From the NCBI GenBank assembly GCA_040752415.1, contig JBFMGU010000005.1, forward strand, positions 2,988 through 66,987: a DNA stretch of 64,000 nt, in the 5' to 3' direction. The notes under the pieces were generated by a model. The model was not told where the DNA came from. It did not search any database and saw nothing but the letters and a program-made list of their open reading frames with translations. How positions within the stretch are numbered: position 1 is the stretch's first letter; each line of letters starts with the position of its first letter. Shown here one piece after another: positions 1-64,000 of this stretch. This stretch comes from Myxococcota bacterium (lineage in GTDB: Bacteria; Myxococcota; JACRCW01). The position numbers and the translations under genes are program-made.

Positions 1-353
1 TATGGGACGTGGCCCTGACGCTTGTGACACGTGCGCGCCACCTGCAGCAGGTTGCGTCCGTCGAGGAATTCCATCACCAACGCCTCGGCGCCGGGCGTCT
101 GGCTCACCTCCAGCACACGGACGATGTTGGGATGCTTGAGGAGCTGCACCAGCCGCTGCTCCTGCAGGAACATGTCCACGAACATGCGGTCCGCGGACAG
201 GTCCGACCGGAGCCGCTTGATGACGACGAGCTTCCCGTCCGGTCCCGTCGCCCGCGCCAGGTACAGCGTGGCCATGCCGCCCTGGGCCAGTCGGTCCATG
301 ACGGTGTAGCCGGGCAGCGTGAAGTCCGCGGCGGATGGCTGGGAAGTCGTCAT
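1..353 (-). CDS. Hanks-type Ser/Thr protein kinase, N-terminal part (runs off window start; not in the ORF track)
   Basis: Manual translation from ATG at 353: MTTSQPSAADFTLPGYTVMDRLAQGGMATLYLARATGPDGKLVVIKRL...MFLQEQRLVQLLKHPNIVRVLEV...LVMEFLDGRNL, matching kinase subdomains I-V. Confidence 0.9.
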   Translation of the reverse strand, partial: MTTSQPSAADFTLPGYTVMDRLAQGGMATLYLARATGPDGKLVVIKRLRSDLSADRMFVDMFLQEQRLVQLLKHPNIVRVLEVSQTPGAEALVMEFLDGRNLLQVARTCHKRQGHVP

Positions 354-556
354 GGAGACCCGGCCGGGAGCATCCCCAGTGTGACGCGGGCGGTCAAATC
401 CGGGCCCCCGCGGGATTGCCCGGGCCACGTTTCAGCGCCGACGCCGCCCTGCTTCAGGATGTTTCACGCGGCGCACCCCCCGGGTACGTTTGTCGACGAG
501 CGGCACACCGGCGCTCCGGGTGGCATGCGGCTTGTAGCCCGACGGGGGGAGGCATC

Positions 557-1831
557 ATGACGCGTGGGCGTGGGCTTGGCCGTCGGGATCTGCTGAAGCT
601 GGCGGGTGTAGGCGCGGGGATGCTGGCCGCGGGTGCGCGCGCGTCCACGTCCACGCAGGTGGAACAGCCGCTGCCGGCCTTCACCGGACCGGGGCCCAAT
701 CCCTACTGGAACTCGGTGGGACCGCTGGTGACGCTCCCGGAGAAGTCGCCACTCATCCAGCTCACCGACCGGCCCGTGCAGCTTGAGACGCCGCGTCACC
801 ATTTCCTGCACGCTTTCACGCCGGCCTCCGCGTTCTTTGTGCGGTGGCACCTGGATGGGCATCCCACGCGCGTGGACCTGGCCACCTGGCGCCTGCAGCT
901 CGACGGACACGTGGAACGACCGCAGCAGTGGTCCTTGGCCGATCTGTTTCAGCGTTTCAAGCCTGTTTCAGTGGCGGCGGTGAACCAGTGCTCGGGCAAT
1001 TCCCGCAGCAGGTTCGAGCCGCGCATCCCCGGCGCGCAGTGGGGCCACGGTGCCATGGGCTGCGCGCTGTGGACCGGCGTGCGTCTCCGCGACCTGCTCT
1101 CCGCCGCGGGCATCAAGCGCGGTGCCGTGCACCTGCAGTGTGAAGGCCTGGACCGCGGGCGCGGGCCGGAGGGGATGGGCTCGCAGCGCTACCTGAAGTC
1201 GCTCCCGGTGGATTCCGAGGTGGCGCAGGAAGCGCTCGTGGCGTGGAGCATGAACGGTGAGCCGCTGCCGTTGCTCAATGGTTTCCCGCTGCGCCTCGTC
1301 GTGCCGGGCCATTTCTCGACGTACTGGGTCAAATCACTGACCAACATCCGCGTGCTCACCGAGGAGGACAAGAACTTCTGGATGGCCACCGCGTACAAGA
1401 TTCCCGACAACCCGCGCGGTCACATCACGCCGGAAGGCGCCAAGCAGGCGTTCCACAAGGTTCCCATTGGCCGGATGCCACTCCGCTCCTTCATCATCGC
1501 GCCCGACGGAACGCAGAAGATTCCCGCCGGCATGCCGGTGACGGTGCGTGGCATTGCGTTCTCCGGTCGTGACGGTGTTCGTCGCGTGGAGCTCTCCGCC
1601 GACGGAGGACAAACCTGGCAGGACGCGACGCTGGGCGAGGACCATGGCAACCACGCGTTCCGCACCTGGACCACCGCGTGGACGCCGACGTCACCCGGCG
1701 AGACAGAACTGGTGGTGCGCGCCACCGACAAGGCGGGGAGCGTGCAGACCGACGATCCTTTGTGGAACCCGGGTGGCTACATGATGGCTCGGTGGGATCG
1801 GCAGAAGATCGTCGTGGGGAGGTCCGCATGA
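557..1831 (+). CDS. Sulfite oxidase family molybdopterin enzyme, SorA/SoxC-like, Tat-exported
   Basis: Twin-Arg signal GRRDLLK; FFVRWH; Mo-ligand Cys in NQCSGNSR; LNGFPLRLVVPGHFSTYWVK; C-terminal Ig-like dimerisation domain; GGAGG RBS before ATG 557. Confidence 0.9.
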   Translation: MTRGRGLGRRDLLKLAGVGAGMLAAGARASTSTQVEQPLPAFTGPGPNPYWNSVGPLVTLPEKSPLIQLTDRPVQLETPRHHFLHAFTPASAFFVRWHLDGHPTRVDLATWRLQLDGHVERPQQWSLADLFQRFKPVSVAAVNQCSGNSRSRFEPRIPGAQWGHGAMGCALWTGVRLRDLLSAAGIKRGAVHLQCEGLDRGRGPEGMGSQRYLKSLPVDSEVAQEALVAWSMNGEPLPLLNGFPLRLVVPGHFSTYWVKSLTNIRVLTEEDKNFWMATAYKIPDNPRGHITPEGAKQAFHKVPIGRMPLRSFIIAPDGTQKIPAGMPVTVRGIAFSGRDGVRRVELSADGGQTWQDATLGEDHGNHAFRTWTTAWTPTSPGETELVVRATDKAGSVQTDDPLWNPGGYMMARWDRQKIVVGRSA

Positions 1832-2670
1832 AGGCCTCGCGTCTGCTGGTGCTCCTCGCGCTCGGCGGGTGCGAGCAATCCCTTCCGCCTCCCGCTCCGA
1901 CGACGGCTGCGCCCCCCACTCCGGCAAAGCCGGCCGACGAGCCTCACGGAATGGGCACGCTGCGTCAGCCCGCGCCGCAACCCGCCCTGCCCCACGCGAC
2001 GTACGCCGTGGCGGGATTCCCGCTCAACACGCCGCCACTTGCGGAAGGGAATGACCGGGAGCTCGTCGAGCAGCACTGTTCCGTGTGTCACGCCACCACG
2101 TACATCACCATGCAGCCGCCGCTGTCCCGCGAGGCGTGGCAGGCCACGGTCAACAAGATGCTCCAGGCCTATGGCGCCCGCATCAGCGACGACGTGGCCA
2201 GCCGAGTGGTGAACTACCTGGCCGCGCACTATGCGCCCGACACCCGCGTGGAAACGCCGCGCAACGTCGGCAGCGACGTGGGGCCGGCGGTGTTCACGCG
2301 TGAATGCCGGATGTGCCACCAGGAGGGAGGGACCGGTTTGGCGGGTGTTTTTCCCCCGCTGAAGGGTCACGCACCGCTGCTGCTTGCCTCACCGGAGCGT
2401 CGGGCGCACCTCATCGACGTGGTGCTGCACGGGCTCAGTGGTGAGATCCAGGTGCAGGGGCAGCGCTACGTGGGTGCCATGCCATCCATGTCGCGCCTCT
2501 CCGACGAGGAGATTGCCGCGGTGCTCAACCACGTCACTCGCGCGTGGGGCAATGATGCGCTGCTTGCCGCGGGTGTGACGCCAATTCGTCCCGACGAGGT
2601 CGGTGCGCGGCGCGGGTCGGGACAGACGGCGGAGCTCAACCATGTGCGACGTGCTTCACTCGGCCTCTGA
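1828..2670 (+). CDS. Dihaem c-type cytochrome lipoprotein (SorB-like domain fused to a c552-like domain)
   Basis: ATGA overlap with upstream gene; lipobox-like LGGC; CSVCH followed by YITMQPPL...WQATVNKM; second CRMCH followed by GVFPPL...GAMPS. Confidence 0.85.
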   Translation: MKASRLLVLLALGGCEQSLPPPAPTTAAPPTPAKPADEPHGMGTLRQPAPQPALPHATYAVAGFPLNTPPLAEGNDRELVEQHCSVCHATTYITMQPPLSREAWQATVNKMLQAYGARISDDVASRVVNYLAAHYAPDTRVETPRNVGSDVGPAVFTRECRMCHQEGGTGLAGVFPPLKGHAPLLLASPERRAHLIDVVLHGLSGEIQVQGQRYVGAMPSMSRLSDEEIAAVLNHVTRAWGNDALLAAGVTPIRPDEVGARRGSGQTAELNHVRRASLGL

Positions 2671-2724
2671 CTGGCCTGGGGAAGGCCGCGACGGCCATGG
2701 GAAAGCGCGGATCAGCTACCGCGG

Positions 2725-3012
2725 TTCCCGTTGAAGTTGTCGCGCCTCGTGACCTCCGGGTCGCAGCTGGCGCACCGCTGGTCCGAGCGAAAGCGGCACT
2801 TCATGCCGCAGTCCGAAAGGGTGCGGGCACCGCTCCGATTCGTGGAATTGCGAACGCCCGCACCCGTGCCACGTCGGGGAACGTGCCGGCCCGTCCACGA
2901 GAGCGAACGCTGCCGGCACTTTCGGACTGCGGCATGAAGTGCCGCTTTCCCTTGGACCAACGCGGCGACCTCCGCCGGATGGAGCCACGCAGCGTGACAA
3001 CTTCAACGGGAA
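2725..3012. repeat. Nested inverted-repeat element (REP/MITE-like)
   Basis: Outer IR TTCCCGTTGAAGTTGTC(G/A)CGC at 2725-2745 and 2992-3012; inner IR containing AAAGCGGCACTTCATGCCGCAGTCCGAAAG at about 2781-2819 and 2912-2958. Confidence 0.85.
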
Positions 3013-3082
3013 GCACGGAGCGGCTCCCGTTGGAGTTGGCCGTGGCGGAGGGTGAACCTGGCACCTGCGAAGCGCTGGTTAC

Positions 3083-3220
3083 TGGCCGCGGAATCGCAGA
3101 CAAGAATGGCTGCGCCACGGGGAATGACGCCGTCGATATCGTGAACCTGCGGGCATCGGTGGTCGAAGCGCCTTCAAATTCCCCGTGGCGCAGCCATTCT
3201 TGTCTGCGATTCCACGGCCA
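3083..3220. repeat. 43-bp inverted repeat pair (REP-like family 2)
   Basis: TGGCCGCGGAATCGCAGACAAGAATGGCTGCGCCACGGGGAAT (3083-3125) and its reverse complement with one mismatch (3178-3220). Confidence 0.85.
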
Positions 3221-3281
3221 AGGGCCATCACTTCCCCCGTCACTCTGAATGGGAACCGCGATATGAGGGCGCTGGGCATGT

Positions 3282-4145
3282 TCAACGTAGCGCAGCGCCG
3301 CCCCTGCCCTCCGTCAGCAACGCGTCGACGATGCCGTGGAACACCGCCCTCTCGCCCTCCTGACCCACCGCCGCAATCGGCGTTCCCTCGTCGCATGCCA
3401 CGCGGATGCGCTCGTCCAAGGGGATCTCCCCCAGGAACGGCACGCCGTAATCCTCCGCCAGCATCCGTCCCCCGCCCTCCCCAAAGGGCCGGTACACCAC
3501 TCCCGTGTCCGGCGCGACGAAGCAGCTCATGTTCTCCACCACGCCCTTCACCGGCACGCCCACCTCCAGGAGCATGCGCAGGGCGCGACGCACGTCGTCG
3601 GTGGCCACGGTCTGCGGCGTGGTCAGGACCACTGCGCCGGTGATGGGGAGCTCCTGCGCCATGGTGAGCTGCACGTCGCCCGTGCCCGGCGGCATGTCGA
3701 TGATCAGGTAGTCCAGCGGGCCCCAGGCCACGTCGTCCAGCAGCTGGATGATGGCCGCGGTGGCCACCGACGAACGCCAGATGAGCGGCGTGTCCGACTC
3801 CGGCATGGTCAGCCCCACGCTCATCACCTTCATCCCAAAGTTCTCCGCCGGGACCATCTTTCCGTCGTCATTCCACCGCACGCGCTCGTCCTCCACCTGC
3901 AGCATGCGCGGAACGCTGGGCCCGTACACGTCGGCATCCAGGATGCCCACCACAAACCCGCGCTGCGCCAACGTGCTGGCCACGTTCACCGCCACGGTGC
4001 TCTTGCCCACGCCACCTTTCCCGCTGGTGAACACCAGGACGTTCTTCGCCCACGGAGCGCGGTTGTGCGGAGCACGCGTGTGTCCCCAGGTGATGTCCGG
4101 CTCCTCGCCTTGCTGGCGCGGACGGCCAATCTGGACCAGCGCCAT
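3282..4145 (-). CDS. mrp: Mrp/ApbC/NBP35 family Fe-S cluster carrier ATPase
   Basis: SGKGGVGKST, DADVYGPS, DMPPGTGD, GVVENMS motifs; start overlaps upstream stop (TGATG). Confidence 0.93.
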   Translation of the reverse strand: MALVQIGRPRQQGEEPDITWGHTRAPHNRAPWAKNVLVFTSGKGGVGKSTVAVNVASTLAQRGFVVGILDADVYGPSVPRMLQVEDERVRWNDDGKMVPAENFGMKVMSVGLTMPESDTPLIWRSSVATAAIIQLLDDVAWGPLDYLIIDMPPGTGDVQLTMAQELPITGAVVLTTPQTVATDDVRRALRMLLEVGVPVKGVVENMSCFVAPDTGVVYRPFGEGGGRMLAEDYGVPFLGEIPLDERIRVACDEGTPIAAVGQEGERAVFHGIVDALLTEGRGGAALR

Positions 4146-4549
4146 CACAGACACCCCTTGAAGGCACCCGGCTTCGGCTTGCGCGCCACGGTGTATTCCT
4201 CGACGTCAACCGTGGCCACGCCGGTCTTCTTGTCCAACTTCACCACCTTGCCGGTGAAGTCGATGCTTCCGCCGCCGAACGCCTTCTCCAGCTCAAAGCG
4301 GAACACCTTGCGGGAGGAGATCCGGTAGATCTGCATCTCCGCCACGTCGACAACGACGATCTCCTTCTGCGCCTCCGCCAGCGGACACGCCGTGATGCCA
4401 TCCAGCTTGCCGCTCTCGCGTGCCGCCAGCGCGCAGGAGAGCGCGGTCACCGCACCGGACGTGACCTCCACCTCCTCGCCCTTCTCCACGGCACCCGCTG
4501 GGACAGCCGCCAACAACACCGCCACGGAGAAACCAATGACCCGTCTCAT
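4145..4549 (-). CDS. Small secreted protein with C-terminal KPKPGAFKGCL tail
   Basis: Sec-type signal peptide; two internal Cys plus penultimate Cys; translationally coupled on both sides; GGAGG RBS. Confidence 0.8.
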   Translation of the reverse strand: MRRVIGFSVAVLLAAVPAGAVEKGEEVEVTSGAVTALSCALAARESGKLDGITACPLAEAQKEIVVVDVAEMQIYRISSRKVFRFELEKAFGGGSIDFTGKVVKLDKKTGVATVDVEEYTVARKPKPGAFKGCL

Positions 4550-5730
4550 GGGGCCTCCTCCTGTTCCGTCGACGTCGTGACGCCCAGCGTGCGCAGGTAC
4601 GCCACCATCGCCGCCACGTCCTCCTTGGACATCGTCCCGAACGAGGGCATGCGCGAAACCCGTTTTCCCTGCGCATCCACCGTCGACCAGTCGGATAGAC
4701 CGCTGGTGGGGAAGACCTCCGTCACGCCCGGGGCCTGCGGACGGCGCAGGTGCTGATTGGGATTGGGCGAAGGCACCACCACCTCACTGGGCTGCGTGAT
4801 GGAATCCCGGAGGTAGGACGGGCTGGCAATGCCGCCAATGGTGGTGAGGTCCGGCGCCATGCCCGGAGCCGCCAGCCGCTTCTCACCGACGTGATGGCAC
4901 GCCACGCACACCGACTCCACCAGGATCCTTCCCTTGGCCACGTCGCCCAGGTCGCCTGGCCGGTGGCCCCACGCCACTTCGTTCACATAGCGTTCACTTA
5001 GCGCGCGGTTGGGAACGCGCAGGAACTTCCACGCGGTCAACGACTTGTTGCCACCTCGCTCGCTGTGGTTCCCGTCCCAGACCGCCAGCGCAAACGGAAT
5101 GAGCCCCTGACGCAGGTCACCGCCATGCGCCACGAGCGGACGGACGAAGACGGCGCGCCAGCGGTGCGTGGTGACGTCGTAGCCCAGCGACATCCGCACT
5201 CCGTCCATCGCCGCACGCGTGGAGGACCCGAAGCCGGCCGCCACCGCGGTGCGCACCACTTGGCCCGTCGACGCGGCGCGCTGGTGGTAGAGCACCACCG
5301 GGTTCGCCTCATCCCCCATGCCCACGTACGGCAGGCGGATGCCCTCACCGAAGCGCTGGGGAACCTGCAGCGCCACTGCGTCGCCAAAGACGCTCGTCTC
5401 ATCGGGGCGAATGCGATCCTCCGTGGCGTCCTCCCACTCCACGTGGACACCAATCTCGCTCGACGAGACCGCAGCGCGGACGGACAGCTTCCTCGGCTTC
5501 GCCGTTTGCAGCGCCGCGTTCGCCACCTTGTCGTTGAGATGCAATGAATGTTGGGGATAGGCGAGCACGGTGGCCGGTGGAATGGATCTCCACAGCGCGT
5601 CGTCAACGCGGTCAGGAATGGGGCCCTTCACCTCCTGCACCAGCACCGTCTCCGACGTCATGAATGGATCCCCGGCACTGGCGCTCACCACCGCCTGCAA
5701 GCCCACCATGACGAACAGCAGCGTTCCCAC
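4546..5730 (-). CDS. Type II DMSO reductase family gamma subunit (EbdC/DdhC/SerC-like haem b domain) fused to a cytochrome c domain
   Basis: EWEDATED, DAVALQVP, PYVGMGD (Met), AVWDG...ERGGNKS (Lys) resemble the EB_dh haem-b domain; C-terminal CVACH...MPSF. Confidence 0.85.
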   Translation of the reverse strand: MGTLLFVMVGLQAVVSASAGDPFMTSETVLVQEVKGPIPDRVDDALWRSIPPATVLAYPQHSLHLNDKVANAALQTAKPRKLSVRAAVSSSEIGVHVEWEDATEDRIRPDETSVFGDAVALQVPQRFGEGIRLPYVGMGDEANPVVLYHQRAASTGQVVRTAVAAGFGSSTRAAMDGVRMSLGYDVTTHRWRAVFVRPLVAHGGDLRQGLIPFALAVWDGNHSERGGNKSLTAWKFLRVPNRALSERYVNEVAWGHRPGDLGDVAKGRILVESVCVACHHVGEKRLAAPGMAPDLTTIGGIASPSYLRDSITQPSEVVVPSPNPNQHLRRPQAPGVTEVFPTSGLSDWSTVDAQGKRVSRMPSFGTMSKEDVAAMVAYLRTLGVTTSTEQEEAP

Positions 5731-5733
5731 GAC

Positions 5734-6783
5734 TCACCTCACCGGCGGCGCGGAGACCGCCTTCACGCCACGGCGACCAATCTGCACGAGGCCGTTCTCC
5801 TGCGGCGCGCCAATCCGGAACATCTCGCTGTGCTTGTACGCAATGAGAACGTCCATGAGCTCGGAGCGCTTGCCCTCCTTGCGCTTCTTCATCTCCTTCT
5901 CCAACGTCGCCAGCGCGGGACGCACGCCGCTGCCAAACAGGCTCTCCAGGTAGGAGATGGGAATGCGCTCACTGTTGGGAATGGGCTTGCCGTCCTTGTC
6001 GAACTTGGGCGGGCCCGGGAGTGGGGGCACGTAGAAGACGTTGGGCTGCGTGCCGTACTCGGGATGCAGCGGCAGCGCGACCTTGTACTCATTTACCAGC
6101 TTGTGGACCTGCCCGTCCTTGTCGTCGAGGTAGCCGACGAAGCGGATGCGTCCCACGCACTGCTGAGCGCACGCCGGCGGCAGTCCCTTCTCGACGCGCG
6201 GAAAGCAGAAGATGCACTTCTCCGACTTATAGATCTTCGGGTTGAAATAGACCTTCTTGTACGGACACCCGGCAATGCAATAGCGCAGCCCCTCGCACCG
6301 CTGCTGGTCGACGAGAACCACGCCGTCCTGGTCCCGTTTGAAGATGGCCCCTCGAGGACACGCGGCCAGGCATCCCGGGTTGGAGCAGTGGTTGCAGATG
6401 CGCGGCAGGTAGAAGAGGTGGGAATTCGGGAACTCACCCGCGCCTTCATCTTCGTCCCAGTTGGGCCCCACGCGCGGGGTTCCCTGCGGTTCAATCTCGT
6501 GGCCCAGGGCGGCTTCGTCGAGATTCAGATCCCACGGCGTGCCGTAATCGGCGGAACGGTTGGGCACCACGCCTTCTTGCAGGTTGCCCGCGGCGTCAAA
6601 GCCTCCTCCCATGTCCTCCCACTTGCGCGGATAGCCGGCGCCCGGCTTCGTCTCGACGTTGTTCCAATACATGTATTCGCGGCCATTGCGATTGGTCCAC
6701 TGGGTCTTGCAGGCCACGGTGCACGTCTGGCAGCCAATGCACTTGTTCAGGTCCATCACCATGGCCAGTTGTCGCTTGGACAT
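5734..6783 (-). CDS. Type II DMSO reductase family beta (Fe-S) subunit, NarH/SerB/EbdB-like
   Basis: DLNKCIGCQTCTVAC; WNNVETKPG; CNHCSNPGCLAACP; CEGLRYCIAGCPYKK (3Fe-4S type); CIFCFPR...CAQQCVGRIR; HPEYGTQPNVFYVPP. Confidence 0.95.
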   Translation of the reverse strand: MSKRQLAMVMDLNKCIGCQTCTVACKTQWTNRNGREYMYWNNVETKPGAGYPRKWEDMGGGFDAAGNLQEGVVPNRSADYGTPWDLNLDEAALGHEIEPQGTPRVGPNWDEDEGAGEFPNSHLFYLPRICNHCSNPGCLAACPRGAIFKRDQDGVVLVDQQRCEGLRYCIAGCPYKKVYFNPKIYKSEKCIFCFPRVEKGLPPACAQQCVGRIRFVGYLDDKDGQVHKLVNEYKVALPLHPEYGTQPNVFYVPPLPGPPKFDKDGKPIPNSERIPISYLESLFGSGVRPALATLEKEMKKRKEGKRSELMDVLIAYKHSEMFRIGAPQENGLVQIGRRGVKAVSAPPVR

Positions 6784-6792
6784 GGATCCTCC

Positions 6793-9678
6793 TCAGGCCT
6801 TCGCCAGGTCGACGGTGGCTTCGTAAGCGTGCTGGTTCCCGTCCCAGTTGGTGCCGAACTTCAGGTGACCCCAGCCGTCGCTCACCTCGAGCAGGTTGAG
6901 CATGTCCCCCACGAGCAGGTTGTGACCCTTCTTCCGTCGGTACATGAACGGTTCCCAGCCATGCTCCATGACGACGGCATCGGGAGGCACGCCCGGTGCA
7001 ATCTTCGCCATGAGCACCACGTCGCCCATGTCGTTGAACATGCGGACTTCGTCTCCGTCGGAGATGCCGCGAGCACGGGCCACGTCCGGGTTGATCATCA
7101 CGTACGGGCGACCGCCACGCTGCAGGCGTTGCAGGATGGGTGACGTCTTGTACATGGAGTGGATGGACCAGCGCGCGTGCGGCGTCATGAGCAGGAACGG
7201 GAAGCGCTTGGGACGAATGGGCTCCCGCGCGGTGGGCACATGCGCGCCGGTCTCAATCCATAACGGGTGGTCCACGTAGAAGGTCAGCCGCCCCGTCACC
7301 GTCTCGAAGCGATGGCGCAGGAACAGCTGGCTCTCGAACGTGTTGTACGGCTTGTCCTTGTACAGCGGTGACGTCTTGCCCGCCTTCTCGTTGAGCACCA
7401 GGAAACCGCCGCGCTCCACCACCGTCTTCGGTGTGTTCGGCTTGAACTGGTCCACGTGTTCCAGCGCATACTCCACGGCGTCGCGGTCGGAGCGGATGCG
7501 TCCGTCCAACGTGTATTCCTTCACCAGCTCATCCATCGCGTGGAAGCCGGACTGCGTGTGCGCGGCGTCGGGAATGCGGATGTAACGCTGGTCTCCCGTC
7601 TCGCGGTGCTTGCGGGTGGCAATCTCCTGCAGCTTCTCGACGAGCAGGACCGCGATCTCCCACTCCGACTTCGCCTCACCCACGCGCTTCAAGCCAGCGG
7701 GAGGCACCGCCAGGTTGGCGAAGCGGTGATAGCCGGGATTCGTTCGGATGTCCCACGTCTCATAGTGGGAGGCGCAGGGCAGCAGGATGTCCGCGTAGGT
7801 GGCAAAGTCGCTCATGCGCACGTCGCCATACGCAATGAACCTGGCCTTCTTGAGGAACGCCTCCTTGTAGCTGCCCTTGTTGCGTCGGAAGCGGGAATCC
7901 GCGAACAGGAGGAACGTCTCCACCGTGGTCCAGTACGGCTTGCCCTGCTTCTCACCGGGGTCATTGGCGCTCTTGTCCAGCAGCGCCTGCACCTGCTTGC
8001 GGTACTCCGCCTTCCCCTGCCCGGTGCTGCGACGCACGTCCTCGTCGGCGAAGTGCTTCTCGTAGTCGTTCATGCCTTCGCCCAGCACGAACTCACTGAC
8101 GAAGCCGGAGGCAAAGCGGTGCGTGTAGCGACCGTCGAAGCCGGAGAGTCCCTGCAGCCCGGTGATGTTCCACTCGTTCTCGGTGTTGAGGCCGCCATTC
8201 GGACCCAGCTTGCCGGTGAACGCGGCCAGCGCCGCAATGGCACGCTGGGAGAGCATCCCATTGAAGTGCTTACCCACCGCGAAGCCCATGGTGATGACGC
8301 CATTCTTCGCCGTGGCCAGGTCGTGCGCCAGCTCGTCGACAATCCGGGGATGCACACCGGTGAGCCTGGCGGTCTTCTCCGCGCTGAAGCGACGCAGCTC
8401 CTCTTTCATGACGGAGAACGCCGTGGTGACCTCCACCTCCTTGCCGTCCTTCAGCCTGAGCTTCCAGCGTCCATCCAGCGCGGGGTTCACCTTCCAGGAG
8501 ATGTCCTCCAGCCGCAGCGTGTCGACGGTACTTCCCTCACAACCGGGAAGGGGCGTGAACTTCTTTGTCCTCGTGTTGAACGCCAGGAAGACCTCATGGT
8601 CCTTGGCGCCCTCCCCCGCGAAGATGGCGCGGAGGGCCTTGTCAAAGCGCGGGTCCCCCTCGTCGACATCGTGGAGGCGGACCAGCTCCCGGGTGTCCAG
8701 TCGCACCAGAAGCGGGAGATCGGTCAGCTCCTTGAGGTGGCGTTCCTGGTAGAGCTTCTTCTCGATCATCCGCTGCAGGATGGCCAGCGCGAGGTGACCG
8801 TCGTAGCCGGGCTTGAGCGGGACCCAGAGGTCGGCGTGGATGGCGGTGGAATTGAACTCCGGAGTGATCACCACCACCTTGGAGCCGTTGTACTTGCCCT
8901 CCCAGATGTAGTGCGCGTCGGGGATGCGCGACGTGTTGGGGTTGCAGCCCCAGAAGATGGAGAGGTTGGTGGTGTAGAGGAAGTCGTAGGTGCAGCCGAT
9001 GTTCCCTTCGCCGTAGACCACCGACGCGCCGGGAAACATGTCTCCCACGTAGCTGGCAATGTACGGACGCACGGCCCCTAACAGCGTGCCCAGCCGCTTG
9101 ATTGACGCAGCGCGCGCCTCGGTGAGCAGACCCGCGCCGACGTGGATGTAGTTTCCCTCCGGGCCCTTCTCCAGCATGGTCTTGTAGAGCTGGTTCGCCA
9201 CCTCGGTGAGGGCTTCATCCCAGGAGATGCGCTTCCACTTTCCCTCCCCGCGCTCCCCCATGCGCTTCATGGGGTACAGCAGGCGGTCCGCCTCATACAT
9301 GACCTGCGAGTGCTGCACGCCCTTGTTGCAGCCGCGCGGGTTGGCGTCGGGAATGTCCGGAGCAATCTGCGGATAGGAAGCGGACTGGTTCTCCCGCGTG
9401 ACCCGCCCGTCCTGGACCCAGACTTCCCACGCGCAATTCCCCTGGCAATTCACGCAGTGGTACGCAAAACCGTGGGCCTCACCGTCGCCATACGTGCCGG
9501 CAAACTCCTGGCGATAGAGATCTTCGGTGGACTTCGTGTCCGGATAGGCGGTGCGCGGGTCGTCCACGCGGACCGGGTGGGGAAGCGGCTGTTCCTGCTG
9601 GGCCACCGCGCGACTCGCGGCGCCCGCCGCCCCCACTGCCAACAGGTTCTTCAGGACGTCACGACGGGAAAATGGCAT
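6793..9678 (-). CDS. Type II DMSO reductase family Mo-bisPGD catalytic alpha subunit, Tat-exported (Ser/Clr/Ddh/Ebd-like; substrate unknown)
   Basis: SRRDVLK Tat signal; FS0 motif HCVNCQGNC...NPRGCNKG; likely Asp Mo ligand in SYVGDMFPG; WGCNP; TPHARWSIHS. Confidence 0.93.
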   Translation of the reverse strand: MPFSRRDVLKNLLAVGAAGAASRAVAQQEQPLPHPVRVDDPRTAYPDTKSTEDLYRQEFAGTYGDGEAHGFAYHCVNCQGNCAWEVWVQDGRVTRENQSASYPQIAPDIPDANPRGCNKGVQHSQVMYEADRLLYPMKRMGERGEGKWKRISWDEALTEVANQLYKTMLEKGPEGNYIHVGAGLLTEARAASIKRLGTLLGAVRPYIASYVGDMFPGASVVYGEGNIGCTYDFLYTTNLSIFWGCNPNTSRIPDAHYIWEGKYNGSKVVVITPEFNSTAIHADLWVPLKPGYDGHLALAILQRMIEKKLYQERHLKELTDLPLLVRLDTRELVRLHDVDEGDPRFDKALRAIFAGEGAKDHEVFLAFNTRTKKFTPLPGCEGSTVDTLRLEDISWKVNPALDGRWKLRLKDGKEVEVTTAFSVMKEELRRFSAEKTARLTGVHPRIVDELAHDLATAKNGVITMGFAVGKHFNGMLSQRAIAALAAFTGKLGPNGGLNTENEWNITGLQGLSGFDGRYTHRFASGFVSEFVLGEGMNDYEKHFADEDVRRSTGQGKAEYRKQVQALLDKSANDPGEKQGKPYWTTVETFLLFADSRFRRNKGSYKEAFLKKARFIAYGDVRMSDFATYADILLPCASHYETWDIRTNPGYHRFANLAVPPAGLKRVGEAKSEWEIAVLLVEKLQEIATRKHRETGDQRYIRIPDAAHTQSGFHAMDELVKEYTLDGRIRSDRDAVEYALEHVDQFKPNTPKTVVERGGFLVLNEKAGKTSPLYKDKPYNTFESQLFLRHRFETVTGRLTFYVDHPLWIETGAHVPTAREPIRPKRFPFLLMTPHARWSIHSMYKTSPILQRLQRGGRPYVMINPDVARARGISDGDEVRMFNDMGDVVLMAKIAPGVPPDAVVMEHGWEPFMYRRKKGHNLLVGDMLNLLEVSDGWGHLKFGTNWDGNQHAYEATVDLAKA

Positions 9679-9694
9679 GGCAGCTCACGGGGGC

Positions 9695-10156
9695 TCAGAG
9701 ACAACCGCCTCCCGCGCCAGGCTTGGGCGGGGAGTACTCACCGGAATCCTCGGGCAGGCCTGCTTCACTCCATGCCTTCATCCCGCCGGCGAGGTTGCGG
9801 GCATTGACGAAGTAGCCCAGGCATTTCCCGTGTTCCGCCCGGCTCCCCTCGTCGGAGACCACCACGGTGGGAACCGACGGCAGGATGCGTTCCTGGATGA
9901 CCTCGGGAACCGCCTTGGCGTCACAACCGGGGAACGGGATGGCCCCGGGAATGTGCGTGCCCTCGTAGTTCTCCGACGGATCCGGGCGCACATCCACCAC
10001 CTGCACCTGGGCGCGGGCCAGCGTTTGATAGAGCTCCTTCGGCGTCAGCGGCAGCTGCTGCTCCAGCCTCGCCTGACGTCGACCTTCCGCGACGTTCAAG
10101 AAGCCCAGCACCAGGATCAGGACCGCGTAGCCCACGGGTTCCAGGACGCGCTTCAT
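9695..10156 (-). CDS. Membrane-anchored rhodanese-fold protein with C-terminal PPKPGAGGGCL tail
   Basis: N-terminal TM helix; VVDVRP, THIPGAI, LAGGMKAW rhodanese signatures; active-loop position reads VVVSDEG (no Cys). Confidence 0.85.
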   Translation of the reverse strand: MKRVLEPVGYAVLILVLGFLNVAEGRRQARLEQQLPLTPKELYQTLARAQVQVVDVRPDPSENYEGTHIPGAIPFPGCDAKAVPEVIQERILPSVPTVVVSDEGSRAEHGKCLGYFVNARNLAGGMKAWSEAGLPEDSGEYSPPKPGAGGGCL

Positions 10157-10284
10157 GGCGTTGCTCCTTGCCCGCTGGTGGCCACCTTCTGCTCCAGCTC
10201 GGCGTTGTGACGACGCAGTCCAAGCCAACCCACCAGCAGCCCGACGATGACACCGACGAAAAGCACGCGAACGGATTTCTTCAT
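10153..10284 (-). CDS. 43-aa single-TM membrane peptide
   Basis: MKKSVRVLFVGVIVGLLVGWLGLRRHNAELEQKVATSGQGATP; fills the operon gap; ATGA overlap with the downstream gene. Confidence 0.6.
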   Translation of the reverse strand: MKKSVRVLFVGVIVGLLVGWLGLRRHNAELEQKVATSGQGATP

Positions 10285-10294
10285 CGCTTCGCCC

Positions 10295-11422
10295 TCAGTC
10301 GTAGACGCGGTCGCCGCGGAGCTGCGCCTGGGTGAGATCCAGGGAGCGCAGGACCAGGAGGCGTGCGTTGGACGTCGCCATGGACGCCGCAAAGAAAGTT
10401 CCCGCCATGGCCAGGCTACCCAGCGACAACGTGGGCCACGCGGAGATGAACGCACCGGTGGTGCATCCGCCGCCAATCATGGCTCCCAGGCACATCACGG
10501 TGGTGGCGGAGAACGTGGTGATGATGGCCTTCACGTCGAGCACGCGCTCCACCGGCTGGGCCACCGCGGCCCGGGACGGGATGGAGAACATCCGCGCGAG
10601 ATAGCCGCCAGGAAGCAGTCCCACGAAGAGCGCGGCGCGCCACAGGATGTCGTCGTTGATACGAGGCACCAGCTCCAGCGGATGGCCCACCAGGTGGAAC
10701 ACCCAACCCACGAATGCCAGCACACCGCCGGAGAACCCCAGGTAGCCGCCCTGCCACGTGGCCATGACGACGAGGATTCCCGCCACGGTTCCCGCCGCGC
10801 CCCAGCTCCACTCGCCACGGATGTAGTCCATCACCGTGGTGCGCTCGCGCGCGGGTTCATACGAGGCTTCCGGTGTGAGCCGGTCCACCACCAGCGCAAT
10901 CACCATGAACAGCCCACCCCACGCCAGGGCCAGCGCGCCATAGGGGAGTCCCAACACGCCGTGCAGCGTCAGCGGCTTCTGGTTGACGGCGATGATGCCC
11001 GCGTTGGTGAGCGGATCCTTTAGCGCCGCATAGAGCAGCACCCCGACAAACAATCCCACCGTGGCAGCGGTGGCAACCCACTTCTTCTCCCCGCCCCGAC
11101 CGCCCGCCTTGGCAACACAGGTCCCGGGGCACAATCCGGAGACGCCCATGGCCGCACCAAACAGCACACCGCCGAGGACGTGGGCGTAACCCAGGAACGG
11201 CATGACGCGGGGCACCAGGCCAAGGCCCTCGGAAACACCCAGCGCGGCAGCCAATCCGTAGAGCAAGGAGGCCACGCCAATCGCGGTGAATGCGAACTTC
11301 ATGACCTTCGTGTCGCGTAGGGTGAGCATCCCCATGACGCGCGAGTACCGGGTAGCGCCCACCTTGTAGAGGACGACCCCAAACGCCATCCCCGTCATGG
11401 CCCCTTTGACGAAAGCAAGCAT
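10295..11422 (-). CDS. YeeE/YedE family sulfur-compound (thiosulfate-type) transporter, two fused halves
   Basis: Multiple TM helices; GGVLFGAAMGVSGLCPGTC and GAMIGGGCTTG motifs. Confidence 0.9.
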   Translation of the reverse strand: MLAFVKGAMTGMAFGVVLYKVGATRYSRVMGMLTLRDTKVMKFAFTAIGVASLLYGLAAALGVSEGLGLVPRVMPFLGYAHVLGGVLFGAAMGVSGLCPGTCVAKAGGRGGEKKWVATAATVGLFVGVLLYAALKDPLTNAGIIAVNQKPLTLHGVLGLPYGALALAWGGLFMVIALVVDRLTPEASYEPARERTTVMDYIRGEWSWGAAGTVAGILVVMATWQGGYLGFSGGVLAFVGWVFHLVGHPLELVPRINDDILWRAALFVGLLPGGYLARMFSIPSRAAVAQPVERVLDVKAIITTFSATTVMCLGAMIGGGCTTGAFISAWPTLSLGSLAMAGTFFAASMATSNARLLVLRSLDLTQAQLRGDRVYD

Positions 11423-11440
11423 GCCGTCCTCCCTGGGTTC

Positions 11441-12388
11441 TCACTGCTGCGGCGTGCCCAGCGGCAGCGACTCCGTGTTGCCCCACTCATTCCACGAGCC
11501 CACGTACAGCTTGGTGTTCGCGTGACCGGCCTTGCGCAGCGCCAGGTACTGGAAGGATCCGCGGCCCAGTCCCACGTGGCAGTAGCTGATGACCGTCTTG
11601 CTCGGGTCGTAGCCATTCTTCTTGAGCTTCTCGAGCTGCTTCTTGAGATCGTCGGCGTCGCGCAGCGTCGGCTTGTCCGCATCACCGCCCTTGTTGCCGG
11701 CGTACTTGCTCCACGGGGAGAACACCGCGGTGGGGATGAATCCGCCGCGAGCCACCGTGACCTCCTTGCCGGGAGACTTCATGCCCGCCTGCAGCGTCTT
11801 GCCGGTGTACTCATCCAGGTTGTGACGCGCGTCGACGATGAGATAGTGCGCACCGTCGCCCGTGGCCTTCTTCACCTCGTCAACCGAGGCGATCATGTCC
11901 CACTGGACACTCGGTGTGAACGTCTTGGCCGCCGGCTTCTTGGCCGCGCCGGTCTCCAGCGCGCCACCATGCGCCTTCCACGTGGCCAGGCCTCCGTCGA
12001 GGATCTTCACGTTCTTGTGACCGTAGAGCGCCAGCAGGAACCAGTTGCCGCTCGCGTTGACGCCGGCGCCCCCGTCGTAGACCACCACCTGCGTGTTGGC
12101 GTCGATCCCCAACTCGCCGCCAATCAGCTTGGCCGCGTTGGGCTCACACAGCGGGAGCCCCTTGCACGCGCGCACGTCGTCCAGCAGCGGAATGTCATGC
12201 GCATACGCCACCACGGAGCCGGGAATATGGCCCTTCTCGAACTCCTTTTCAGCGTCGGAAAAGACGAAGCGGACCTCCGGCTTGCCGGCCAGTGCCTTGG
12301 CTTCCTCCACGCTGATGAACAGCTCGTCCGCGCGCGCGGATGGCGCCACCAGGAGTCCCACGACGGTCAGGAACAACGCCTTTTTCAT
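11441..12388 (-). CDS. Periplasmic tandem-domain rhodanese/sulfurtransferase
   Basis: Sec signal (…PSARA); GHIPGS; LDGGLATW; catalytic YCHVGLGRGS; LYVGSWNEW. Confidence 0.9.
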   Translation of the reverse strand: MKKALFLTVVGLLVAPSARADELFISVEEAKALAGKPEVRFVFSDAEKEFEKGHIPGSVVAYAHDIPLLDDVRACKGLPLCEPNAAKLIGGELGIDANTQVVVYDGGAGVNASGNWFLLALYGHKNVKILDGGLATWKAHGGALETGAAKKPAAKTFTPSVQWDMIASVDEVKKATGDGAHYLIVDARHNLDEYTGKTLQAGMKSPGKEVTVARGGFIPTAVFSPWSKYAGNKGGDADKPTLRDADDLKKQLEKLKKNGYDPSKTVISYCHVGLGRGSFQYLALRKAGHANTKLYVGSWNEWGNTESLPLGTPQQ

Positions 12389-13092
12389 TTCGCCTTTCTC
12401 CTTCTTGAAACAGAGGTCGCGGACACACCCGGACGAGGTGCCTTGCGCCCCCGCGGGCGGTACGCCGCCACGTCGGGAAAACCGAGATCAAGGTGCCGCG
12501 CCTGGAAGCCCACGGAAGCCAGGAGATTCACGGCCTCCAGGGCCATGGGGCAGTAGGGACCGCGGCAATAGGCCACCACTTCGCGTCCTTTAGGGATCTC
12601 CGCCAGACGACGACGCAACTCATTGAGCGGGATGCACAGCGCGCCCGGCAGGTGCCCGGATTGGAACTCCTCCGACGGACGGACATCCAGCAGCGTCACC
12701 TCGTCCGCCTCAATCCGCGCCAGGAGCTCTTCGCGCTCGTCGTCCGCCAGCGTCTTCAGCGCGCCGCGCAGCCGGTCCATCTCCGGCAGCCGGACCTCCG
12801 CCAGGCCGCGCAGCGCCGCAAAGAACGCCGACACGGACTCATCCGCCAACCGATAGATCACGCGCTGGCCTTCCTTGTGTGACTCCACCAGGCGCGCCGC
12901 GCGGAGCTGCTGCAGGTGCTGGGAGGTGTTGGTGAGCGCAACGCCCGCCGCTTCCGCCAGGGTTTCCACGCTGCGTGGCCCCTGACGCAGGAGGTCCAGG
13001 AGACGCAGACGGATGGGATTGGCGAGCGCACGGCCGATGCGCGCGAGGTTGCTGTAGTGGGCGAGCGCCAGGGCGCGAAGGTCATTGTCCAT
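12385..13092 (-). CDS. ArsR/SmtB family regulator fused to a rhodanese domain
   Basis: LANPIRLRLLDLL...SQHLQQLRAARLV HTH; LDVRPSEEFQSGHLPGA; YCRGPYC. Confidence 0.93.
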   Translation of the reverse strand: MDNDLRALALAHYSNLARIGRALANPIRLRLLDLLRQGPRSVETLAEAAGVALTNTSQHLQQLRAARLVESHKEGQRVIYRLADESVSAFFAALRGLAEVRLPEMDRLRGALKTLADDEREELLARIEADEVTLLDVRPSEEFQSGHLPGALCIPLNELRRRLAEIPKGREVVAYCRGPYCPMALEAVNLLASVGFQARHLDLGFPDVAAYRPRGRKAPRPGVSATSVSRRRKAK

Positions 13093-13105
13093 TTGCGAAT
13101 TCTCT

Positions 13106-13127
13106 TATTCCATGATTCTATGGAATA
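13106..13127. promoter_or_regulatory. Palindromic operator, probable site for the ArsR-rhodanese regulator
   Basis: Perfect 8-6-8 palindrome TATTCCAT-GATTCT-ATGGAATA in the AT-rich divergent intergenic gap. Confidence 0.7.
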
Positions 13128-13176
13128 CGTCAAGAACGTTCCCGCGCGGTCCCGTCCGCGTGGGCAGGAGGCCTCC

Positions 13177-13578
13177 ATGACCCGTCATTTCCAGCAGCTC
13201 AGCGCTGCTCTGCTTCTCTCCGCGGCCGCGGCCATCTCCCTGGCTGCTGACGTCGCCAAGCCCCCCAAGCCCACGAAGGAGCTGCTGGACAAGGGGAAGG
13301 CCGTCTACACGGTCAACTGCGTGCTCTGTCACGGCGAGAAAGGCGACGGGAACGGTCCCGCGGGCGTTGCGCTCAACCCCAAGCCCAGGGACTTCAACAA
13401 GGATCCCTTCAAGCAGGGCACGCAGCCGGCGGACGTGTTCAAGACCGTCACCGCGGGCGTCGCGGGGACCACCATGGTGGGCTGGCCGCAGCTCTCCGAG
13501 GAGGACCGCTGGGCGGTGACGTATTACGTGCTGGAGATGTTGCCCAAGGACAAGAAGAAGGCGCCCGCCAAGCGCTGA
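13177..13578 (+). CDS. Periplasmic monohaem cytochrome c
   Basis: Signal peptide; CVLCHGEKGDGNGP...PKPRDF...GTTMVGW; GGAGG RBS. Confidence 0.9.
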   Translation: MTRHFQQLSAALLLSAAAAISLAADVAKPPKPTKELLDKGKAVYTVNCVLCHGEKGDGNGPAGVALNPKPRDFNKDPFKQGTQPADVFKTVTAGVAGTTMVGWPQLSEEDRWAVTYYVLEMLPKDKKKAPAKR

Positions 13579-14574
13579 TCAACGTTGCCCACTCGCTGGC
13601 GGAGAAAGCTGCTCCAGCGCGCGACGGACCTCGGTGACCAGGACGTCCCGTCGCCACTCCGCGTCTCCCGGCACGTTGGGCAGCGGGTGACATTGACGTC
13701 GCGCCACTTCCGCCACGTCCCTCCTCACCGCATCATCCCAGCTGCTCCCCGCGTACTGCTCCAGTCCCTTGAGCACCCTGGGCTGTGCCGCCAGCGCGGA
13801 GACCACCACGCAAAGGCTCACCACGCGCCCGTCGGGATCCAGGCGAAGCGCGGCCGCCACCGCCAGCAGTGGAAAATCAATGGCACTCCGAGATGCCAGC
13901 TTCCGGTACGAGCTCCACGCGGGCTGGGCGCAGTCCGGAACACGCACCTCGGTGACGATCTCGTCGTCGCGTTTGGCCACGTGTCTCGCCCCGTCCGCCA
14001 CGTAAAGCTCCGCCAACGGCAACGCGCGAACGCCGCGTGACGACGTCAGGACGACCTGCGCTCCCAGCGCCATCAGTGCCGGAGGCGTGTCCGCCGTGAA
14101 CGCCGCGACGCATCGCCTGCCGCCGGGAACCACGTGGCAGACGTCGCCGTCCTTCCGCAGGCAATGCCCCAGCGCCGCCCTCCAGAACGCGGACTGGTTG
14201 TAATAGACGCACCGTGTGGGCAGACAGAGATTGCCTCCCAGCGTTGCCGCATTGCGAATTTGCGGGCTCGCCACGACGGAAGCGGCCTGGGCAACCGCCG
14301 GCGCATGGCGCGTCACCACGGGCTCCTCGGCCAGGCGGGAGAGGGTGACGCCCGCGCCGATCACCAACGTGCCGTCGTCCTGGATGCGGATGTGTCGGAG
14401 TGCGTCAATCCGTGAAAGGCTCACCAGGACCGACGGCGACGCCAGGTCGTTCTTCAACGCGGGGAGGAGATCCGTTCCGCCGGCCACAAGCTGTGCGCCT
14501 GGCGTGCCTAGAGCCCTCAAGGCCTCATCCACCGTGCTCGGTCGCACGACGTCAAACGCGGGCAGCGGCAGCAT
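13579..14574 (-). CDS. hcrB: 4-hydroxybenzoyl-CoA reductase beta subunit (FAD, extra 4Fe-4S)
   Basis: AGGTDLLP, IRNAATLGGN, Cys insert CVYYNQS...CLRKDGDVC...C; GGAGG RBS; operon context. Confidence 0.85.
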   Translation of the reverse strand: MLPLPAFDVVRPSTVDEALRALGTPGAQLVAGGTDLLPALKNDLASPSVLVSLSRIDALRHIRIQDDGTLVIGAGVTLSRLAEEPVVTRHAPAVAQAASVVASPQIRNAATLGGNLCLPTRCVYYNQSAFWRAALGHCLRKDGDVCHVVPGGRRCVAAFTADTPPALMALGAQVVLTSSRGVRALPLAELYVADGARHVAKRDDEIVTEVRVPDCAQPAWSSYRKLASRSAIDFPLLAVAAALRLDPDGRVVSLCVVVSALAAQPRVLKGLEQYAGSSWDDAVRRDVAEVARRQCHPLPNVPGDAEWRRDVLVTEVRRALEQLSPPASGQR

Positions 14575-16864
14575 CCAGCACCTCCTTTGCATGCAAGAGC
14601 CTCAACACCTGTGAAGGCGAGAAGGGAACGGCGTTCACCCGGATTCCCACGGCGTCATGGATGGCGTTGGCAATCGCCGGAATGGACGAATGCAGCGGGC
14701 CCTCCCCTGCTTCCTTCGCACCGTACGGCCCCACGGGATCGTTCGTCTCGACGAGAATCGGGTGGATGCGCGGCACGTCGCCCGTCGTGGGAATGCGGTA
14801 GTCCAGCAGCGTGGGTCCGCGATGCAATCCCGACGGGTGGAACGTGTGCTCTTCAAACAGCGCCTCCCCCAGTCCCATCACGGCGCATCCCTCAATCTGC
14901 CCCTCGACGAGCAGCGGATTCAGCGCGGTTCCCCCGTCGTGGGCGGCCCAGATGTTCTCCACGCGCACGCGTCCCGTTTCCGGGTCCACCGTCACCTCGG
15001 CCACGTGCGCCGTGAACGAGTACGCCGGCGACGCACCAATGGTTCCGCCCCGGTACGACCCGTGCACATCCTTGGGCGTGTTGAAGTGGCCCACGCTTCC
15101 CAGCGTTCCTCCGTCGGTCTCTGCCCACTGGAATGCGTCGTGGATGGCCACCTTCTGGGCGGTGTCGCTCTGGCGCATGGCCCAACCGTCGGCCAGCAGC
15201 ACGTCGACGGACTGACAGTTCCATCGTCGTGCAACCGCGTCGCGGACCTTGTCACCGAGCTGACGCGCAGCCATCAGGCACGCATTTCCGGCCATCAACG
15301 TGATGCGGCTGGAGTACGCGCCCAGGTCCACCGGCGTCAGGTCCGTGTCGGCTGCCAACACGCGGACTGACGTCGGCAGTACCCCCAGCTCCTCGCACGC
15401 AATCTGCGCGAGCATGGACATGGCGCCCTGGCCGATGTCGCTGACGCCGCTGAAGATCGTCACGCGCCCGCTCCGATCCACTTTCATCTGCACCGCGCTC
15501 TGCGGCATGTCATTCGGATAGATGGGGTAGTTGGTTCCACTGATGTAGAAGCTCCCCGCCACACCCACCCCGCGACCGAATGGCAGCTTGCGGAACTTCT
15601 CCTTCCATCCGCTCGCCTTCTCCACCCGCTCCAGGCATTCCGCGAATCCGTTGGAACGCACCAGCAATCCATTGACGGTGCGATTTCCCCCTTCCAACAG
15701 GTTCCGCCGTCGGAGCTCCATGGGGTCCAGGCCCAGCTTCTCCGCCAGCTGATCCACCGCTACCTCGAATGCGAACCGCGGCTGCACGCTTCCGTGACCA
15801 CGCTTGGGACCGCACGCCGGCTTGTTGGTGTACACACGACGAGCGTCAAAGCGATACGCCGGCAGGTGCAGCGGAGCCGCCAGGAGCTGACCGGAGTAGT
15901 ACGTCGTCACCAGGCCGAATGACGCATACCCGCCACCGTCGATGTCGATCTTCGCGTCACACCCGGTAAGCCGCCCGTCTTTCATGGCTCCCACGCGGTG
16001 ACGCATGCGCATCCCGTGACGACCGCGGTGCGCGTAGAACACCTCCTCACGCGTGTACCGGATCTTCACCGGCCTTCCCGTCATCATCGCCAGCTTGGCA
16101 ACGCAGAATTCCAGGTCGAACGGCTCGCTCTTGCCACCAAACCCGCCGCCCACGTTGGGCTGGATGACCCGCACGCGGTCCATGGGCAGCTCGAGAACGC
16201 GCGCCAGCTCCCGGTGCAGGTAGTGGGGAACCTGCGTGGCGCTGATGACCGTGAGCACGCCGTGGGGCTCCACCTGTCCAATCGCGCAGTGCGGCTCCAT
16301 GGCCACGTGCGTGGTGCTCTCGAACGTCGATTCCAGGTCGACAATCACGTCGCTGGCGGCCAGCGCGGCTTCCACGTCGCCGAATGCAAGCTCCACGTGC
16401 TTCAGCACATTGCCGTGCTTGTTGCCCTCGTGGATGACGGGCGCTCCAGGCGCCAACGCTTGTTCCACCGTCGTCACGGCCGGCAGCGGCTCGTAATGCA
16501 CCGCCACCGCGTTCGCGGCCCGAGCCGCGGTTTCCTCATCCAACGCCGCAACCGCCGCCACCGCGTCGCCAATGTAGCGCGCCTTGTCGACGCACAACAC
16601 GTGCTCGTCCTGCGTCCACGGAATGATTCCGTATGGATGCGGCAGATCCTTTCCGGTGATGACCGCCAGCACACCGGGAATCCGCATCGCCGCGCTCGCG
16701 TCCACGCCGAGAATGCGTGCATGGGCATGCGGGCTGCGCACGATTCGACCATGCAGCATCCGTGGAAGCCGGATGTCGTCGGTGAACCGCGCCTGTCCGG
16801 TCACGCACGCCGCCGCGTCTCCCTTGGGAGTCCGGCGCCCCACCATCCAGCGACGCTCACCCAT
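14552..16864 (-). CDS. hcrA: 4-hydroxybenzoyl-CoA reductase alpha subunit (xanthine oxidase family Mo protein)
   Basis: VGGGFGGK, GPKRGHG, GAYSSR, GAKEAGEG motifs; adjacent to bcr cluster. Confidence 0.85.
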   Translation of the reverse strand: MGERRWMVGRRTPKGDAAACVTGQARFTDDIRLPRMLHGRIVRSPHAHARILGVDASAAMRIPGVLAVITGKDLPHPYGIIPWTQDEHVLCVDKARYIGDAVAAVAALDEETAARAANAVAVHYEPLPAVTTVEQALAPGAPVIHEGNKHGNVLKHVELAFGDVEAALAASDVIVDLESTFESTTHVAMEPHCAIGQVEPHGVLTVISATQVPHYLHRELARVLELPMDRVRVIQPNVGGGFGGKSEPFDLEFCVAKLAMMTGRPVKIRYTREEVFYAHRGRHGMRMRHRVGAMKDGRLTGCDAKIDIDGGGYASFGLVTTYYSGQLLAAPLHLPAYRFDARRVYTNKPACGPKRGHGSVQPRFAFEVAVDQLAEKLGLDPMELRRRNLLEGGNRTVNGLLVRSNGFAECLERVEKASGWKEKFRKLPFGRGVGVAGSFYISGTNYPIYPNDMPQSAVQMKVDRSGRVTIFSGVSDIGQGAMSMLAQIACEELGVLPTSVRVLAADTDLTPVDLGAYSSRITLMAGNACLMAARQLGDKVRDAVARRWNCQSVDVLLADGWAMRQSDTAQKVAIHDAFQWAETDGGTLGSVGHFNTPKDVHGSYRGGTIGASPAYSFTAHVAEVTVDPETGRVRVENIWAAHDGGTALNPLLVEGQIEGCAVMGLGEALFEEHTFHPSGLHRGPTLLDYRIPTTGDVPRIHPILVETNDPVGPYGAKEAGEGPLHSSIPAIANAIHDAVGIRVNAVPFSPSQVLRLLHAKEVLDAAAARV

Positions 16865-17351
16865 GACGGGCTCCCTCCTTCCCAATCCGGCGCGCCGCTT
16901 CCTCCACGGCGTCGACGATCTTGGTGTAGCCCGTGCACCGGCACAGGTTGCCCCCCAGCGCCTTCTCAATCTGCTCTCGCGACGGTGACGACTCCGTTTC
17001 CAACAAGGCTCGCGCGCTCATGAGCATTCCCGGCGTGCAGAAGCCACACTGCGTGGCTCCCAGCTCCACGAATGCCTGCTGCAAGGGGTGCAGATCCGGG
17101 CCGCGCGCCAGCGCTTCCACGGTCTCCACCCGTCGTCCGTCCACGTCCGCGGCCAACATCAAACAGGAGAGCACCGGCGCCCCGTCGACGAGAACCGTGC
17201 ACGCTCCGCATTCTCCACGGTCGCAGCCGCGCTTGGTGCCGGGCAGATCGAGAATCTCGCGCAACAATTGCACCAGCGTCACATTGGGTGAGATCGCCGC
17301 GCGAACCGAATCTCCGTTGATGATCGCTTGGATATCCAGGAGGCGCCGCAT
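16857..17351 (-). CDS. hcrC: 4-hydroxybenzoyl-CoA reductase gamma subunit (2x 2Fe-2S); start could be 17405
   Basis: GCDRGECGACTV, QCGFCTPG, NLCRCTGY. Confidence 0.85.
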   Translation of the reverse strand: MRRLLDIQAIINGDSVRAAISPNVTLVQLLREILDLPGTKRGCDRGECGACTVLVDGAPVLSCLMLAADVDGRRVETVEALARGPDLHPLQQAFVELGATQCGFCTPGMLMSARALLETESSPSREQIEKALGGNLCRCTGYTKIVDAVEEAARRIGKEGARHG

Positions 17352-17534
17352 CTGCTTTCGCGCATCCTTTTCGTTCACCGCTTTATCTGCGCATTTTGCT
17401 GTCATTGCATCCACCCTCTGCCGCAAGAACTACGCGATCTGACGCGGAGTTGTCGACGAGAACTCGTTGACGCTGAACGATCGTTCGTGTACCAGACCGC
17501 GCATTCACGCTGCAAATGGGGAAGGGACAAATAC

Positions 17535-18599
17535 ATGCCTATTCGCGCAACCGCATGGTTTCTGGAGACTGTGGGAAAGCCACTGGTCCAGCGTGATCTC
17601 CTCATCGACACGCCTTCCCAGGGTGAGGTTGTCGTCGAGGTTGGCGCTTGCGGCGTGTGTCACACGGACCTGGGGTTCGCCGACGGTTCCGTGGCGCCGC
17701 GCCACGCGCTCCCGCTGGTGCTGGGCCACGAGATCATGGGCACGGTGGTGGATGCCGCTCCGGATGCGTCCCACTGGCGCGGACGACGGGTCCTGATTCC
17801 CGCCGTCATTCCCTGCGGATCGTGCGCCTGGTGCGCCGCGGGACGGGGGAACGCGTGTCCGCAGCAGAAGATGCCCGGCAATGACATCCACGGCGGTTTC
17901 GCCACGCACGTCACGGTTCCGGCCGGTGCGCTGGTTCCGCTGGATGATGTCCCCTCCAGCATCGACGCGCGCTCCTTGTCCGTCGTGGCCGACGCGGCCT
18001 CCACGGCGTGGCAGGGAATCCGGAAGGCGGAGCTGGCCCAGGGTGACGTCGCGTTCGTGGTTGGGACGGGCGGCGTGGGTGGATTCCTGGTGCAGATGGC
18101 CAAGGCCGTGGGGGCCTACGTGGTGGCGTGTGACGTCGACGAGAGGCGTCTCCAGGCGGCGGCCGCCCAGGGCGCGGACCTGGTGATCAACGTGAAGGAC
18201 CGCAACCCGCGCGACGTCCGCAAGGCGGCACACGGTCAAGCCCGCACCTGGGATGTCCCTTCCCTGCGCTGGCGGATCTTTGAATGCAGCGGTGTTCCGG
18301 CGGGACAACAGCTCGCCTTCACGCTGCTGGCGCAGACCGCAACCATGGTCGTGATTGGCTTCACGCCCACGCCCGTGGAGCTGCGCCTGTCCAATGTCAT
18401 GGCGTTGGACGCCACCATCCACGGGACGTGGGGCTGCGCTCCGGCCCGCTATGCGGAGGTCATGCCCCTGGTGCTCGGCGGCAAGGTGAAGCTGGCGGAT
18501 GCCGTGACCTACGCGCCGCTCTCCGACGTGAACCGCGTGCTGGATGACATGGCGAACCATCGCCTGGACCGCCGCGTGGTGCTGGATCCCCGACTCTGA
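17535..18599 (+). CDS. had: 6-hydroxycyclohex-1-ene-1-carbonyl-CoA dehydrogenase (Zn-dependent)
   Basis: GVCHTDLG, LGHE, QKMPGNDIHGGFA, GTWGC; context. Confidence 0.88.
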   Translation: MPIRATAWFLETVGKPLVQRDLLIDTPSQGEVVVEVGACGVCHTDLGFADGSVAPRHALPLVLGHEIMGTVVDAAPDASHWRGRRVLIPAVIPCGSCAWCAAGRGNACPQQKMPGNDIHGGFATHVTVPAGALVPLDDVPSSIDARSLSVVADAASTAWQGIRKAELAQGDVAFVVGTGGVGGFLVQMAKAVGAYVVACDVDERRLQAAAAQGADLVINVKDRNPRDVRKAAHGQARTWDVPSLRWRIFECSGVPAGQQLAFTLLAQTATMVVIGFTPTPVELRLSNVMALDATIHGTWGCAPARYAEVMPLVLGGKVKLADAVTYAPLSDVNRVLDDMANHRLDRRVVLDPRL

Positions 18600-18619
18600 T
18601 TCTCCAGGAGGATTGCCCG

Positions 18620-19750
18620 ATGGTTGAGCTCAAGAACCATGACCTCGTCCCTGATCACACGTTCCGTCACATCCGTTACGAGGAGAAACCGGTCAAAACC
18701 CGCGACGGAAAGGTGGTGGAGGGGCTGCACCAGGTGTGGATCAGCCTGGACAACGAGAAGCAGCTGAACTCGTACACCACCTCCGCGGTCAAGGACGTCA
18801 TCCTCGCGTTCCGTCGGGCCAGCGTGGATCGTCGGGCGGTGGCGGTGGTGTTCACGGGCGTGGGCAGCAAGGCCTTCTGCACCGGCGGAAACACGGCGGA
18901 GTACGCCACCTACTATGCCAACCGGCCGCTCGAGTACCTGCAGTACATGCGGCTCTTCAATGACATGGTGACCGGCATCCTCCAGTGCGACAAGCCGGTC
19001 ATCTGCCGCGTGAATGGAATGCGCATTGCCGGTGGCCAGGAGATTGGAATGGCATGTGATTTCTCCGTGGCGGGAGATCACGCGCGGTTTGGCCAGGCCG
19101 GACCCATCCACGGCTCCGCCCCCGACGGAGGCGCCACCGATTTCCTCCATCTCTACGTGGGGTATGCCCGGGCCGCGGAGTCGCTTTCATTGTGTGAACC
19201 GTGGTCCGCGCACAAAGCATATGCCATTGGCCTCATCAATGACGTGGTTCCGACTCACCGCACCCGCGATGGTGCCTGGATTGCGAATCCCCTGGTCCAG
19301 ACGGAGCGCCACACCGACGAGCTGGGCCGCCTGGTCTACGGCGAGTGGAAGAAGGACGAGGCGTACCGGCAAGGCAAGGCGGTCGCGGAGACGTGCACCA
19401 TCGACCTCTCCCGCCTCGACGCCGCCGTCGACGGCCTGGTTACCCGCCTGATGTACACGTTCCCGGACTGCACCCGTCGGACGCTGGAGAGCCTGCGGAA
19501 GAAGAAGCTGGAGCATTGGCTGGCCAACTGTGAGTCCAGCCGCTCCTGGCTCGCGTTGAACATGAACACCGAGGCGGCCGCCGGATTCCCCGCGTTCCAC
19601 TACGGTGATCGCGACGAGCGTGAGGTCGACTTCGTGCGACTGCGCCAGCGTCTCGCCGAGGGCGCGGCCTTCGACCAGGACCTGGTTCTCGACGTCCAGC
19701 CTGCGTCGGCCCGACGGAAGATGGTGGAAGCCGCCAGGGAGCGGAAGTGA
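18620..19750 (+). CDS. oah: 6-oxocyclohex-1-ene-1-carbonyl-CoA hydrolase (ring-opening)
   Basis: Crotonase fold; QLNSYTT, FCTGGNTAEYA, GGQEIGMACD, GSAPDGGATDFL, WLALNM. Confidence 0.92.
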   Translation: MVELKNHDLVPDHTFRHIRYEEKPVKTRDGKVVEGLHQVWISLDNEKQLNSYTTSAVKDVILAFRRASVDRRAVAVVFTGVGSKAFCTGGNTAEYATYYANRPLEYLQYMRLFNDMVTGILQCDKPVICRVNGMRIAGGQEIGMACDFSVAGDHARFGQAGPIHGSAPDGGATDFLHLYVGYARAAESLSLCEPWSAHKAYAIGLINDVVPTHRTRDGAWIANPLVQTERHTDELGRLVYGEWKKDEAYRQGKAVAETCTIDLSRLDAAVDGLVTRLMYTFPDCTRRTLESLRKKKLEHWLANCESSRSWLALNMNTEAAAGFPAFHYGDRDEREVDFVRLRQRLAEGAAFDQDLVLDVQPASARRKMVEAARERK

Positions 19751-20538
19751 TGGCCGCCGCGGAAACGCCGGGGATCCGCTCTGAGCTGCTCGAGGACGGA
19801 CGGGTGCTCCGCATCCTCCTGGATCAGCCCAAGGGCAACGTCCTCACCGGCGTGATGATGGACGCGCTGCGCGCGCAGCTGGAGTCACACGTTGCCGCGC
19901 CGGAGCTGCAGCTCGTCGTCATCCGCGGCGCGGGTGGCAACTTCTCCTACGGCGCCTCCGTTCCCGAGCATCAGAAGCAGCAGGCAGCCCAGATGCTGCG
20001 CTCGTTCCATGCCATGGCGCGAAGCATCGCGGGATGCCCGGTGCCGGTGGCCGCGCTCGTCGAGGGAAAGTGCCTGGGTGGTGCGTTTGAGTTGGCATTG
20101 TGTTGCCACCTGGTCTTCACCTCGCCCAATGCGGTGTTCGCGTGTCCGGAGGTCAAGCTCGGCGTCTTCCCGCCGGTGTTGGCCGCGTTGGGGGCGCAGC
20201 GCCTGGGCGCTCCCACGGCGGAACGGCTGCTGCTGACGGGTGGAGAGCTGGATGCGAGAGCGGCGCACGCTCTTGGCTGGGTGTCGGCGATTCTCGACGG
20301 AGATCCGGAACAGAAGCTCCTGGAATGGTACCGGACCAACCTGCAGCCGCTTTCCGCTTTCACGCTCCGACAGGCCACCCGCGCCATGCGCGTTGATTCC
20401 GGCTGGCTGGCCCAGTTCTCCGCGGCGCTCGAGGCGGCGGAACGTCGCTACGTGGACCACCTGCTGCCGAGTCACGACGGAAACGAAGGCATCGACGCGT
20501 TCCTCGCGCGGCGCCCGCCCCAGTGGAGGAACGCCTGA
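19747..20538 (+). CDS. dch: Cyclohexa-1,5-diene-1-carbonyl-CoA hydratase
   Basis: PKGNVL, FSYGASVPEH, CLGGAFEL, PEVKLGVFPP. Confidence 0.88.
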   Translation: MMAAAETPGIRSELLEDGRVLRILLDQPKGNVLTGVMMDALRAQLESHVAAPELQLVVIRGAGGNFSYGASVPEHQKQQAAQMLRSFHAMARSIAGCPVPVAALVEGKCLGGAFELALCCHLVFTSPNAVFACPEVKLGVFPPVLAALGAQRLGAPTAERLLLTGGELDARAAHALGWVSAILDGDPEQKLLEWYRTNLQPLSAFTLRQATRAMRVDSGWLAQFSAALEAAERRYVDHLLPSHDGNEGIDAFLARRPPQWRNA

Positions 20539-21224
20539 AGTCTCGTCGGGACAGCCACGCACAGGCCCGCGCGGAGATTCTCCAGGTGGCGGCCCGCTTC
20601 ATCGCGCGGCACGGCTACTTCGGCATGACCATGCGTGCGCTGGCCCGCCAGAGAGGAAAAGCGCTGGCCAGCTTCTACAACCACTTCTCGTCGAAGGAAG
20701 ACGTCCTCTTCGCCCTGCAGACGGGTGCCTTCCAGGCGTTGATTGCTTGTGCCCGTGACGGGGTGGCGTTGGGTGTCACCGCGGAGGGGCGGCTGCACGC
20801 GTTCATCCTCAACCACGTGACCTACGTGGCGGAGAACCCGGACATCATGCGTGTGCTGGTTCATGAGGCGGGTGCGCTCCCACCTCGTCGACGACGCGTG
20901 GTGCGCGAGCTCAAGGAAACGTACTTCGGCATGGCACGGCAGATCATCTCCGAGCTCATGCATAGTGAGCGCCTCCCCGCCGACGACGCTGAGGTTGACC
21001 GCAGCACCTACGCGCTCTTTGGCATGATCAACTGGGTTTGGAGCTGGTACCGCCCACGACGCCACGGCTCACCGCGGGAAGTTGCCCGCACGCTCCACCG
21101 CATCCTGCTGGCCGGACTGATCGACCACGACCCCTTCCGCGCCGTCCAGGAGGACGTTGAGCGTCGGATGACGTCGGTGCGGCGCGCCCCGCTGATTCCC
21201 GTCGAGATTCATGGAGGACCCTGA
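20523..21224 (+). CDS. TetR/AcrR family regulator (KstR2-like C-terminus)
   Basis: N-terminal HTH ...FYNHFSSKEDVL; FGMINWVWSWY. Confidence 0.88.
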   Translation: MEERLKSRRDSHAQARAEILQVAARFIARHGYFGMTMRALARQRGKALASFYNHFSSKEDVLFALQTGAFQALIACARDGVALGVTAEGRLHAFILNHVTYVAENPDIMRVLVHEAGALPPRRRRVVRELKETYFGMARQIISELMHSERLPADDAEVDRSTYALFGMINWVWSWYRPRRHGSPREVARTLHRILLAGLIDHDPFRAVQEDVERRMTSVRRAPLIPVEIHGGP

Positions 21225-22429
21225 TGGAGATGAACGTCTCAACCGAGCACGCCCACGACCCGGCCGCGCCGGTGCTCGAGAGAGCGCGTGCGCTCCTCGA
21301 CGACCGCGAGCTCCGCCACGTCAAGGCGTGGAAGGAGCGGAATCCGGGCGGCCTCGCCGTGGGCTACATGCCCATCTATGCGCCGCGTCCGTTGCTGGAA
21401 GCCATGGGCTGTCTTCCCGTCGCCATCTTCGGCGGTGGGGACCAGCTTGACATCATCCGCGGCGACTCGTTCTTCCAGTCGTACATCTGTCACATCCCGC
21501 GCAGCACCATCGAGCTTGCGCTCGGCGGTTACCTTGCTCCGCTGGACGGCATGATCTTCCCGTCCATCTGCGACGTCATCCGCAACCTCGGCGGCATGTG
21601 GCAGATGCTGTTCCCGGAGAAATACTCCGCGTACCTGGACCTGCCGCAGAACTTCGCGTGGGGGTTGGGTGGGCGTTTCTACGTCGGAGAGCTGCGTCGG
21701 ATTGCGCATGACCTGGAGGCGCGCGGAGCCCAGCCCCTCACCGAGGCGAACCTGCGCAAGGCCATCGTTGCGGAGAACTCCCGTCGTCGGGCGCTGATGG
21801 AGCTGGATGCCATCCGTCGGGAGGAGCCGCACCGCGTGCGTGCCACGGAGGCGTACACCGTGGTGCGTGCGGGTGCGGGTCTTCCTGCCGTCGAGCACGA
21901 GGAGCTGGTGCGCGAGTTCATCCAGGCGGTGAAGCGACGCGAGCCCAAGCCGTTCGACAACGTGCGCGTGGTGCTCGTGGGCTCCTTCTGTGAGCAGCCA
22001 CCGGTGGACCTCATCCGCACGCTGGAGAAGGCGGGCTGCGACATCCTCGACGACGATTTCCAGCTCGGCATCCGCTACATCGACGGCGACATCGAGCTCA
22101 CCGATGACATGCTCGCGGTGGAGGGCCTGGCCCGTTCCTTCCTGACCCGCGGCCGGGAGACGGCTTCCCGTTACATCGGCTCCGACGAGAAAGGCGCCGC
22201 GCTCATCCAGCGGGTGCGGGACTGCCACGCGGACGGCGTCATCTTCGCCGCGGCCTCGTTCTGTGATCCCGCGCTGCTGGACCAACCCATGCTGGAGCAC
22301 GCGCTCGCCCGCGCGGGTGTGCCGTTCACCAGCTTCAAGTTCGCCGAGAACACCGGCCAGTTCCAGGTCATCCGTGAACAGGCGGGTGCCTTCTCCGACT
22401 CCGTCAAGCTCTGGGGTGCCGTGTCATGA
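21224..22429 (+). CDS. bcrC: Class I benzoyl-CoA reductase subunit C
   Basis: IIRGDSFFQSYICHIPRST, SICDVIRNL, SFCDPALL, FAENTGQFQVIREQAGAFSDSVKLW. Confidence 0.93.
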   Translation: MEMNVSTEHAHDPAAPVLERARALLDDRELRHVKAWKERNPGGLAVGYMPIYAPRPLLEAMGCLPVAIFGGGDQLDIIRGDSFFQSYICHIPRSTIELALGGYLAPLDGMIFPSICDVIRNLGGMWQMLFPEKYSAYLDLPQNFAWGLGGRFYVGELRRIAHDLEARGAQPLTEANLRKAIVAENSRRRALMELDAIRREEPHRVRATEAYTVVRAGAGLPAVEHEELVREFIQAVKRREPKPFDNVRVVLVGSFCEQPPVDLIRTLEKAGCDILDDDFQLGIRYIDGDIELTDDMLAVEGLARSFLTRGRETASRYIGSDEKGAALIQRVRDCHADGVIFAAASFCDPALLDQPMLEHALARAGVPFTSFKFAENTGQFQVIREQAGAFSDSVKLWGAVS

Positions 22430-23745
22430 CCGACGTCTCCACCACATCCACATCCGCATCCGCTCGCGACGTCCCCGCCACCGAGAAGGATCGCAGCCAG
22501 CTCCGTCAGAAACAGATGATCTCCGACCACTTCGACCGGCTCGCCCGTGCGAAGGAGGAAGGGAAGAAGGTCGTCTACACGTTTGTGCCCGGGAATCTCA
22601 CCGAGCTCATCGGCGCGCTCGACATGCTGCCCGTGCTCCCGGAGATCAACGCGCTGCAATCCGGCATGCGCAAGCGCTCCGCCGGTTTCATCGCGGAAGC
22701 GGAGAAGGCCGGTCACTCCGAGGACGTGTGCGCCTACGTGAAGTGCGACATCGGGATGCTCAAGCGCGGGAACATCGGCCCCACCGGCACGCAGCTCCCG
22801 CCGCCCGACCTGCTGCTGCTCTCGTACACGGGCTGCTTCACGTTCATGAAGTGGTTCGAGCTGTTGCGGGAGGAGTACCAGTGTCCCGTCGTCATGCTGC
22901 ACGTGCCCTACCAGGGCAACGGCGCCATCACGCCGGAGATGCGGGATTACGTCGTGGAGCAGCTGAAACGCGACGTCATTCCGGTGATGGAGCAGGTGGC
23001 GGGCAAGAAGCTGGACATGCGTGAGCTGGAGCGTCGCATGGAGCTTTCCCGCCGGGCCGAGGACAACCTGGTCTCCGTCTGGGAATCCGCGCGCCACCGC
23101 CCCTCCCCCATCGACGGGTACTTCGGCGGTGTCTACTACGTGGGCCCCATCTTCTCGGCGTTCCGCGGCAGTGAGGACGCCGTGGCGTACTACGACGAGC
23201 TGCTCTCCGAGGTGAATGACCGCGTGGCGCGCAAGGAGGGCCCGGTCACTCCGGACGGCATCATGACCAACGAGAAGTACCGTCTCGTCGTGGAGGGGCC
23301 ACCCAACTGGACCAACTTCTTCGACTTCTGGAAGATGTTCAGCCGTGAAGGCGCCACCGTTGTCTCCAGCACGTACACGCGCGTGGGTGGCCTGTATGAC
23401 ACCGGTTTCCGTCACAACCCCGACCACGCGCTGGAGAGCCTCGCGGACTACTGCCTGGGTTGTTACACGAACCTCTCGCTGCCCGAGCGCGTGAATCTCC
23501 TCGAGAGCTACATCCGGAAGTACGAGGCGGATGGCTTCCTCATCAACAGCGTCAAGAGCTGCAACTCGTTCAGCGTCGGTCAGCTGTTGATCCTGCGCCA
23601 GCTCGAGGAGCGCACGGGGATTCCCGGCGGGTTCATTGAGTCGGACCTCGTGGATCCCCGCTACTTCGGCAAGTCCAACATCGAGAACCGGGTGCAGAGC
23701 TATCTGCAGATGCTGGATGCACGCCGGCAGAGGAGCTACGCGTGA
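22426..23745 (+). CDS. bcrB: Class I benzoyl-CoA reductase subunit B
   Basis: TFVPGNL, PEINALQ, SYTGCFTFMKWFE, KSCNSFS, ESDLVDPRYF. Confidence 0.93.
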   Translation: MTDVSTTSTSASARDVPATEKDRSQLRQKQMISDHFDRLARAKEEGKKVVYTFVPGNLTELIGALDMLPVLPEINALQSGMRKRSAGFIAEAEKAGHSEDVCAYVKCDIGMLKRGNIGPTGTQLPPPDLLLLSYTGCFTFMKWFELLREEYQCPVVMLHVPYQGNGAITPEMRDYVVEQLKRDVIPVMEQVAGKKLDMRELERRMELSRRAEDNLVSVWESARHRPSPIDGYFGGVYYVGPIFSAFRGSEDAVAYYDELLSEVNDRVARKEGPVTPDGIMTNEKYRLVVEGPPNWTNFFDFWKMFSREGATVVSSTYTRVGGLYDTGFRHNPDHALESLADYCLGCYTNLSLPERVNLLESYIRKYEADGFLINSVKSCNSFSVGQLLILRQLEERTGIPGGFIESDLVDPRYFGKSNIENRVQSYLQMLDARRQRSYA

Positions 23746-25118
23746 AGTGCGTCGTCGGAATCGACCTGGGCTCCACCACCACCAAGGCCATCCTCCTCGA
23801 CGAGCAGGGAGAGATGGTGGGTCGGGGCATCACCAACAGTCGCAGCAACTACGAGGTGGCGTGCGCCGTGGCGCGGCAGGAAGCGCTCACCAGCGTGCGT
23901 TTCTCCATGTTGGAACGCGCCGCGGCCCGCATTCCCGCCCCGACGGGAGACCGCATCCGCGCGCTCATTCCTGGCATCCGCGAGGCGTTCCGTCTGGAGG
24001 TGTACCTGGACGAGCTGGCGGAACTGCGCAACGTCATCATGGCCCAGCTGGGGCGCAGCCTCCTGCTCCGCGACGCGCGCAAGACCATGCAGCCCGCGCT
24101 CTCACGGATCCTCGACGACGTTGCCACCGACGCTCCCCGGCTCTTCCTCGGCGGCGCGCCGCGCAGGAGCGACTTCTTCCGTGATCTCGCCGGGGCCGCG
24201 TTCGTGGCCGGGGCGGAGAAGCTGTCCCGCCAGGAGGGCTTGCCGTTCGAACCGCTGGTCGGCTGCTACGACCGCGCGATCCTCGAGGTGGAGACGCGCG
24301 GCCCGCCCCGGGACATCCCCGCCATCATGGAGCGCGCCGTCGTCCGGGTGCTCAAGCGTGAGGGGGAGGTCGACGAGGGACTGCGCAACGCGTTCAAGGG
24401 CATCGTCGCTGACGTGAAGTCAATGCCCATTGAGGAGGTCGCGTTCGTGGGCACCGGGTACGGTCGTCAGACGCTGCCGTTCCCCAAGCAATCCATCCGC
24501 TCGGAGATCCTGTGTCACGGTCGGGGCGCGCACCGCGTGTTTCCGGGGACGCGCACGGTCCTGGACATTGGCGGGCAGGACACCAAGGCCATCCAGGTGG
24601 ATCACGCCGGCGTGGTGACGTCGTTCCAGATGAATGATCGCTGCGCCGCCGGCTGCGGCCGCTACCTCGGCTACATCGCCGACGAGCTGAACCTGGGCCT
24701 CCACGAGCTGGGACCACTGGCCATGCAGGCCACACGCACGGTGAAGGTCTGTTCCACGTGCACGGTGTTTGCCGGCGCAGAGCTGCGGGAACGTCTGGCG
24801 CTGGGACAACAACGCTCCGACATCCTTGCCGGACTGCACCGCGCCATCATGCTGCGCGCCATGTCGTTGCTTGCCCGCTCCGGCGGCATCAAGGATGAGT
24901 TCACCTTCACCGGCGGCGTCTGCAACAACCCCATGGCCACCAAGATCCTCCGGGATCTCGTCGACGAGAACTACAGCTCCGCCATCAAGCTCAATGCCCA
25001 CCCGGACAGCATCTACATGGGCGCGCTGGGTGCCGCGCTGTTCGCCCTCGACGACGCACGCGCCGGTCGCGGCGGAATCCTCCCCAACTTTGCCCGGCCT
25101 TCCGAGGCGGCGGCCTAA
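23742..25118 (+). CDS. bcrA: Class I benzoyl-CoA reductase subunit A (ASKHA ATPase)
   Basis: GIDLGSTTTKA, ITNSRSNY, SEILCHG, DIGGQDTK, MNDRCAAGCGRYL. Confidence 0.95.
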   Translation: MKCVVGIDLGSTTTKAILLDEQGEMVGRGITNSRSNYEVACAVARQEALTSVRFSMLERAAARIPAPTGDRIRALIPGIREAFRLEVYLDELAELRNVIMAQLGRSLLLRDARKTMQPALSRILDDVATDAPRLFLGGAPRRSDFFRDLAGAAFVAGAEKLSRQEGLPFEPLVGCYDRAILEVETRGPPRDIPAIMERAVVRVLKREGEVDEGLRNAFKGIVADVKSMPIEEVAFVGTGYGRQTLPFPKQSIRSEILCHGRGAHRVFPGTRTVLDIGGQDTKAIQVDHAGVVTSFQMNDRCAAGCGRYLGYIADELNLGLHELGPLAMQATRTVKVCSTCTVFAGAELRERLALGQQRSDILAGLHRAIMLRAMSLLARSGGIKDEFTFTGGVCNNPMATKILRDLVDENYSSAIKLNAHPDSIYMGALGAALFALDDARAGRGGILPNFARPSEAAA

Positions 25119-25128
25119 GGAGCGCACC

Positions 25129-26019
25129 ATGACCGACTCCATCCATCTCACGGCGGGAATCGACGCGGGCTCCAGCTCCATCAAGGTGGCCATTGTGCGG
25201 AGCAGCGCGGGAGAGCGCGCGGAGATCCTCACCACCGCCATCCAGCGCATCCGTCGTCGGAACGTGGGCGACGTGGCGCGCGCAACGTATGAGCAGGCAT
25301 GTGTCCAGGCGGGCGTGGATCCCTCCACGTTTGACTACGTGGCCAGCACCGGCGACGGCGACGCCATCCACTTTGGCACCGGTCACTTCTACGGCATGAC
25401 CACCCACGCACGTGGTGCACTGGTGCTGGATCCCTCGGCACGCTCGGCGTTGGACATCGGCGCGCTGCACGCCCGGGCCATCAAGCTCGACGAGCGTGGC
25501 CGCGTCCTGGCCCACCGCATGACCAGCCAGTGCGCCAGTGGCAGCGGGCAGTTCGTCGAGAACATTGCGCGCTACCTGGGTGTTCCGTTGGAGGACGTGG
25601 GCACGCTGAGCCTGCAGGCCTCCCGCCCGGAGGAGGTGTCCAGCATCTGCGCCGTGCTCGCGGAGACCGACGTCATCAACATGGTGAGCCGCGGCATCAC
25701 CACGCCGGACATCCTCAAGGGCATCCACCTCAGCATCGCGGGACGGCTCGCCCGCCTGTTGCGCGCCATTGGCTCCGAGGGCGTGGTGCTTCTCACCGGC
25801 GGTCTCGCCAAGGACCAGGGCCTGGTGGCGGCGTTGAATGAGGCGCTGGCGTCGGACAGCGGGAAGAAGGGCGCAAAGGCGCCGCCGCTGGAGGTGCGCA
25901 CGCACGAGCTCGCCCCGCTGGCGGGAGCCATTGGCGCCGCGGCGTTGGGCGCGTTCCGGTGTGAGCAGCTCAAGCGCAGTGGACGTTGGGATTCGCTCCG
26001 GCCGGCGGCTGGGGCCTGA
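25129..26019 (+). CDS. bcrD: Class I benzoyl-CoA reductase subunit D (ASKHA ATPase)
   Basis: GHFYGMTTHARG, DIGALH, MTSQCASGSGQF, SSICAVLAETDVINMVSR. Confidence 0.95.
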   Translation: MTDSIHLTAGIDAGSSSIKVAIVRSSAGERAEILTTAIQRIRRRNVGDVARATYEQACVQAGVDPSTFDYVASTGDGDAIHFGTGHFYGMTTHARGALVLDPSARSALDIGALHARAIKLDERGRVLAHRMTSQCASGSGQFVENIARYLGVPLEDVGTLSLQASRPEEVSSICAVLAETDVINMVSRGITTPDILKGIHLSIAGRLARLLRAIGSEGVVLLTGGLAKDQGLVAALNEALASDSGKKGAKAPPLEVRTHELAPLAGAIGAAALGAFRCEQLKRSGRWDSLRPAAGA

Positions 26020-26039
26020 CGACGAGGAAGGACACACGC

Positions 26040-26486
26040 ATGAAGATCACCGACGCATTGCTCGGCGAGCACGGCGCCCTGTACCCGATGATGGACAACG
26101 TGGAAGCAACGCTGAAGCGCGCCACGACGATGGAGGAGTGCCAGGCCGCCATTGGCCCGTTGCTCTCCGCGCTGATCTCACACGCCAAGCTGGAGGACGC
26201 GCTGCTCTTCCCGGCCATTGAAGAGGGAATCGGCCCTGACGGTCCGCTCGCCGTCATGCACGCGGAGCACGAACGGATCGAGGAGCTCTTTGACCGTGCG
26301 ATGCACGCTCGCAGCGCCGCGGAGGCGCGCGACTACATGGCGGACGCGCTGGAGCTGACGCGGGAGCACTTCGGGAAGGAGGAGCGCGTCCTGTTCAGCA
26401 TCGCGCAGCGTGTGATCCCGGCGGAACGCCTCCAACAGCTCGGCGACGACTGGGCGGAGTCCCGCCGGGTCTCACTGGCGATGTGA
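26040..26486 (+). CDS. Hemerythrin/HHE cation-binding domain protein
   Basis: EH...HAKLEDALLFP...MHAEHE...EHFGKEERVLF. Confidence 0.88.
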   Translation: MKITDALLGEHGALYPMMDNVEATLKRATTMEECQAAIGPLLSALISHAKLEDALLFPAIEEGIGPDGPLAVMHAEHERIEELFDRAMHARSAAEARDYMADALELTREHFGKEERVLFSIAQRVIPAERLQQLGDDWAESRRVSLAM

Positions 26487-26488
26487 CG

Positions 26489-28987
26489 TCACTGCGCGGG
26501 TTCCATCACCCAACGCGCAATACCGTGACACGGCCGACCACCCGCGCCCGTGAACGGCCCGCCCACCCAGAGCGAGTCTCCGCTGACCACGAGCGACTCG
26601 GCGAGATCGTTCAATCCCTCGTCGAGGGCGTGCCAATTGGCGCCGTCCCAGTAGGCCACGAAGCTCGCGGGCACGCTGCCTGCCTGGTCGAAGATGCCGG
26701 TGACGAACGCGCCGCCGCGGTACTCATACGCCGACGTCACCAACACCAGGCCGCCATTCGCCGAGGAGACACCGCCTCCCAGGTTGTGCCACGCCGCGCC
26801 GTCCCACACCGCCATGCCCGGCAGGGACTGCCCGTCGATCTCGTCGAAGCTGCCGCCCACCAGGAGCTCGCCGCCAATCAACGCCAGCGTCGAGGCGTAG
26901 TCGTATTCCGCGCCGTTGAGACCGCTGCCAACCTGCTCCCACTGGCCGCCCTTCCACTCCGCCACGCCACGCACCGTGCGCGCGCCCGAGCTCTGGAAGA
27001 GGCCGCCGGCGAACAGCGCACCATCTGACTTCACCAACAACGACGTCACCCGACCGTCAAACCCGTCGTGCATGGCAACCAGCGTGTCATTCTCCAGTCG
27101 GGCCACGCGGTTGAGCCCGGTGGCTCCCGCGGCCAGGAAGTCGCCGCCCACGTAGATCGTCCCGTCGGGACCTTCGGCCAGCGCGGTCACCTGTCCGTCG
27201 AGGAGCGCGCCCACGGCCTCCCACGCACCCGCGCGGTACCGCGCCAGGAAGGACACCTGCGCGTCGCCTGACTCGTAGAACTCGCCACCGGCGTAGATGT
27301 CGCCGTTGGCGGCGCGGAGGATGGCGCGCACCGTGCTGTTGAGCCCGTCGGCCAGAGGCTCCCACGTGCCATCCGCCCGACGGTGCGCAATGTTCGTGGC
27401 CCGCACCCCCGCCACGCCATTGAACCAACCGCCCACGAGCAGACCACCCTCGCGGTCCGGCGCCACCACGTTGAGCAGACCGTTGACGCCGTTGAACTCC
27501 TGGGCGGCCGCCTTCACCGGCTCGAACGAGGCGCCACCCCAGCGCACCAGGTTCTGCACGGGAATGCCATCCGCCTCGGAGAAGATGCCCCCAATCCACG
27601 CCGTTCCGTCGGGCTCTGGGAGCACCGCGTGCGCGCCAATCACCTCGCCCAGGAAGAAGCCCAGGCGGTTCGCCAGGCCGGTGCCCATGGTCTGCCACGC
27701 GTTGTTCTCGCGGTAGGCCACGTAGGGTGACAGCACGACGTCACCGCCCTCCCCGACGGAAGCAAAGCATCCACCCACATAGGCGCGGCCCGCACCGTCA
27801 AACTCCAACGCGCGCACCACGTTGATGAATCCACCGTCGACACCGCCGGCCCACGGCACCCAGACATTGTTCTCCAGGCGCGCCAATCCCACGCGGTAGA
27901 TGCCGGCGTTCGGGTCGAGCATGAACACGAAGTAACCGCCGGCGTAGTACGCCCCGTCGGGGCCTTGGCGCAGGACGCGCACTTCCCCGGGCAGGCCCTG
28001 GGGCGGGTCATTCTCCGTCTGCGGCGGGGGCGGTCCCAGCGACGTCCATGTCTGACCATTGAGACACGCCACGTTGTTCGCGGTGACGCCGTCAATGGAC
28101 TCGAACATACCTCCCACGCAGATGTCGCCGCCGGTGTTGCGGAGAAGCGAGTTGCCGATGATGGGCTGTCCTCGTGCCAGCGGAACCCAGATTCCCTCGT
28201 CGAGAACGGCCACGCCCGCGGCGGTGCCACCATCAATGGCCTCGAATGCGCCGGTGACGTAGAGGCGGTTCCCGTCGAAGAGCAGGGAGCGGATGGAGAC
28301 GGGCCAGTCGGTCATGGTGAACTCGCCGGGGAGGTACGTCCACGTCGAGCCATCCCACTTGGCCACCGCGGTACCGGTCAGGCCGTCCACCACCAGCTCA
28401 CCGCCCGCGTACAGCGCTCCGTCGGGGCCCAACGCCAGCGACATCACCATGCCGTCCAGCCCGTCACCCAGCGCGTGCCACTGGTCACCATCCCACCGCG
28501 CCACGTTCAACGCGGGCGCGCCGTTGACGGCGGTGAAGAGCCCGCCCACGTAGATGTCGCCGTTGTCGCCCTTCACAATCGTGGTGACCCGCGCGCCGTC
28601 CCCGCCGAATCCGGGGATGATCATCGTGCTGTCCCACTCGCCCTGCGTCGGCTCGAACACTCCGGCGTCGGGCGCGGTCAGTCCTCCGTCGGAGCCGGTG
28701 CCCCCGTCGTCACCACCCGCGCCGCCGTCGGCATCGCCCGCGCCCGCGTCGTCACCACCCGCTCCGCCGTCGTCATTCCCCACGCCACCGTCGTCGACCA
28801 CGGTACCGCCGTCGGATTCGCCAACGGTTCCGCCATCGTCATGGACGTGCCCTCCGGCGTCCTGTGCCGCGCTGCCGGAGGAGGAGCTCGTGCTGCTGCT
28901 CGTTCCCCCGGGGCCGGGGATGGGACAACCAAGCGTTGCTGCGCACATCAACAGGAGTGTCGTGGGAACCGCGTTCCGAGCGGCCAT
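26489..28987 (-). CDS. Large surface lipoprotein with repeated beta-propeller blades (YVGGxF...ARWDG repeats) and a DGG low-complexity linker
   Basis: Lipobox-like TLGC; more than ten repeats of roughly 50 aa; acidic Gly-rich linker. Confidence 0.8.
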   Translation of the reverse strand: MAARNAVPTTLLLMCAATLGCPIPGPGGTSSSTSSSSGSAAQDAGGHVHDDGGTVGESDGGTVVDDGGVGNDDGGAGGDDAGAGDADGGAGGDDGGTGSDGGLTAPDAGVFEPTQGEWDSTMIIPGFGGDGARVTTIVKGDNGDIYVGGLFTAVNGAPALNVARWDGDQWHALGDGLDGMVMSLALGPDGALYAGGELVVDGLTGTAVAKWDGSTWTYLPGEFTMTDWPVSIRSLLFDGNRLYVTGAFEAIDGGTAAGVAVLDEGIWVPLARGQPIIGNSLLRNTGGDICVGGMFESIDGVTANNVACLNGQTWTSLGPPPPQTENDPPQGLPGEVRVLRQGPDGAYYAGGYFVFMLDPNAGIYRVGLARLENNVWVPWAGGVDGGFINVVRALEFDGAGRAYVGGCFASVGEGGDVVLSPYVAYRENNAWQTMGTGLANRLGFFLGEVIGAHAVLPEPDGTAWIGGIFSEADGIPVQNLVRWGGASFEPVKAAAQEFNGVNGLLNVVAPDREGGLLVGGWFNGVAGVRATNIAHRRADGTWEPLADGLNSTVRAILRAANGDIYAGGEFYESGDAQVSFLARYRAGAWEAVGALLDGQVTALAEGPDGTIYVGGDFLAAGATGLNRVARLENDTLVAMHDGFDGRVTSLLVKSDGALFAGGLFQSSGARTVRGVAEWKGGQWEQVGSGLNGAEYDYASTLALIGGELLVGGSFDEIDGQSLPGMAVWDGAAWHNLGGGVSSANGGLVLVTSAYEYRGGAFVTGIFDQAGSVPASFVAYWDGANWHALDEGLNDLAESLVVSGDSLWVGGPFTGAGGRPCHGIARWVMEPAQ

Positions 28988-29111
28988 CGCAAAATCCCGA
29001 ATCTCCCCCGCGAGAGGGCGCGCTCATGTGCACCCGCCGTGCCGCGGAAAGTGACGACGAGACCCCGCGCTCGGCCGTGCGGCGCAGCCTGACGCACGCG
29101 CCAGCGCACAC

Positions 29112-29855
29112 TCAGTTTTCTGACGGGGCCAAACGCGGACGAGGACGGGAGCGCTCGCTGGGCAGCTCCTTCTCTCGGGTTAGCCACAGGGTGGCGACCA
29201 CCATCAGCACGGAGGCCAGCATCCACAACCCTGCCCAGAACGTCTCCGAGATGAGCAGGAGCTTCTCCATGTTGGCGGCGTCGGAGTGCGTCCCTTCCTC
29301 GAGGTGAAACAGGACGCGGATGTCAAAGAGCGCGTTGAGGGCCACCTGCACGCCCAGGAACGTGAGGATGAAATGCGAGACCGGTCCGCGCACGTGTCTG
29401 CCCATCAGCACCAACGCGCCCCCAAGCAGGATCACCACGCCAATCCCGAACAGGTTGCGCATCCAGATGACGACGCTGAGGAGCATGGCCACGCCCAGCG
29501 CGTAGATGATGGCGTGACTGAAGCGGTGCAGGCGCGTGGCGGCCAGGAGGATGCAGCCGAAGATGCTGGCCCCCATGTAGCCGGCGCTGCTCACCACGGC
29601 GCGCGCCAGGATGGACGAGGGCAACCGGGACCGGGTGAGCCCTTCGGTGTTGGGCTCAATGGACATGGAGACCACGTCGCCGCCGACGAGGATGGCCGCC
29701 AACGCGTGACCGGATTCGTGGACCCACGTGGTGAACAGCTTGAAGGGGTAGAGGACGTACTTGCCCCACGGCGTCATGGAGAGCGCCAGGGAGAGCGCCA
29801 CGGCCAACAGCAGCCAGAGCGCGCGCTTGCGGGCGGCCTCGGTTTCCGTCGTCAT
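29112..29855 (-). CDS. M50B-like intramembrane metallopeptidase
   Basis: HESGH, SAGY, HSDA motifs; about 6 TM helices. Confidence 0.85.
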   Translation of the reverse strand: MTTETEAARKRALWLLLAVALSLALSMTPWGKYVLYPFKLFTTWVHESGHALAAILVGGDVVSMSIEPNTEGLTRSRLPSSILARAVVSSAGYMGASIFGCILLAATRLHRFSHAIIYALGVAMLLSVVIWMRNLFGIGVVILLGGALVLMGRHVRGPVSHFILTFLGVQVALNALFDIRVLFHLEEGTHSDAANMEKLLLISETFWAGLWMLASVLMVVATLWLTREKELPSERSRPRPRLAPSEN

Positions 29856-31912
29856 GGGCCCCCCATGTTGACCGGCTCCCGACGCACGGGAATCTCCACC
29901 ACCTCGTTCCCGCGACGGACCTTGAGCCACACCGTGCTCCCGGACTCGCCGCGGATGTTGCTCACGGCCTCCTGCACGCTCTTGCCGCTGAGGTCTTCTC
30001 CGTCGGCGGAGAGGACGACGTCTCCGGCCTTGAGCCCCGCGCGCGCGCCGGCTCCTTCGTCCATGAGCGACTCCACCACCACCTTGCCGTGATCCCCCTT
30101 CAACCGTGCGCCAACGCCACCAAAGCCCTGCCGCCCTTCAATCTCCCGACGGCTCCCGGGGATGAGCACCACGTCGCCCACGTCGACGGGCGCGCCATGG
30201 GGATCAATGTTCCCGGCGTTGATCCGCTTCTCGAAGAACCCGGGGTGCGAGACGTTCAACCAGTTCCCTCCCGACGGCACACGGATGGTGAACCGCCCAT
30301 CCACGCCGGTGACCGCGGATTCCGCGCCCCGCGCGAAGCGGGAGATCACCGCGCCAAGGACGGGGTTCTGGTCGGCGCGCGAGACCACGCGCCCGGTCAC
30401 CACGCCGGAGCTGCGCAGCTTGATCTCGCCCACGTCCACGCTGGCCTTGCCCAGCACGTCGCCCTGCCCGCGACCCATCCGGCCATCCACGGTGGTGACC
30501 TCCACCTCGTAGCGCCCACGACGGAAGGGTCCCAGGGAAAAACGCCCGTCGGCGTCCACCACATCCCGCGCCTTGTCCATCCCGCGCCGCACCATCCCGC
30601 CCTGCGGGTTCTTGGGTCCCACGTCACGCGCGAACTCCGCCCTCACGTGGAACGCGGTCACTGGCGCCCCCGCCTCGTCCACCACGCGTCCCTCGATCAT
30701 CGCGGAGGCCGACAGCTGCAGGATGAGCGCGGTGTTGCCCGGCCGCACGTCGTCCATCACGGCCTCCAGGTCACCCAGGCGCGCGGTGACGTCGTAGTGA
30801 TGCTCGTTGGGAACGTCCTCGAACAGGAAGCGTCCGTCGTCACCGGTGGTCACGCTGGCCCACACCGCCTCCCCGCCCTGCCACTCCGGGGCCAGCTCCA
30901 CCCGCGCGCCGGCCACCATCATCCCGTCGTCATCCATCACCAGCCCGCCAATGGCCGCGCCGCCCTTCTCCAGCGTGATCCGCACGCCCGTCTCGTGCGC
31001 GCCCCGACGGAGACGCACCGTGCCGCTCTTGCCATGCCGTCCGCCCCGCACCGCGTGGATCACCACGTTCCCGTCGGTGGCCAGCCCGCCCACCTCGAAG
31101 GTCCCGTCGCTGCCCGTGGTGGCATTGCCCAGGCGCACGCCGTCGTCGGACTCCACCCAGACCGAGGCACCCGGCGCCGCCGCCCCGTCCGCCTCCGTCA
31201 CGCTCCCCGCCACGCTGGACGCCGGTCCCAACGTCAGCGTCACCGTCTGGTGGCCCTTCTCCGGCAGCGCCACCTCCGCGCTCGCGGCCTCGCGTCCGTC
31301 GGGGGAGCGCGCGTTCACCTGGTAGGCGCCGCGCTCGATCCCCGTGAGCCGCAGCTCACCGCGTGCGTCGGTGGTGCCACTGCGCGGCGGATTGGGCGGG
31401 CTCAGCTCCACGCGCGCGCCCGGCACGCGGGTGCCGTTGGGACGCACCACCACCAGGCGCAGCAGCGTCGTGGGCTCCAGCCGCAGCGTGATCTCCTCGC
31501 CCGCCGGCAGGTCCATCTCCGTCGCCAGGTAGCCGTCCGCGCTCGCGTGCACGCGGCCCCGCTCCGCCACGCCTTCCACCACGAACCGCCCGTTCCCGTC
31601 GGAGTGCCCCTCCGCGCCGCCCACCCGGATCCGCGCCTCGGGCACGCCCGCCCCGGTGACGGCGTCACGCACCACCCCCTTGAGCGTCCTGGCGCTCCGC
31701 ACCGACGACGTGGGCTCGTCCCACTCAGGCTCCGGGACGGGCGCGGCGCGCGGCGGTGGCGTCGGAGCCGGGGCCGTTGCCACGGGTGTGGATGCGCCCG
31801 CCTGCGGGTCGTTGCCCAGCCACAGCTCGGCCACCACCACCAGCCCCAGCAGCACGGAGGCCAGCAGCAGCACCCAGCGCATGGGACCCAGGGAGCTTGA
31901 GGCGTGGTTCAT
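29852..31912 (-). CDS. Membrane-anchored protein with tandem carboxypeptidase-regulatory-like domains and a C-terminal PDZ domain
   Basis: Repeated GxVxD...GAxV...TDxxGRF units; FGGVGARL...AGLKAGDVV PDZ. Confidence 0.85.
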   Translation of the reverse strand: MNHASSSLGPMRWVLLLASVLLGLVVVAELWLGNDPQAGASTPVATAPAPTPPPRAAPVPEPEWDEPTSSVRSARTLKGVVRDAVTGAGVPEARIRVGGAEGHSDGNGRFVVEGVAERGRVHASADGYLATEMDLPAGEEITLRLEPTTLLRLVVVRPNGTRVPGARVELSPPNPPRSGTTDARGELRLTGIERGAYQVNARSPDGREAASAEVALPEKGHQTVTLTLGPASSVAGSVTEADGAAAPGASVWVESDDGVRLGNATTGSDGTFEVGGLATDGNVVIHAVRGGRHGKSGTVRLRRGAHETGVRITLEKGGAAIGGLVMDDDGMMVAGARVELAPEWQGGEAVWASVTTGDDGRFLFEDVPNEHHYDVTARLGDLEAVMDDVRPGNTALILQLSASAMIEGRVVDEAGAPVTAFHVRAEFARDVGPKNPQGGMVRRGMDKARDVVDADGRFSLGPFRRGRYEVEVTTVDGRMGRGQGDVLGKASVDVGEIKLRSSGVVTGRVVSRADQNPVLGAVISRFARGAESAVTGVDGRFTIRVPSGGNWLNVSHPGFFEKRINAGNIDPHGAPVDVGDVVLIPGSRREIEGRQGFGGVGARLKGDHGKVVVESLMDEGAGARAGLKAGDVVLSADGEDLSGKSVQEAVSNIRGESGSTVWLKVRRGNEVVEIPVRREPVNMGGP

Positions 31913-32175
31913 GGAGGACGTGAGGCCTGGAAGAGGGGAGATCGACCTCACCAAGTACGCATCGGTTGGCCCCCAGGCAATCGCCCGGGGAAGGGTGTGG
32001 CCCGCCTGCCGCAAGCGCCACCAGGCACGCAAGCGCTCACACCGCATGATTGACCGCTTGCAGAAAGGCACGCCCCATCAGTATCCGTCCCGCTACCGGG
32101 AAGTCGGCGGGGCGTTACACCCGCCAGCACGGGGCGCAGAGCCGACCTTCCCCAAGGTGCCAGACGGAGCCGCGG

Positions 32176-32505
32176 ATGAAGTCAGTCTCTATCATCGGGG
32201 TGTTCGACAGCGCCGACGTTGCCAGCCAGGCAGCCAAGGCCCTCAACCAGTGGTTCGGCTGGATCATGGAAGGCCGGGGCGAGGAGATGCCGCCGGTCTT
32301 CGAGGACTTCGGCCTGGATTCCGAGGAGTGGGTGCTGGACCGTGACGCTGACACGGACTGGGAGGAGACCCCCACCGCGCGCGCCAAGGGCACCACGCTC
32401 CGCGTGCAGGCCTGGACCAACGAGACGTCGGAGATGCTCGAGGGCCTCCTGGAGAGCATGGGCGCCTACGAGGTCGAGGTGGAAGAGGACGAGGAAGAGG
32501 AGTGA
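32176..32505 (+). CDS. Acidic hypothetical protein
   Basis: 109-aa ORF with GGAG RBS and host-like codon bias. Confidence 0.7.
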   Translation: MKSVSIIGVFDSADVASQAAKALNQWFGWIMEGRGEEMPPVFEDFGLDSEEWVLDRDADTDWEETPTARAKGTTLRVQAWTNETSEMLEGLLESMGAYEVEVEEDEEEE

Positions 32506-32534
32506 GCCTTGCGGCACGTGACGGCGGCGCGCTT

Positions 32535-32563
32535 TTGACAGCCGCCCCGCCTGTGCTAGCGCT
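32535..32563 (+). promoter_or_regulatory. Candidate sigma70 promoter
   Basis: TTGACA at 32535-32540, then TGcTAGCGC extended -10-like element about 16 bp downstream. Confidence 0.4.
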
Positions 32564-32643
32564 GCGCTCCTTTTCTGCGTCCTGACGCAACGCCCCGCCA
32601 TGGCCACCGCGGCGGGCGCTGCCAACGTCACCCCGGAGATCCC

Positions 32644-33753
32644 ATGAGACGAGTGTCTGCCGCCGCCGCCTGCTTCCTTCTGCTGCTCGGCTGCAAGAAG
32701 GAGGAGGCCAAGCCCGCTGCCACCACGCCCGCCGCCCAGCCGGCCCAGCCGGCCCAGCCCGCCGAGCCCGCGCAGCCTGCCCAGCCCGCGCAGCCCACCG
32801 CCGCCGCGCCGGGGAAGAAGGAGTCGGATGACGCGTGCGTGGGCCCGCTGACCCAGAACGTGAAGGCCACGGTGGAGGTGGGCGGCGTCACCTATGAGCG
32901 CGACGGCGCCATCCTCAGGCGCACCGCCGCGGACCCGGATGACCAGTTCGTCTTCGGCGTCATCTCCGACATCAAGGAGGACGCGCCGGAGAACCTGGCC
33001 AACATCAAGGCCGCCACCGCGTTCTTCGCCGAGAACAAGGCGGACGCCATCCTCTTCCTGGGCGACAGCAGCGAGACCCAGGCCGGTGTCACCAAGGTGC
33101 TCTCCACCCTCGCGGAGAGTGGCCTGCCGGTGTTCGCCATCGTCGGCAACCGCGAGTGCAAGAGCCACTGGGTGGCCGGCATGGCCGAGGCGCAGAAGAC
33201 CCACAAGAACCTGTTCGACTTCACCCAGATCCGCCTCTTCAACGCGGATGACGTCTCGGTGATCAGCATCCCGGGCTACCACAACCCCACCTACCTGCAC
33301 TGCCCGGAAGGCTGCCGCTACTTCCCCTCCGACGTGGAGGCCACCGCGGCGCTGGTCAAGCAGGCCACCGGCACGCCCGTGCTCATCAGCCACGGTCCGC
33401 CCCGCCAGGAAGGCGCCACCGCCATTGACCGCATCCACGACGAGGCCAACGTGGGTGACCCCGCGCTCGCCGAGTTCATCCAGAAGAACAACATCCCGTT
33501 CGGCGCGTTCGGCAACATCGCGGAGGCGGGCGGCAAGGCCACCGACCTCGCCGGCAAGACGGTGATTGCGCCGGACACGCTGGCCAACAGCCTGTACCTG
33601 AACCCCGGCCCCGCCGACGCCATCCAGTGGCAGATGCTCGACGGCACCACCGCGCAGGGCATGGCCGCGGTGCTGACCATCAAGGGCAAGCAGGCGTCCT
33701 ACAAGACCAAGCGCTTTGGCGCGCCCGCGCCGGCGGCGGCACCCAAGAAGTGA
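32644..33753 (+). CDS. Calcineurin-like metallophosphoesterase-fold lipoprotein (degenerate motifs) with AQP-repeat linker
   Basis: LLGC lipobox; SDIK / LGDS / GNRE / SHGPP / GNIAE / LNPG motif series. Confidence 0.8.
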   Translation: MRRVSAAAACFLLLLGCKKEEAKPAATTPAAQPAQPAQPAEPAQPAQPAQPTAAAPGKKESDDACVGPLTQNVKATVEVGGVTYERDGAILRRTAADPDDQFVFGVISDIKEDAPENLANIKAATAFFAENKADAILFLGDSSETQAGVTKVLSTLAESGLPVFAIVGNRECKSHWVAGMAEAQKTHKNLFDFTQIRLFNADDVSVISIPGYHNPTYLHCPEGCRYFPSDVEATAALVKQATGTPVLISHGPPRQEGATAIDRIHDEANVGDPALAEFIQKNNIPFGAFGNIAEAGGKATDLAGKTVIAPDTLANSLYLNPGPADAIQWQMLDGTTAQGMAAVLTIKGKQASYKTKRFGAPAPAAAPKK

Positions 33754-33781
33754 TCACCACGCGCACCCGGGGGCGGCGCTC

Positions 33782-34078
33782 ATGTCCGACGCGTTCCTGA
33801 TCGCCGCGCTCTGGGGTGCCAGCGTCCTCTTCTCCGTCACCATCAGCCAGGACATGGCCAAGCGCCGCAAGCGGGACGCGGAGCTGTGGCTTCTCCTCGC
33901 CGCGTTCATCGGCCCGGTCGCCCCGGCGGTCCTCTACTACCTGGGAGAGGCCCAGCCGGCGTCGCGGGAGCAGCAGGTGAAGACGGCGCGGATGGCGTCG
34001 CTGGTCTCCACCGTGTTGGCGCTGGCGCTGGTGCTTCTCCTCGTGGTGCCCATGTTCCGGTACTGTTTCCGGATCTGA
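33782..34078 (+). CDS. Small membrane protein (about 3 TM)
   Basis: Hydrophobic 98-aa ORF downstream of the phosphoesterase. Confidence 0.65.
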   Translation: MSDAFLIAALWGASVLFSVTISQDMAKRRKRDAELWLLLAAFIGPVAPAVLYYLGEAQPASREQQVKTARMASLVSTVLALALVLLLVVPMFRYCFRI

Positions 34079-34154
34079 GTCGGCGCGGCTTGGAGTAGAT
34101 TCCCCGGCCGCCGGCGCGCGCTTCCTCCTCGTGCACGGCCAGAGGCCAGCCGCC

Positions 34155-35828
34155 ATGGAACAGGTGCCACCCAAGCCACTTGCCCGCGCGTTGGTCCTGG
34201 CGGGCCTGCTGGGCGCCGCGGTGGCCGGTGCCCAGGAGGCCGCCCCTCCCGTCGAGAGTGCGCCCGCTCCCGCGCCGCAGGCGCCCGCCGCCGCCGCGCC
34301 GCGTGCACCCGCTGCCGCGCCCCGTCCGCCCCGTCCCAAGACCGGCGTGGAGCTGCGGGAACGCGTGGCCGCGCTGACCGCCGCGGCCGACTACGAGGGT
34401 CTGTGGGCCACGTGCAGGGACCTCAAGTCCGAGCAGTTCCCCGACGAGCCCGCGGCCGGACCGCTCATCCACCTGTGTCGGGGTCGCGGACTGCAGGGCC
34501 GCGGGGACCGCGCGGGCGCGCGCGTGGCGTATGAGACGGTGATTGCGGAGGCCAGTCGGGTGAGTGGTGGCGCCACGCAGGCGCGACAGGCGCGGAGTGA
34601 GGCGCGCTACCGCCTGGGTGAGCTGGCGGAGGCCCAGTTCCAGGACTACCCGCTGTGCCTGCGGGACCTGGGCATCACCTGGGCGTCGCGCGCGGAGGCG
34701 CGAGAGAAGGTGGCACGGCTGCGGGCGGCGGAGCGCGCGTACCAGGACACGTTGAACGTCTCGGTGAATCCGTGGCCGGGCCGCGCGGCGTTCCGCATCA
34801 CGGCCATGCACCTGCACTTCTACCAGGAGGTCGGTCGAAGGACGGCGATGACCTACCGCGGACTGCGTGGCCCGCCCCCGCTGGCCAGCGCGCGCGTGGA
34901 GGCCGCCGACGAGGCCCTGGCCCTGGTGTTGGACCCGCGCAAGGCCCGCTGGCCCCGCGCCATGGAGGACGCGCTCAACGGAGCGGTCTCCCGCGCGGAG
35001 CGTGATGGCGACGATCCGGACCTGCTCTCCGCCGCACGTGAGCTGCTGACGGAGGCCAAGGCCGCGCAGGATGCGCCACGGGCTCCGGTGAGCGCCCCGT
35101 GGCCGGCCCGTCGTGGCAATGACCGCGGGTGGCGCAACCTCACCGCGGACCGAGACGAGGTGATCTACGTCCTCCCCGACGGCACGGAGCGTCGGGAGCC
35201 CATCCTGGTGGCGGGGAAGGTGCTGGCGGAGGTGGTGAAGGGCGGGACCGCGGAGCGCTTTGCGCCGGAGGCCGCCGTGGCGCTGGGCACGGGAGGCTAC
35301 CGCGCGGCCATGCCGGTGCTGGTTGCCGCCGCCACCGGCCCCGACGAGGAGCTGGCGGTGGCCGCGGTGTTCGCGCTGGGGGAGATGGGCACCGCCACGG
35401 AGCTGCCCACGCTCTTGAACGTGTACGCGGAGGCCACCGCTCCCGGCGACCTGCCGGAGCCCTTCGAGACGCCCGCCAGCGCGCTGTTTGGCATGCGGGA
35501 GCGCACGCTGGAGGCGCTCATCAAGATCGGCCGGCGGGAGCCGCGCGCGGTGGAGACGCTGCATCGTGCCACGCAGCTGCCCCGGCGGGAGGCGGCGTAT
35601 GTGCAGTCGCAGGTGGCCCACAAGGACCTGCGCGCGGTCTACCAGGAGCTGGCCCGCGACCCCGACGACGCCACCGCCGTCCACGGCGTGCTGGGTATGG
35701 CCAGCCTGAGCCTGGTGGAGGCCTCGCAGGCCGCCGACGCGCTGGCCGCCCGCCGGCAGACCTGTTGGGCGCAGCATCTCCAGGCCCTGCTCAAGGAGGA
35801 GCGGAAGGGACTGGAGTCCCGACGCTGA
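34155..35828 (+). CDS. Secreted TPR/HEAT-repeat protein
   Basis: Signal peptide; helical repeats AAVALG..., AAVFALGEMG. Confidence 0.7.
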   Translation: MEQVPPKPLARALVLAGLLGAAVAGAQEAAPPVESAPAPAPQAPAAAAPRAPAAAPRPPRPKTGVELRERVAALTAAADYEGLWATCRDLKSEQFPDEPAAGPLIHLCRGRGLQGRGDRAGARVAYETVIAEASRVSGGATQARQARSEARYRLGELAEAQFQDYPLCLRDLGITWASRAEAREKVARLRAAERAYQDTLNVSVNPWPGRAAFRITAMHLHFYQEVGRRTAMTYRGLRGPPPLASARVEAADEALALVLDPRKARWPRAMEDALNGAVSRAERDGDDPDLLSAARELLTEAKAAQDAPRAPVSAPWPARRGNDRGWRNLTADRDEVIYVLPDGTERREPILVAGKVLAEVVKGGTAERFAPEAAVALGTGGYRAAMPVLVAAATGPDEELAVAAVFALGEMGTATELPTLLNVYAEATAPGDLPEPFETPASALFGMRERTLEALIKIGRREPRAVETLHRATQLPRREAAYVQSQVAHKDLRAVYQELARDPDDATAVHGVLGMASLSLVEASQAADALAARRQTCWAQHLQALLKEERKGLESRR

Positions 35829-35899
35829 TCTGGGTTGATGTGGGCACCCCTTTGCTGCTACGTGCCCGCTCCCCTTTTTTCCAGGCGCAGGAGGCTCCG

Positions 35900-36034
35900 G
35901 TGCCCTCTCCCACCAGTCACACCGAGACCGTTCGCAAGAGCAAGAAGCACAGCCGCGGCCGCAAGCGGAAGAACGCGCTGCAGAACCACGGCACCACCAA
36001 GAGCCAGAAGGAACTGTTCAAGAAGGTGTCCTGA
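35900..36034 (+). CDS. 44-aa highly basic small protein
   Basis: GGAGG RBS then GTG; MPSPTSHTETVRKSKKHSRGRKRKNALQNHGTTKSQKELFKKVS; strong codon bias; downstream hairpin. Confidence 0.7.
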   Translation: MPSPTSHTETVRKSKKHSRGRKRKNALQNHGTTKSQKELFKKVS

Positions 36035-36055
36035 CCCACGCGCGTCGGCGGACGC

Positions 36056-36082
36056 GGGAGCCCTTCTCAATCCGGGGCTCCC
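36056..36082 (+). terminator. GC-rich hairpin after the small basic ORF
   Basis: GGGAGCCC-N11-GGGCTCCC; no U-tract. Confidence 0.4.
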
Positions 36083-36352
36083 CCCGCCGCGACGACGGTG
36101 GTCATCCCTCCCTGGATCTCCTGCAGGCGTCCGTTCCCGGAGCCCCTCCGTGAGCGGGCGCTCGAGGCGTTCGACGCGCTCACTCAACGGACGCCACGCC
36201 GTTGCTCCGTCGCGCTCCCGCCACACGCTCCGGCCCGGCCCCCTACCGCCACCAACGCAGAGCCCCGACGCAGCGGAACGGCGCCAGCGGCCAGCAAGGT
36301 CGGGGCTTGGTGCCTTTGCAGACGCGGCCTCGGCCGCCGCCGGTCGTTTTCT

Positions 36353-36387
36353 GGTCCCAGGTCCCAGGTCCCAGCTCCCAGGTCCCT
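36353..36387. repeat. Heptamer tandem repeat (GGTCCCA)x5
   Basis: ggtccca ggtccca ggtccca gctccca ggtccct. Confidence 0.75.
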
Positions 36388-36527
36388 GCACGACCGCGCT
36401 CTCCCTCGTCGTCGCGACGGCCCCTGGCACCCGAATCGACCGCGCTCCCCTCGTCGTCACCGTGGTCCGGCCCTGGTGCAGCAGGCCCTCCCCAGCGTGG
36501 GCACCGGCGGAACGGCGCAGGAACGAC

Positions 36528-36562
36528 AAAGCCCCGCCAGGGATCACCCCAACAGGGCTTTT
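36528..36562 (-). terminator. Probable intrinsic terminator of the FYDLN gene
   Basis: On the minus strand a 13-bp stem with G-U pairs (AGCCCUGUUGGGG/CCCUGGCGGGGCU), UGAU loop and a short U-run. Confidence 0.55.
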
Positions 36563-36625
36563 CGCGCGCAGGAATGCCAGGCCCTGGCGTCGGGGCCACG
36601 GAGCTCTGCCCTCGGAGCCGAGGGA

Positions 36626-36916
36626 TCAGATCTCCTCGTCCACGCCCAGGTCCTCGGGCTCTTCCTCTTCGACGTCGCCGTCGTCGTCGTTCACCAGCTC
36701 GTCCACGTCGGCCTCAAAGGACTCGTTCTCGAACTCCTCGGTGAACGCGTCCTCCTTGGCCTCCTTGCGGGAGCCCTTCTCGGCGGCCTTCAGCGCGGGG
36801 TCCTCGCGCGGGTCGGCGCCACACTTGGGGCACTTGGGCTCGGGCTTCTTGAGGTCGTAGTACTTGGCCGAGCACGAGAAGCAGGTGTACTTGGTGCCAA
36901 ACTTGGGATGAATCAT
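36626..36916 (-). CDS. FYDLN_acid domain protein (Zn ribbon plus acidic tail)
   Basis: GTKYTCFSCSAKYYDLKK...CPKCG followed by a D/E-rich tail. Confidence 0.85.
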   Translation of the reverse strand: MIHPKFGTKYTCFSCSAKYYDLKKPEPKCPKCGADPREDPALKAAEKGSRKEAKEDAFTEEFENESFEADVDELVNDDDGDVEEEEPEDLGVDEEI

Positions 36917-37039
36917 CAGGTTATCCTGTAGGCATCTCCGACGTCACAGCCGTCTGCGGTGTGGCGCGGGGGCCGTAAAACGGGCGCCTCTTGGCATGGG
37001 CCACTCTGGCCTGTCAACGCGCTCCTGAGGAGCAGGCCC

Positions 37040-38698
37040 GTGCCAAGGAAGGACGCCAATCTGCAGTTCGACCACCTGGTGCTCGGCAGTGGAATCGCCG
37101 GCCTCAGCTTTGCCCTGGAAGCCGCCCGCCACGGCACGGTGGCCATCATGACCAAGCGCCGCGTGGATGACTGCGCCAGCGCCTGGGCCCAGGGCGGCAT
37201 TGCCGCGGTGGTGGGCCCCCATGACTCCTTTGATGACCACGTGGCCGACACCCTGGAAGCCGGCGCCGGCCTCTGCAACCCGCGCACGGTGGCCTTTGTG
37301 GTGGAGCGCGGACCGGAGGCCATCCAGTTCCTCACCCAGCTGGGAGTGAAGTTCGCGCGCACCAACAAAGCGGCGGAGTGGGACCTGGCCAGGGAGGGTG
37401 GGCATCACAAGCGTCGGGTGCTTCATGCCGGAGACATCACCGGCCAGGAGATCATCCGCGGTCTAACGGCGGCCTGCCGGCGCCACAAGGGGATCCATTT
37501 CTTCGAGGATCACCACGCGGTGGACCTCATCACCGCACGCAAGCTCGGCCACGAGAAGGACCGGTGCCTGGGCGCCTACGTCCTCGACACGCGCAGCGGC
37601 CGCGTGCTCACGGTGGAGGCCCGGCGCAGCGTGGTGCTGGCCACCGGCGGCGCCGGCAAGACCTACCTCTACACCTCCAACCCCGACACGGCCTCCGGCG
37701 ACGGCATTGCCATGGCCTGGCGCGCCGGCGCCCCGGTGGCGGACCTGGAGTTCATCCAGTTCCACCCCACCTGCCTCTACCACCCGGAGGCCAAGAGCTT
37801 CCTCATCAGTGAGGCGCTGCGTGGAGAGGGCGGCATCCTCAAGCGTCGCGACGGCACGCGCTTCATGGACGGCGTGCACCCCCTGGGCTCCCTGGCGCCG
37901 CGTGACGTCGTGGCCCGCGCCATCGACGCCGAGCTCAAGCGCACCGGCGACGACTGCGTCTACCTGGACATGACGCACAAGAGCCGCGCGTTCCTGCGTC
38001 GCCGCTTCCCCAACATCTACGAGCGGTGCCTGCAGTACGGCATTGACATGTCGCGCCAACCCATCCCGGTGGTGCCGGCGGCGCACTACATCTGCGGTGG
38101 CGTCGTCACGGACCTGCAGGGACGCACGGCCATCCCCGGCCTCTACGCCGTGGGAGAGACCGCGTGCACGGGCCTGCACGGTGCCAACCGCCTGGCCTCC
38201 AACAGCCTGCTGGAGGGCGTGGTGTTCGCGCGCGCCGCCGCCATCGACGTGGAAGCGCTCAGGCCCCGGGCGCACGTGCGGGTGCCGGAGTGGAACCCGG
38301 GTGCCTCCGTCCCCCAGGACGAGAAGGTGATGGTCACGCAGAACTGGGAAGAGATCCGCCGGTTGATGTGGAACTTCGTGGGCATCGTGCGCAGCGACAA
38401 GCGCCTGGAGCGCGCCCGACGTCGCCTGGTGATGATGAAGCAGGAGATCCAGGAGTACTACTGGGCCTGGCACGTCGACCGCGACCTCATCGAGCTGCGC
38501 AACCTGCAGGCGGTGGCGGACCTCATTGTGCGGTGCGCGCAGGCGCGTCGGGAGAGCCGCGGGCTGCACTACAACCTGGATTGTCCCGAGAAGGATGACC
38601 TGGTCTGGGGCACGCGCGACACGGTGCTGATGCGTGGTCGCGAGGGGCCGCTGATGCGGGTCCGCGCGGGCGAGGCGTTTCCGGACAAGTTGGCCTGA
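37040..38698 (+). CDS. nadB: L-aspartate oxidase
   Basis: GSGIAG, WAQGGIAAV, REGGH, QFHPT, LISEALRGEG, HGANRLASNSLLE, RESRGLH. Confidence 0.95.
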   Translation: MPRKDANLQFDHLVLGSGIAGLSFALEAARHGTVAIMTKRRVDDCASAWAQGGIAAVVGPHDSFDDHVADTLEAGAGLCNPRTVAFVVERGPEAIQFLTQLGVKFARTNKAAEWDLAREGGHHKRRVLHAGDITGQEIIRGLTAACRRHKGIHFFEDHHAVDLITARKLGHEKDRCLGAYVLDTRSGRVLTVEARRSVVLATGGAGKTYLYTSNPDTASGDGIAMAWRAGAPVADLEFIQFHPTCLYHPEAKSFLISEALRGEGGILKRRDGTRFMDGVHPLGSLAPRDVVARAIDAELKRTGDDCVYLDMTHKSRAFLRRRFPNIYERCLQYGIDMSRQPIPVVPAAHYICGGVVTDLQGRTAIPGLYAVGETACTGLHGANRLASNSLLEGVVFARAAAIDVEALRPRAHVRVPEWNPGASVPQDEKVMVTQNWEEIRRLMWNFVGIVRSDKRLERARRRLVMMKQEIQEYYWAWHVDRDLIELRNLQAVADLIVRCAQARRESRGLHYNLDCPEKDDLVWGTRDTVLMRGREGPLMRVRAGEAFPDKLA

Positions 38699-38716
38699 TG
38701 GAACACGGTGGTCCGC

Positions 38717-38815
38717 AAAGGAAGTCAGGAGTCAGAAGTCAGAATGGGCTGGCCCCCGGTCCCTCCGTCGTCAAACACGACCTCTCCTTCTGACTTCTGA
38801 CTCCTGACTTCCTTT
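38717..38815. repeat. Perfect 28-bp inverted repeat built of GTCAG(A/G)A heptamers
   Basis: AAAGGAAGTCAGGAGTCAGAAGTCAGAA (38717-38744) and its exact reverse complement (38788-38815). Confidence 0.85.
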
Positions 38816-38836
38816 TCGGCCTCCTTGGGAGCCCCC

Positions 38837-39709
38837 ATGCACTTCGACTGGCGCCAGATCTTCGACCAGGTGCAAGCCCAGATCGTCTCCTCCGGCCTGC
38901 GCATCATGGGCCTGATGTTCATCCTCTTCGTGGTGCTGCGGTCCACCGGCTGGGTCACCCGCAAGGTCCTCAACCGCAGCAGCAAGGACGGGGATGTCGA
39001 CGAGGATCAGCGCCGCCTCAACACCATTGCCGCGGTGGTGGCGGCGGTGCTGCGCTTTGCCGTGCTGGTGGTGGGCACCATCATGCTGCTGCAGGAGGTG
39101 GGCTTTGACGTCGGGCCGCTGATTGCCTCCGCCGGTATCCTCGGCGTGGCGGTGGGCTTTGGCAGCCAGCAGCTGGTCAAGGACTTCCTCACCGGCTTCT
39201 TCATCCTGATGGAGAACCAGTACCGCGTGGGCGACAGCGTCAAGCTCGCCGGGTGCGAGGGCGTGGTGGAGCAGATCACGCTGCGCACCACTTGGATCCG
39301 CGACCTCTCCGGCTCCATGTTCATCATCCCCAACAGCAAGATCGACGTCGTCACCAACCAGACCTTCGACTGGGCGCGCGCCGTGGTGGAGGTGGGCTTC
39401 TCCTACGCCGCCAACCTGGATGACGCGGTGAAGCGCCTGCAGGAGGTCCTGGCCAGCATGCAGAACGACCCGGCCTGGAAGGACACGCTCCTGGACGCCG
39501 GAGCCGTCAACTGCGTGGAGCGGCTGGACCCGGGGGCGGTGGTGCTGCGTGTCGTCGTCAAGACGCGCGCGCTCAAGCAGTGGGGCGTCCAGCGGGAGCT
39601 GCGCAAGCGCATTGTGGAGAAGCTGGGCCAGGGAGAGTTCCAGGGCCTGGTCCGACAGCCCGCCGCGCCGCTCGCTGCCGCCAAGGACGTCTACAAGATC
39701 GCCAGCTGA
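38837..39709 (+). CDS. MscS family mechanosensitive channel
   Basis: GILGVAVGFGSQQLVKDFLTGFFILMENQYRVGD; IPNS. Confidence 0.92.
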   Translation: MHFDWRQIFDQVQAQIVSSGLRIMGLMFILFVVLRSTGWVTRKVLNRSSKDGDVDEDQRRLNTIAAVVAAVLRFAVLVVGTIMLLQEVGFDVGPLIASAGILGVAVGFGSQQLVKDFLTGFFILMENQYRVGDSVKLAGCEGVVEQITLRTTWIRDLSGSMFIIPNSKIDVVTNQTFDWARAVVEVGFSYAANLDDAVKRLQEVLASMQNDPAWKDTLLDAGAVNCVERLDPGAVVLRVVVKTRALKQWGVQRELRKRIVEKLGQGEFQGLVRQPAAPLAAAKDVYKIAS

Positions 39710-40035
39710 TCACCGTCGCGGATCCGGGTCGATCACGTCGTCACCTGGTGCGCGCGTGTCGCATCCGCCACCCGGCCGACCCCGCGGAAGCGCCGCGTGA
39801 GCAACTCCTCCGCACCGCCCCACGACACTGGTTCGAGCACGTTTCTCGTCGTCACACGCGCGCGGAACCCCGGCCAACGCCCATGTGGGACAACCTGGGA
39901 CACGCTCGCATCAGCACGTTCGACGGTGGGACAGCCTCCCATCGTCCACCCTTCCATCACCCTCCAGATAGCGGAGGGGTCTGGCGCTCCGTCGTCCTTA
40001 CAACTGCAGGCGTTGTGGGGGCACGGAGGAGCGAC

Positions 40036-41229
40036 ATGCACAGCGCGCGGATGGTTGTGACGGCGGCGGTCCTGGTGCTTGGTGGTTGCGTGGTGTCGGC
40101 GGAGAGCGTGGATGCGGAGGCGGGCGCGCCGGCGGTGGCGCCCCAGAAGGAGGCTCCGGTCATCGTGGGCAACGTGGACTGGGTGGAGGCGGGGAGCCTG
40201 CCCACCAGCAATCCGCGTCGCCAGGTGGCCAGCGCGGTGGCGTACCTCTCGCTGCCCGCCAAGGGCACGCGCTGCACCGGCTTCCTCATCACGGCCGACG
40301 TGCTCATGACCAACCACCACTGCGTCTCCCGCGCGCAGGACGCGGCGCAGGCCTACGCGATCTTCGACTACATGGCCGGCGTCCCCGACAGCCTGCGTGA
40401 GTACGTGGACTGCTCCGAGTTCCTGGGCGCGGACAGCACGCTGGACATGGCGCTGCTGCGCTGCACGGACCGCCCGGGCGACCGCCACGGCGTCGTTTCC
40501 CTGAGCGAGTCCACCCCCGCCTCCGGCGACGACATCTACGTGGTGCACCAGAACTGCGACTACTACAGCAGCCCCTCCTGCGACCCGTCCAAGAAGGTCT
40601 CCGACGGCACGGTCACCGCGCGCAGCAACCTGGAGATCACCTATGACGCCGACACGCTGGGCGGCAGCTCCGGCGCCGCGGTGTTCAACGCGCAGAACCA
40701 GGTCATTGCGCTGCACCACGTGGGCCTGGGTGGCAACGGCATGGGCCGCGGGACGGGCAACAAGGGCGTGCGCATGAGCCGCATCCTCCCCGTGCTGCGC
40801 GACCAGTACGCGTTCATCTTCAACAGCGCTCCGCCGGCCAACCCGCCCGCGCAGCCCACCGAGCCCACCGAGCCCACCACGCCGCCCGCGCCCGCCGCGG
40901 ACTTCGAGCCCAACAACGACGCCAACAGCGCGCCCACGGTGGCCCTGCCCTTCTCCGCCAGCGGCCTGCAGCTCACCGCCAATGACCGCGACATGTTCCG
41001 CGTGGAGCTGACCGGCTCACACAACCTGCGCGTGCACATGGCCTTCTCCCACGCCGCGGGCGACCTGGACCTCTACGTCTACGCCGACGGCAACAGCAGC
41101 CCCATTGCGCAGAGCATTGGCGTGACCGACACGGAGGACATCCAGGTCTCGCTCGGCGCGGGCACCTACTTCGTGATGGCCATTCCGTACGGCGGCGCCA
41201 CCGGCAGCTACAGCCTCAGCATCGAGTGA
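40036..41229 (+). CDS. Trypsin-like serine protease lipoprotein with a C-terminal PPC domain
   Basis: CTGFLI...TNHHC, DMAL, DTLGGSSG; EPNND and DLDLYV motifs. Confidence 0.9.
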   Translation: MHSARMVVTAAVLVLGGCVVSAESVDAEAGAPAVAPQKEAPVIVGNVDWVEAGSLPTSNPRRQVASAVAYLSLPAKGTRCTGFLITADVLMTNHHCVSRAQDAAQAYAIFDYMAGVPDSLREYVDCSEFLGADSTLDMALLRCTDRPGDRHGVVSLSESTPASGDDIYVVHQNCDYYSSPSCDPSKKVSDGTVTARSNLEITYDADTLGGSSGAAVFNAQNQVIALHHVGLGGNGMGRGTGNKGVRMSRILPVLRDQYAFIFNSAPPANPPAQPTEPTEPTTPPAPAADFEPNNDANSAPTVALPFSASGLQLTANDRDMFRVELTGSHNLRVHMAFSHAAGDLDLYVYADGNSSPIAQSIGVTDTEDIQVSLGAGTYFVMAIPYGGATGSYSLSIE

Positions 41230-41245
41230 GCTTGGGCCACCCCCT

Positions 41246-41270
41246 CGTGGCGCGGACATTCCTGTCTGTG
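41246..41270. repeat. Solo REP-like unit related to 3083-3220
   Basis: CGTGGCGCGGACATTCCTGTCTGTG vs CGTGGCGCAGCCATTCTTGTCTGCG. Confidence 0.6.
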
Positions 41271-41327
41271 ACGGCGCCACAGCCCATCCCGTAACGCCCA
41301 CGCGCGGGTCCGTGCTACGGCGCGCCC

Positions 41328-42200
41328 ATGACGCACGTGGCATGGCGCATCCACCTGGCCCTGGTGACGGTGCAGCTCTTGTTCGGGAGCTGGCCGGTGT
41401 TCGGCAAGGTGGCGCTGCGAGCCATCCCGGGTCCCGCGTTGATCGGCGTGCGCACCTCGCTGGCCGCCCTGGTCTTCTTCCTCCTGCGACCGGAAACCAA
41501 GGCCTCCCTCGACCGGCGCACCCACGCGGGGCTCGCGTTGGCGGGGCTGCTGGGCGTCACCATCAACCAGCTGCTCTTCATTGAGGGCTTGAGCCGCAGC
41601 GGCGCCGTCAACAGCACCGTGCTGGCGACGACGATCCCCGTCTTCACGCTCCTCTTCTCGCTCGTGCTGGGCACCGAGCGCTCCACCGCACGCAAGGGCG
41701 TGGGGATGGGGTTGGCCTTCCTGGGCGCGCTGGTGGTGACCGGCGTGGACCGCCTCACCTGGGGCGACGAGCTGGTCACCGGCAACCTGCTGCTCCTCGC
41801 CAACTCCGCCGCGTACGCGCTGTACCTGATCCTCGCCCGTCGACTGGCCGCGCGCGTGGCGCCGCTGGAGATGGTGCCGTGGGTGTTCTTCTACGGCGCG
41901 CTGTTCACGCTCCCCGTCGCCATTCCCAGCATGCTGGCCAGCTCCCTCCCCGAGCCCACCGCGCTGCTCACGCTCAATCTCGTGTACATCGTCCTGGGCG
42001 CCACCGTGGGCACCTACTGGCTCAACGCGGTGGCCCTGCGGGACGCGCCTCCGTCCCTGGTGGCGGTCTACATCTACCTGCAGCCCGTCGTGGCGGCCCT
42101 GCTGGCGCTGCCGGTGCTGGGCGAGGTTCCGTCGTGGCGGGTGCTGGTGGGCGGCCTGGCCATTTTTGCGGGCGTCACCCTGAGCACGCGTCGGTCCTGA
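41328..42200 (+). CDS. EamA/DMT family transporter
   Basis: About 10 TM helices; YIYLQPVVA. Confidence 0.9.
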   Translation: MTHVAWRIHLALVTVQLLFGSWPVFGKVALRAIPGPALIGVRTSLAALVFFLLRPETKASLDRRTHAGLALAGLLGVTINQLLFIEGLSRSGAVNSTVLATTIPVFTLLFSLVLGTERSTARKGVGMGLAFLGALVVTGVDRLTWGDELVTGNLLLLANSAAYALYLILARRLAARVAPLEMVPWVFFYGALFTLPVAIPSMLASSLPEPTALLTLNLVYIVLGATVGTYWLNAVALRDAPPSLVAVYIYLQPVVAALLALPVLGEVPSWRVLVGGLAIFAGVTLSTRRS

Positions 42201-42311
42201 CGCATTGCACCGCCCCCGCCAAGGGCCGCGTTGACGTCATTGCGCTACCCAAGGGGTGCCGTTAGGGTGCGCGCGCTTTTCCGAGCCCGGGTTCCCACGA
42301 GGTCTGAACAG

Positions 42312-43709
42312 ATGAGCGAGAAGCTGATGCGCGGTGCCGTTGGCAACATCCTGGAAGCCGTGGGGCACACGCCCATTGTGCGGCTCAACAAGGTCGCGTC
42401 GCACGTCAAGGCGAAGATCTACGTCAAGTGCGAGTACATGAACCCCGGCGGCTCCATGAAGGACCGCATTGGCATCCACATCATCAACCAGGCGGAGAAG
42501 CAGGGCCTGCTCAAGCCGGGTGGCACCATCGTGGAGGCCACCAGCGGCAACACCGGCATGGGCCTGGCGCTCGTGGCGGCGGTGCGCGGCTACAAGTGCA
42601 TCTTCGTCATGCCGGACAAGCAGAGTGAGGAGAAGCGGCAGGCGCTGCGGGCGGTGGGCGCCAAGGTCGTCATCTGCCCCACCGACGTGGAGGCCGAGGA
42701 TCCGCGCAGCTACTACTGCGTCTCCCGCAAGATTGCCGAGGAGACGCCCAACTGCTTCTACGCCAACCAGTACCACAACCCCTCCAACCCGGAGGCGCAC
42801 TACCTCTCCACCGGCCCGGAGATCTGGGACCAGTGTGGCGACGAGCTGGACGTCTTCTGCGCCGGCATGGGCACCGGCGGCACCCTCAGCGGCACCGGCA
42901 AGTTCCTCAAGGAGAAGAAGCCGTCCATCAAGATCGTCGGCGTCGACCCCATCGGCTCCATCTATTACGACCTCTACAAGACCGGCCGCATGACCACGCC
43001 CCACAGCTACAAGGTGGAGGGCATTGGTGAGGACTTCGTCCCCTCCACGATGAACCTCAAGATCCTGGACGAGGTCATCCAGGTGAACGACCGCGAGTGC
43101 TTTGCCATGGCGCGCGACCTGGTGCGCCGCGAGGGCATCCTCATTGGCTCCTCGGCGGGCGCGGCGGTGATTGGCGCGGTGAAGTACGCGGAGCTCAGCG
43201 GCACCACCGGCAACATCCTGGTGCTGCTGCCCGACAGCGCCTCCCGCTACCTCAGCAAGTTCCTCAACGACGACTGGATGCGTGAGAACGGCATGCTGGG
43301 CCCGGAGCCCTCCGCCGGGAAGGTGCGCGACCTGTTGGCCCGTCGCCCCGCCGGCAAGGGCCTGGTCACCGCCAACGCCGACGAGCCCGTGGGCACCGTC
43401 ATCGAGCGCATGAAGAGCCACGACATCTCCCAGCTCCCCGTCATGGACGGCGGCAAGAAGCTGTTGGGCATTGTCAACGAAGTGGACATCCTCAAGCACC
43501 TCGTCGGCGGCGGGGCCAACATGAAGACCCCCATCCGCGACCTGGCGGAGACGGGTTTTGCCACCGTCACGCCGGACACGCCGGTGGCGTTCCTCTCCGA
43601 GCACTTCAACCGCGGGAAGATCGCGTTGGTGCTCGACGGGGACCAGCTGGCGGGCGTGATCACCAAGATCGACCTCATCGACTACCTGGCGACGATGCTC
43701 AAGAACTGA
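42312..43709 (+). CDS. cbs: Cystathionine beta-synthase (PLP) with C-terminal CBS domains
   Basis: NPGGSMKDRIG, EATSGNTG, GMGTGGT, YKVEGIGEDF, YLSKFLNDDWM; tandem CBS domains. Confidence 0.9.
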   Translation: MSEKLMRGAVGNILEAVGHTPIVRLNKVASHVKAKIYVKCEYMNPGGSMKDRIGIHIINQAEKQGLLKPGGTIVEATSGNTGMGLALVAAVRGYKCIFVMPDKQSEEKRQALRAVGAKVVICPTDVEAEDPRSYYCVSRKIAEETPNCFYANQYHNPSNPEAHYLSTGPEIWDQCGDELDVFCAGMGTGGTLSGTGKFLKEKKPSIKIVGVDPIGSIYYDLYKTGRMTTPHSYKVEGIGEDFVPSTMNLKILDEVIQVNDRECFAMARDLVRREGILIGSSAGAAVIGAVKYAELSGTTGNILVLLPDSASRYLSKFLNDDWMRENGMLGPEPSAGKVRDLLARRPAGKGLVTANADEPVGTVIERMKSHDISQLPVMDGGKKLLGIVNEVDILKHLVGGGANMKTPIRDLAETGFATVTPDTPVAFLSEHFNRGKIALVLDGDQLAGVITKIDLIDYLATMLKN

Positions 43710-43719
43710 GGGCTGACGC

Positions 43720-44355
43720 ATGGGCAACGCGCCGGCGCCGTGGGCGGTGGAGCGCTGCCCGAGGTGTCGGGGCGGCCTGGTGCCGTTCTCGGTGACCGAG
43801 CTCAGTGAGCTGCGCTGCGCCGTCTGTCAGGGCGCCTGGCTGGACAGCCCCGCCGTGGAGGCGCTGGGTGAGGAGCTGGGCATGCGCGCGCGGACCTTCA
43901 TTGCCCGCATGCGCACCGCGCTCCCGCCGCTGTGGGGTGCGCTGAAGTGCATCCGCTGCCACGCGCCCATGAGCCGGTTGCACCTACGCACCGTGGAGGT
44001 GGACGCGTGCGCGCGCTGCGGCGGCATGTGGCTGGACCCCGGGGAGCTGGGGCGCCTCAGCGGCGGAAGACACGGTGAGCCCGCGGAGGGGGAAATCCGA
44101 CGTCGTGCCGCGGGGGAAGTCCCGGCGGAAGCCCTGGAGCGCCGGCCCGGAGGCGTGCGGGAGCTGCTGCGACGCGCCACGGACCGCGTGGAGGACGCGG
44201 CGGGCAAGCTGGCGGCCGGCGTGGACCGCGGAAACACCGTGCTGCTGGCGCGCATGGAGGAGGGGCCGCGTTGGTTGTGGCGCATGGCGCGGTGGGCGGG
44301 CGCCGAGCTTTCCGAGATGTGGAGGGCGGCGCGCAAGGGGCCGCCGCGGCCGTGA
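43720..44355 (+). CDS. Tandem TFIIB-type Zn-finger protein
   Basis: CPRC...CAVCQGAWLD; CIRC...CARCGGMWLDPGEL. Confidence 0.8.
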   Translation: MGNAPAPWAVERCPRCRGGLVPFSVTELSELRCAVCQGAWLDSPAVEALGEELGMRARTFIARMRTALPPLWGALKCIRCHAPMSRLHLRTVEVDACARCGGMWLDPGELGRLSGGRHGEPAEGEIRRRAAGEVPAEALERRPGGVRELLRRATDRVEDAAGKLAAGVDRGNTVLLARMEEGPRWLWRMARWAGAELSEMWRAARKGPPRP

Positions 44356-44396
44356 GCGGTTGGACAGGTGCCCGCGCGGAGCGGCATCATGCGCGC

Positions 44397-45410
44397 ATGA
44401 AGGCGGGGGTGCTGCTCGTTCTGCTGGCAACGCTGTCGTGCTCGTCGGGGGCGGGCGCGGGCAAGCTGGACATGAAGCGCGTGGAGGCGGGTGAGGTCTA
44501 CGTGGAGCGCGTGGACCTCCCGGGCGGCCGCCTGATGTACCGCGGCATTGCCGTGCTGGACGCCCCGCCCGACCGCGTCTTCAACGTGTTCCACGACGTG
44601 GAGCACTGGCCGGAATGGCACACGCAGGTGCGGGAGCTGCGCGTGCTCCGTCGGGACCAGGACACCGTGGACGCGGAGGTGCGGTTCAACAAGCTGCTCG
44701 GCCAATCCGTGGGGCCGGCCACCCAGCGCGTGCGCTTCGACCGGCCTCGCGGCGAGGTGGCCATGCACATCTACGAGAACGAGTGGGCCCGCAGCGTGGA
44801 GAGCCTCATCAAGCTGGAGCCCTTCGGCGACGGCACGCGCACGCTCCTCAACGCCTACACCCACGGCGAGTTCAAGGCCTGGTGGTCCCGCGTGGCCACG
44901 CAGGCCATGCAGCAACGCGTCCTCACCGAGATGGTGGCCAACGTGCGCGCGGCCTCCTTGCTGCCGCGGTACCAGACCGCCACCGACGTCACCGCGGCCC
45001 CGTCGGCGCCACCGCTGAAGGTGGTGGTGCCCGGCTTCCGGTCCTCCTCCGTCCCCGCCGACGTGCTCCAGACCCTGACCCGCGTCTTTGCCCAACACCT
45101 CATGCGCCAGGCCGCCTGGAACGTGTTGACGGAGGAGGAGATGGTGGCGCTCCTGGACTACGCCAAGCAGCGGGAGCTGGCCGGCTGCGCCCCCAACGAG
45201 CCCTGCGCCGTGGACCTGGCCCGCGCGCTCCAGGCCGAGCGCGTGGTGCACGGGACCGTGGGCAAGGTGGGTGAGGTGTACGTGTTCACCGCGGCCTTGC
45301 TGAAGCTGCCGGAGGGCGTGGCGGAGAAGCGGGTCGAGGAACAGGCCGCTTCCGACGCGGAGCTGCTCCAGCGCGTCCGGGAGGCTGCGAGTCGCCTGGC
45401 CGCGCCCTAG
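44397..45410 (+). CDS. SRPBCC/polyketide-cyclase-like domain lipoprotein with a C-terminal CsgG/TolB-N-like domain
   Basis: APPDRVFNVFHDVEHWPEW; C-terminal C...C...ERVVHGTVGKVG. Confidence 0.65.
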   Translation: MKAGVLLVLLATLSCSSGAGAGKLDMKRVEAGEVYVERVDLPGGRLMYRGIAVLDAPPDRVFNVFHDVEHWPEWHTQVRELRVLRRDQDTVDAEVRFNKLLGQSVGPATQRVRFDRPRGEVAMHIYENEWARSVESLIKLEPFGDGTRTLLNAYTHGEFKAWWSRVATQAMQQRVLTEMVANVRAASLLPRYQTATDVTAAPSAPPLKVVVPGFRSSSVPADVLQTLTRVFAQHLMRQAAWNVLTEEEMVALLDYAKQRELAGCAPNEPCAVDLARALQAERVVHGTVGKVGEVYVFTAALLKLPEGVAEKRVEEQAASDAELLQRVREAASRLAAP

Positions 45411-45472
45411 CCGTTTCCGAAAATGGGACAAGCCCGCGGGGGTGTGTGAGGCTGGTCCGGGGAGGAGCAACC

Positions 45473-46177
45473 ATGGACGCGCAGACCATCACCTACCGGT
45501 ACCTGTTCACGTTCCGCGACGGTCGACACCGCGAGTTCGTGGTCAACCTGGACCCGGACACGCTGGCGTTGAAGACCCCGCCCCGCGCGAACCCACCGGA
45601 GTGGACGCGGATGGACACGTTCCGCTGCCACCATTGCCCGCTGCCCCAGGACACCGCGCACTGCCCCATGGCGGTGGCCCTGGAGGACCTCATCGAGTTC
45701 TTCGCGCAGAGCCTCAGCTACGAGGAGGCCGAGGTTTCCGTCGAGGGCGGCGGGCGCACCATCATGAAGCACACCAGCGTGCAGGCGGGCATGAGCAGTC
45801 TGCTCGGGTTGTACATGGCCACCGCGGGGTGTCCGGTCATGGACATGCTGCGACCGATGTCGCGCTTCCACCTCCCCTTCGCCTCGCTCGACGAGACCAA
45901 GTACCGCGCCATCAGCATGTACCTGACCGCGCAGTTCTTCCGCGCTCGCCACGGTCTGCCCGCGGACTGGGAGCTGAAGGACCTGGCGCGCATCTACGCC
46001 GACGTGCGCGAGGTCAACCTCAACATCTGCCAGAAGCTCAGCAATCGGAAGGTGAAGGATGCGTCGCTGAACGCGGTCTCCATCCTGGACACGTTCGCGG
46101 AGTTCACGCGCGCCTCCATCGACTACGACATGCTGGAGGAGCTGGAAGGACTCTTTGCGCCCTACCTGAAGCGCTGA
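45473..46177 (+). CDS. Conserved hypothetical protein (DUF6901-like)
   Basis: CHHCPL...CPMA; GCPVM...PMSRFHLPFA; GGAGG RBS. Confidence 0.7.
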   Translation: MDAQTITYRYLFTFRDGRHREFVVNLDPDTLALKTPPRANPPEWTRMDTFRCHHCPLPQDTAHCPMAVALEDLIEFFAQSLSYEEAEVSVEGGGRTIMKHTSVQAGMSSLLGLYMATAGCPVMDMLRPMSRFHLPFASLDETKYRAISMYLTAQFFRARHGLPADWELKDLARIYADVREVNLNICQKLSNRKVKDASLNAVSILDTFAEFTRASIDYDMLEELEGLFAPYLKR

Positions 46178-46178
46178 G

Positions 46179-46224
46179 GTCCGAGGGAAAGCGGTACTTC
46201 ATACCGCAGTCCGAAAGTGCCGGC
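46179..46224. repeat. Third copy of REP-like family 1 between convergent genes
   Basis: GTCCGAGGGAAAGCGGTACTTCATACCGCAGTCCGAAAGTGCCGGC, near-identical to the reverse complement of 2912-2958. Confidence 0.85.
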
Positions 46225-46265
46225 CGCGCGTCTCGCGGAATCGAAGAGCCGGCACGACGTCGTCG

Positions 46266-46448
46266 TCAGCCGTTCTTGCCGCCCACCTTGCCGGCGCGCT
46301 TCTTCAGCTCCTCCTCGTTCTCGCGCTCGGCGGCCTCCACGCGCTCGGCCACCTTGGGGTCCGAGAGGTTCTTCAGCATCTGCTTCTTCAGCGCTTCCAG
46401 CTTGGCGGCGTCCATCTTGGGGGCTCCCTTGTCATCCTGCTTGCTCAT
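46266..46448 (-). CDS. Small charged helical protein (possible antitoxin/immunity partner)
   Basis: GAGGAGG RBS; 60 aa; directly downstream of the zeta-like gene. Confidence 0.65.
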   Translation of the reverse strand: MSKQDDKGAPKMDAAKLEALKKQMLKNLSDPKVAERVEAAERENEEELKKRAGKVGGKNG

Positions 46449-46462
46449 GGCGACTCCTCCTC

Positions 46463-47710
46463 TCAACTTCCCGCCGTCACCAGCTTGCTGGCCCCGGTCT
46501 TGATGGCTTCCAACATCACGTCCAGCTTCTCACCGTGCTTCTGCACGAACGCCTGCCGCGACTTCTCCGACACGTCCGCCAGCGAGAAGGACTGCAGCTG
46601 GCCCATCAGCCCCTTCACCGCGGCCTGGGACGCGCCGTACTGCTTGAGCTCCTCGCGCTTCATCTCCCGCGGCGCGCCTCCGCTGTTGTCAATGAGGAGG
46701 TACTGGACGCCCGGGTTGCGATCCAGGAACGCCGCGAAGTTCTTGGCCCCGTCGACATAGCTGTTGGCAAACGGCAGCACGTCCACCGCCCGCCCCTTCT
46801 CCACGGCGCGCTCCACGGACCGCTTGAAGGAGACCTCCATGTTCCCCTGCACGTACACGTAGACGGGGTTGTGGCCGTACTTCTCGCAGGTCTTCTTGAC
46901 CCACTCGTTCTCGGTGGCGCACTGCTCGCCGGCGGCGTCGTAGATGGCTCCAAAGCTCTTGGTGAACTCGCTGCTCAGCCCCTTCTCGATGGCGTAGCTC
47001 TTCCCGGACGCGCACCCGCCGCTGGTCACCAGCACCTGCGAGCCCTTGGGCAACGCCTTGAGGTGCTCCTCGAACGCGCCCTTGGCCATGGCGTGCGCCA
47101 CCTGGTGCATCTCCGCGTTGTAGGTGGCCTTGAACATGTTCTCGACGAGCGCGCGGTCCTTGCCCAGGTCCAACCCGTGCTTCTTCGCAATGCCCTGCAG
47201 CGCCTCGCCCACCTCGGGGACCTTGTAGGCGCCCTTCTCGTCGCGGGCGAAGAAGACGCTCTTGGCGGCGTCGGTCTCGAAGTTGTTGCCGGCCTTCTGG
47301 CACTGGTCACGGTAGAGACCCACCAGCTCCGCGCGGTTCTGCTCGAAGAAACGGATGCAGCCCGCCTCCACCTTCCGCCCCTCGACTGTGGTGTTCTTGA
47401 GCAGCGGGATTTCCACCTTGTAGTCGGGGCCGGTGACGGAGGTGTCGCCGCGCAGGCCCACGACGGGCTGGTGCGCCGGGTCATGCTGGATGGTGGGGTG
47501 GCTGAGGCCCAGCGCGCCCAGGGCGCCTTGCGTGAGGGCGGGCAGCGTCTGACCCGGCGCCTTGGTGAGCGGCGCATCCTTGGCCTGCTGCGCCACGGCG
47601 TGCAGCACCGTCTCCGGGGCCTTCCCCACTTGCGTGGTCTGCGTCTGGCCCACCTGGCCAACCTGGCCGGTGCGCCCAATCTGCTGCTTGTTCCCGACGG
47701 TGATGCTCAT
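46463..47710 (-). CDS. Zeta-toxin-like P-loop kinase with a low-complexity N-terminal extension
   Basis: TSGGCASGKS Walker A; RSVERAVEKGRAVD; LLIDNS; strong AGGAGG RBS. Confidence 0.7.
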   Translation of the reverse strand: MSITVGNKQQIGRTGQVGQVGQTQTTQVGKAPETVLHAVAQQAKDAPLTKAPGQTLPALTQGALGALGLSHPTIQHDPAHQPVVGLRGDTSVTGPDYKVEIPLLKNTTVEGRKVEAGCIRFFEQNRAELVGLYRDQCQKAGNNFETDAAKSVFFARDEKGAYKVPEVGEALQGIAKKHGLDLGKDRALVENMFKATYNAEMHQVAHAMAKGAFEEHLKALPKGSQVLVTSGGCASGKSYAIEKGLSSEFTKSFGAIYDAAGEQCATENEWVKKTCEKYGHNPVYVYVQGNMEVSFKRSVERAVEKGRAVDVLPFANSYVDGAKNFAAFLDRNPGVQYLLIDNSGGAPREMKREELKQYGASQAAVKGLMGQLQSFSLADVSEKSRQAFVQKHGEKLDVMLEAIKTGASKLVTAGS

Positions 47711-47727
47711 GTCACCTCCTCACGGAC

Positions 47728-48216
47728 TCACGGTTGCTTGGATGGGTTCCCGCGACTGGCCAGCAGCGCCGCGGCCAGCGGTCCGGCGGCCACGGTCCCT
47801 GCCGGTCTTGGCCCGGGGGCAGGCGCCTTGGCAGCGGGCGCGCCACCACCAATCAGCGCCATGGCCGCCTTGCGCGAGGCCGCCGTCTGCAGCTCTCCGC
47901 TGCCCACCGCCTCCCGCATGCGCTGCATCAGCGCCGCTTCCACGTCGGGCGGGATGGGGTTCTGCTTCATGAACGCGGTGATCTTCGCCTGAGCGCTCTC
48001 CACGGTCTTCTCCGCGGCGGCGCCGGAACGCGTGGCCAGCTGGTCCAGGACCTGTTTCTCGTCGGCGGAGAGCTTGCTGACGTCGTCGCCGTGCTGCGCG
48101 TAGATGCTGATGGCGGCCACCACCAGCACCTGGTCCCGGGAGAGCTTCCGTCGACCCGCCGCGTCCGTGGCCAGGAGGATCCGCTGGATGTCCTGCGCAA
48201 GCTGGGCCACGACCAC
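47728..48216 (-). CDS. Hypothetical helical protein (start uncertain)
   Basis: ORF with host codon bias, co-oriented and 17 bp upstream of the zeta-like gene. Confidence 0.6.
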   Translation of the reverse strand: MVVAQLAQDIQRILLATDAAGRRKLSRDQVLVVAAISIYAQHGDDVSKLSADEKQVLDQLATRSGAAAEKTVESAQAKITAFMKQNPIPPDVEAALMQRMREAVGSGELQTAASRKAAMALIGGGAPAAKAPAPGPRPAGTVAAGPLAAALLASRGNPSKQP

Positions 48217-48346
48217 TCCACCGCGGAAACCCGGTGAGTCGACCACGCGCGCAGGAAGGGGTCAATGAACCCAAGGATTCGCGTGGAGATCGCGGGCGTA
48301 CGCCGAACCGACATCCTGCCAAACGACAGGAATTCGGACTGGAGGA

Positions 48347-48772
48347 CTACCCGCCGAACAGGCAACTGAACCAAGAAGGATCCTCGCGGGGATCCAGTTC
48401 ACCTTGAGCCACATCAGCGGGCACGAAGAGTACGGCGATCCCTTCCGCAGGCAGAACCGCAGTTACTCCAAGAGTGAATTCCTCCCCCGAGGAGAACTGT
48501 GCGCGCAGTTCCATGCCCGCGCACTCAGTCAGGACACTGACGCCTGTGATGAGAACCCCTGACGAAAGGACGTCGCCAACAAATGTCTCCCCACCCTGTC
48601 CACAAGTGATGCAGACAAGGGTCCGATCAGAGGACCTGACGTTCGTATCGATGGACGGTGACTTGAGGTGGTCTTCGATTAGCGGCGTCGGGTGCAGAAG
48701 AACCAACAACCCCAGCAACGCGCCAAGGATGCGAGCACGGCGCGCAAGTTCGAACGGCAGGACCCCTTTCAT
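48347..48772 (-). CDS. Hypothetical protein, lower GC
   Basis: GAGG RBS before ATG 48772; N-terminal hydrophobic stretch; atypical codon use. Confidence 0.4.
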   Translation of the reverse strand: MKGVLPFELARRARILGALLGLLVLLHPTPLIEDHLKSPSIDTNVRSSDRTLVCITCGQGGETFVGDVLSSGVLITGVSVLTECAGMELRAQFSSGEEFTLGVTAVLPAEGIAVLFVPADVAQGELDPREDPSWFSCLFGG

Positions 48773-48896
48773 GTCGACCTCTTCACCCAACGACGGAAGC
48801 CCACGGGCGCCGCGGAGGGGTGACAATCCCAAAGAAAGTTACTCTCACGCGCGGCGCTGTGCCGTCGGCCACGCGAACTTCACTGGACTCGCTCGC

Positions 48897-51752
<2,856 letters not shown>

Positions 51753-52275
51753 GGGCCCTCAACAGGCACCGGGAGGAGGCGCATCCCCCCGGGAGCCGCG
51801 TTTTAGTGGAAGCTGTAACTGCACATCCGTTCAAGTGCGACCGCGCAGATGCTCCTGTCCCCCGGGCGCATCTAACTGCCCGTCCTCCCTACGTTTTTTG
51901 ACAGGGGCACCAGCGAGGTGCGGGGGCCGTTTCTGCAACAACTTGAGGGCCGGCGCAAGCACAAAAAGGGACGCGTTCTACAACCTCCTGTTGTCCTTGG
52001 GATTTCTAAACGCGATCCGTAGTGGTCCCAATCAACGATCGCAGCCCTGAGCCCGGGCATCACGAATGGTGTGGTAACTCCAGGCGTGATCGTAACTTTT
52101 CGTACAATGCCCTGCATGACCATACGTGAACGGTCATGTCCGATCGCGCGCTAAGTGCTTGATTCGGATCGAGAGTTTGAACGCGATCTGATCACGCGTG
52201 CAAAACGTGTTGGAACCGCGCGGAGAGGTGCGCGTGCTCCGTCGAGGGCGTGCGCTCCCGTTTTGTTATTCCTGG

Positions 52276-52809
52276 TCAGGCGGGCGCCAGGCTCGGCCGG
52301 GCGGCGAGCCATTTCACGAGCTGCTCCCGCTGGAAGACGGTGAGGAGGACCGCGCCCAGGCCCACGGTGGCGCCGTGCACCAGCGGCGCGGGGGATCCGC
52401 TCTTGAGCCGGGATCCGTTCAGGAAGGTGCCGTTGCTGCTGCCCGCGTCCTCGAGGAGGAAGCCCTCCGGCGCGACCTTGATCCGCGCGTGCAGCTTGCT
52501 GACCTGGCTGTGCAGCACCACCGCGTCATTGGATCCGGCCCGCCCCACGAGGATCACGTTCTGGAACGCGCGCGGATCCCTTTTGCGCAGCGGCCAGCAG
52601 GAGACGTCAGCGGTCAGGCCGGATCCGTCAGGAGCGGGCGGGAAAGGGTTGCTGCGGAACTCCGTGCGGAAGGACCACTGGCCGTCTTCTTCCGGAGGGA
52701 TCCGACCCACCAGCAGCCACTCTCCCAGCTCCCGCAGCACCTCCTGGTCTGCCGCGGAATTCCGACGGGCCAGGGCGTGCAGCCGGGTGAGCGGGATGGG
52801 CTGGGTCAC
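52276..52809 (-). CDS. FHA domain protein
   Basis: VGRAGSND...VSKLHA...GSSNGTFLNG; GTGA overlap with the upstream gene. Confidence 0.88.
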   Translation of the reverse strand: MTQPIPLTRLHALARRNSAADQEVLRELGEWLLVGRIPPEEDGQWSFRTEFRSNPFPPAPDGSGLTADVSCWPLRKRDPRAFQNVILVGRAGSNDAVVLHSQVSKLHARIKVAPEGFLLEDAGSSNGTFLNGSRLKSGSPAPLVHGATVGLGAVLLTVFQREQLVKWLAARPSLAPA

Positions 52810-53366
52810 GGTTGGCTGGAGGCGCCGTGGCCGGCCAGGTGGGTGAGCAGCTCGTACAGGCGACGCGCGGAGACGAACGTGAACACGCACTTGCCAAAGA
52901 CGAGGGTGTCCCCGTCATTGAGGCTGACGCGGGCGCGGGTGGGGGCGCGCATGCCGTTCATCTTGGTGCCGTTGGAGCTGCCCACGTCAATGAGCCACCA
53001 CTTGTCATGGTCCTTGGAGAAATACGCGTGCAGCTTGCTGACGGTGGGGTGCGGCACCACCAGGTCATTGTTGCTGGCGCGGCCCAGGAAGATGCGGGTG
53101 GAGCCGTTGGAGGCGCCGGCCTTGTCCAGCGGCAGCACCCAGTCCCGGATGCGCAGCGGGGCTTCCCCGTTGGCGGTGGACGACGCGGCGGGCGGCGGGC
53201 CCACCATGCTGGCTTCCGTGGCCACGCGGGTGCGGAAGACGAACTCCTCCTCCAGCACCTCCTTGCCCAGGATGAAGGGATGGTTGAAACGCTGACAGAA
53301 GCCGTCCTCCGTATAGGCCCTGGCCAACGGCACCATTTCTTCAATCTTGCGAACAGCCAGGGTCAT
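52806..53366 (-). CDS. FHA domain protein
   Basis: LGRASNND...VSKLHA...GSSNGTKMNG. Confidence 0.9.
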   Translation of the reverse strand: MTLAVRKIEEMVPLARAYTEDGFCQRFNHPFILGKEVLEEEFVFRTRVATEASMVGPPPAASSTANGEAPLRIRDWVLPLDKAGASNGSTRIFLGRASNNDLVVPHPTVSKLHAYFSKDHDKWWLIDVGSSNGTKMNGMRAPTRARVSLNDGDTLVFGKCVFTFVSARRLYELLTHLAGHGASSQP

Positions 53367-53457
53367 GCGGCGGGCTCCCCCCCGGGGGGCGAGTCGTCAG
53401 CTTTGGTGCCGCGCGCGCGCGGAGTCAAGAGCCAGACCGCCCGCCGCCCGGAGAAGC

Positions 53458-56400
53458 TCATTCCGGAGCGGAGTCGTACGAGCTCAGCGGGTTGCCCGTG
53501 GGCCCGTCCAGGCCGCCCAGGATGAACAGCGTGCTGAAGAGCCGCTCCGTGGAGAAGTAGAGCCGGTTGGTGGAGAGGCCGTTGCCGCTCACGGAGTCCT
53601 GGGTCAGCAGCAGGTCCGTGCTCTCCCAGTTGGTGGCGTTGGGCACGCCGCCGCACGGCGGGTCCGGCGAGGTGGGCAGGCAGGCGTTGGAGCGGTCCAT
53701 GCGCTGGCCACCCGTCTGGATGTTGCCACCCATGACGTAGAGGAAGTTGAAGTACAGCAGGCCCTCCACGCCGTACCCGTTGGCGTTGAAGCCGTTGCTG
53801 GGGATGGCCACCGGGAGCCACTCCTCCACGCTACCGTCGGTGCGGACGAAGGCGAGCTCCGCGTAGGGGTTGTTGAGGTCGGGGCTCTGGGCGCTGCCGG
53901 CGGGGATGGCCTGCTCCGCGCCGTTCCCGTCCACGCCGCCGCTGCCCGCCACCGCGAGCAGGTAGATGGCCTCCCCGTCGGTCTCGGCCCAGGGGCCGGT
54001 GGGGAAGACCGCCGCAAAGCAGAACTCATCCGCGCCGCTGCAGTCCTCGTCCACGCCGTTGCCGCACATGCCGTCGCCGGGCGTGGGGCTCTCGAAGACG
54101 CCGGGGTTGATGCTCGCGGAGGTGTCGTCGCAGTCGGTGCCACCGCAGGCGGTCTTGCGGAAGCCGTCATTGTCCGCGTCGGCGAAGGCGGGGTCGTTGC
54201 AGCCGGGGCCCGCGTCAGGCGCCACCACGCCGCCGTCCGGTCCCACCACCACGCCACCGTCGCCCGGGGCCACGCCGCCGTCGCCGGGGCCGGGGCCCGC
54301 GTCGCGACCGGCGCAGTCCGGGTCCGCTCCGTCGGTGAGCCCGTCGCAGTCATTGTCCAGCCCGTCGTCACACACCTCGGTGGCGCCGGGGTTGATGGCG
54401 CCGTTGCCGTCGTTGCAGTCGGTGCCACCGCAGTCCGCGCTGCGGTAGCCGTCGCCGTCCACGTCGGGGTTGAGGCAGACGTCATTGGGGGGCGGGTCGG
54501 CGCTGGGGGCGCTGCGGGAGCCGGCGTTGGTCACCAGCGCGAAGTTGGCGCGAGCGCTGATGAGCTCCACCGGCGCATTGTTGAACGTGACCGGGCTCCA
54601 GGCCAGGTGCCCGTTGGCGTCGACGGTGGCGTGCTCGATGTCACCGTACGTGGTGCCTGCGGCGCCGTCGCGGCCGCCCAGCGCGTAGAGGTGCACCTCC
54701 GCCAGCGTGGCGCCCAGGACCAGCTTGACCACCTCGTGCCCCTGGCGCGCCACGTTCAGCGCGCTGTCGTCGTCGACCGCGAAACGCGAGAGCGCACCGC
54801 GCGGGAGCGGCGGCTCTCCGTCGGGCGCGGTCTCGGTGCCGGGGGTGGCGCTCCCGTCGTCGACCAGCTCCGTGCCCGTCACCTCCGCCACGCGGTAGGC
54901 GGTGCGCGCGGCGTCGTTGACGCTGCCCGTGAGCCCGGTGCTGGGGGTGCGATAGACGCGGTAGGCGGTGGCGCCGGGAACCGCGGCCCACGTCACCCGC
55001 AGCGTGTTCTGCGTGCCCTGCGTCTGCCCCACCACCGCGGGCCCGGCGGGCGCCTCGTACGTGGTGGCACCGTCGGGGCGGACGGCGGTGATGCGGTAGC
55101 CGTAGAAGCCCGCGGGCAGCGCGCCGCCGTCCTGCGCGGAGGCGGAGACACCGCCGGGGGAAGCCAGCAGCGCGGCACTTCCATCGTCGACAAAGCGCAG
55201 CAGGCCGTCCTGACCCGCCACCGCGGTACCCAGCGCGCCCCGGGCCACGAGGCGCACGCTGCCCGCACCCGCGCCGGGAGCCGGCGAGCGGTACAGGCGG
55301 TAGGCCACCGCGCCGGGATAGGCCTCGAACACCACGCCGAGCGCGCCATTGTTTTCGGCGCGGCCGCGGATGGGACGGGAGGCCAGGCCTTCACCGGCAA
55401 AGCGCTCGGCACCACCGGGAAGGACCGCGGCCACCCGGTAGTGGAACACCCCGTCGGGGAGCTGGCCCTGCCCCGCCGCTTCCACGTGACCCGCGCCGGC
55501 CATGGTGGCGGCGGTGAGGATGGTGGCGCGGTCGACGGTGGCGGTGGCCGCGCCGTTCCCGTCCATGCCGCCAATGGCGTAGACCCAGTTGGACACCGTC
55601 ACCAGCTGCGCGCCCCGACGCGCCTGCGAAAGCGTGTTGGGCACGCGCGTCCCGTCGTCGGTGGCGGTCTGGAGCACGGCGAATGGGGCCAGCTTGCCAA
55701 ATGGCGTCACCGTGGTGCGCTCCACCTCCAGGATGGGCGCCACCGGGTCCGCGGTGCCCGCGAGCCGACCCTCACCTCCCCCCACCACCAGTGAGCTGCC
55801 GCCCACGTCGTCAAACGTCACGGTGCTGTCGTGGCGGCCGCGGGCGTAGGCCAGTTCCGCGTCGGCGGTGGAAGCGGTGAAGGCGCCCAGCTTGCCCTTC
55901 TCATTGGAGTAGATGTGCAGCGAGGCGTATTCGCCGTACTGCCCGTCGGGGTTGGTGACGCGCACCAGGAAGAAGTCACCCGCGCCAATGCCGCACGGCT
56001 CGGCCGCCGCCACGTTGAGCTGGGCCACGAGCTGGGTGGAGACCTGGCCATCCACGTTGTCGGTGCTGGTGGCGGGACACAATGTGCCGTCGGGGGCCAC
56101 CAGGCTGACCTGCGCGCCCTCGACGAAGTCCTCACCGTTCACCGTGAGCGTTCCCGCGTTGGCGGTGTCCGGACGCGCCGGGGCGATGGAGGTGATGCGC
56201 GGCGGCGGGATGTCACGGACCTCCACGGTGCCACGACGCATGCGTGCCCCTCCGTCGGCGTTCTCGGTGATGAGCCACACGGCGGCCTGCCCGTCCGGGT
56301 TCACGAGGAAGACGAAGTAGCGGCCGAGCGCCAACCTCGCGGACTCACTGGGGAAGACCGCGGTGGCGTTGGTGGACGAGAGCACCGCGGTGTCCGGCGA

Positions 56401-57102
56401 CTCCACCGGCTCCGCGCCCGCCTGGTCCGCCGCCAGGAACTCCACGCTGGCGCCGGTGAGGAACCCGGTGCCGGTCAGCGTCAACACGCGGTCGCTGAGC
56501 ATTCCGTCGTCGGGCTCGCCGCGGAAGGCAAAGCCGGGCGTGACGTCGGTGAGCGAGGGGGGCGGGGCCACGGTGACGCGGAAGGGATCCGCGAGCGTGG
56601 CGGTGTCCGCGCCCTGCACCACGGTGACGGTGTAGAGGCCGTCCGGCCGGGTGTTGTCGGCGGTGAGCATGACGGTGAGCTGGGTGCCATCGCTGGCGGG
56701 CGTGCCGTTGAGCTCGAACTGCCCACCGGTGGGCTGCGGCGTGGCCTGGTGTGCAAACCGCACCACCGCCCCGTCGACAAACCCGGTGCCGAAGAGGGTC
56801 ACGAGCACGTCCTCACCGCGATAGGCGGCGCGCGGGGAGATGCTGGTGACGCTCAGGGCGCCCACCACCGAGCCATCCGGAAGTTGTCCCCCGTCCCCCA
56901 AGCCGCCCGAGGAGCTGACCCCCGACGAGCTTCCGCTGGAAGAGGTGGTCCCGCTTTCCCCGGAGGAGCTGGATGAGCTCGAGGTGGTGGTGGTCTCCTC
57001 ACCGTTGGTGCCGGGTTGGGTGCAGTTACACCCGTGGACCATGGCCATGGCGGCCAGACCGGCAACCACGCTTCCACGCGCAGAACGCAGCAATGTGTGC
57101 AT
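53458..57102 (-). CDS. Giant surface (lipo)protein: IPT/TIG domains, Kelch-like blades, MopE-type Cys repeats (paralog B)
   Basis: GCNC after a signal peptide; VYAIGG / LYALGG / LYVMGG / LFILGG; DCNDGNGAINPGATEVCDDGLDNDCDG; AGGAGG RBS. Confidence 0.8.
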   Translation of the reverse strand: MHTLLRSARGSVVAGLAAMAMVHGCNCTQPGTNGEETTTTSSSSSSSGESGTTSSSGSSSGVSSSGGLGDGGQLPDGSVVGALSVTSISPRAAYRGEDVLVTLFGTGFVDGAVVRFAHQATPQPTGGQFELNGTPASDGTQLTVMLTADNTRPDGLYTVTVVQGADTATLADPFRVTVAPPPSLTDVTPGFAFRGEPDDGMLSDRVLTLTGTGFLTGASVEFLAADQAGAEPVESPDTAVLSSTNATAVFPSESARLALGRYFVFLVNPDGQAAVWLITENADGGARMRRGTVEVRDIPPPRITSIAPARPDTANAGTLTVNGEDFVEGAQVSLVAPDGTLCPATSTDNVDGQVSTQLVAQLNVAAAEPCGIGAGDFFLVRVTNPDGQYGEYASLHIYSNEKGKLGAFTASTADAELAYARGRHDSTVTFDDVGGSSLVVGGGEGRLAGTADPVAPILEVERTTVTPFGKLAPFAVLQTATDDGTRVPNTLSQARRGAQLVTVSNWVYAIGGMDGNGAATATVDRATILTAATMAGAGHVEAAGQGQLPDGVFHYRVAAVLPGGAERFAGEGLASRPIRGRAENNGALGVVFEAYPGAVAYRLYRSPAPGAGAGSVRLVARGALGTAVAGQDGLLRFVDDGSAALLASPGGVSASAQDGGALPAGFYGYRITAVRPDGATTYEAPAGPAVVGQTQGTQNTLRVTWAAVPGATAYRVYRTPSTGLTGSVNDAARTAYRVAEVTGTELVDDGSATPGTETAPDGEPPLPRGALSRFAVDDDSALNVARQGHEVVKLVLGATLAEVHLYALGGRDGAAGTTYGDIEHATVDANGHLAWSPVTFNNAPVELISARANFALVTNAGSRSAPSADPPPNDVCLNPDVDGDGYRSADCGGTDCNDGNGAINPGATEVCDDGLDNDCDGLTDGADPDCAGRDAGPGPGDGGVAPGDGGVVVGPDGGVVAPDAGPGCNDPAFADADNDGFRKTACGGTDCDDTSASINPGVFESPTPGDGMCGNGVDEDCSGADEFCFAAVFPTGPWAETDGEAIYLLAVAGSGGVDGNGAEQAIPAGSAQSPDLNNPYAELAFVRTDGSVEEWLPVAIPSNGFNANGYGVEGLLYFNFLYVMGGNIQTGGQRMDRSNACLPTSPDPPCGGVPNATNWESTDLLLTQDSVSGNGLSTNRLYFSTERLFSTLFILGGLDGPTGNPLSSYDSAPE

Positions 57103-57217
57103 GAGTCTCCTCCTGGGATTCCAACCGGGCATGGTCATAGTCGGCCCCCCACGTCGCCGGGCGTCGTGCTCGCAACGGATGGGACCGGGGATCACACTGT
57201 GGCCAAAGCCACGTGTC

Positions 57218-60200
57218 TCACTCCGGCGCGCTGTCGTAGGTGCTCAGCGGTTGCCCCGCCCCGTTCTCGCCACCCAACACGAACAGCGTGCTGAAGATTC
57301 TCTCACGGCTGAAGAAGAGGCGCGTGGAGGAGAGGCCGGAGCCGCTCACGGAGTCCTGCTTGTGCAACAGGTCGTCGCTTTCCCACTGCGCGTCGGCCGG
57401 TGCGTCGGAGCACTGCGTGGCCAGCGGGATGGACGCGGGAATGCAGACGCTGGCGCGGTCCATCTTCTGTCCGCCGGTCTGGACGTTCCCGCCCATGACG
57501 TAGAGGAAGTTGAAGTACAGCAGGCCCTCCACGCCGTAGCCGCTGGCGTTGAAGCCGTTGCTTGGCACCGCCACCTTCAACCAGTCGCCCAGCGTCCCGT
57601 CGGGGTGGACGAACACCATCTCACCGTAGGGGCGCGTGGCGTCCGCGTTGTGCGCCGAGCCTTCCGGAATCACCTGCTCGTTGCCGTTGCCATCCACGCC
57701 GTACGCGCCAGCCACCGCCATGAGGAAGACCTCCTCGTTGTTGGTGTCGCCACCCACATAGGCCCATTGGCCGGTGGGAATGAACGCGGCAATGCAGGGC
57801 ACGTCGGTGCCGTCACAGTCCTCGTCGATGCCGTTGCTGCACTGGCCCTGCGCGGGGTTGGGACTCTCGAACGAGCCGGGGTTGATGAACACGTTCTGGT
57901 CGTTGCAGTCGGTGCCGCCGCACTCCGGTCGACGGAACTCGTCGCCATCCTGGTCCGCAATGGCGGGGTTGGTGCAGTCCACGGGCGGACCGGCGTCGGG
58001 TGTGCCGGCGTCGGGGGTGATGCCCGCGTCGGGCGGGACGCCGGCGTCGGGGAGCTGGCAGACCTCGTCGCCACCCACGCAATCATTGTCCACCCCGTCG
58101 CCGCAGACCTCGAGCGCGGCGGGGTTCACGGCGGCGTTGTTGTCGTCGCAGTCAAAGCCTTGGCACGCCACGCTGCGGAAGCCGTCTCCGTCGAGATCCG
58201 GGTTCTGGCACACGTCATTGACGACGGGGTTGGAGGCACACGTCAACGACTCCCGCGCCGTGGCGTTGGAGAGCAACGCAAAGTGCGCACGCGGTGTGAT
58301 CATGTCCTTGCCGGCCAGCGGCTCCCAGTCGAGGTGTCCGGTGGCGGAGAGCACCGCGTGCTCGAGGTCAGCGAGGGTGGTGCCGGTGGGCCCATCACGA
58401 CCGCCCGCGACATAGTAGTGGACGGCGTCGACGGTGTTGCCGAGCGGGACGCGGACGATCTCGAAGCCCATGCGCGCGCTGGTGAGGCTGCTCTGGGAGT
58501 CCACCTGGAAGCGCGAGAGCGAGCCACGCGGCAGCGGCGCCTCACCGGTCACTGGCAGCGTGGTCTGCGGGCTGATGCTTCCGTCGTCGATGAGCTCCGT
58601 CCCCGTGACCTCGCCGATCAGCGTGGTGGCGCGCGCAGCGTCGTCGGCGGTGCTGGGGATGCTGGGGGTTCCGGTGCGGTACACGCGGTAGGCCTGCGCG
58701 CCGGGCACCGGCGACCAGGACACACGCAGCGTGAGGTTGGTGCCATCCGCCTGTCCCACGGCGGCGGGACCCGCAGGGACTTCCACCGTCGAGAGTCCGT
58801 CGGAGTGAACAGCGGAGACGCGGTAGCCGTAGAAGCCCAGCGCGAGCGTCCCGCCAGCCTGCGCCTGCACCGAGACACCACCGGGCGACGCACCCGCCGC
58901 CCCCACGCCCGTGTCCGTGTACTGCAGGAGACCGGGCCGACCCGGGACCGCGGTGCCGAGCGCGCCGTAGTCAATGAGGACGACGCTGCCGGGTCCCGCG
59001 CCGGGTGCGGGCGAACGATACACGCGGTAACCCACCGCCTGCGGAAACGCCTCGAAGACCAGCGTCAGCGCCCCACCCTCGTCGGCGCGGCCGTTCACGG
59101 GACGGGAAGCAAGGCCTTCACCGGCGAAGCGCTCACCGGCGTCGGGGAGGATGGCGGCGATCTTGTAGTGGAAGCGACCCTCCGGCAGGGAGCCCACGCC
59201 GTCCTCCGCCACGTAACCCGCGCCCGGCGCAGTGGCCGCCGTGAGCAGCGTGGCGCGCTCGGTGCTGGTGAGCGCGGTGTTGGTGCCGTCCATGCCACCG
59301 ACGACGAAGACCCAGTTGCCCGCGGACAGCACCTGCGCGCCGAGGCGGGCCGTGGTCAGCCGGTTGGGCACGCGCGTTCCATCGTCAGCGGCGGTGTACA
59401 AGACCTCGAACGGGGAGAGCTTGCCAAAGGGTGTGATGGTGGCGCGCTCGACCTCGAGGACGGGTCCCACCGGATCCGCGGAGCCCGCGGGCCGACCCCG
59501 GCCACCGGCCACGACGAGCGAAGCGCCGCACACATCGTCAAAATAGACGGCGCTGTCATGGCGGGAGCGCCCGTACACCAGGCTCTGCGAGGGATCCGAC
59601 GCCGTGAACTCGCCGAGCTTGCCACTGTCATTGGAGTAGATGTGGAGCGAGGCAAAGTCGCCGTACTGCCCGTCGCCATTGGTGACCCGCACGAGGAAGA
59701 ACGTGCCCGCGCCAAGCGAACAGGGCGCGGCGGCGGCGAAGTCCGGCGTGGCGTGCAGCTCATCCACGTCGACGAACGTGGTGCCCACCACCGGGCACAC
59801 CGTGCCATCCGCGGCAATCAGGGACACCGTGGCGTCGGAAGAGAAGTCCTGGCCGTAGACCTTCAGCGGCGGAGGGAAGCCCGGCGCGGGACGACCGGGG
59901 TCGATGCCGGTGACACGCGGCGGCGGGATGTTGCGCACCTCCACGGTGCCACGAACGGTACGCGTGCCGTTGGCGTCGGTGATGGTGACCAGCCAGGAGG
60001 CGGCCTGGCCGTCGGGATTGAGCAGCGTGACGAAGTAGCGGCCCAGCGGCATGCGGGATGACTCGCTGGGGAACACCGTCACGGCGGTGGTGGTGGAGAG
60101 CACGCGCGTATCCGGCGACTCGAAAGGCGCGATGCCGGGCTGGTCAAAGGCCACGAACTCGACGGACGCGCCGTCCAGGAAGCCCGTGCCGGTCAGGGTC

Positions 60201-61096
60201 AGCTCGCGGTCGCTCAGCACACCGTCGGTGAGGTCACCCTTGTACGCGAACGCGGGATTCACGTTGGTGAGCGTGGGCGGCGGGGACACGGTGACGCGGA
60301 AGGCGTCGGGGACCTGCACCGTCTCCGCGCCCTGGGTCACCGTGACGTCGTAGAGTCCCTCCGCGCGGGAGAGGTCCTGCAGCAGCACCACGGTGAGCTG
60401 CGTGCCCTCCGCGTTGGCGGTGCCCACGAGGTCAAAGTCGCCGCCGACGGGGTCGGGCTCGTCGCGGTGCTCGAAGTGCACGGTGGCGCCCGTCTCCAGC
60501 AACGTGCCGAAGATGACCACGGTGGTGTCTTCCCCGCGGTACGCCGCCGACGGAATCATGCGCGTGGCGGAGAGCACGGGGGGGACATAGGCGTCGGGAA
60601 CGCCCGCGTCGGTGGGAGCGCCGGAGGAGCCGGTGCCGCCGCTGGACAGGGTTCCCGACGACGCGCCGCCGCTGCCCGAGCCGCTGGCGCCGGAGGAGCC
60701 ACCGCTGCCGGAGCCGCTGGCGCCGGAGGAGCCGCTGCTTCCCGATCCGCTGACGCCCGAGGACGATCCCCCGCTGCTGACGCCGGAGGAGGAACCGTTG
60801 CTGCCGCTGGCTCCCGAGCTGGATGAGCCGTTGCTGCCGCTGGCTCCCGAGCTGGACGAGCCGTTGCTGCCACTGGCTCCCGAGCTGGACGAGCCGTTGC
60901 TGCCGCTGTCTCCCGAGCTGGACGACGAGCCGGAGGCCCCCGACGACGACGACGACGACTCTCCTCCCGACGAGGACCCGGATCCCGCCGTGCCGGCGTC
61001 CTCATCCTCACCACCCAGGGGACCGCCACCACACTGACAAGCAGACAACGCCATCAAGAGCGCCACGGACCACGACGCCGCCGTACGAATTCGCAT
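57218..61096 (-). CDS. Giant surface (lipo)protein, paralog A, with a long Ser/Gly linker
   Basis: ACQC after a signal peptide; same domain order as 53458..57102; both end YDSAPE. Confidence 0.8.
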   Translation of the reverse strand: MRIRTAASWSVALLMALSACQCGGGPLGGEDEDAGTAGSGSSSGGESSSSSSGASGSSSSSGDSGSNGSSSSGASGSNGSSSSGASGSNGSSSSGASGSNGSSSGVSSGGSSSGVSGSGSSGSSGASGSGSGGSSGASGSGSGGASSGTLSSGGTGSSGAPTDAGVPDAYVPPVLSATRMIPSAAYRGEDTTVVIFGTLLETGATVHFEHRDEPDPVGGDFDLVGTANAEGTQLTVVLLQDLSRAEGLYDVTVTQGAETVQVPDAFRVTVSPPPTLTNVNPAFAYKGDLTDGVLSDRELTLTGTGFLDGASVEFVAFDQPGIAPFESPDTRVLSTTTAVTVFPSESSRMPLGRYFVTLLNPDGQAASWLVTITDANGTRTVRGTVEVRNIPPPRVTGIDPGRPAPGFPPPLKVYGQDFSSDATVSLIAADGTVCPVVGTTFVDVDELHATPDFAAAAPCSLGAGTFFLVRVTNGDGQYGDFASLHIYSNDSGKLGEFTASDPSQSLVYGRSRHDSAVYFDDVCGASLVVAGGRGRPAGSADPVGPVLEVERATITPFGKLSPFEVLYTAADDGTRVPNRLTTARLGAQVLSAGNWVFVVGGMDGTNTALTSTERATLLTAATAPGAGYVAEDGVGSLPEGRFHYKIAAILPDAGERFAGEGLASRPVNGRADEGGALTLVFEAFPQAVGYRVYRSPAPGAGPGSVVLIDYGALGTAVPGRPGLLQYTDTGVGAAGASPGGVSVQAQAGGTLALGFYGYRVSAVHSDGLSTVEVPAGPAAVGQADGTNLTLRVSWSPVPGAQAYRVYRTGTPSIPSTADDAARATTLIGEVTGTELIDDGSISPQTTLPVTGEAPLPRGSLSRFQVDSQSSLTSARMGFEIVRVPLGNTVDAVHYYVAGGRDGPTGTTLADLEHAVLSATGHLDWEPLAGKDMITPRAHFALLSNATARESLTCASNPVVNDVCQNPDLDGDGFRSVACQGFDCDDNNAAVNPAALEVCGDGVDNDCVGGDEVCQLPDAGVPPDAGITPDAGTPDAGPPVDCTNPAIADQDGDEFRRPECGGTDCNDQNVFINPGSFESPNPAQGQCSNGIDEDCDGTDVPCIAAFIPTGQWAYVGGDTNNEEVFLMAVAGAYGVDGNGNEQVIPEGSAHNADATRPYGEMVFVHPDGTLGDWLKVAVPSNGFNASGYGVEGLLYFNFLYVMGGNVQTGGQKMDRASVCIPASIPLATQCSDAPADAQWESDDLLHKQDSVSGSGLSSTRLFFSRERIFSTLFVLGGENGAGQPLSTYDSAPE
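60795..60926. repeat. 33-bp coding tandem repeat x4 (GSNGSSSSGAS)
   Basis: CCGTTGCTGCCGCTGGCTCCCGAGCTGGA(T/C)GAG repeated. Confidence 0.85.
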
Positions 61097-61191
61097 GTCA
61101 CTCCTCCCGAAGCGCAGGGAGGCTTAGCTCATCCGTCGACGCGGTTCAAAAGGCGATTCGCAGCGTGTGGGTGTCTGAAGCACCCCGGCAC

Positions 61192-62544
61192 TCAGCTCTT
61201 GAGGCCAAATGCCTCGGCGAGCAACTCGGTGTGCAGCGCGCCGCTGCGGAACACGTCGGACCCGACCACCCGTTCGTGCAGGCTGATGTTGGTCTTGATG
61301 CCCTCGATCTTGAGCTGCTTGAGGGCGCCGAGCATGCGCTCGATGGCCTGGTTGCGGTCGGTGCCGTGGGTGATGAGCTTCATGACCAGGGAGTCGTAGA
61401 ACGGGCTCACCACGCTGCCCTGCTCCACGCCGTGGTCGACGCGAATGCCAGGCCCTTCCGGGATGGTGAGGGCGGTGATGGTGCCGGGCGAGGGAAGGAA
61501 TCGCTTTTCCGGGTCCTCGGCGCAGATGCGCGCCTCCAGCGCGTGGCCCTGGATGCGGAGCGAGGCGGGATCGAACGGCAGCGGCTCACCGCAGGCCACG
61601 CGCAGCTGGGCTTCCACCAGGTCCACGCCGAGCACCATCTCCGTGACGGGATGCTCCACCTGGAGGCGCGCGTTCACCTCGAGGAAGAAGAACTCGCGCG
61701 TGTTCCCGTCGACGATGAACTCCACCGTTCCCGCGTTGCGGTACCCGGCGGACTCGCCCGCGCGCACCGCGGCTTCCGCCATCTTCAGGCGCATCTCCGG
61801 CGTGACCACGGGGCTGGGCGCCTCCTCCAGCACCTTCTGGTGACGACGCTGCACGGAGCACTCCCGCTCGAACAGCGCGTGCACCTTGCCGCTCGCGTCG
61901 CCGACGATCTGCACCTCCACGTGGCGCGGCCGCTCGATGAGGCGCTCGATGAAGACGTGGGAGCGACCGAAGAACTGCTCACCCTTCTTGCGCGCGTCGG
62001 AGAAGTTCTTGCGCAGGTCCGCTTCCGTCTTGCAGCGGTGCATGCCGATGCCGCCGCCACCCGCCGACGCCTTGAGCATGACGGGGAAGCCGATCTTGGT
62101 GGCCTCCGCCACGGCGTGGTCCTCGCTCTCCAGCACGCCAATGAAGCCGGGCACCACGGGAACGCCGGCGCTGGAGACGTTGCGCTTGGCCTCGATCTTG
62201 TCACCCAGCTTGTGCATGGCGGAGGGCGGCGGGCCGATGAAGACGAGACCCGCGTCCATCACCTGCTGCGCGAAGGTGGCGTTCTCCGAGAGGAAGCCGT
62301 AGCCGGGATGGATGGCCTCCGCGCCGGTCTGGCGCGCAGCGTCGAGGATGGCCTGCGCGTTGAGGTAGCTCTCCCGGGGCGGCGGCGGGCCAATGCGCAC
62401 GGATTCGTCGGCGTCCTTGACGAAGGGCGCGGTGGCGTCGACGTCGGAGTACACGGCCACGGTGCGCACGCCCAGCTTCTTGGCGGTGCGGATGACGCGA
62501 CGGGCAATCTCGCCACGGTTGGCAACCAGGATCTTCTTGAACAT
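61192..62544 (-). CDS. accC: Biotin carboxylase subunit (acetyl/acyl-CoA carboxylase)
   Basis: KILVANRGEIA, HPGYGFLSEN, GGGGIGM, RECSVQRRHQK, RLQVEHPVTE. Confidence 0.9.
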   Translation of the reverse strand: MFKKILVANRGEIARRVIRTAKKLGVRTVAVYSDVDATAPFVKDADESVRIGPPPPRESYLNAQAILDAARQTGAEAIHPGYGFLSENATFAQQVMDAGLVFIGPPPSAMHKLGDKIEAKRNVSSAGVPVVPGFIGVLESEDHAVAEATKIGFPVMLKASAGGGGIGMHRCKTEADLRKNFSDARKKGEQFFGRSHVFIERLIERPRHVEVQIVGDASGKVHALFERECSVQRRHQKVLEEAPSPVVTPEMRLKMAEAAVRAGESAGYRNAGTVEFIVDGNTREFFFLEVNARLQVEHPVTEMVLGVDLVEAQLRVACGEPLPFDPASLRIQGHALEARICAEDPEKRFLPSPGTITALTIPEGPGIRVDHGVEQGSVVSPFYDSLVMKLITHGTDRNQAIERMLGALKQLKIEGIKTNISLHERVVGSDVFRSGALHTELLAEAFGLKS

Positions 62545-62661
62545 GCGGAACGCTCCGGAAAAAGGCCGCGTGGTTCTGCTTCTGACAGGGCCGGCGGTCA
62601 AGGCGCAGCGTAACGGGGCGCGGAGGGGTATATGGAGCCGCCTTGAATGGAAGGACCCTGA

Positions 62662-63120
62662 ATGCCCATCACCATCCAGAAACGGTTCCACTGGCACATG
62701 GCGCACCGGCTGCCCGACCACGGCGGTCATTGTCGCAACCTGCACGGACACACCTACAGCGTGGAGTTGAGCGTGGCGCACGGCGCGGGCGTGCAGTCAG
62801 CCGGTCCGCAGCGCGGCATGGTGGCGGACTTCTCCGTGCTCTCCGACGTGGTCAAGGAAGTGGTGATGGAGCCGCTGGACCACGCGCTGATGTGGTGGGA
62901 GGGCGACGCGCTGCTCAGCGAGATTGCCGCGCGCATGGCGAGGGAGACGCCCCCGCTGAAGATGGTGCGCACGCCGTTCACGACGACGGCCGAGAACATC
63001 TGCGCCTACCTTGCGCCCCGGCTGCAGGCCGCGCTGCACGCGCGTGACCCCGTGCTGACGCTGACGCGGGTGGACGTGTGGGAAACGCAGACCTCGTGCG
63101 CCACGTGGACGCCGAGGTGA
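62662..63120 (+). CDS. queD: 6-carboxytetrahydropterin synthase (PTPS family)
   Basis: AHRL...CRNLHGHTY, LDH, TAENI, WET. Confidence 0.88.
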   Translation: MPITIQKRFHWHMAHRLPDHGGHCRNLHGHTYSVELSVAHGAGVQSAGPQRGMVADFSVLSDVVKEVVMEPLDHALMWWEGDALLSEIAARMARETPPLKMVRTPFTTTAENICAYLAPRLQAALHARDPVLTLTRVDVWETQTSCATWTPR

Positions 63121-63163
63121 CGTCCTGACGCCCGCGAATCCCGAGCGCCGACACATGCCGCCT

Positions 63164-63194
63164 TTGACAGGTTACCGCCTTACCCATAGTAAGG
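63164..63194 (+). promoter_or_regulatory. Sigma70 promoter and autoregulatory operator of the TA operon
   Basis: TTGACA at 63164-63169; palindrome CCTTAC-CCATA-GTAAGG (63178-63194) overlapping the -10 region and RBS. Confidence 0.65.
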
Positions 63195-63198
63195 AGGC

Positions 63199-63447
63199 AT
63201 GTCCAAAGCGACCATGACCTCGAAGAATCAGCTCACGGTCCCCGAGGAGGTGCGCCGCACGCTTCACCTCGCGCCGGGCGACCGGTTGACGTTTGATTGT
63301 GGTGACGACGGACGCGTGGTGGTGACGAAGGATTCCCCCGCCGCTGAGGAATTGTTCCAGCGCCTCAAGGTTTCCAAGCGTCTCTCCGACCGGGAGCTCC
63401 GCGACGCGCGCAAGGAGGCATGGGGGTCGGGGCGTGCGCGCGATTGA
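63199..63447 (+). CDS. AbrB/MazE/SpoVT family antitoxin
   Basis: MTSKNQLTVPEEVRRTLHLAPGDRL. Confidence 0.9.
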   Translation: MSKATMTSKNQLTVPEEVRRTLHLAPGDRLTFDCGDDGRVVVTKDSPAAEELFQRLKVSKRLSDRELRDARKEAWGSGRARD

Positions 63448-63844
63448 TACCAACGTTCTCATCCGATACCTGGTGCGGGAACCGCGCGGCTCAGCGGTGG
63501 CCAAGCAGGTCCTGGAGTTGGTGGTCCGGCATCGGGACTCGGGCAGAGCGCTGCTGGTGCCAATCCCCGTGGTGATTGAAGCCATGTACGTCCTGACCCA
63601 GCACTACGACGTGCCGAAGGCGGACGCGATCCTGGCGCTGGAGGATTGCACCCGAACCCTGCCCTTCTTCTTCGAAAGCGAGGACGTCGTCCGCGGCGCA
63701 CTGAAGGACTATCGCGCGGGGACGGCTGATTTCGCCGACTACATGATCCGCCGCGTGGCGCTTGCCAGCGCGGACGAGCTGGTAAGTCTCGACGAGAAGC
63801 AGCTCAAGGCGCCGCGCGTCGTGCACCCTCGCAACGCACGGTGA
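63434..63844 (+). CDS. vapC: PIN-domain toxin (VapC family)
   Basis: IDTNVLIRYL...E...ADFADYMI...SLD; overlaps the antitoxin. Confidence 0.9.
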   Translation: MRAIDTNVLIRYLVREPRGSAVAKQVLELVVRHRDSGRALLVPIPVVIEAMYVLTQHYDVPKADAILALEDCTRTLPFFFESEDVVRGALKDYRAGTADFADYMIRRVALASADELVSLDEKQLKAPRVVHPRNAR

Positions 63845-64000
63845 GAGGTCACGGCGGCAGCACGTAACCCGTCTGCAATGGACCGAACGGCACCGAGGGA
63901 CGCTCACCCAACGCGTACCGACGAAGCAGGTCCCGTCGCGCCTCCAGCTCCCTGGTGTAGAACGGACTGCGTGTGCGGTCCTCCGCGGTCTGCACAAACG

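What the first reader, a model, noticed from the sequence alone, without database searches (positions are those of the whole stretch)
3282..13578. Candidate novel periplasmic chalcogen-oxyanion system: type II Mo-bisPGD enzyme embedded in a sulfur-trafficking operon
Seen: ten co-oriented genes with overlapping or very short junctions, in the order ArsR-rhodanese, periplasmic double rhodanese, YeeE/YedE, 43-aa TM peptide, rhodanese-fold/GCL protein, alpha, beta, gamma(+cyt c), secreted GCL protein, Mrp, plus a divergent cytochrome c. Established: type II enzymes with a Tat alpha and haem-b gamma subunit (Ser, Clr, Ddh, Ebd) act on free small substrates, and their described operons are typically alpha-beta-delta-gamma without rhodanese/YeeE sets. 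Inference: this enzyme may act on a protein-bound sulfur or selenium species, for example oxidising carrier-bound persulfide analogously to SoxCD/SoxYZ, or reducing thiosulfate, tetrathionate or selenium oxyanions. Reaction direction and substrate cannot be read from sequence.
Basis: partly seen in the sequence, partly recalled or inferred. Interest (0 to 1): 0.9.

Follow-up and report, generated by a model that had tools for sequence, protein, structure and literature searches.

The report
Molybdenum enzyme with cysteine-tailed sulfur carriers
A conserved but undescribed gene cluster pairs a periplasmic molybdenum enzyme with small proteins that end in a flexible cysteine tail like that of the sulfur carrier DsrC, which suggests an unrecognised way for bacteria to oxidise sulfur held on a protein.

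Summary
Ten co-oriented minus-strand genes (3282-13092) and a divergent cytochrome c have the stated domains and short or overlapping junctions. The cluster is not a chance neighbourhood. In 80 related loci from Myxococcota-type, Aquificota and Campylobacterota genomes, alpha-beta-gamma is followed by a small secreted protein ending in KGCL in 70 of 70 evaluable loci. YeeE, a roughly 45-aa membrane peptide and a rhodanese-fold protein ending in GGGCL form an accessory module, present in two of the three phyla. The tails resemble the C-terminal arm of DsrC/TusE; this genome's own DsrC-family protein ends in PKPGGCL. Alpha keeps the Asp ligand and the FS0 motif. It forms its own clade next to, not inside, the chlorate-reductase and dimethylsulfide-dehydrogenase groups. 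A complex prediction docks the KGCL protein at the mouth of alpha's substrate tunnel (score 0.78, best control 0.00). SorA-like sulfite dehydrogenase genes recur beside the cluster. Best reading (about 0.45): a periplasmic dehydrogenase that oxidises sulfane sulfur carried on the tail cysteine and passes electrons through haem b and a fused cytochrome c. Substrate and direction remain unproven. Nine literature searches found no description of it.

The parts
12385..13092 (-). ArsR/SmtB-type regulator fused to a rhodanese domain with an active-site Cys (YCRGPYC). Probably a sulfane-sulfur sensor and repressor.
   Evidence: A homologue was found in 16 of 39 Myxococcota-type loci and in none of the Aquificota or Campylobacterota loci.
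11441..12388 (-). Periplasmic tandem rhodanese with a Sec signal peptide and the catalytic Cys270 loop YCHVGLGRGS. Proposed to load sulfane sulfur.
   Evidence: C270, C75 and C81 are invariant in 7 sequences from three phyla. Adjacent in 36/39, 17/21 and 14/20 loci.
10295..11422 (-). YeeE/YedE-family membrane sulfur transporter.
   Evidence: PF04143 84.9 bits. Present in 38/39 Myxococcota-type and 20/21 Aquificota loci, and in 0/20 Campylobacterota loci.
10153..10284 (-). 43-aa single-TM peptide. Its stop overlaps the start of the next gene (ATGA).
   Evidence: A comparable 38-60 aa TM peptide lies between YeeE and the GGGCL gene in 55 of 58 loci.
9695..10156 (-). N-terminally membrane-anchored rhodanese-fold protein that lacks the catalytic Cys and has a disordered C-terminal arm ending ...PPKPGAGGGCL. 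Topology is unresolved.
   Evidence: PF00581. The tail is invariant in all 61 rows printed. C78, C112 and C152 are invariant in 20 sequences. Model pLDDT 89, tail residues 148-153 below 50.
6793..9678 (-). Catalytic Mo-bisPGD alpha subunit of type II (Nar-type): Tat signal, FS0 residues H74/C78/C82/C117, and Asp213 aligned with the Asp at PcrA chain position 170.
   Evidence: tree; phmmer scale.
5734..6783 (-). Four-cluster Fe-S beta subunit.
   Evidence: TIGR03478 532.1 bits, cut-off 480.7.
4546..5730 (-). Gamma subunit: EB_dh haem-b domain (M138 and K229 invariant) fused to a mono-haem cytochrome c domain.
   Evidence: The fusion is also present in L049 and L088.
4145..4549 (-). Secreted 134-aa OB-like protein with a flexible arm ending PKPGAFKGCL. 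Proposed substrate carrier (here called secGCL).
   Evidence: No Pfam or NCBIfam family. KGCL ORF after gamma in 70 of 70 evaluable loci. C39, C55, K131, C133 and L134 invariant. Model pLDDT 85.9. Docking score 0.78 against 0.00 for controls.
3282..4154 (-). Mrp/ApbC-type Fe-S cluster carrier ATPase. It may stand in for the TorD-type chaperone that this cluster lacks.
   Evidence: PF10609 306 bits. Near the cluster in 21/39 Myxococcota-type and 11/20 Campylobacterota loci.
13177..13578 (+). Divergent small mono-haem cytochrome c with a signal peptide. Candidate electron partner.
   Evidence: Homologues lie in 17 of 39 Myxococcota-type loci, mostly downstream of Mrp.
335..1831 (+). SorA-like sulfite dehydrogenase (sulfite-oxidase family), convergent with the end of the operon.
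   Evidence: PF00174 and PF03404. NF052245 SorA 438.7 bits, below the cut-off of 600. A SorA-like gene lies within the flanks of 10 of 39 Myxococcota-type loci.
1828..2670 (+). SorB-like c-type cytochrome, with a lipobox-like N-terminus read from the sequence.
   Evidence: NF052246 SorB 75.9 bits, below the cut-off of 93.

Best explanation
This is a periplasmic, carrier-dependent sulfur dehydrogenase.

Shown:
- A type II Mo-bisPGD enzyme (Tat-exported alpha with an Asp ligand, Fe-S beta, and a haem-b gamma fused to a cytochrome c) is always encoded with a small Sec-exported protein. That protein's flexible 12-residue C-terminal arm ends in an invariant Lys-Gly-Cys-Leu.
- In most loci it is also encoded with a periplasmic, catalytically competent tandem rhodanese.

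Inferred mechanism:
1. The rhodanese takes sulfane sulfur from thiosulfate or polysulfide, releasing sulfite in the thiosulfate case. It passes the sulfur as a persulfide to Cys133 of the carrier.
2. The carrier docks over alpha's substrate tunnel and threads its arm to the molybdenum, as DsrC does with DsrAB.
3. The bound sulfur is oxygenated in two-electron steps. Electrons leave through FS0-FS4, haem b and the fused cytochrome c to a soluble cytochrome c and an oxidase.
4. The oxidised sulfur leaves as sulfite, which a SorA-like sulfite dehydrogenase can finish to sulfate.
5. YeeE, the small peptide and the GGGCL rhodanese-fold protein form a separate import or relay module. In Myxococcota-type genomes this module probably feeds the ArsR-rhodanese regulator.
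For: Conservation:
- An ORF ending KGCL directly follows gamma in 70 of 70 evaluable loci (of 80) from three phyla.
- The GGGCL tail is identical in all 61 rows printed.
- The secGCL family is small (32 representatives at E<=1e-3 among 1.84 billion proteins). It is single-copy in 40 of 401 genomes sampled from the phylum.

Resemblance to DsrC/TusE:
- This genome's own DsrC/TusE-family protein ends ...GIPKPGGCL. The tails here are PPKPGAGGGCL and PKPGAFKGCL.
- In DsrC the flexible C-terminus with a strictly conserved penultimate Cys carries persulfide and sulfonate and serves DsrAB (PMC3397948, passages read).

Docking:
- Alpha 66-961 with secGCL 31-134 scored ipSAE 0.78 (runs 0.79, 0.73, 0.78); the best of 3 controls scored 0.00. 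That mark was reached by 58 of 80 solved complexes and 2 of 110 mismatched pairs.
- The runs agree in at least 67% of contacts, and the partner's pLDDT is at least 79.
- The interface includes alpha 493, 504 and 506, which flank W503. W503 aligns with PcrA W461, one of PcrA's tunnel gate residues (PMC6650914, figure legend). It also includes secGCL tail residues 127, 128 and 131.
- The other two PcrA gate residues, F164 and Y165, align with I207 and A208.

Location and competence of the parts:
- The tandem rhodanese has a signal peptide and an invariant active-site Cys.
- Some secGCL homologues carry lipobox-like signal peptides (my reading).

Electron path and direction:
- The gamma residues M138 and K229 are invariant, shared with ClrC and the haloarchaeal gamma, and gamma has a CxxCH domain.
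- The nearest named relatives by score are dimethylsulfide-dehydrogenase-like proteins (633-663 bits), enzymes that oxygenate a sulfur atom.

Sulfur context:
- SorA/SorB-like genes lie next to the operon. A SorA-like gene lies within the flanks of 10 of 39 Myxococcota-type loci, six of them co-directional after secGCL or Mrp.

Independence from Sox:
- No SoxY and no SoxB above cut-off were found in this genome. SoxB was above cut-off in only 2 of 5 other genomes that carry the cluster.
Against: - There are no experimental data of any kind.
- Every characterised type II enzyme acts on a small free substrate (established knowledge).
- The complex model has no cofactors, and Cys133 itself is not among the confident contacts.
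- No SoxB-like hydrolase or other product-releasing enzyme is present in the cluster.
- The SorA link was found in only 11 of 40 Myxococcota-type clusters (window included) and in none of the 41 Aquificota or Campylobacterota loci.
- Aquificota loci carry a second, Psr/Ttr-like quinone-linked Mo enzyme inside the cluster, which could indicate reductive sulfur chemistry.
- Sulfurospirillum arcachonense, which has the cluster, is known to me as a sulfur reducer (recalled, not checked here).
- Many named relatives are oxyanion reductases (Clr, Pcr).
- The membrane topology of the GGGCL protein could not be settled.
Confidence: 0.45

Rival explanations
1. The enzyme works on a free small sulfur compound, such as sulfite, thiosulfate, polysulfide or a thioether like dimethylsulfide. 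On this reading secGCL is a structural or regulatory fourth subunit, a tunnel plug, or a scavenger of a reactive product, not the substrate carrier.
For: - All characterised type II enzymes use free substrates (established knowledge).
- The nearest named group is Ddh-like.
- The docking result shows only that the two proteins may bind, which a mere subunit would also do. Cys133 is not among the confident contacts.
Against: - A subunit role does not explain an invariant penultimate Cys on a disordered arm in two unrelated folds.
- It does not explain the arm's likeness to the DsrC/TusE arm.
- It does not explain the constant company of an active periplasmic sulfurtransferase.
Confidence: 0.2
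2. A respiratory oxyanion reductase of the Ser/Clr kind, for selenate or a related oxyanion. The rhodaneses, Cys-tail proteins and YeeE would then capture and import the reactive product, for example selenite.
For: - Named relatives include chlorate reductase (34.5% identity) and perchlorate reductase (393 bits).
- The tandem rhodanese gives a weak match to the selenite/tellurite-operon rhodanese ExtH (53.3 bits, cut-off 200).
- YeeE/YedE and rhodaneses are discussed in selenium metabolism (search listing only: PMC9312934 and PMC13188914).
- Some Sulfurihydrogenibium species respire selenate (recalled).
Against: - Alpha is not inside the Clr group.
- Two of the three PcrA gate residues are replaced.
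- The hosts, by their record titles, are sulfur-spring, vent and cave lineages.
- SorA-like sulfite dehydrogenase recurs beside the cluster.
- The ExtH score is below that of the 3-mercaptopyruvate sulfurtransferase model (103 bits).
- No chlorite dismutase or comparable product-handling gene was found in the 13 flanking genes scanned with Pfam (window 335-2670 and 13579-18599, L049, L088).
Confidence: 0.12
3. The carrier is used in the reductive direction. The enzyme reduces carrier-bound persulfide, S-sulfonate or tetrathionate-derived sulfur, with electrons coming from cytochrome c.
For: - Aquificota loci insert a Psr/Ttr-like B-C-A enzyme with an NrfD anchor between secGCL and the chaperone gene.
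- Rhodanese-assisted sulfur reductases are known. The title of Aussignargues et al. 2012 was seen in a reference list; Sud-Psr in Wolinella is recalled.
- S. arcachonense reduces sulfur (recalled).
Against: - Haem b with Met/Lys ligation plus a fused cytochrome c is a high-potential path in Ddh, Ser and Ebd (established knowledge). Such a path is poorly suited to drive low-potential sulfur reductions.
- Characterised sulfur, polysulfide and thiosulfate reductases are a different DMSOR branch with a Cys ligand (recalled).
- The SorA association points to the production of sulfite for oxidation.
Confidence: 0.1
4. The genes are only neighbours and have no shared function.
For: Nothing beyond the general caution that adjacency alone is not function.
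Against: - The order is conserved across three phyla while alpha identity falls to 51%.
- secGCL follows gamma in 70 of 70 evaluable loci.
- Start and stop codons overlap at several junctions.
Confidence: 0.02

Closest known systems
Dimethylsulfide dehydrogenase DdhABC (Rhodovulum sulfidophilum) and its group
   Same: - Periplasmic type II enzyme: Tat alpha, Fe-S beta and EB_dh haem-b gamma.
- It oxygenates a sulfur atom and gives electrons to cytochrome c (established knowledge).
- It is the highest-scoring named group: 633-663 bits against 1084-1703 inside the target clade. The names come from the sources listed.
   Different: - It is a separate clade; the target clade has SH-aLRT 100 and a stem of 0.73.
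- Ddh acts on a free thioether and has no carrier protein, rhodanese or YeeE.
- Its gamma is not fused to a cytochrome c.
- That P0216 is DdhA itself is my inference from organism and length.
Chlorate and selenate reductases ClrABDC and SerABDC
   Same: Same enzyme architecture. ClrA of Alicycliphilus denitrificans BC is 34.5% identical over 96% of alpha.
   Different: - The operon is clrA-B-D-C with cld beside it and no sulfur-relay genes.
- The window cluster has no delta chaperone.
- Alpha is not nested in the Clr group.
- No SerA sequence was available, so Ser was not placed.
Perchlorate reductase PcrAB (PDB 4YDD) and ethylbenzene dehydrogenase (PDB 2IVF)
   Same: These are the best solved structures: 393 and 330 bits. 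Asp213 aligns with the Asp at PcrA chain position 170, and the FS0 motif aligns.
   Different: - PcrA gate residues F164 and Y165 align with I207 and A208; W461 aligns with W503, which is Phe in the two Campylobacterota sequences aligned.
- Both score lower than the Clr and Ddh groups on the same scale.
SoxYZ with SoxCD (sulfane dehydrogenase of the Sox system)
   Same: The proposed logic is the same: sulfur bound to a Cys on a flexible C-terminal arm of a periplasmic carrier is oxidised by a molybdoenzyme linked to a cytochrome c.
   Different: - SoxCD belongs to the sulfite-oxidase family, not the bisPGD family.
- SoxY ends in GGCGG, as the model name SoxY_true_GGCGG says; that model finds nothing in this genome.
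- The cluster occurs in genomes with no SoxB above cut-off.
DsrC/TusE with DsrAB
   Same: A disordered C-terminal arm with a penultimate Cys after a Pro-Lys-Pro-x-Gly stretch. The genome's own DsrC-family protein ends PKPGGCL. DsrC carries persulfide and sulfonate on that Cys and serves as the substrate-binding protein of DsrAB (PMC3397948).
   Different: - DsrC is cytoplasmic, has the PF04358 fold and partners a sirohaem enzyme.
- secGCL is secreted and OB-like, with no Pfam family and no PDB fold match better than E 0.078.
- The likeness is confined to the arm, so it is probably convergent.
YeeE-like SoxT1B with the repressor SoxR (Hyphomicrobium denitrificans)
   Same: A YeeE-family transporter encoded with an ArsR-type regulator and sulfur-oxidation genes. 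SoxT1B serves signal transduction and SoxT1A serves sulfur import (PMC11582611, abstract read).
   Different: Here YeeE comes with a conserved small TM peptide and a membrane-anchored Cys-tail rhodanese-fold protein, and the regulator carries its own rhodanese domain. No experiment links them.

Membership tests
DMSO reductase family, type II (Nar-type) enzymes | Alpha has a Tat signal and an N-terminal FS0 motif His-x3-Cys-x3-Cys...Cys. | tested here: met
   SRRDVLK is read from the sequence. H74, C78, C82 and C117 are invariant in 31 alphas and align with PcrA.
DMSO reductase family, type II (Nar-type) enzymes | An aspartate ligand to molybdenum. | tested here: met
   D213 is invariant and aligns with the Asp at chain position 170 of PcrA. 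That this Asp is the Mo ligand is recalled.
DMSO reductase family, type II (Nar-type) enzymes | Curated subunit models are passed: TIGR03479 (alpha), TIGR03478 (beta), TIGR03477 (gamma). | tested here: inconclusive
   Alpha scores 790.6, below 984.75 (best model, full length). Beta scores 532.1, above 480.7. Gamma scores 101.7, below 169.85. It belongs to the kind but is a divergent branch.
DMSO reductase family, type II (Nar-type) enzymes | Gamma has haem b ligated by Met and Lys (EB_dh fold). | tested here: met
   PF09459 51.1 bits, cut-off 33.3. M138 and K229 are invariant together with ClrC and the haloarchaeal gamma. Their role as haem ligands is recalled from EbdC.
DMSO reductase family, type II (Nar-type) enzymes | A dedicated TorD/NarJ-type delta chaperone is encoded in the operon. 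| tested here: not met
   None in the window cluster; the only PF02613 match in the genome is on contig C137. A chaperone is present in the Aquificota locus L049 and the Campylobacterota locus L088. Genome completeness is 96.8%.
Clr/Ser/Ddh clades (characterised type II enzymes) | Alpha nests inside the clade. | tested here: not met
   Tree of 46 rows: the target clade has SH-aLRT 100 and forms an unresolved three-way fork with the Clr group and the Ddh group. SerA, EbdA and PcrA could not be put in the tree. PcrA and EbdA score lower than Clr and Ddh.
Perchlorate reductase PcrA | The aromatic gate F164/Y165/W461. | tested here: not met
   These residues align with I207, A208 and W503. The gate residues are taken from a figure legend in PMC6650914.
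SoxY carrier | The SoxY fold with a C-terminal GGCGG. | tested here: not met
   secGCL and the GGGCL protein give no SoxY hit. TIGR04488 finds nothing in the genome. The tails end in GCL.
DsrC/TusE family | The PF04358 domain. | tested here: not met
   No Pfam hit for secGCL; the other tail protein hits only rhodanese. The secGCL model is an OB-like barrel.
DsrC/TusE family | A flexible C-terminal arm with a strictly conserved penultimate Cys. | tested here: met
   invariance; low-confidence, unstructured tails; own DsrC-family protein ends PKPGGCL; PMC3397948.
Rhodanese sulfurtransferases | A catalytic Cys in the active-site loop. | tested here: met
   For the tandem rhodanese, C270 is invariant. 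For the GGGCL protein the feature is NOT met: the loop position holds Ser followed by Asp, Ala, Glu, Lys, Thr or Gln (16 sequences).
YeeE/YedE sulfur transporters | The PF04143 domain across the whole protein. | tested here: met
   84.9 bits, residues 31-348. The TsuA equivalog scores only 31.8 bits against a cut-off of 400.

The most novel reading that the evidence does not exclude
This would be a further dissimilatory sulfur-oxidation route, independent of Sox, Dsr and sHdr. A bisPGD molybdoenzyme of the nitrate-reductase type would carry out SoxCD-like multi-step oxygenation of sulfane sulfur. The sulfur would be presented on the penultimate cysteine of a secreted 'periplasmic DsrC-arm' carrier loaded by a periplasmic rhodanese. 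Together with a SorA-type sulfite dehydrogenase it would give complete thiosulfate or sulfur oxidation to sulfate in Myxococcota, Hydrogenothermaceae and Campylobacterota. It would be the first type II molybdoenzyme with a protein-bound substrate.
Probability: 0.3. Interest if true: 0.9.

Novelty: new variant of a known kind. Interest (0 to 1): 0.8.

Why it matters
Type II molybdoenzymes are known only for small free substrates such as nitrate, chlorate, perchlorate, selenate, dimethylsulfide and hydrocarbons. A member that takes its substrate from the cysteine arm of a protein would be a new mode of action for the family.

It would also add a pathway to the microbial sulfur cycle:
- in dominant hot-spring and vent sulfur oxidisers (Sulfurihydrogenibium, Persephonella, Sulfurovum);
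- in about a tenth of the Myxococcota genomes sampled (40 of 401), a phylum not regarded as sulfur oxidisers.

It would also show that the DsrC-type arm has arisen on unrelated folds outside the cytoplasm.

Two cultured, non-pathogenic hosts make the question directly testable: Sulfurihydrogenibium yellowstonense SS-5 and Sulfurospirillum arcachonense DSM 9755.

Tried and rejected
Literature. Nine searches combined type II DMSO reductase, rhodanese, YeeE, ethylbenzene dehydrogenase, SerA/ClrA/DdhA/EbdA, Sulfurihydrogenibium, Sulfurovum, Persephonella, Anaeromyxobacter, Myxococcota, DsrC arm and sulfur carrier. None returned a paper describing this cluster. Passages read in PMC3665934, PMC6918859, PMC13609358, PMC13047784, PMC10100899 and PMC3578206 do not mention it. 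Subscription journals and supplements were not searchable, so a description elsewhere is not excluded.

Named references for the tree. I could obtain only ClrA, haloarchaeal NarG and E. coli NarG (plasmid records) and Ddh/Clr-like proteins. SerA, EbdA and PcrA could not be fetched as sequences and are missing from the tree. PDB scores and a common phmmer scale were used instead.

Fold of secGCL. Foldseek against the PDB gave no match at E<=0.001. The best was E 0.078 with TM about 0.4, to OB-fold proteins. The ESM Atlas gave only 'hypothetical protein' clusters.

Expression. No sequencing run was listed for window 3282-13092, so no RNA holder is listed and read laying was not used.

Topology of the GGGCL protein. 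Charge counts on either side of its TM helix were indecisive. The model gives no coordinates to test a C78-C112 disulfide.

Chance explanation. This was rejected; see the last entry under Rival explanations.

Sox accessory role. This was rejected because no SoxB above cut-off was found in this genome or in 3 of 5 other carriers.

Full report
OBSERVATION

The window is a high-GC stretch (0.63-0.69) of contig C445 of an 11-Mb, 520-contig genome. Its nearest relatives carry Myxococcota and Anaeromyxobacteraceae record titles.

On the minus strand between 13092 and 3282 lie ten genes with junctions of -4, 18, 10, -4, 16, 9, 3, -4 and -10 nt.
- ArsR-rhodanese;
- a tandem rhodanese with a signal peptide;
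- YeeE;
- a 43-aa TM peptide;
- a rhodanese-fold protein ending GGGCL;
- a type II alpha (TIGR03479 790.6 bits, below its cut-off of 984.75);
- beta (TIGR03478 532.1 bits, above 480.7);
- an EB_dh gamma fused to a cytochrome c;
- a 134-aa secreted protein ending KGCL, with no family;
- Mrp.

A mono-haem cytochrome c is divergent at 13177-13578. The GGGCL gene most likely starts at 10156 (ATGA overlap with the peptide's stop), not at the first TTG.

CONSERVATION

A scan of one genome per species found 306 stretches that encode relatives of alpha; the best 80 were kept. I grouped them as follows, with the identity of alpha to the window's:

| Group | Loci | Alpha identity |
|---|---|---|
| Myxococcota-type (a few carry other labels in their record titles) | 39 | 58-73% |
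| Aquificota, Hydrogenothermaceae (Sulfurihydrogenibium, Persephonella, Hydrogenothermus) | 21 | 62-64% |
| Campylobacterota (Sulfurovum, Sulfurospirillum arcachonense, Hydrogenimonas and others) | 20 | 51-53% |

tblastn with the window's ten proteins (counts) shows the order tandem rhodanese - YeeE - GGGCL protein - alpha - beta - gamma - KGCL protein in both the Myxococcota-type and the Aquificota loci:
- YeeE: 38/39 and 20/21;
- GGGCL protein: 39/39 and 20/21;
- KGCL protein: 36/39 and 17/21. The misses in this row are loci whose contig ends before that position (10 such loci are listed).

Campylobacterota loci have tandem rhodanese (14/20) - alpha - beta - gamma and no YeeE or GGGCL protein. 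A motif scan shows that 19 of these 20 nevertheless carry a 130-180-aa ORF right after gamma ending ...SFFKGCL. The twentieth locus ends inside beta. Over all 80 loci, 70 have gamma plus at least 700 nt downstream, and 70 of those 70 have an ORF ending KGCL.

A 38-60-aa TM peptide lies between YeeE and the GGGCL gene in 55 of 58 loci, so the 43-aa ORF is a real gene.

The cluster therefore has:
- a core: tandem rhodanese, alpha, beta, gamma and the KGCL protein, here called secGCL;
- an accessory module: YeeE, the peptide and the GGGCL protein;
- lineage-specific parts: ArsR-rhodanese in 16/39 Myxococcota-type loci only; Mrp in 21/39 Myxococcota-type and 11/20 Campylobacterota loci.

The cluster is single-copy in this genome. 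A secGCL profile finds one copy in each of 40 of 401 genomes sampled across the phylum, or 35 of 316 high-quality ones.

THE TAILS

All 61 printed orthologues of the rhodanese-fold protein end in GGGCL after ...EYxPP.... All 53 Myxococcota-type and Aquificota secGCL end in ...PKxKxGxFKGCL.

In secGCL, C39, C55, G100, K131, C133 and L134 are invariant (24 sequences). In the rhodanese-fold protein, C78, C112, G149-G151, C152 and L153 are invariant (20 sequences). The canonical rhodanese catalytic position holds Ser, not Cys (16 sequences).

Both AlphaFold models are confident for the body and not for the tail:
- secGCL: pLDDT 85.9, an OB-like barrel, with residues 123-134 showing no secondary structure;
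- GGGCL protein: pLDDT 89, a long N-terminal helix at 5-34, with residues 148-153 below 50.

The telling comparison came from the genome itself. Its only PF04358 (DsrC/TusE) match is a protein ending ...AGIPKPGGCL. The operon's tails, PPKPGAGGGCL and PKPGAFKGCL, copy that arm. In DsrC the flexible C-terminus is the active region. The penultimate Cys is strictly conserved, is the only residue that takes up persulfide or sulfonate, and lets DsrC act as the substrate-binding protein of DsrAB (PMC3397948, passages read).

secGCL is not a DsrC. It has no Pfam family, no fold match in the PDB better than E 0.078 and only 'hypothetical' neighbours in the ESM Atlas. Its family has just 32 representatives at E<=1e-3 among 1.84 billion proteins. 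Signal peptides, which are lipobox-like in several homologues on my reading, place it in the periplasm.

THE ENZYME

Alpha has a twin-arginine signal. It has the His-x3-Cys-x3-Cys...Cys FS0 motif (H74, C78, C82, C117). D213 aligns with the Asp at PcrA chain position 170, which I recall as the Mo ligand. All of these are invariant in 31 alphas.

Best solved relatives:
- PcrA (4YDD): 393 bits;
- EbdA (2IVF): 330 bits;
- NarG: 176 bits.

On the same phmmer scale:
- members of the target clade: 1084-1703 bits;
- a group that sources name dimethylsulfide dehydrogenase, which includes a 910-aa Rhodovulum sulfidophilum protein: 633-663 bits;
- the chlorate-reductase group: 525-559 bits;
- haloarchaeal periplasmic NarG: 403 bits;
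- E. coli NarG: 176 bits.

A maximum-likelihood tree (46 rows, LG+G4, quick search) makes the 32 target rows one clade (SH-aLRT 100, stem 0.73). Each phylum is monophyletic within it. The clade sits in an unresolved three-way fork with the Clr and Ddh groups. It is not nested in either.

SerA, EbdA and PcrA could not be included because no tool gave me their sequences. PcrA and EbdA are more distant by score. That SerA is close to ClrA is recalled, not tested.

Of PcrA's tunnel gate residues F164, Y165 and W461 (PMC6650914, figure legend), the first two align with I207 and A208 and the third with W503. I infer a wider tunnel mouth from this.

Gamma keeps M138 and K229, invariant also in ClrC and the haloarchaeal gamma (their role as haem-b ligands is recalled from EbdC). 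It carries a CxxCH domain in all three phyla.

DOCKING

A complex prediction of alpha 66-961 with secGCL 31-134, both given as alignments, supports binding.
- Score: ipSAE 0.78 (runs 0.79, 0.73, 0.78), with the best of three controls at 0.00.
- Calibration: the mark was reached by 58 of 80 solved complexes and 2 of 110 mismatched pairs.
- Consistency: the runs agree in at least 67% of contacts, and the partner's pLDDT is at least 79.
- Interface: on alpha, residues 385-394, 493, 504, 506, 764-774, 782-789 and 943. On secGCL, residues 53-61 and 80-92 and tail residues 127, 128 and 131.

Residues 493, 504 and 506 flank W503, the PcrA-gate equivalent, so the carrier is placed at the mouth of the tunnel. 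The model has no cofactors and does not list Cys133 as a confident contact. It shows a plausible binding site, not catalysis.

CONTEXT

Convergent with the end of the operon lie two genes:
- a SorA-like sulfite dehydrogenase at 335-1831 (PF00174 and PF03404; SorA model 438.7 bits, below 600);
- a SorB-like cytochrome c at 1828-2670.

A SorA-like gene lies within the fetched flanks of 10 of the 39 Myxococcota-type loci. In six of them (L013, L027, L028, L041, L042, L066) it is co-directional directly after secGCL or Mrp. None was found in the Aquificota or Campylobacterota loci. Homologues of the small divergent cytochrome c occur in 17 of the 39.

The genome has no SoxY and no SoxB above cut-off. 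Of five other genomes with the cluster, two Aquificota have SoxB. S. arcachonense, a Sulfurovum MAG and a Myxococcaceae MAG do not. The system therefore does not depend on Sox.

The window cluster has no TorD/NarJ chaperone. The Aquificota locus L049 and the Campylobacterota locus L088 do have one, followed by a 350-aa polyferredoxin. L049 also carries a TtrB-like / NrfD / 1071-aa Tat molybdoprotein set that matches no equivalog model. Clusters of the same sizes recur in 13-15 of the 21 Aquificota loci.

MECHANISM

Shown: the parts, their invariance, their predicted locations and the predicted docking.

Inferred:
1. The periplasmic tandem rhodanese (invariant C270) mobilises sulfane sulfur and persulfurates Cys133 of secGCL.
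2. The arm enters alpha's tunnel, and the sulfur is oxygenated in two-electron oxo-transfer steps.
3. Electrons flow from the Fe-S clusters to haem b, then to the fused cytochrome c, a soluble cytochrome c and an oxidase.
4. Sulfite is released and finished by SorA where present.

Three things favour the oxidative direction: the high-potential haem-b / cytochrome-c exit (established for Ddh, Ser and Ebd), the Ddh-like nearest neighbours, and the SorA link.

The YeeE / peptide / GGGCL-protein module co-occurs as a set and is absent as a set. By analogy with SoxT1B-SoxR and SoxT1A (PMC11582611, abstract), it probably imports sulfur for sensing by the ArsR-rhodanese regulator or for cytoplasmic use. 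Whether the GGGCL domain faces the periplasm or the cytoplasm could not be decided.

RIVALS

Four rivals are set out in their own section:
- a free small sulfur substrate, with secGCL as a mere subunit (0.2);
- a Ser/Clr-like oxyanion reductase with product capture (0.12);
- reductive use of the carrier (0.1);
- chance neighbours (0.02).

NOVELTY AND LIMITS

Nine literature searches and the passages read in six further papers found no description of this cluster. All database names for alpha, secGCL and the GGGCL protein are generic. Subscription literature and supplements were out of reach.

All the evidence is computational. No sequencing run was listed.

I rate this a new variant of a known kind: a new, widespread branch of type II molybdoenzymes with a dedicated Cys-arm carrier. 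There is a fair chance that it is a new sulfur-oxidation pathway.

Noticed in passing
window 335-2670 (+): A SorA-like sulfite dehydrogenase and a SorB-like c-type cytochrome with a lipobox-like N-terminus lie convergent with the end of the operon. Both score below their NCBIfam cut-offs (438.7 against 600; 75.9 against 93).
   Followed up: partly
window 13579-17426 (-): A three-gene xanthine-dehydrogenase/CO-dehydrogenase-family set (FAD subunit, 805-aa molybdopterin subunit, 2Fe-2S subunit) lies just beyond the divergent cytochrome c. No link to the cluster was seen.
   Followed up: no
L094 (G000:C90) 769-1788 and 1822-2289: The genome's only DsrC/TusE-family match is the C-terminal domain of a 339-aa ORF with a long N-terminal extension, ending PKPGGCL. 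A 155-aa ORF that looked DsrE-like to me follows it; I did not scan that ORF against any family library.
   Followed up: partly
G000:C137 about 4690-10680: A second Nar/Nxr-like enzyme is encoded here: the alpha open frame is 1180 aa and 25-31% identical to the window alpha, and the beta is 44% identical. The genome's only TorD/NarJ chaperone gene lies beside it.
   Followed up: no
L049 15749-22299 (Aquificota); clusters of the same sizes in 13-15 of 21 Aquificota and 3-5 Myxococcota-type loci: A TtrB-like Fe-S protein, an NrfD anchor and a 1071-aa Tat molybdoprotein that matches no equivalog model lie between secGCL and a TorD-like chaperone plus a 360-aa polyferredoxin.
   Followed up: partly
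window 10153-10284 and 10081-10156; loci: The small TM peptide resembles the N-terminal anchor of the GGGCL protein (a short charged start, a TM helix, then a conserved charged stretch). This suggests a duplicated anchor or a paired helix. The comparison was by eye only.
   Followed up: no
L055 5870-9288; L062 7003-9264: YeeE is present as three (L055) or two (L062) tandem copies in these Hydrogenothermaceae loci.
   Followed up: no
window 6001-9000: GC content over alpha and beta is 0.63-0.64, against 0.65-0.69 in the other 1-kb bins of the first 20 kb. This may be a trace of lateral acquisition, in line with the patchy distribution.
   Followed up: no
L088 12053-15511 (Sulfurospirillum arcachonense): Downstream of the cluster lie an MFS transporter and a Cache-domain histidine kinase with a response regulator. 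These may be the regulators in Campylobacterota, where no ArsR-rhodanese was found.
   Followed up: no

What the first reader, a model, noticed from the sequence alone, without database searches (positions are those of the whole stretch)
4145..9730. Two unrelated small proteins share a C-terminal (K/P)PKPGAxxGCL swinging-arm tail
Seen: the secreted 134-aa protein ends KPKPGAFKGCL* (4145-4180) and the membrane-anchored rhodanese-fold protein ends PPKPGAGGGCL* (9695-9730). They bracket alpha-beta-gamma and show no other evident similarity. Established: SoxY carries sulfur on a flexible C-terminal GGCGG arm. Inference: both proteins are sulfur or selenium carriers presenting a penultimate Cys on a flexible arm to a common active site (the Mo funnel, rhodanese or YeeE), which would be a previously unnamed carrier motif.
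Basis: partly seen in the sequence, partly recalled or inferred. Interest (0 to 1): 0.88.

Follow-up and report, generated by a model that had tools for sequence, protein, structure and literature searches.

The report
Cysteine-tipped arms serving a molybdoenzyme
Two unrelated proteins that flank a periplasmic molybdenum enzyme in myxobacteria end in the same flexible, cysteine-tipped tail, which resembles the sulfur-carrying arm of DsrC and probably presents protein-bound sulfur to the enzyme.

Summary
ORF 4145-4549(-) ends KPKPGAFKGCL* and the rhodanese ORF 9695-10156(-) ends PPKPGAGGGCL*.

- **Conservation:** 120 of 120 listed homologues of the small protein end FKGCL. 65 of 65 close rhodanese homologues end GGCL or SGCL.
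- **Synteny:** the two genes sit in a fixed cluster, double rhodanese, YeeE-like, tailed rhodanese, alpha, beta, gamma, small protein. All 46 loci with enough upstream DNA have it.
- **Co-occurrence:** in 401 sampled genomes of the phylum, alpha was found in 39, the small protein in 41 and the tailed rhodanese in 38, as nested sets.
- **The motif is not wholly new:** it is a three-residue-longer version of the DsrC/TusE arm, PKPTGCV. This genome's own DsrC-domain protein ends IPKPGGCL.
- **Rhodanese:** it lacks the canonical catalytic Cys.
- **Small protein:** it is an exported OB-like barrel with no family assignment.
- **Docking:** a complex prediction places it on alpha, ipSAE 0.81 against 0.00 for controls. 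The contact lies next to the residue equivalent to PcrA tunnel-gate W461.

Best reading: these are swinging sulfur-carrier arms of a new periplasmic sulfur-oxidising system. The chemistry, the direction of the reaction and the rhodanese topology are not shown.

The parts
4145..4549 (-). Small exported protein, 134 aa. It has an N-terminal signal peptide, an OB-like beta-barrel (residues about 26-122), and invariant C39, C55 and tail C133.
   Evidence: No Pfam or NCBIfam match. Predicted to dock on alpha.
4145..4180 (-). Tail of the small protein, KPKPGAFKGCL plus stop. Family consensus is [KR]-P-K-[PA]-G-[AS]-F-K-G-C-L.
   Evidence: G-7, F-5, K-4, G-3, C-2 and L-1 in 120 of 120. Model residues 131-134 average pLDDT 60, after 83 for residues 121-130.
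4546..5730 (-). Gamma subunit: signal peptide, EB_dh (haem b) domain, and a C-terminal cytochrome c domain with one CxxCH at residue 275.
   Evidence: (TIGR03477 at 101.7 bits, below the cut-off of 169.85).
5734..6783 (-). Beta subunit, the iron-sulfur subunit of type II DMSO reductase family enzymes.
   Evidence: TIGR03478 at 532.1 bits, cut-off 480.7.
6793..9678 (-). Alpha subunit, a Mo-bisPGD catalytic subunit. It has a twin-arginine signal (SRRDVLK), an H-x3-C-x3-C FS0 motif, and D213 aligned to the PcrA Mo ligand D170. Gate-equivalent positions are I207, A208 and W503.
9695..10156 (-). Membrane-anchored rhodanese-fold protein, 153 aa from the ATG. It has an N-terminal hydrophobic helix, no canonical active-site Cys, and invariant C78, C112 and tail C152.
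9695..9730 (-). Tail of the rhodanese protein, PPKPGAGGGCL plus stop. Family consensus is E-Y-x-P-P-[KS]-x-x-[AG]-G-G-G-C-L.
   Evidence: last blocks pLDDT 62 and 51.
10295..11422 (-). YeeE/YedE-like membrane protein (Sulf_transp). It has three Cys, C98, C102 and C320, invariant in 42 of 42 cluster orthologues.
11441..12388 (-). Double rhodanese with a signal peptide. The catalytic Cys is in the motif YCHVGLGR of the second domain.
12385..13092 (-). ArsR-type HTH regulator fused to a rhodanese domain.
   Evidence: Present upstream in many but not all loci.
3282..4154 (-). Mrp/ApbC-type (NUBPL) P-loop iron-sulfur transfer ATPase. It overlaps the stop of the small gene.
   Evidence: Follows the small gene on the same strand in many loci.
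557..1831 (+). Sulfite-oxidase-family Mo enzyme (SorA-like) with a twin-arginine signal. It is convergent with the cluster.
   Evidence: A homologue (34-41% identity) lies within the fetched flanks in 16 of 52 loci, often right after the small gene.
1828..2670 (+). Dihaem cytochrome c with a lipoprotein-like signal, overlapping the SorA-like gene.
   Evidence: two CxxCH.
13177..13578 (+). Small monohaem cytochrome c with a signal peptide, divergent from the regulator.
   Evidence: A homologue lies in 19 of 52 loci, mostly just downstream of the cluster.

Best explanation
The two tails are Cys-tipped swinging arms of the DsrC/SoxY kind, grafted onto two unrelated scaffolds. They belong to a conserved, largely periplasmic sulfur-handling system built around a type II Mo-bisPGD enzyme.

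1. The small exported OB-like protein is a dedicated partner, effectively a fourth subunit, of alpha. Its conserved body sits at the mouth of the substrate tunnel. Its roughly 11-residue tail can carry Cys133 in and out.
2. The signal-peptide-bearing double rhodanese, which keeps its catalytic Cys, mobilises sulfane sulfur, for example from thiosulfate, and loads the arm as a persulfide.
3. Alpha oxidises the protein-bound sulfur. Electrons leave through the beta Fe-S clusters, the gamma haem b and haem c, and soluble cytochrome c. Sulfite is handled by the nearby SorA-like enzyme.
4. The membrane-anchored rhodanese has lost its active-site Cys and carries the same arm. It is a second carrier that links this pool either to alpha or to the YeeE-like channel with its Cys triad, for import or signalling to the ArsR-rhodanese regulator.

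Shown here: the motif, its conservation, its linkage to alpha, the missing rhodanese Cys, the likeness to the DsrC arm, and a model-supported docking.

Inferred: sulfur as the cargo, loading by the double rhodanese, the oxidative direction, and the destination of the rhodanese arm.
For: **Tail conservation**
- Small-protein family: 120 of 120 listed homologues end FKGCL.
- 52 of 52 genome loci end FKGCL.
- 24 of 36 hits in the 50%-identity representative search reach the profile end. Of these, 23 end GCL and 1 ends ACL.
- Rhodanese family: 65 of 65 hits below E 1e-30 end GGCL or SGCL. 46 of 46 loci end GGCL.
- Shared positions in both families are P-10, K-9, [PA]-8, A-6, G-3, C-2 and L-1.

**Linkage to alpha**
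- All 46 loci with enough upstream DNA hold the tailed rhodanese immediately before alpha. 42 are in the same seven-gene order.
- In 401 sampled genomes of the phylum, alpha was found in 39, the small protein in 41 and the tailed rhodanese in 38. All 38 lie within the 39, and all 39 within the 41.
- No third GC[LIVM]-ended frame occurs among 6,986 frames of the 52 loci.
- In the whole own genome the only other frame with PKPG shortly before a GC[LIVMF] end is the DsrC-domain protein.

**Likeness to DsrC**
- Five PDB DsrC sequences shown (8 matched) end PKPTGCV.
- The genome's own DsrC-domain protein ends IPKPGGCL.
- DsrC binds sulfur only at its penultimate Cys, on a flexible C-terminal arm that inserts into DsrAB (PMC3397948, passages).

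**Rhodanese**
- Sud's FCKTAARA active-site stretch aligns to SDEGSRA.
- The column corresponding to the catalytic Cys is variable across the family.

**Docking**
- ipSAE was 0.81 (runs 0.79, 0.81, 0.82) against a best control of 0.00. That mark was reached by 58 of 80 solved complexes and 2 of 110 mismatched pairs.
- Partner pLDDT was at least 83, and the runs agreed in at least 65% of contacts. The calibration holds only roughly because my own alignments were used.
- Interface on the small protein: residues 53-61, 79-92 and 127-128. These coincide with invariant or near-invariant columns P56, E59, K80, V82, R84, L87, E88 and G92.
- Interface on alpha includes 493 and 504-506, next to W503. 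W503 aligns to PcrA W461 and D213 to PcrA D170. F164, Y165 and W461 are the PcrA tunnel gate (PMC6650914, figure legend).
- Interface residues R389, I505, G767, K768, S770, P771, E782 and L787 are invariant in 27 of 27 alpha orthologues.

**Context**
- The double rhodanese has a signal peptide and the motif CHVGLGR.
- The YeeE-like protein has three Cys invariant in 42 of 42.
- SorA-like genes occur in 16 of 52 loci and a small cytochrome c in 19 of 52.
- No SoxY match was found in the own genome, which is 96.8% complete.
- Passing sulfur from the SoxY Cys along the three Cys of a YeeE-like SoxT channel has been proposed in print (PMC11582611, passages).
Against: - No experiment of any kind exists. 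No adduct, activity or expression data were seen.
- The last six tail residues (129-134), including the Cys, are not among the confidently placed contacts. The model has no Mo cofactor, so entry of the Cys into the tunnel is inferred.
- The placement 'at the tunnel mouth' rests on sequence adjacency to the W461 equivalent, not on a measured distance.
- The resemblance to DsrC is imperfect. There are three extra residues between PKPG and GCL, no second Cys in the arm, and no DsrC domain. It may be convergent.
- The scan that fetched the 52 loci used the tail itself (K[PA]G[AS]FKGCL) as one of its two patterns. The 52 of 52 count for the small protein is therefore biased. The rhodanese counts and searches are not.
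- Two fringe relatives of the small protein, P0211 and P0214, lack the tail.
- Rhodanese topology is unresolved. K/R counts are ambiguous, and 16 'MSLEP'-type members have no K/R before the helix.
- One genome (G229, 99% complete) keeps alpha, beta, gamma, the tailed small protein and the double rhodanese, but has neither the YeeE-like gene nor the tailed rhodanese in the cluster. The rhodanese was also not found elsewhere in that genome at E 1e-20. The second arm is therefore dispensable for alpha.
- The direction (oxidation or reduction) and the element (S or Se) are not constrained by sequence. The nearest solved relative of alpha is perchlorate reductase.
Confidence: 0.5

Rival explanations
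1. The small protein is a permanent fourth subunit. Its tail Cys is an in-trans active-site or gating residue for a free small-molecule substrate such as thiosulfate, tetrathionate, polysulfide or an oxyanion. It is not a cargo-carrying arm. The rhodanese tail would then be a competing plug or regulator of the same tunnel.
For: - The predicted interface is large and made by the folded body, 82-88 contacts with ipSAE 0.81, as expected of a stable subunit.
- The small gene is always the gene right after gamma.
- Co-occurrence with alpha is 39 of 39 alpha-holding genomes.
- The PcrA gate positions F164 and Y165 are replaced by the small residues I207 and A208, invariant in 27 of 27. This would leave room for a peptide in the tunnel.
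Against: - It does not explain why a second, membrane-anchored protein with a dead rhodanese site carries the same arm.
- It does not explain why the arm resembles the known cargo-carrying arm of DsrC.
- The tail is modelled as flexible.
Confidence: 0.2
2. The system handles selenium rather than sulfur. Alpha would be a selenate-type or related oxyanion reductase. The two Cys arms, the rhodaneses and the YeeE/YedE-like channel would capture and move the reactive selenium product as Cys-S-Se adducts.
For: - Alpha belongs to the type II group that also holds oxyanion reductases. Its best solved relative is perchlorate reductase (E 2.5e-116).
- The double rhodanese has a weak match to the selenite/tellurite operon rhodanese ExtH (53.3 bits, cut-off 200).
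- A YedE-like protein is reported as involved in selenium transport in Methanococcus (cited in PMC11582611, passage).
Against: - SorA-like sulfite-oxidase-family genes lie beside the cluster in 16 of 52 loci.
- The ExtH match is far below its cut-off, and the better match is 3-mercaptopyruvate sulfurtransferase (103.2 bits, also below its cut-off).
- No selenocysteine variant of either tail was seen in any sequence inspected.
- The arm resembles a sulfur carrier.
Confidence: 0.1
3. The tail Cys residues are structural. They would form an intermolecular disulfide, for example rhodanese Cys152 to small-protein Cys133, tethering the soluble enzyme to the membrane. Alternatively, the tail is a C-terminal sorting or modification signal with no role in catalysis.
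For: - Alpha-beta-gamma has no membrane anchor of its own, while the rhodanese has one helix.
- Both Cys would be in an oxidising compartment if the rhodanese faces the periplasm.
Against: - One genome keeps the tailed small protein without the rhodanese.
- Two like tails suggest recognition by one third-party site rather than by each other.
- The sequence ends right after Cys-Leu, with no hydrophobic segment, unlike the C-terminal sorting signals I recall from myxobacteria (recalled, not tested).
- The likeness to the DsrC arm also argues against it.
Confidence: 0.07

Closest known systems
DsrC / TusE / DsvC sulfur relay proteins (PF04358, TIGR03342)
   Same: Both have a flexible C-terminal arm ending Pro-Lys-Pro-x-Gly-Cys-aliphatic, with the reactive Cys in the penultimate position. 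The genome's own member ends IPKPGGCL. The DsrC arm inserts into its partner enzyme DsrAB (PMC3397948 passages).
   Different: Neither protein has a DsrC domain. The arm is three residues longer, PKPG-xxx-GCL. There is no second arm Cys. The small protein is exported, whereas DsrC is cytoplasmic. The partner is a Mo-bisPGD enzyme, not a sirohaem or Hdr-type enzyme.
SoxYZ carrier with its partner enzymes, including the Mo enzyme SoxCD
   Same: SoxYZ is a periplasmic carrier that holds sulfur on a conserved Cys (PMC11582611 passage). That the Cys lies in a Gly-rich C-terminal arm and that SoxCD oxidises the carrier-bound sulfane are recalled, not tested. The rhodanese tail GGGCL is likewise Gly-rich.
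   Different: There is no SoxY domain. PF13501 did not match either protein in the Pfam scan and was not found in the whole genome. The Cys is penultimate rather than central in GGCGG. The scaffolds are an OB-like barrel and a rhodanese fold. The Mo enzyme is of the DMSO reductase type II family, not the sulfite oxidase family.
Sud, the periplasmic polysulfide-sulfur transferase of Wolinella succinogenes (PDB 1qxn)
   Same: Sud is the only full-length sequence match of the tailed rhodanese in the PDB (E 0.0019) and also a fold match. It is a rhodanese-fold sulfur carrier said to serve a periplasmic Mo enzyme, polysulfide reductase (function recalled).
   Different: Sud carries sulfur on its active-site-loop Cys. 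Here that position is not Cys, and the conserved Cys is on a C-terminal arm. Sud is soluble and this protein is anchored. The partner enzyme family differs.
YeeE/TsuA with YeeD/TsuB, and YeeE-like SoxT with TusA
   Same: Both pair a YeeE-family channel lined by three Cys with a small Cys-bearing sulfur-transfer protein and a thiol-sensing repressor (PMC11582611 passages; PMC11073785 title and abstract start from the listing). Here the YeeE-like gene has three invariant Cys. It was absent together with the tailed rhodanese in one genome.
   Different: The partner is a membrane-anchored rhodanese fold with a C-terminal arm, not a TusA fold. The TsuA equivalog model scores 31.8 bits against a cut-off of 400. 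The side of the membrane is unresolved.
Type II DMSO reductase family enzymes (PcrAB, EbdABC, NarGH; Ser, Clr and Ddh by recall)
   Same: The alpha-beta-gamma architecture, twin-arginine alpha, H-x3-C-x3-C cluster, Asp Mo ligand and EB_dh-type gamma are shared.
   Different: No NarJ-type chaperone gene lies in the cluster; the one PF02613 match in the genome is on another contig. Gamma is fused to a cytochrome c domain. Two of three PcrA gate residues are replaced by Ile and Ala. An extra exported OB-like partner with a Cys arm is present. Alpha and gamma score below the curated cut-offs of TIGR03479 and TIGR03477.

Membership tests
DsrC/TusE/DsvC (PF04358, TIGR03342) | DsrC-like globular domain | tested here: not met
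   Neither tailed protein matches PF04358 or TIGR03342. The positive control, L001:6238-7257, matches at 1.2e-27 and 1.1e-22.
DsrC/TusE/DsvC (PF04358, TIGR03342) | Strictly conserved Cys in the penultimate position of a flexible C-terminal arm | tested here: met
   C-2 is present in 120 of 120 and 65 of 65. The tails have low pLDDT. The feature is defined in PMC3397948.
DsrC/TusE/DsvC (PF04358, TIGR03342) | Arm sequence PKP-x-GC-[VL] at the very end | tested here: inconclusive
   The tails read PK[PA]G-xxx-GCL, three residues longer than PKPTGCV or PKPGGCL.
SoxY (PF13501) | SoxY domain with a GGCGG-type C-terminal arm | tested here: not met
   No PF13501 match for either protein in the Pfam scan, and no match in the whole genome. 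The GGCGG motif itself is recalled.
Rhodanese (PF00581) | Rhodanese alpha/beta fold | tested here: met
   PF00581 at 47.7 bits, cut-off 22.2. 81 Foldseek matches at E 0.001 or below, all rhodanese-type among those listed.
Rhodanese (PF00581), catalytically active sulfurtransferases | Cys at the start of the active-site loop after the central strand | tested here: not met
   The Cys of Sud's FCKTAARA aligns to Asp in SDEGSRA. The column is variable (D, G, A, E, Q, K, T) in 23 aligned members.
DMSO reductase type II alpha (TIGR03479) | Score over the curated cut-off | tested here: not met
   790.6 bits against a cut-off of 984.75. It is a clear relative, but outside the curated subfamily threshold.
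DMSO reductase type II alpha (TIGR03479) | Asp ligand to Mo, His/Cys FS0 motif, twin-arginine signal | tested here: met
   D213 aligns to PcrA D170. H74, C78, C82 and C117 are invariant. SRRDVLK is at the N-terminus. That D170 is the ligand is recalled.
DMSO reductase type II beta (TIGR03478) | Score over the curated cut-off | tested here: met
   532.1 bits against a cut-off of 480.7.
YeeE/YedE (PF04143) and TsuA equivalog (NF052577) | Family domain; equivalog score | tested here: inconclusive
   PF04143 at 84.9 bits, cut-off 27, is met. NF052577 at 31.8 bits, cut-off 400, is not met. Three invariant Cys are present.
OB-fold | Five-stranded closed beta-barrel resembling solved OB domains | tested here: inconclusive
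   The best VIA-align Z is 6.3 (potempin A, rmsd 3.5 over 77 residues). AspRS and RPA OB domains give Z 5.0-5.5. No Foldseek match reaches E 0.001 or below.

The most novel reading that the evidence does not exclude
A periplasmic type II Mo-bisPGD enzyme takes as its real substrate sulfur bound to the Cys of a DsrC-like swinging arm. That arm sits on a dedicated OB-like fourth subunit docked at the tunnel mouth. This would be a sulfur-oxidation system analogous to SoxYZ/SoxCD but built from unrelated parts. It occurs in Myxococcota, Bdellovibrionales-labelled and a few other MAGs. A second copy of the arm sits on a catalytic-Cys-less, membrane-anchored rhodanese and hands sulfur to or from the Cys triad of a YeeE-like channel, forming a protein-to-channel-to-protein relay across the membrane.
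Probability: 0.3. Interest if true: 0.88.

Novelty: new variant of a known kind. Interest (0 to 1): 0.74.

Why it matters
Cys-tipped carrier arms (SoxY, DsrC/TusE) are central to dissimilatory sulfur metabolism. So far each kind is tied to one scaffold and one set of enzymes. Here the DsrC-type arm appears on two other scaffolds. At least one of them is outside the cytoplasm. Both are locked genetically to a Mo-bisPGD enzyme clade of unknown substrate, present in about a tenth of the sampled genomes of this phylum (39 of 401).

If the arms carry sulfur, three things follow.

- It would define a new carrier family and give a substrate to an orphan molybdoenzyme clade.
- It would give an entry point to sulfur oxidation in soil and sediment myxobacteria. 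The genome studied here gave no SoxY match.
- It would make a published but untested idea directly testable: that a carrier Cys can pass sulfur along the Cys of a YeeE-like channel (PMC11582611).

Tried and rejected
- **Family assignment of the small protein:** no Pfam or NCBIfam match. The ESM Atlas gave only 'hypothetical protein' clusters.
- **Fold of the small protein:** Foldseek against the PDB gave nothing at E 0.001 or below. VIA-align wide gave a best Z of 6.3 with generic OB-like barrels. This is no evidence of a new fold.
- **Metallochaperone idea:** the CusF/SilF-like row has Z 4.5. I considered it and did not pursue it, because the Z is weak and it offers no reason for a rhodanese to share the tail.
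- **Gene fusions that might fix the rhodanese topology or partner:** the YeeE-like gene has its own stop in 46 of 46 loci, so there is no fusion. The long open frames seen are out-of-frame GC-rich artefacts.
- **Topology by K/R counts:** ambiguous. In 38 of 65 the 15-residue C-flank has more K/R than the much shorter N-flank, 19 are equal and 8 have fewer. The two most divergent members, and L052, look like classical signal peptides. It is left unresolved.
- **A third tail-bearing family:** none among 98,897 frames of the own genome apart from the DsrC-domain protein. None among 6,986 frames of the 52 loci. No proteome-wide motif search across all phyla was possible with these tools.
- **Selenocysteine variants of the tail:** none seen in the sequences inspected.
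- **Repeat or recent duplication of the tail DNA:** not supported.
- **RNA elements:** no Rfam family at the gathering threshold in 1-16000.
- **Literature:** searches found no paper describing this cluster, the small protein, or a rhodanese with this tail. The library lacks most subscription journals, and supplements were closed, so a mention there cannot be excluded.
- **Not tested:** complex prediction was capped at one job. Rhodanese with alpha, rhodanese with YeeE, and either tail with the double rhodanese were therefore not tested.
- **Not attempted:** expression data (look-up of sequencing runs, read laying).

Full report
**1. The observation**

One search lists a 134-aa ORF at 4145-4549 (-) ending ...ARKPKPGAFKGCL. 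It also lists a rhodanese ORF at 9695-10228 (-) ending ...YSPPKPGAGGGCL. Homologues begin at the ATG that gives 9695-10156, 153 aa.

Between the two genes lie three subunit genes.
- **Alpha:** a twin-arginine Mo-bisPGD subunit, 6793-9678.
- **Beta:** a four-cluster subunit, 5734-6783. TIGR03478 scores 532 bits against a cut-off of 480.7.
- **Gamma:** an EB_dh haem b domain fused to a cytochrome c domain, 4546-5730.

Profile-profile comparison of the two families aligns nothing but 17 tail columns, at probability 5.9%. The DNA of the tails is not a repeat.

A six-frame scan of the whole 11.0 Mb genome found 98,897 stop-to-stop frames of 60 aa or more. Of these, 12 end in GCL. Only three have PKPG just before it: these two and one more, discussed in section 5.

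**2. Conservation**

The small protein has 324 database relatives at E 0.001 or below. The best 120 were listed, at 59-100% identity, and all 120 end FKGCL.

In an exhaustive profile search of 1.84 billion 50%-identity representatives, 36 proteins matched. Of these, 24 reach the end of the profile. 23 of the 24 end GCL and one ends ACL. The other 12 are fragments, frameshift-like sequences, or two fringe full-length relatives (P0211, P0214) with a different C-terminus.

Invariant residues of the small-protein family include C39, C55 and C133.

The rhodanese has 66 relatives in the listed length range. The 65 with E below 1e-30 all end GGCL or SGCL. C78, C112 and C152 are invariant.

Position by position, both families share P at -10, K at -9, P or A at -8, A at -6, and G-C-L at the end. 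PKPG as such is not strictly kept in the rhodanese family. Both families also tend to have E-Y/F-S/T a few residues upstream.

**3. Linkage to the alpha clade**

A scan of one genome per species (GTDB) returned 52 loci. Most are labelled Myxococcota, including Anaeromyxobacteraceae, Myxococcaceae and Archangium. Three are labelled Bdellovibrionales or Bacteriovorax, and a few only 'Pseudomonadota' or 'bacterium'. One of the two scan patterns was the tail itself, so '52 of 52 end FKGCL' is biased.

The neighbours were not selected for, so their counts are unbiased.
- All 46 loci that hold enough upstream DNA carry the tailed rhodanese immediately before alpha. All 46 end GGCL.
- 42 loci have the same order: double rhodanese, YeeE-like, tailed rhodanese, alpha, beta, gamma, small protein.
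- Two loci (L040, L048) have moved the YeeE-like gene downstream (in L040 the double rhodanese moved too) but keep the rhodanese before alpha.
- Two loci are cut upstream.
- The six loci without the rhodanese are all cut by a contig end less than 4 kb upstream of the small gene.

In an even sample of 401 genomes of the phylum, three searches gave nested sets.
- Alpha (E 1e-100 or below) was found in 39 genomes.
- The small protein was found in 41. These are the same 39 plus two fragmentary hits.
- The tailed rhodanese (E 1e-20 or below) was found in 38, all among the 39.

The exception is G229, which is 99% complete. Its cluster reads regulator, double rhodanese, alpha, beta, gamma, small protein (tail KKKKAGAFKGCL), Mrp. 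Both the YeeE-like gene and the tailed rhodanese are missing from it.

No other frame ending GC[LIVM] exists among the 6,986 frames of the 52 loci.

**4. What the two proteins are**

*The small protein.* It has no Pfam or NCBIfam family. Its N-terminus is a signal peptide. Some distant relatives instead have lipoprotein-type signals, such as ...LIGGCG and ...LAAGCG. The family is therefore exported.

AlphaFold2 with a 40-row alignment gives mean pLDDT 83 and pTM 0.72. The model is a beta-barrel with short helices. Residues 131-134 average pLDDT 60, after 83 for residues 121-130. Fold searches give only generic OB-like matches. Foldseek finds nothing at E 0.001 or below, and the best VIA-align Z is 6.3.

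*The rhodanese.* It is a confident rhodanese fold, with pLDDT 91 and 81 Foldseek matches at E 0.001 or below. A long N-terminal helix spans residues 5-33, and the end has low confidence (blocks at 62 and 51).

Its only full-length PDB sequence match is Sud of Wolinella. In that alignment Sud's active-site FCKTAARA lies over SDEGSRA. Across 23 family members that column is D, G, A, E, Q, K or T. The canonical catalytic Cys is therefore absent, and the conserved Cys has effectively moved to the tail.

Which side of the membrane the domain faces could not be settled. I lean towards periplasmic, at about 65%. Two reasons support this: the most divergent members have classical signal peptides, and the small protein, alpha, gamma and the double rhodanese all carry export signals.

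**5. The motif is a relative of a known one**

The third PKPG...GCL frame in the genome is a 339-aa protein on another contig, L001:6238-7257. Its last 95 residues are a DsrC/TusE domain (PF04358 at 1.2e-27, TIGR03342 at 1.1e-22). It ends AGIPKPGGCL. It sits between a flavoprotein disulfide-reductase-type gene and a DsrE-like gene.

Eight PDB sequences match that domain. The five shown residue by residue all end PKPTGCV.

Passages of PMC3397948 state the following.
- The penultimate Cys is strictly conserved and is the only residue that binds sulfur.
- The arm inserts into a cleft of DsrAB.

The two tails here are the same design with three more residues between PKPG and GCL, and without a second Cys. 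Neither protein has a DsrC domain. They work like DsrC arms but are not family members. Whether the arm was transferred or arose by convergence cannot be told from about ten residues.

**6. Docking on alpha**

One complex job was available, and I used it on alpha 71-961 with the small protein 27-134, using alignments of 27 and 40 rows.

- **Result:** 'supports binding'. ipSAE was 0.81 (0.79, 0.81, 0.82), and the best of three controls was 0.00.
- **Calibration:** that mark was reached by 58 of 80 solved complexes and 2 of 110 mismatched pairs. The counts hold only roughly because my own alignments were used.
- **Quality:** partner pLDDT was at least 83, and the runs agreed in at least 65% of contacts.
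- **Memory effect:** I know of no solved complex of this kind, so a pass from memory seems unlikely.

The confident contacts of the small protein are residues 53-61, 79-92 and 127-128. This is the conserved face (P56, E59, K80, V82, R84, L87, E88, G92) plus the start of the tail.

On alpha the contacts are 378, 385-394, 493, 504-506 and 764-789. R389, I505, G767, K768, S770, P771, E782 and L787 are invariant in 27 of 27 orthologues.

Alignment to perchlorate reductase PcrA (4ydd), the nearest solved relative at E 2.5e-116, gives these equivalences.

| This alpha | PcrA |
|---|---|
| D213 | D170 |
| I207 | F164 |
| A208 | Y165 |
| W503 | W461 |

A figure legend in PMC6650914 names F164, Y165 and W461 as the gate of the PcrA substrate tunnel. 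The small protein is therefore predicted to sit next to the gate tryptophan. Two of the three bulky gate residues are replaced by small ones. From G128 to C133 is five residues, enough to reach inward. The model, however, does not place residues 129-134 confidently and contains no cofactor. Entry of the Cys is inference.

**7. The surroundings**

- **Double rhodanese (11441-12388):** it has a signal peptide and keeps a catalytic Cys in YCHVGLGR.
- **YeeE-like protein:** it has three Cys invariant in 42 of 42 orthologues.
- **Regulator:** an ArsR-type repressor fused to a rhodanese domain lies upstream.
- **Mrp/ApbC-type ATPase:** it follows the small gene in many loci.
- **No NarJ-type chaperone in the cluster:** the genome's single PF02613 match is on another contig.
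- **SorA-like gene:** a sulfite-oxidase-family gene lies beside the cluster in 16 of 52 loci, often as the next gene after the small one.
- **Cytochrome c:** a small monohaem cytochrome c lies nearby in 19 of 52 loci. In this window both are present, at 557-1831 with a dihaem cytochrome at 1828-2670, and at 13177-13578.
- **No SoxY:** none was found in this genome, which is 96.8% complete.

**8. Mechanism**

I commit to the following, at about 50% for the core. The arms carry sulfane sulfur.
1. The double rhodanese loads the arms.
2. The small protein, docked on alpha, swings its loaded Cys into the Mo site.
3. There the sulfur is oxidised, with electrons leaving through gamma to cytochrome c.
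4. The SorA-like enzyme deals with sulfite.

The rhodanese arm is an accessory second carrier. Its absence together with the YeeE-like gene in G229, and the printed proposal that a carrier Cys could pass sulfur along the three Cys of a YeeE-like SoxT channel (PMC11582611), point to the channel as its partner. Its fixed position just before alpha points instead to alpha. I cannot choose between these.

Rivals are:
- a permanent subunit whose Cys acts in trans on a free substrate (0.2);
- selenium instead of sulfur (0.1);
- a structural disulfide tether or sorting tag (0.07).

A reductive direction is not excluded. The cytochrome c fusion, the SorA-like neighbour and the occurrence in largely aerobic myxobacterial families make oxidation the better guess. 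That last point is my own knowledge.

**9. Novelty and limits**

Seven literature searches found no description of this cluster or of either tailed protein. Subscription journals and supplements were not searchable.

Carrier arms are a known kind. What is new is this arm on these scaffolds, at least one of them exported, tied to a type II Mo enzyme. I file it as a new variant of a known kind.

Noticed in passing
L001:4949-7758 (own genome, contig C90): A flavoprotein disulfide-reductase-type gene (Pyr_redox_2) is followed by a 339-aa fusion of DUF1641 with a C-terminal DsrC/TusE domain ending IPKPGGCL, and then by a DsrE-like gene. This looks like a cytoplasmic sulfur-relay locus in the same genome.
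   Followed up: partly
L054 (G229:C18:663500-673500): This genome has a natural variant of the cluster. The double rhodanese is directly followed by alpha, and the YeeE-like gene and the tailed rhodanese are both missing. The small protein keeps its tail (KKKKAGAFKGCL).
   Followed up: partly
L040 and L048: In two Bdellovibrionales/Bacteriovorax-labelled MAGs the YeeE-like gene has moved downstream of the small gene (in L040 the double rhodanese moved too). The tailed rhodanese stays immediately before alpha.
   Followed up: no
window 2719-3234: There are three long inverted repeats: 33 nt at 85%, 49 nt at 90% and 57 nt at 88% complementarity. Two are nested. They lie in the gap between the dihaem cytochrome gene and the Mrp gene. 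No Rfam family matches here.
   Followed up: partly
window 13579-16969 (-): Two large ORFs look like the FAD-binding (337 aa) and molybdopterin (805 aa) subunits of a xanthine-dehydrogenase/CO-dehydrogenase-type enzyme. This is read from the translations only and was not scanned against families.
   Followed up: no
proteins P0204-P0206, P0208, P0211, P0214: Distant relatives of the small protein carry lipoprotein-type signals (Cys after the hydrophobic stretch) and longer N-terminal linkers. Two AT-rich fringe members lack the GCL tail, and one of them has a Cys-rich C-terminal extension instead.
   Followed up: no
window 9695-10156 (-), residues C78 and C112: Two further invariant Cys lie in the rhodanese domain, in PFPGCD and in K-C. 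By the usual rhodanese topology C78 should lie near the active-site edge. It might pair with the tail Cys as CysB does in DsrC. No coordinates were available to measure this.
   Followed up: no
window 3282-4154 (-) versus 4145-4549 (-): The Mrp/ApbC-type ATPase ORF, from its listed GTG start, overlaps the last codons and stop of the small gene by 10 nt. This suggests translational coupling, or else a later true start.
   Followed up: no

Follow-up and report, generated by a model that had tools for sequence, protein, structure and literature searches.

Organization of the locus

The window, meaning the whole stretch of 64,000 nucleotides that was analyzed, encodes on its reverse strand a tandem-domain rhodanese (Rhd2) and, downstream of it, a membrane protein, a small rhodanese homologue, the three subunits of a molybdoenzyme, a small secreted protein and an Fe-S cluster carrier ATPase; the gene of a likely regulator lies upstream (Table 1).

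Table 1. Features of the rhd2 locus (positions within the window).
Feature	Position	Strand	Basis
ArsR-family HTH fused to rhodanese domain, likely regulator	12385..13092	-	Pfam, NCBIfam
Rhd2, tandem-domain rhodanese, 315 aa (P0001)	11441..12388	-	ORF and translation
Rhd2, predicted Sec signal peptide, aa 1-20, ending ARA	12329..12388	-	Read from sequence
Rhd2, domain-1 Cys pair C75-KGLPL-C81	12146..12166	-	Sequence, homologue conservation
Rhd2, catalytic loop C270-H-V-G-L-G-R276 (Cys-X5-Arg type), then G-S	11561..11581	-	Sequence, alignments
YeeE/YedE-family membrane protein (Sulf_transp)	10295..11422	-	PF04143, 84.9 bits
Small membrane-anchored rhodanese-homology protein, tail ...PPKPGAGGGCL	9695..10228	-	PF00581, 47.7 bits
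Type II DMSO-reductase-family molybdoenzyme, alpha subunit	6793..9678	-	TIGR03479, 790.6 bits (below cut-off 984.75)
Molybdoenzyme iron-sulfur beta subunit	5734..6783	-	TIGR03478, 532 bits (above cut-off 480.7)
Molybdoenzyme gamma subunit, EB_dh haem-b domain and cytochrome c domain	4546..5730	-	PF09459, PF00034
Secreted OB-like 134-aa protein, tail ...KPKPGAFKGCL, candidate carrier arm	4145..4549	-	ORF, AF2 model
Mrp/NUBPL-type Fe-S cluster carrier ATPase	3282..4154	-	PF10609, 306 bits

The genes around rhd2 recur to different extents in the 23 loci L001-L023. The YeeE gene is syntenic in all 23 and is also found in the loci of subclade B (described below), the ArsR-rhodanese gene lies upstream of Rhd2 in 14, and a script recovered the ...AGGGCL tail in 17. 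The protein that ends in this tail in the window has no Cys at the canonical rhodanese position (VVVSDEGSRA). The Mrp/NUBPL gene occurs near the module in both Myxococcota and Campylobacterota loci. Genes for a Mo enzyme resembling SorA and for a cytochrome c are likewise found upstream in the window; the SorA-like gene was considered as a core member of the module and rejected, as it had matches (39-42% identity) in only 3 of 23 related Myxococcota loci, at varying positions. Database names of the module proteins are generic or read "nitrate reductase/nitrite oxidoreductase".

The alpha subunit carries a TAT motif (SRRDVLK), and its closest solved structures are PcrA (4ydd, 393 bits) and EbdA (2ivf, 330 bits). 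The sequence HCVNCQGNC (the H-x3-C-x3-C motif of FS0) and the VGD at the Asp Mo-ligand position align with both, and the comparison is informative only on these two features being kept. The gamma subunit scored 101.7 bits with TIGR03477, below the cut-off. Judged by its sequence features, namely the TAT signal, FS0 motif, Asp ligand, NarH-like beta subunit and EB_dh gamma subunit, the partner enzyme of Rhd2 belongs to type II of the DMSO reductase family. The closest solved relatives of the alpha subunit reduce perchlorate or hydroxylate ethylbenzene.

Cysteine arms ending in GCL had been part of the original prediction, and two proteins of the window do end in this way, one in ...FKGCL and the other in ...GGGCL. 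The C-terminal FKGCL was invariant in all 33 aligned homologues, which come from three clades and are otherwise 19-63% identical. The AF2 model of the FKGCL protein has a pLDDT of 87.1 and leaves residues 123-134 without secondary structure. No Pfam family was found for this protein, a Foldseek search gave nothing at E <= 0.001 and only weak OB-fold matches, and a protein atlas search returned unnamed clusters only. The complex of Rhd2 with the FKGCL protein was predicted with a score of 0.55, compared with 0.00 for the best of three controls; the runs agreed in at least 79% of contacts, and the partner pLDDT was at least 78. Of 157 solved complexes, 116 reach the same mark, as do 2 of 215 mismatched pairs; with scores of 0.60 or lower, 18 of those complexes and both mismatched pairs do so. 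The prediction lends weak support to a pairing of Rhd2 with the carrier.

Rhd2 carries a seven-residue Cys-X5-Arg loop

The reverse complement of the loop segment, TGC CAC GTG GGA CTG GGC CGC, is translated as C-H-V-G-L-G-R, and the seven-residue CX5R loop that had been claimed for Rhd2 was confirmed by this translation and by every alignment made. Rhd2 matched PF00581 in two stretches (90.9 bits, cut-off 22.2), and its AF2 model (pLDDT 95.7) consists of two alpha/beta domains. The model shows a strand at residues 265-269, a coil at 270-275 and a helix at 276-286 that begins at R276, and in a MAFFT alignment of 121 rows C270 falls into the column of the catalytic Cys, where conservation is 90% or more. 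The N-terminus (MKK...APSARA followed by DE) resembles a Sec signal. Homologues of Rhd2 also have hydrophobic N-termini, and some relatives have lipobox-like G-C motifs. Rhd2 is thus predicted to be exported, in line with its original description as periplasmic.

The significance of loop length, on which the original prediction relied, is described in print. In the passages on loop length in three papers (PMC6272796, PMC5525254, PMC10135228), seven-residue loops are linked to P or As as the element handled, and six-residue loops to S or Se. PMC6272796 also cites Forlani et al. 2003 for a change in selectivity when the loop of RhdA was lengthened by one residue. The sulfurtransferase form of six residues (C-x4-R/T) is not present in Rhd2, which scored 103.2 bits with the SseA equivalog NF008557, against a cut-off of 250.

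The insertion is conserved and has a single origin

An alignment with sulfurtransferases including SseA had been proposed as the check on the loop, and it showed one inserted residue relative to the six-residue loops. In all four printed phmmer alignments with solved structures, 3hwi and 3aax (c-r-i-g-e-.-r-s-s), 8k55 and 1urh SseA (c-g-s-g-v-t-.-a-a), the target has a one-residue gap opposite the Rhd2 loop. The same single column was filled only in the Rhd2 family and a few relatives among the 121 sequences aligned with MAFFT, and in 17 of the 103 rows that were kept for the tree after thinning. In the genome that contains the window, the long loop occurs in a single copy, and the other tandem rhodanese has the loop CRIGERSS.

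The motif C-x-V-G-[LI]-G-R-[GA]-[SA] was found in 119 of the 120 close homologues of Rhd2, the exception (P0101) fitting neither regular expression. Across 22 long-loop sequences with identities down to 30%, C270, G273 and R276 are invariant, as is Tyr269 directly before the cysteine, and G275 is at least 90% conserved. Because the motif is so widely kept and its key residues are invariant, the insertion is not a matter of chance. The pattern conserved in the long-loop clade as a whole is CxxGxGR[GS][ST]. A second subclade (B) has loops of the form C-[QN]-x-G-[ILM]-G-R-S-T, for example CQSGIGRST and CNPGLGRST. The additional Cys pair in domain 1 (CKGLPLC), which had been pointed out together with the loop and is a possible disulfide, is real as a pair: 119 of the 120 close homologues have it, as does each of the 30 Campylobacterota locus rows (27 genomes). 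It is absent from subclade B and is therefore conserved in one of the two subclades only.

In the tree of 103 rows, all 17 long-loop rows and two short-loop rows form a clade of 19 (SH-aLRT 100) that is nested among short-loop tandem sulfurtransferases. Loop length requires a minimum of 2 changes on this tree, compared with a mean of 16 after shuffling. The tree places the origin of the insertion within the tandem sulfurtransferase lineage, as a single event.

In two representative sequences of the clade, P0157 and P0182, the catalytic Cys is replaced by Ser, with G-x-G-R-[GA]-S still kept, and P0157 also has no domain-1 Cys pair. Such sequences would be expected if Rhd2 were a non-catalytic accessory protein whose Arg-capped loop captures a substrate or product of the molybdoenzyme without covalent Cys chemistry. 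This is quite improbable in our estimation, considering that Cys270 is present in each locus whose loop was read (30 in the genome set, 27 in the Campylobacterota genomes and 18 in metagenomes), as it is in 119 of the 120 close homologues.

The long loop is linked to a molybdoenzyme

The gene for the alpha subunit was next door in all 30 genome loci with a long-loop rhodanese, which come from Myxococcota, one MAG labelled Enterobacterales, and Campylobacterota, and it adjoined none of the 50 genome loci with a short loop (CRIGERSS). When 301 Campylobacterota genomes were examined, alpha lay directly downstream of the long-loop gene in all 27 positive genomes. For subclade B, 11 metagenome loci extend 1 kb or more beyond the gene on its downstream side; YeeE and/or alpha was found in all of them, and alpha in 9. 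Two subclade-B contigs end early, so that the adjoining gene is the intervening YeeE rather than alpha. YeeE or alpha was seen in none of 62 short-loop metagenome loci, on contigs that are mostly short. The long-loop gene is beside the molybdoenzyme or, in these two contigs, beside YeeE in each locus long enough to judge (30, 27 and 11 loci in the three sets), and the long loop marks a dedicated component of a conserved periplasmic module made up of the rhodanese, the molybdoenzyme, which is of a distinct, Asp-ligated type II kind, and the FKGCL protein. This module is common in soil Myxococcota and in Campylobacterota of sulfidic habitats (27 of the 301 genomes sampled).

The linkage also bears on a rival explanation of Rhd2, namely that it is an ordinary persulfide sulfurtransferase of the Sud type, which moves sulfane sulfur, originating in polysulfide, thiosulfate or SoxY, to or from either the FKGCL carrier or the molybdoenzyme, with the extra glycine only fitting the loop to its partner and leaving the chemistry unchanged. 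Rhd2 is closest by sequence and fold to CysA2/CysA3, the Thermus rhodanese, SseA and RhdA, its best NCBIfam match is a 3-mercaptopyruvate sulfurtransferase model (below cut-off), its gene neighborhood is sulfur-related, and the clade lies among short-loop sulfurtransferases and includes two short-loop members. However, the insertion together with G273, G275 and R276 is retained in sequences as low as 30% in identity and is confined to the clade linked with the molybdoenzyme. Such retention over deep divergence argues for a specific requirement. In RhdA, according to work cited in PMC6272796, a single added residue is reported to have abolished the selectivity for sulfur. We regard an unchanged persulfide chemistry as possible, though on the doubtful side.

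Sulfur context and complementarity with SoxCD

In the window, the sulfur context is given by the YeeE protein and the ArsR-rhodanese regulator in the operon and by the SorA-like enzyme and the cytochrome c upstream. Elsewhere, soxYZAB, with all genes above the NCBIfam cut-offs, abuts the module in one genome (G043), and in another locus (L135) TauE is two genes away from the carrier gene. According to PMC4288042, the sulfane dehydrogenase is SoxCD, and its genes are missing from Sulfuricurvum genomes; one named alpha homologue is from Sulfuricurvum sp. PC08-66. Other species named as having an alpha homologue are Nitrosophilus alvini, N. kaiyonis and Sulfurospirillum arcachonense.

SoxB was present in 46 of the 301 Campylobacterota genomes, and these divide into 32 with SoxC only, 12 with the module only, 1 with both and 1 with neither; in the last genome (G252), SoxC is split over two contig ends. 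The exclusion of SoxC and the module within the SoxB-positive genomes is significant (Fisher p = 4e-9, uncorrected for phylogeny), and over all 301 genomes the anticorrelation is not (1/27 vs 41/274, p = 0.15). The module is therefore distributed complementarily to SoxC within SoxB-positive Campylobacterota only. Among the 27 module-bearing genomes of this phylum, SoxB is found together with the module in 12, and 14 have neither SoxB nor SoxY. In the genome of the window, SoxY was not found, nor was SoxB above its cut-off. A SoxB-like release of the oxidized product by Rhd2, by which a Cys S-sulfonate on the carrier would be hydrolyzed to sulfate and which the original prediction had considered, draws its support from context and would not be needed everywhere, because SoxB co-occurs with the module in 12 of the 27 genomes.

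A different element could also be handled at this locus. The molybdoenzyme might oxidize arsenite, or it might resemble Ser and reduce selenate or another oxyanion, with Rhd2 binding or reducing its product or substrate (selenite, selenate or arsenate) in the manner of Acr2, FKGCL acting as the resolving thiol, and YeeE/YedE importing selenium. SerA is listed as a type II family member in a preprint (10.1101/317552), the CX5R enzymes of rhodanese fold in the cited passages of PMC6272796 and PMC5525254 are arsenate reductases, and Rhd2 has a weak NCBIfam match to ExtH (53.3 bits). A gene upstream in one Campylobacterota locus (L033) also has an N-terminus that by eye looks like the ArsC of the low-molecular-weight phosphatase type. 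The ExtH score, however, is far under the cut-off of 200, no ars or selenium-utilization genes recurred in the loci examined, and the Campylobacterota hosts are, by their names, mostly sulfur oxidizers. Considering also the position of the module next to soxYZAB and its complementarity to SoxC in the genomes that have SoxB, we judge a role in selenium or arsenic metabolism to be unlikely.

The resemblance of the Rhd2 loop to the PTP signature and the precedent of the engineered RhdA cited in PMC6272796 would be in line with a periplasmic phosphatase that is convergent with Cdc25 and PTPs and unrelated to sulfur. Against this stand the absence of a His before the Cys and the strict co-location of the gene with sulfur genes and with those of a molybdoenzyme of redox function and of the Cys-arm protein, so that a phosphatase role seems extremely improbable.

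Proposed role of Rhd2

The long loop in a molybdoenzyme module and the complementarity with SoxCD fit the idea that an oxidized, tetrahedral sulfur group is handled. Our preferred reading, which we put forward tentatively and rate at somewhat less than an even chance, is that the module is a periplasmic system for sulfur oxidation on a carrier arm, in which the Arg-capped seven-residue cradle of Rhd2 handles a Cys-bound -SO3 group. It builds on the observed insertion and its conservation, the linkage to the molybdoenzyme, the FKGCL tail and the complementary distribution of SoxC and the module; from these we infer what the substrate is, which way the reaction runs and which step Rhd2 performs.

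In this mechanism, a single ancestral insertion would have converted a sulfurtransferase-type C-x-x-G-x-R loop into a Cys-X5-Arg cradle, C-x-x-G-x-G-R-[G/S]-[S/T], whose geometry is judged here from length, motif and DSSP assignment. The tail cysteine of FKGCL may carry sulfane sulfur. The molybdoenzyme would oxygenate this sulfur using water and pass the electrons to cytochrome c, a step that would be the counterpart of SoxCD acting on SoxY. The enlarged Arg-capped loop of Rhd2 would then bind the resulting thiosulfonate (Cys-S-SO3-) and transfer or hydrolyze it, regenerating the carrier. Alternatively, the arm may receive from Rhd2 a donor that bears a sulfonate group, for example thiosulfate. 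The additional proteins of Myxococcota, i.e., the YeeE-type protein, the inactive rhodanese with the ...GGGCL tail and the ArsR-rhodanese regulator, may serve in import and sensing.

Several points count against the handling of an -SO3 group. When a thiolate attacks a thiosulfonate, it normally does so at the sulfenyl sulfur, and sulfite is released; a PTP-like sulfuryl transfer is therefore hypothetical in chemical terms. The nearest relatives of Rhd2, both by sequence and by fold, are ordinary sulfurtransferases, and even with its extra residue the loop might hold a persulfide. Further points against it are the perchlorate or ethylbenzene chemistry of the alpha subunit's closest solved relatives, the module-bearing genomes that have neither SoxB nor SoxY, the co-occurrence of SoxB with the module in others, and the absence of a significant anticorrelation with SoxC over all 301 genomes. 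The invariant Tyr stands where Cdc25, Acr2 and PTP have a His before the Cys, and the Ser found for the catalytic Cys in P0157 and P0182 also speaks against it.

A broader proposal is that Rhd2, the FKGCL carrier and the molybdoenzyme together make up a previously unrecognized sulfane-sulfur dehydrogenase pathway, which would stand in for SoxCD in Sulfuricurvum, in Campylobacterota of the Nitrosophilus type and in others of this phylum, and would operate autonomously in Anaeromyxobacter-type Myxococcota, with a rhodanese that would have acquired a convergent phosphatase-type P-loop for cysteine S-sulfonate. We offer it as a speculation that may well turn out to be wrong. If it is true, such a replacement pathway would explain sulfate formation in sulfur oxidizers that have neither SoxCD nor Dsr.

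In the rhodanese/Cdc25 superfamily, chemistry is predicted from sequence mainly by the six- versus seven-residue rule, and the natural seven-residue loops named in the cited parts of the loop-rule literature belong to the Cdc25 and Acr2 lineage only. The new element here is a natural bacterial clade of exported, tandem-domain proteins that made the same change independently and kept it as long as it was tied to one particular molybdoenzyme. The Rhd2 module offers a defined system for testing the rule, consisting of one enzyme, one carrier of 134 residues and one glycine. The complementarity with SoxC, in turn, makes it testable how sulfur oxidizers lacking SoxCD handle sulfane sulfur.

Comparison with known systems

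In the openly searchable literature we found no description of the module, nor any of long-loop bacterial rhodaneses, also under the motifs FKGCL, GLGRGS and GIGRST. Cdc25 and Acr2/LmACR2 resemble Rhd2 in combining the rhodanese fold with a seven-residue Cys-X5-Arg loop, given as CTGSKNRG for ACR2 in the cited part of PMC5525254. In contrast to Rhd2, these enzymes are single-domain, eukaryotic, cytosolic or nuclear proteins with a His before the Cys. A relationship of Rhd2 to them was considered and rejected, as the 31 PDB sequence matches include no such chain and the clade is nested in tandem sulfurtransferases. Neither enzyme is present among the Foldseek PDB matches listed for the Rhd2 model, all of which are sulfurtransferases or EanB.

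In classical tyrosine phosphatases, a loop of the C-x-x-G-x-G-R-[S/T] type holds the tetrahedral -XO3 group on the catalytic cysteine. Subclade B shows this pattern almost unchanged, and the window comes near it with CHVGLGRGS, in which the hydroxyl is one position later; the P-loop motif in the literature is HCSAGIGRSGT (PMC4138107). The PTP fold is unrelated to the rhodanese fold of Rhd2, so the resemblance is at most convergent, and no catalytic-acid loop of the PTP kind was identified in Rhd2.

The Sox system is like the module in having a periplasmic carrier with a Cys near the end of a flexible C-terminal arm (GGCGG in SoxYZ) and a molybdoenzyme that passes electrons to cytochrome c. There is, however, no homology between the two, since the carrier of the module is OB-like, its molybdoenzyme is of the bis-MGD type II kind and not of the sulfite oxidase family, and the fold of the thiosulfohydrolase SoxB is unrelated to that of Rhd2. 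Sud of Wolinella, a periplasmic polysulfide-sulfur transferase serving polysulfide reductase, is similar to Rhd2 as a periplasmic rhodanese that serves a molybdoenzyme. Unlike Rhd2, Sud has one domain only and a short loop, and Psr, the enzyme that it serves, is from a different DMSO-reductase subfamily. ExtH (NF040901) of the Geobacter selenite/tellurite reduction cluster is, like Rhd2, an exported rhodanese-like protein in a respiratory gene cluster. Identification of Rhd2 as ExtH was rejected on its score against the equivalog cut-off (52.1 bits in the search of its own genome), and no ExtH above the cut-off was found in the genomes searched or in 14 controls.

The closest known proteins are the tandem sulfurtransferases, represented by CysA2/CysA3 of M. 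tuberculosis (3hwi/3aax), the Thermus protein (1uar), RhdA of A. vinelandii (1e0c) and SseA of E. coli (1urh). They provide the best matches of Rhd2 by sequence (E 6e-24 to 1e-18) and by fold (3aax, 1uar and 3hwi; Foldseek E about 1e-22, TM 0.7-0.8). Their loops have six residues (CRIGER, CGSGVT), whereas that of Rhd2 has seven and ends in Arg, in a protein that also has a predicted signal peptide and a CX5C pair in domain 1. The elongated RhdA is a laboratory construct, whereas Rhd2 represents a natural, conserved and exported clade with dedicated partners.

The catalytic loop of Rhd2 carries one extra residue

The long-loop rhodanese (Rhd2, P0001) was read as an open reading frame of 315 aa whose product contains two rhodanese domains (Pfam, 90.9 bits), and its N-terminus (MKKALFLTVVGLLVAPSARA followed by DE) looks like a Sec signal. 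A phmmer search against all PDB chains gave 31 matches, all of them sulfurtransferases or rhodanese-like proteins, and in all four printed alignments (3hwi, 3aax, 8k55, 1urh) the target was gapped by one residue within the loop, for example c-r-i-g-e-.-r-s-s opposite c-h-v-g-l-g-r-g-s of Rhd2. In a MAFFT alignment of 121 sequences, the insertion is a single column filled only by the long-loop family and a few relatives; the remaining rows have the loops C-x-x-G-x-R-[SA] or CGSGVT. The one-residue insertion claimed in the original prediction is thus borne out by both alignments. Rhd2 lacks the six-residue loop that serves as a criterion for tandem sulfurtransferases, and it does not reach the SseA equivalog cut-off.

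The loop C-x-V-G-[LI]-G-R-[GA]-[SA] and the domain-1 pair C-x-GLP-x-C were each present in 119 of 120 close homologues (69–80% identity), P0101 being the single homologue that matched neither. In 22 long-loop sequences reaching as low as 30% identity, Y269, C270, G273 and R276 never vary, and conservation of G275 is at least 90%. In the AlphaFold2 model (121-row input alignment; pLDDT 95.7, pTM 0.92), strand 265–269 leads into the six-residue coil CHVGLG and then into a helix starting at R276. Rhd2 belongs to the rhodanese superfamily and descends from tandem sulfurtransferases.

Loop length was examined on an IQ-TREE quick tree of 103 tandem rhodaneses with the loop column kept in; thinning had left out 16 of the 20 close homologues (P0002–P0116) in alignment A1, and two more rows were dropped for a catalytic-domain stretch of <25 residues. 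All 17 long-loop rows fell within one clade of 19 (SH-aLRT 100) that includes the short-loop members P0161 and P0248, and loop length required a minimum of two changes, compared with a shuffled mean of 16. These sequences point to a single origin of the long loop in tandem rhodaneses. Subclade A includes a Campylobacterota family as well as that of the window; subclade B has the loop C-[QNHG]-x-G-[ILMF]-G-R-S-T and no domain-1 Cys pair. In two representative Campylobacterota-type long-loop proteins, P0157 and P0182, Ser replaces the catalytic Cys (SHYGAGRGS, SQTGTGRAS), and P0157 also lacks the domain-1 pair. Separately, in five metagenome loci (L143, L151, L153, L157 and L158) the reading frame of a short-loop tandem rhodanese has a stop codon where the catalytic Cys would be (H*QAGIRAAH); these are candidate selenocysteine rhodaneses if that codon is TGA.

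The long loop occurs together with a molybdoenzyme

In the genome collection, 80 rhodanese loci were compared for loop type and neighbours. The long loop is present in all 30 loci at 38% identity or more (hosts: Anaeromyxobacteraceae and other Myxococcota MAGs, one Enterobacterales-labelled MAG, and Campylobacterota), and in all 30 a type II DMSO-reductase-family alpha subunit adjoins the rhodanese, with beta and gamma also found wherever the contig extends far enough. The other 50 loci (Chloroflexota, ammonia-oxidising archaea) have the loop CRIGERSS and an alpha neighbour in none; three of them show only a 27%-identical beta-like match 8 kb off. A single long-loop copy occurs in the window's own genome (11 Mb), whose second tandem rhodanese has CRIGERSS.

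The long-loop protein was found in 27 of 301 Campylobacterota genomes sampled, each with the long loop, the CX5C pair and alpha directly downstream (27/27). A metagenome scan for subclade B covered 80 loci, 18 with the long loop; YeeE and/or alpha occurred in 11/11 of these with at least 1 kb downstream (alpha in 9), and the other seven contigs stop within 830 bp downstream. Alpha, beta and gamma were detected in none of the 62 short-loop metagenome loci, many of which are on short contigs.

Coordinates of the module genes, listed in order downstream along the minus strand from ArsR-rhodanese to Mrp/NUBPL, followed by neighbouring and related sets
Feature	Sequence	Position	Strand	Basis or detail
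ArsR-rhodanese regulator	window	12385-13092	-	
Long-loop rhodanese, 315 aa	window	11441-12388	-	ORF reading
Catalytic loop C-H-V-G-L-G-R, residues 270-276	window	11561-11581	-	reverse complement read
YeeE-family membrane protein	window	10295-11422	-	
Small membrane-anchored rhodanese-homology protein	window	9695-10228	-	tail ...PPKPGAGGGCL
Alpha subunit	window	6793-9678	-	predicted TAT-exported
Beta subunit	window	5734-6783	-	
Gamma subunit	window	4546-5730	-	haem-b EB_dh domain fused to cytochrome c
134-aa secreted protein (FKGCL protein)	window	4145-4549	-	ending ...KPKPGAFKGCL
Mrp/NUBPL ATPase	window			last in order
SorA-like Mo enzyme (PF00174, PF03404) and cytochrome c	window	335-2670	+	sulfite-oxidase family
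CoxLMS-type molybdenum hydroxylase set	window	13579-17426	-	
soxYZAB without soxCD	L200 (G043:C1:1841000-1858000)	6476-9838		adjoins divergent Mrp

The alpha subunit retains the H-x3-C-x3-C FS0 motif and the Asp ligand position, and its nearest solved structures are PcrA (393 bits) and EbdA (330 bits); it scores under the TIGR03479 cut-off, and its homologues carry generic database names. The small rhodanese-homology protein lacks the catalytic Cys (VVVSDEGSRA) and contains a Pro-rich linker; its ...AGGGCL tail, kept in related Myxococcota loci, may form a second 'GCL arm' within the same operon. The adjoining CoxLMS-type set (FAD-binding subunit, 805-aa MoCo-binding subunit and 2Fe-2S subunit) seems not to belong to the module.

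Campylobacterota loci have neither YeeE nor the small rhodanese; their order is rhodanese, alpha, beta, gamma and finally a small secreted protein whose C-terminus is ...APPPPKKSFFKGCL, with a NarJ-type chaperone, a ferredoxin-like protein and a divergent trio as extra genes. In loci L114–L119 this trio is conserved upstream of the rhodanese and encodes an LRV-repeat protein, a family-less protein of ~117 aa and an Mrp/NUBPL ATPase that bears FeS_assembly_P at its N-terminus. Close by in L114 and L115 (2/6 loci) are a porin-like protein of the DUF3373 type and a small secreted protein ending ...SDSGNVPSC; L117 has the porin-like protein alone.

The FKGCL protein is a conserved cysteine-tailed candidate partner

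The FKGCL protein, which subclade-B loci also encode, immediately upstream of the rhodanese, matched no Pfam family. F-K-G-C-L, two internal Cys and one Gly are invariant in 33/33 aligned sequences from Myxococcota, Campylobacterota and a third metagenomic clade (overall identity to the window's protein otherwise 19–63%). Its AlphaFold2 model (pLDDT 87.1) shows a beta-rich OB-like domain at residues 26–122 and no secondary structure in the last 12 residues; Foldseek gave no match for this model at E <= 0.001. Co-folding with the rhodanese scored 0.55 (best of three controls, 0.00), with contact agreement between runs of at least 79% and partner pLDDT of at least 78. This lends weak support to an interaction: the 0.55 mark is reached by 116/157 solved complexes and 2/215 mismatches, and marks at 0.60 or under include only 18/157 solved complexes and both mismatches.

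The module occurs in a sulfur-related context

Sulfur-related genes inside the operon are YeeE and the ArsR-rhodanese regulator. The SorA-like set just upstream of the module is not conserved, with matches in just 3/23 related Myxococcota loci, and in L135 a TauE-family gene is close to the FKGCL carrier. In genome G043, soxY, soxZ, soxA and soxB, all above NCBIfam cut-offs, lie immediately past the divergent Mrp gene. Beyond them come a porin-like gene and three small genes, of which one has a weak DsbD/TsoB-like match.

Of the 301 Campylobacterota genomes, 46 have SoxB, 42 have SoxC above cut-off and 27 carry the module. The SoxB-positive genomes comprised 32 with SoxC only, 12 with the module only, one with both (G147) and one with neither by cut-off (G252, in which SoxC is split over two contig ends). 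Within these 46, SoxC and the module were negatively associated (Fisher p = 4e-9, not adjusted for shared ancestry); in the full set of 301 genomes there was no significant association (p = 0.15). SoxB is missing from 14 of the module-positive genomes, and the window's own genome (96.8% completeness) yielded no SoxY and no SoxB above cut-off.

According to the relevant part of PMC4288042, SoxCD is the sulfane dehydrogenase, organisms without it accumulate S(0), and Sulfuricurvum genomes, bin PC08-66 included, encode SoxAXBYZ with soxCD missing. Because one alpha homologue (P0302) is named from Sulfuricurvum sp. PC08-66, the 'Nar' call for that bin in the same text may refer to the module's enzyme.

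Proposed function and comparison with known systems

Because a cysteine-armed carrier and an oxygen-transfer molybdoenzyme are both present, we infer that Rhd2 and its module have a role in carrier-arm sulfur oxidation. The molybdoenzyme would oxygenate sulfane sulfur on the carrier's cysteine arm, and the enlarged rhodanese cradle would handle the resulting thiosulfonate by releasing it or, alternatively, would load the arm from a sulfonate-bearing donor. The Cys-S-PO3 intermediate and the Cys-S-SO3 group (S-sulfocysteine) are similar in shape and charge. The long-loop consensus C-x-x-G-x-G-R-[GS]-[ST] closely resembles the signature of classical tyrosine phosphatases, given as HCSAGIGRSGT in PMC4138107. 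The sulfuryl transfer from a thiosulfonate that the proposal needs is unproven, and the missing His before Cys, the Ser-for-Cys replacement in two clade members and the co-occurrence of SoxB with the module in 12 of 27 genomes count against it. That Rhd2 is an ordinary Sud-type persulfide shuttle is possible, if rather unlikely, and it is quite improbable that Rhd2 is a non-catalytic anion-binding subunit. Long-loop periplasmic rhodaneses, the FKGCL protein and this molybdoenzyme clade were not found described in the literature searched, and the module of carrier-arm oxidation proposed here may be a new system.

Active rhodanese loops are given as Cx4R/T or Cx5R in the section concerned of PMC10135228. 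An extract of PMC6272796 assigns phosphorus or arsenic substrates to seven-residue loops and reactive sulfur or selenium to six-residue loops, and reports altered selectivity when one residue was added to the RhdA loop. A handler of selenium or arsenic oxyanions would have a weak ExtH match in its favour, but no ars or selenium genes recur among the loci compared, and we consider it improbable. A phosphatase is very unlikely. The ACR2 loop appears as CTGSKNRG in the corresponding part of PMC5525254. With Cdc25 and Acr2, Rhd2 has the CX5R feature in common, whereas their His before Cys, architecture and ancestry are not shared.
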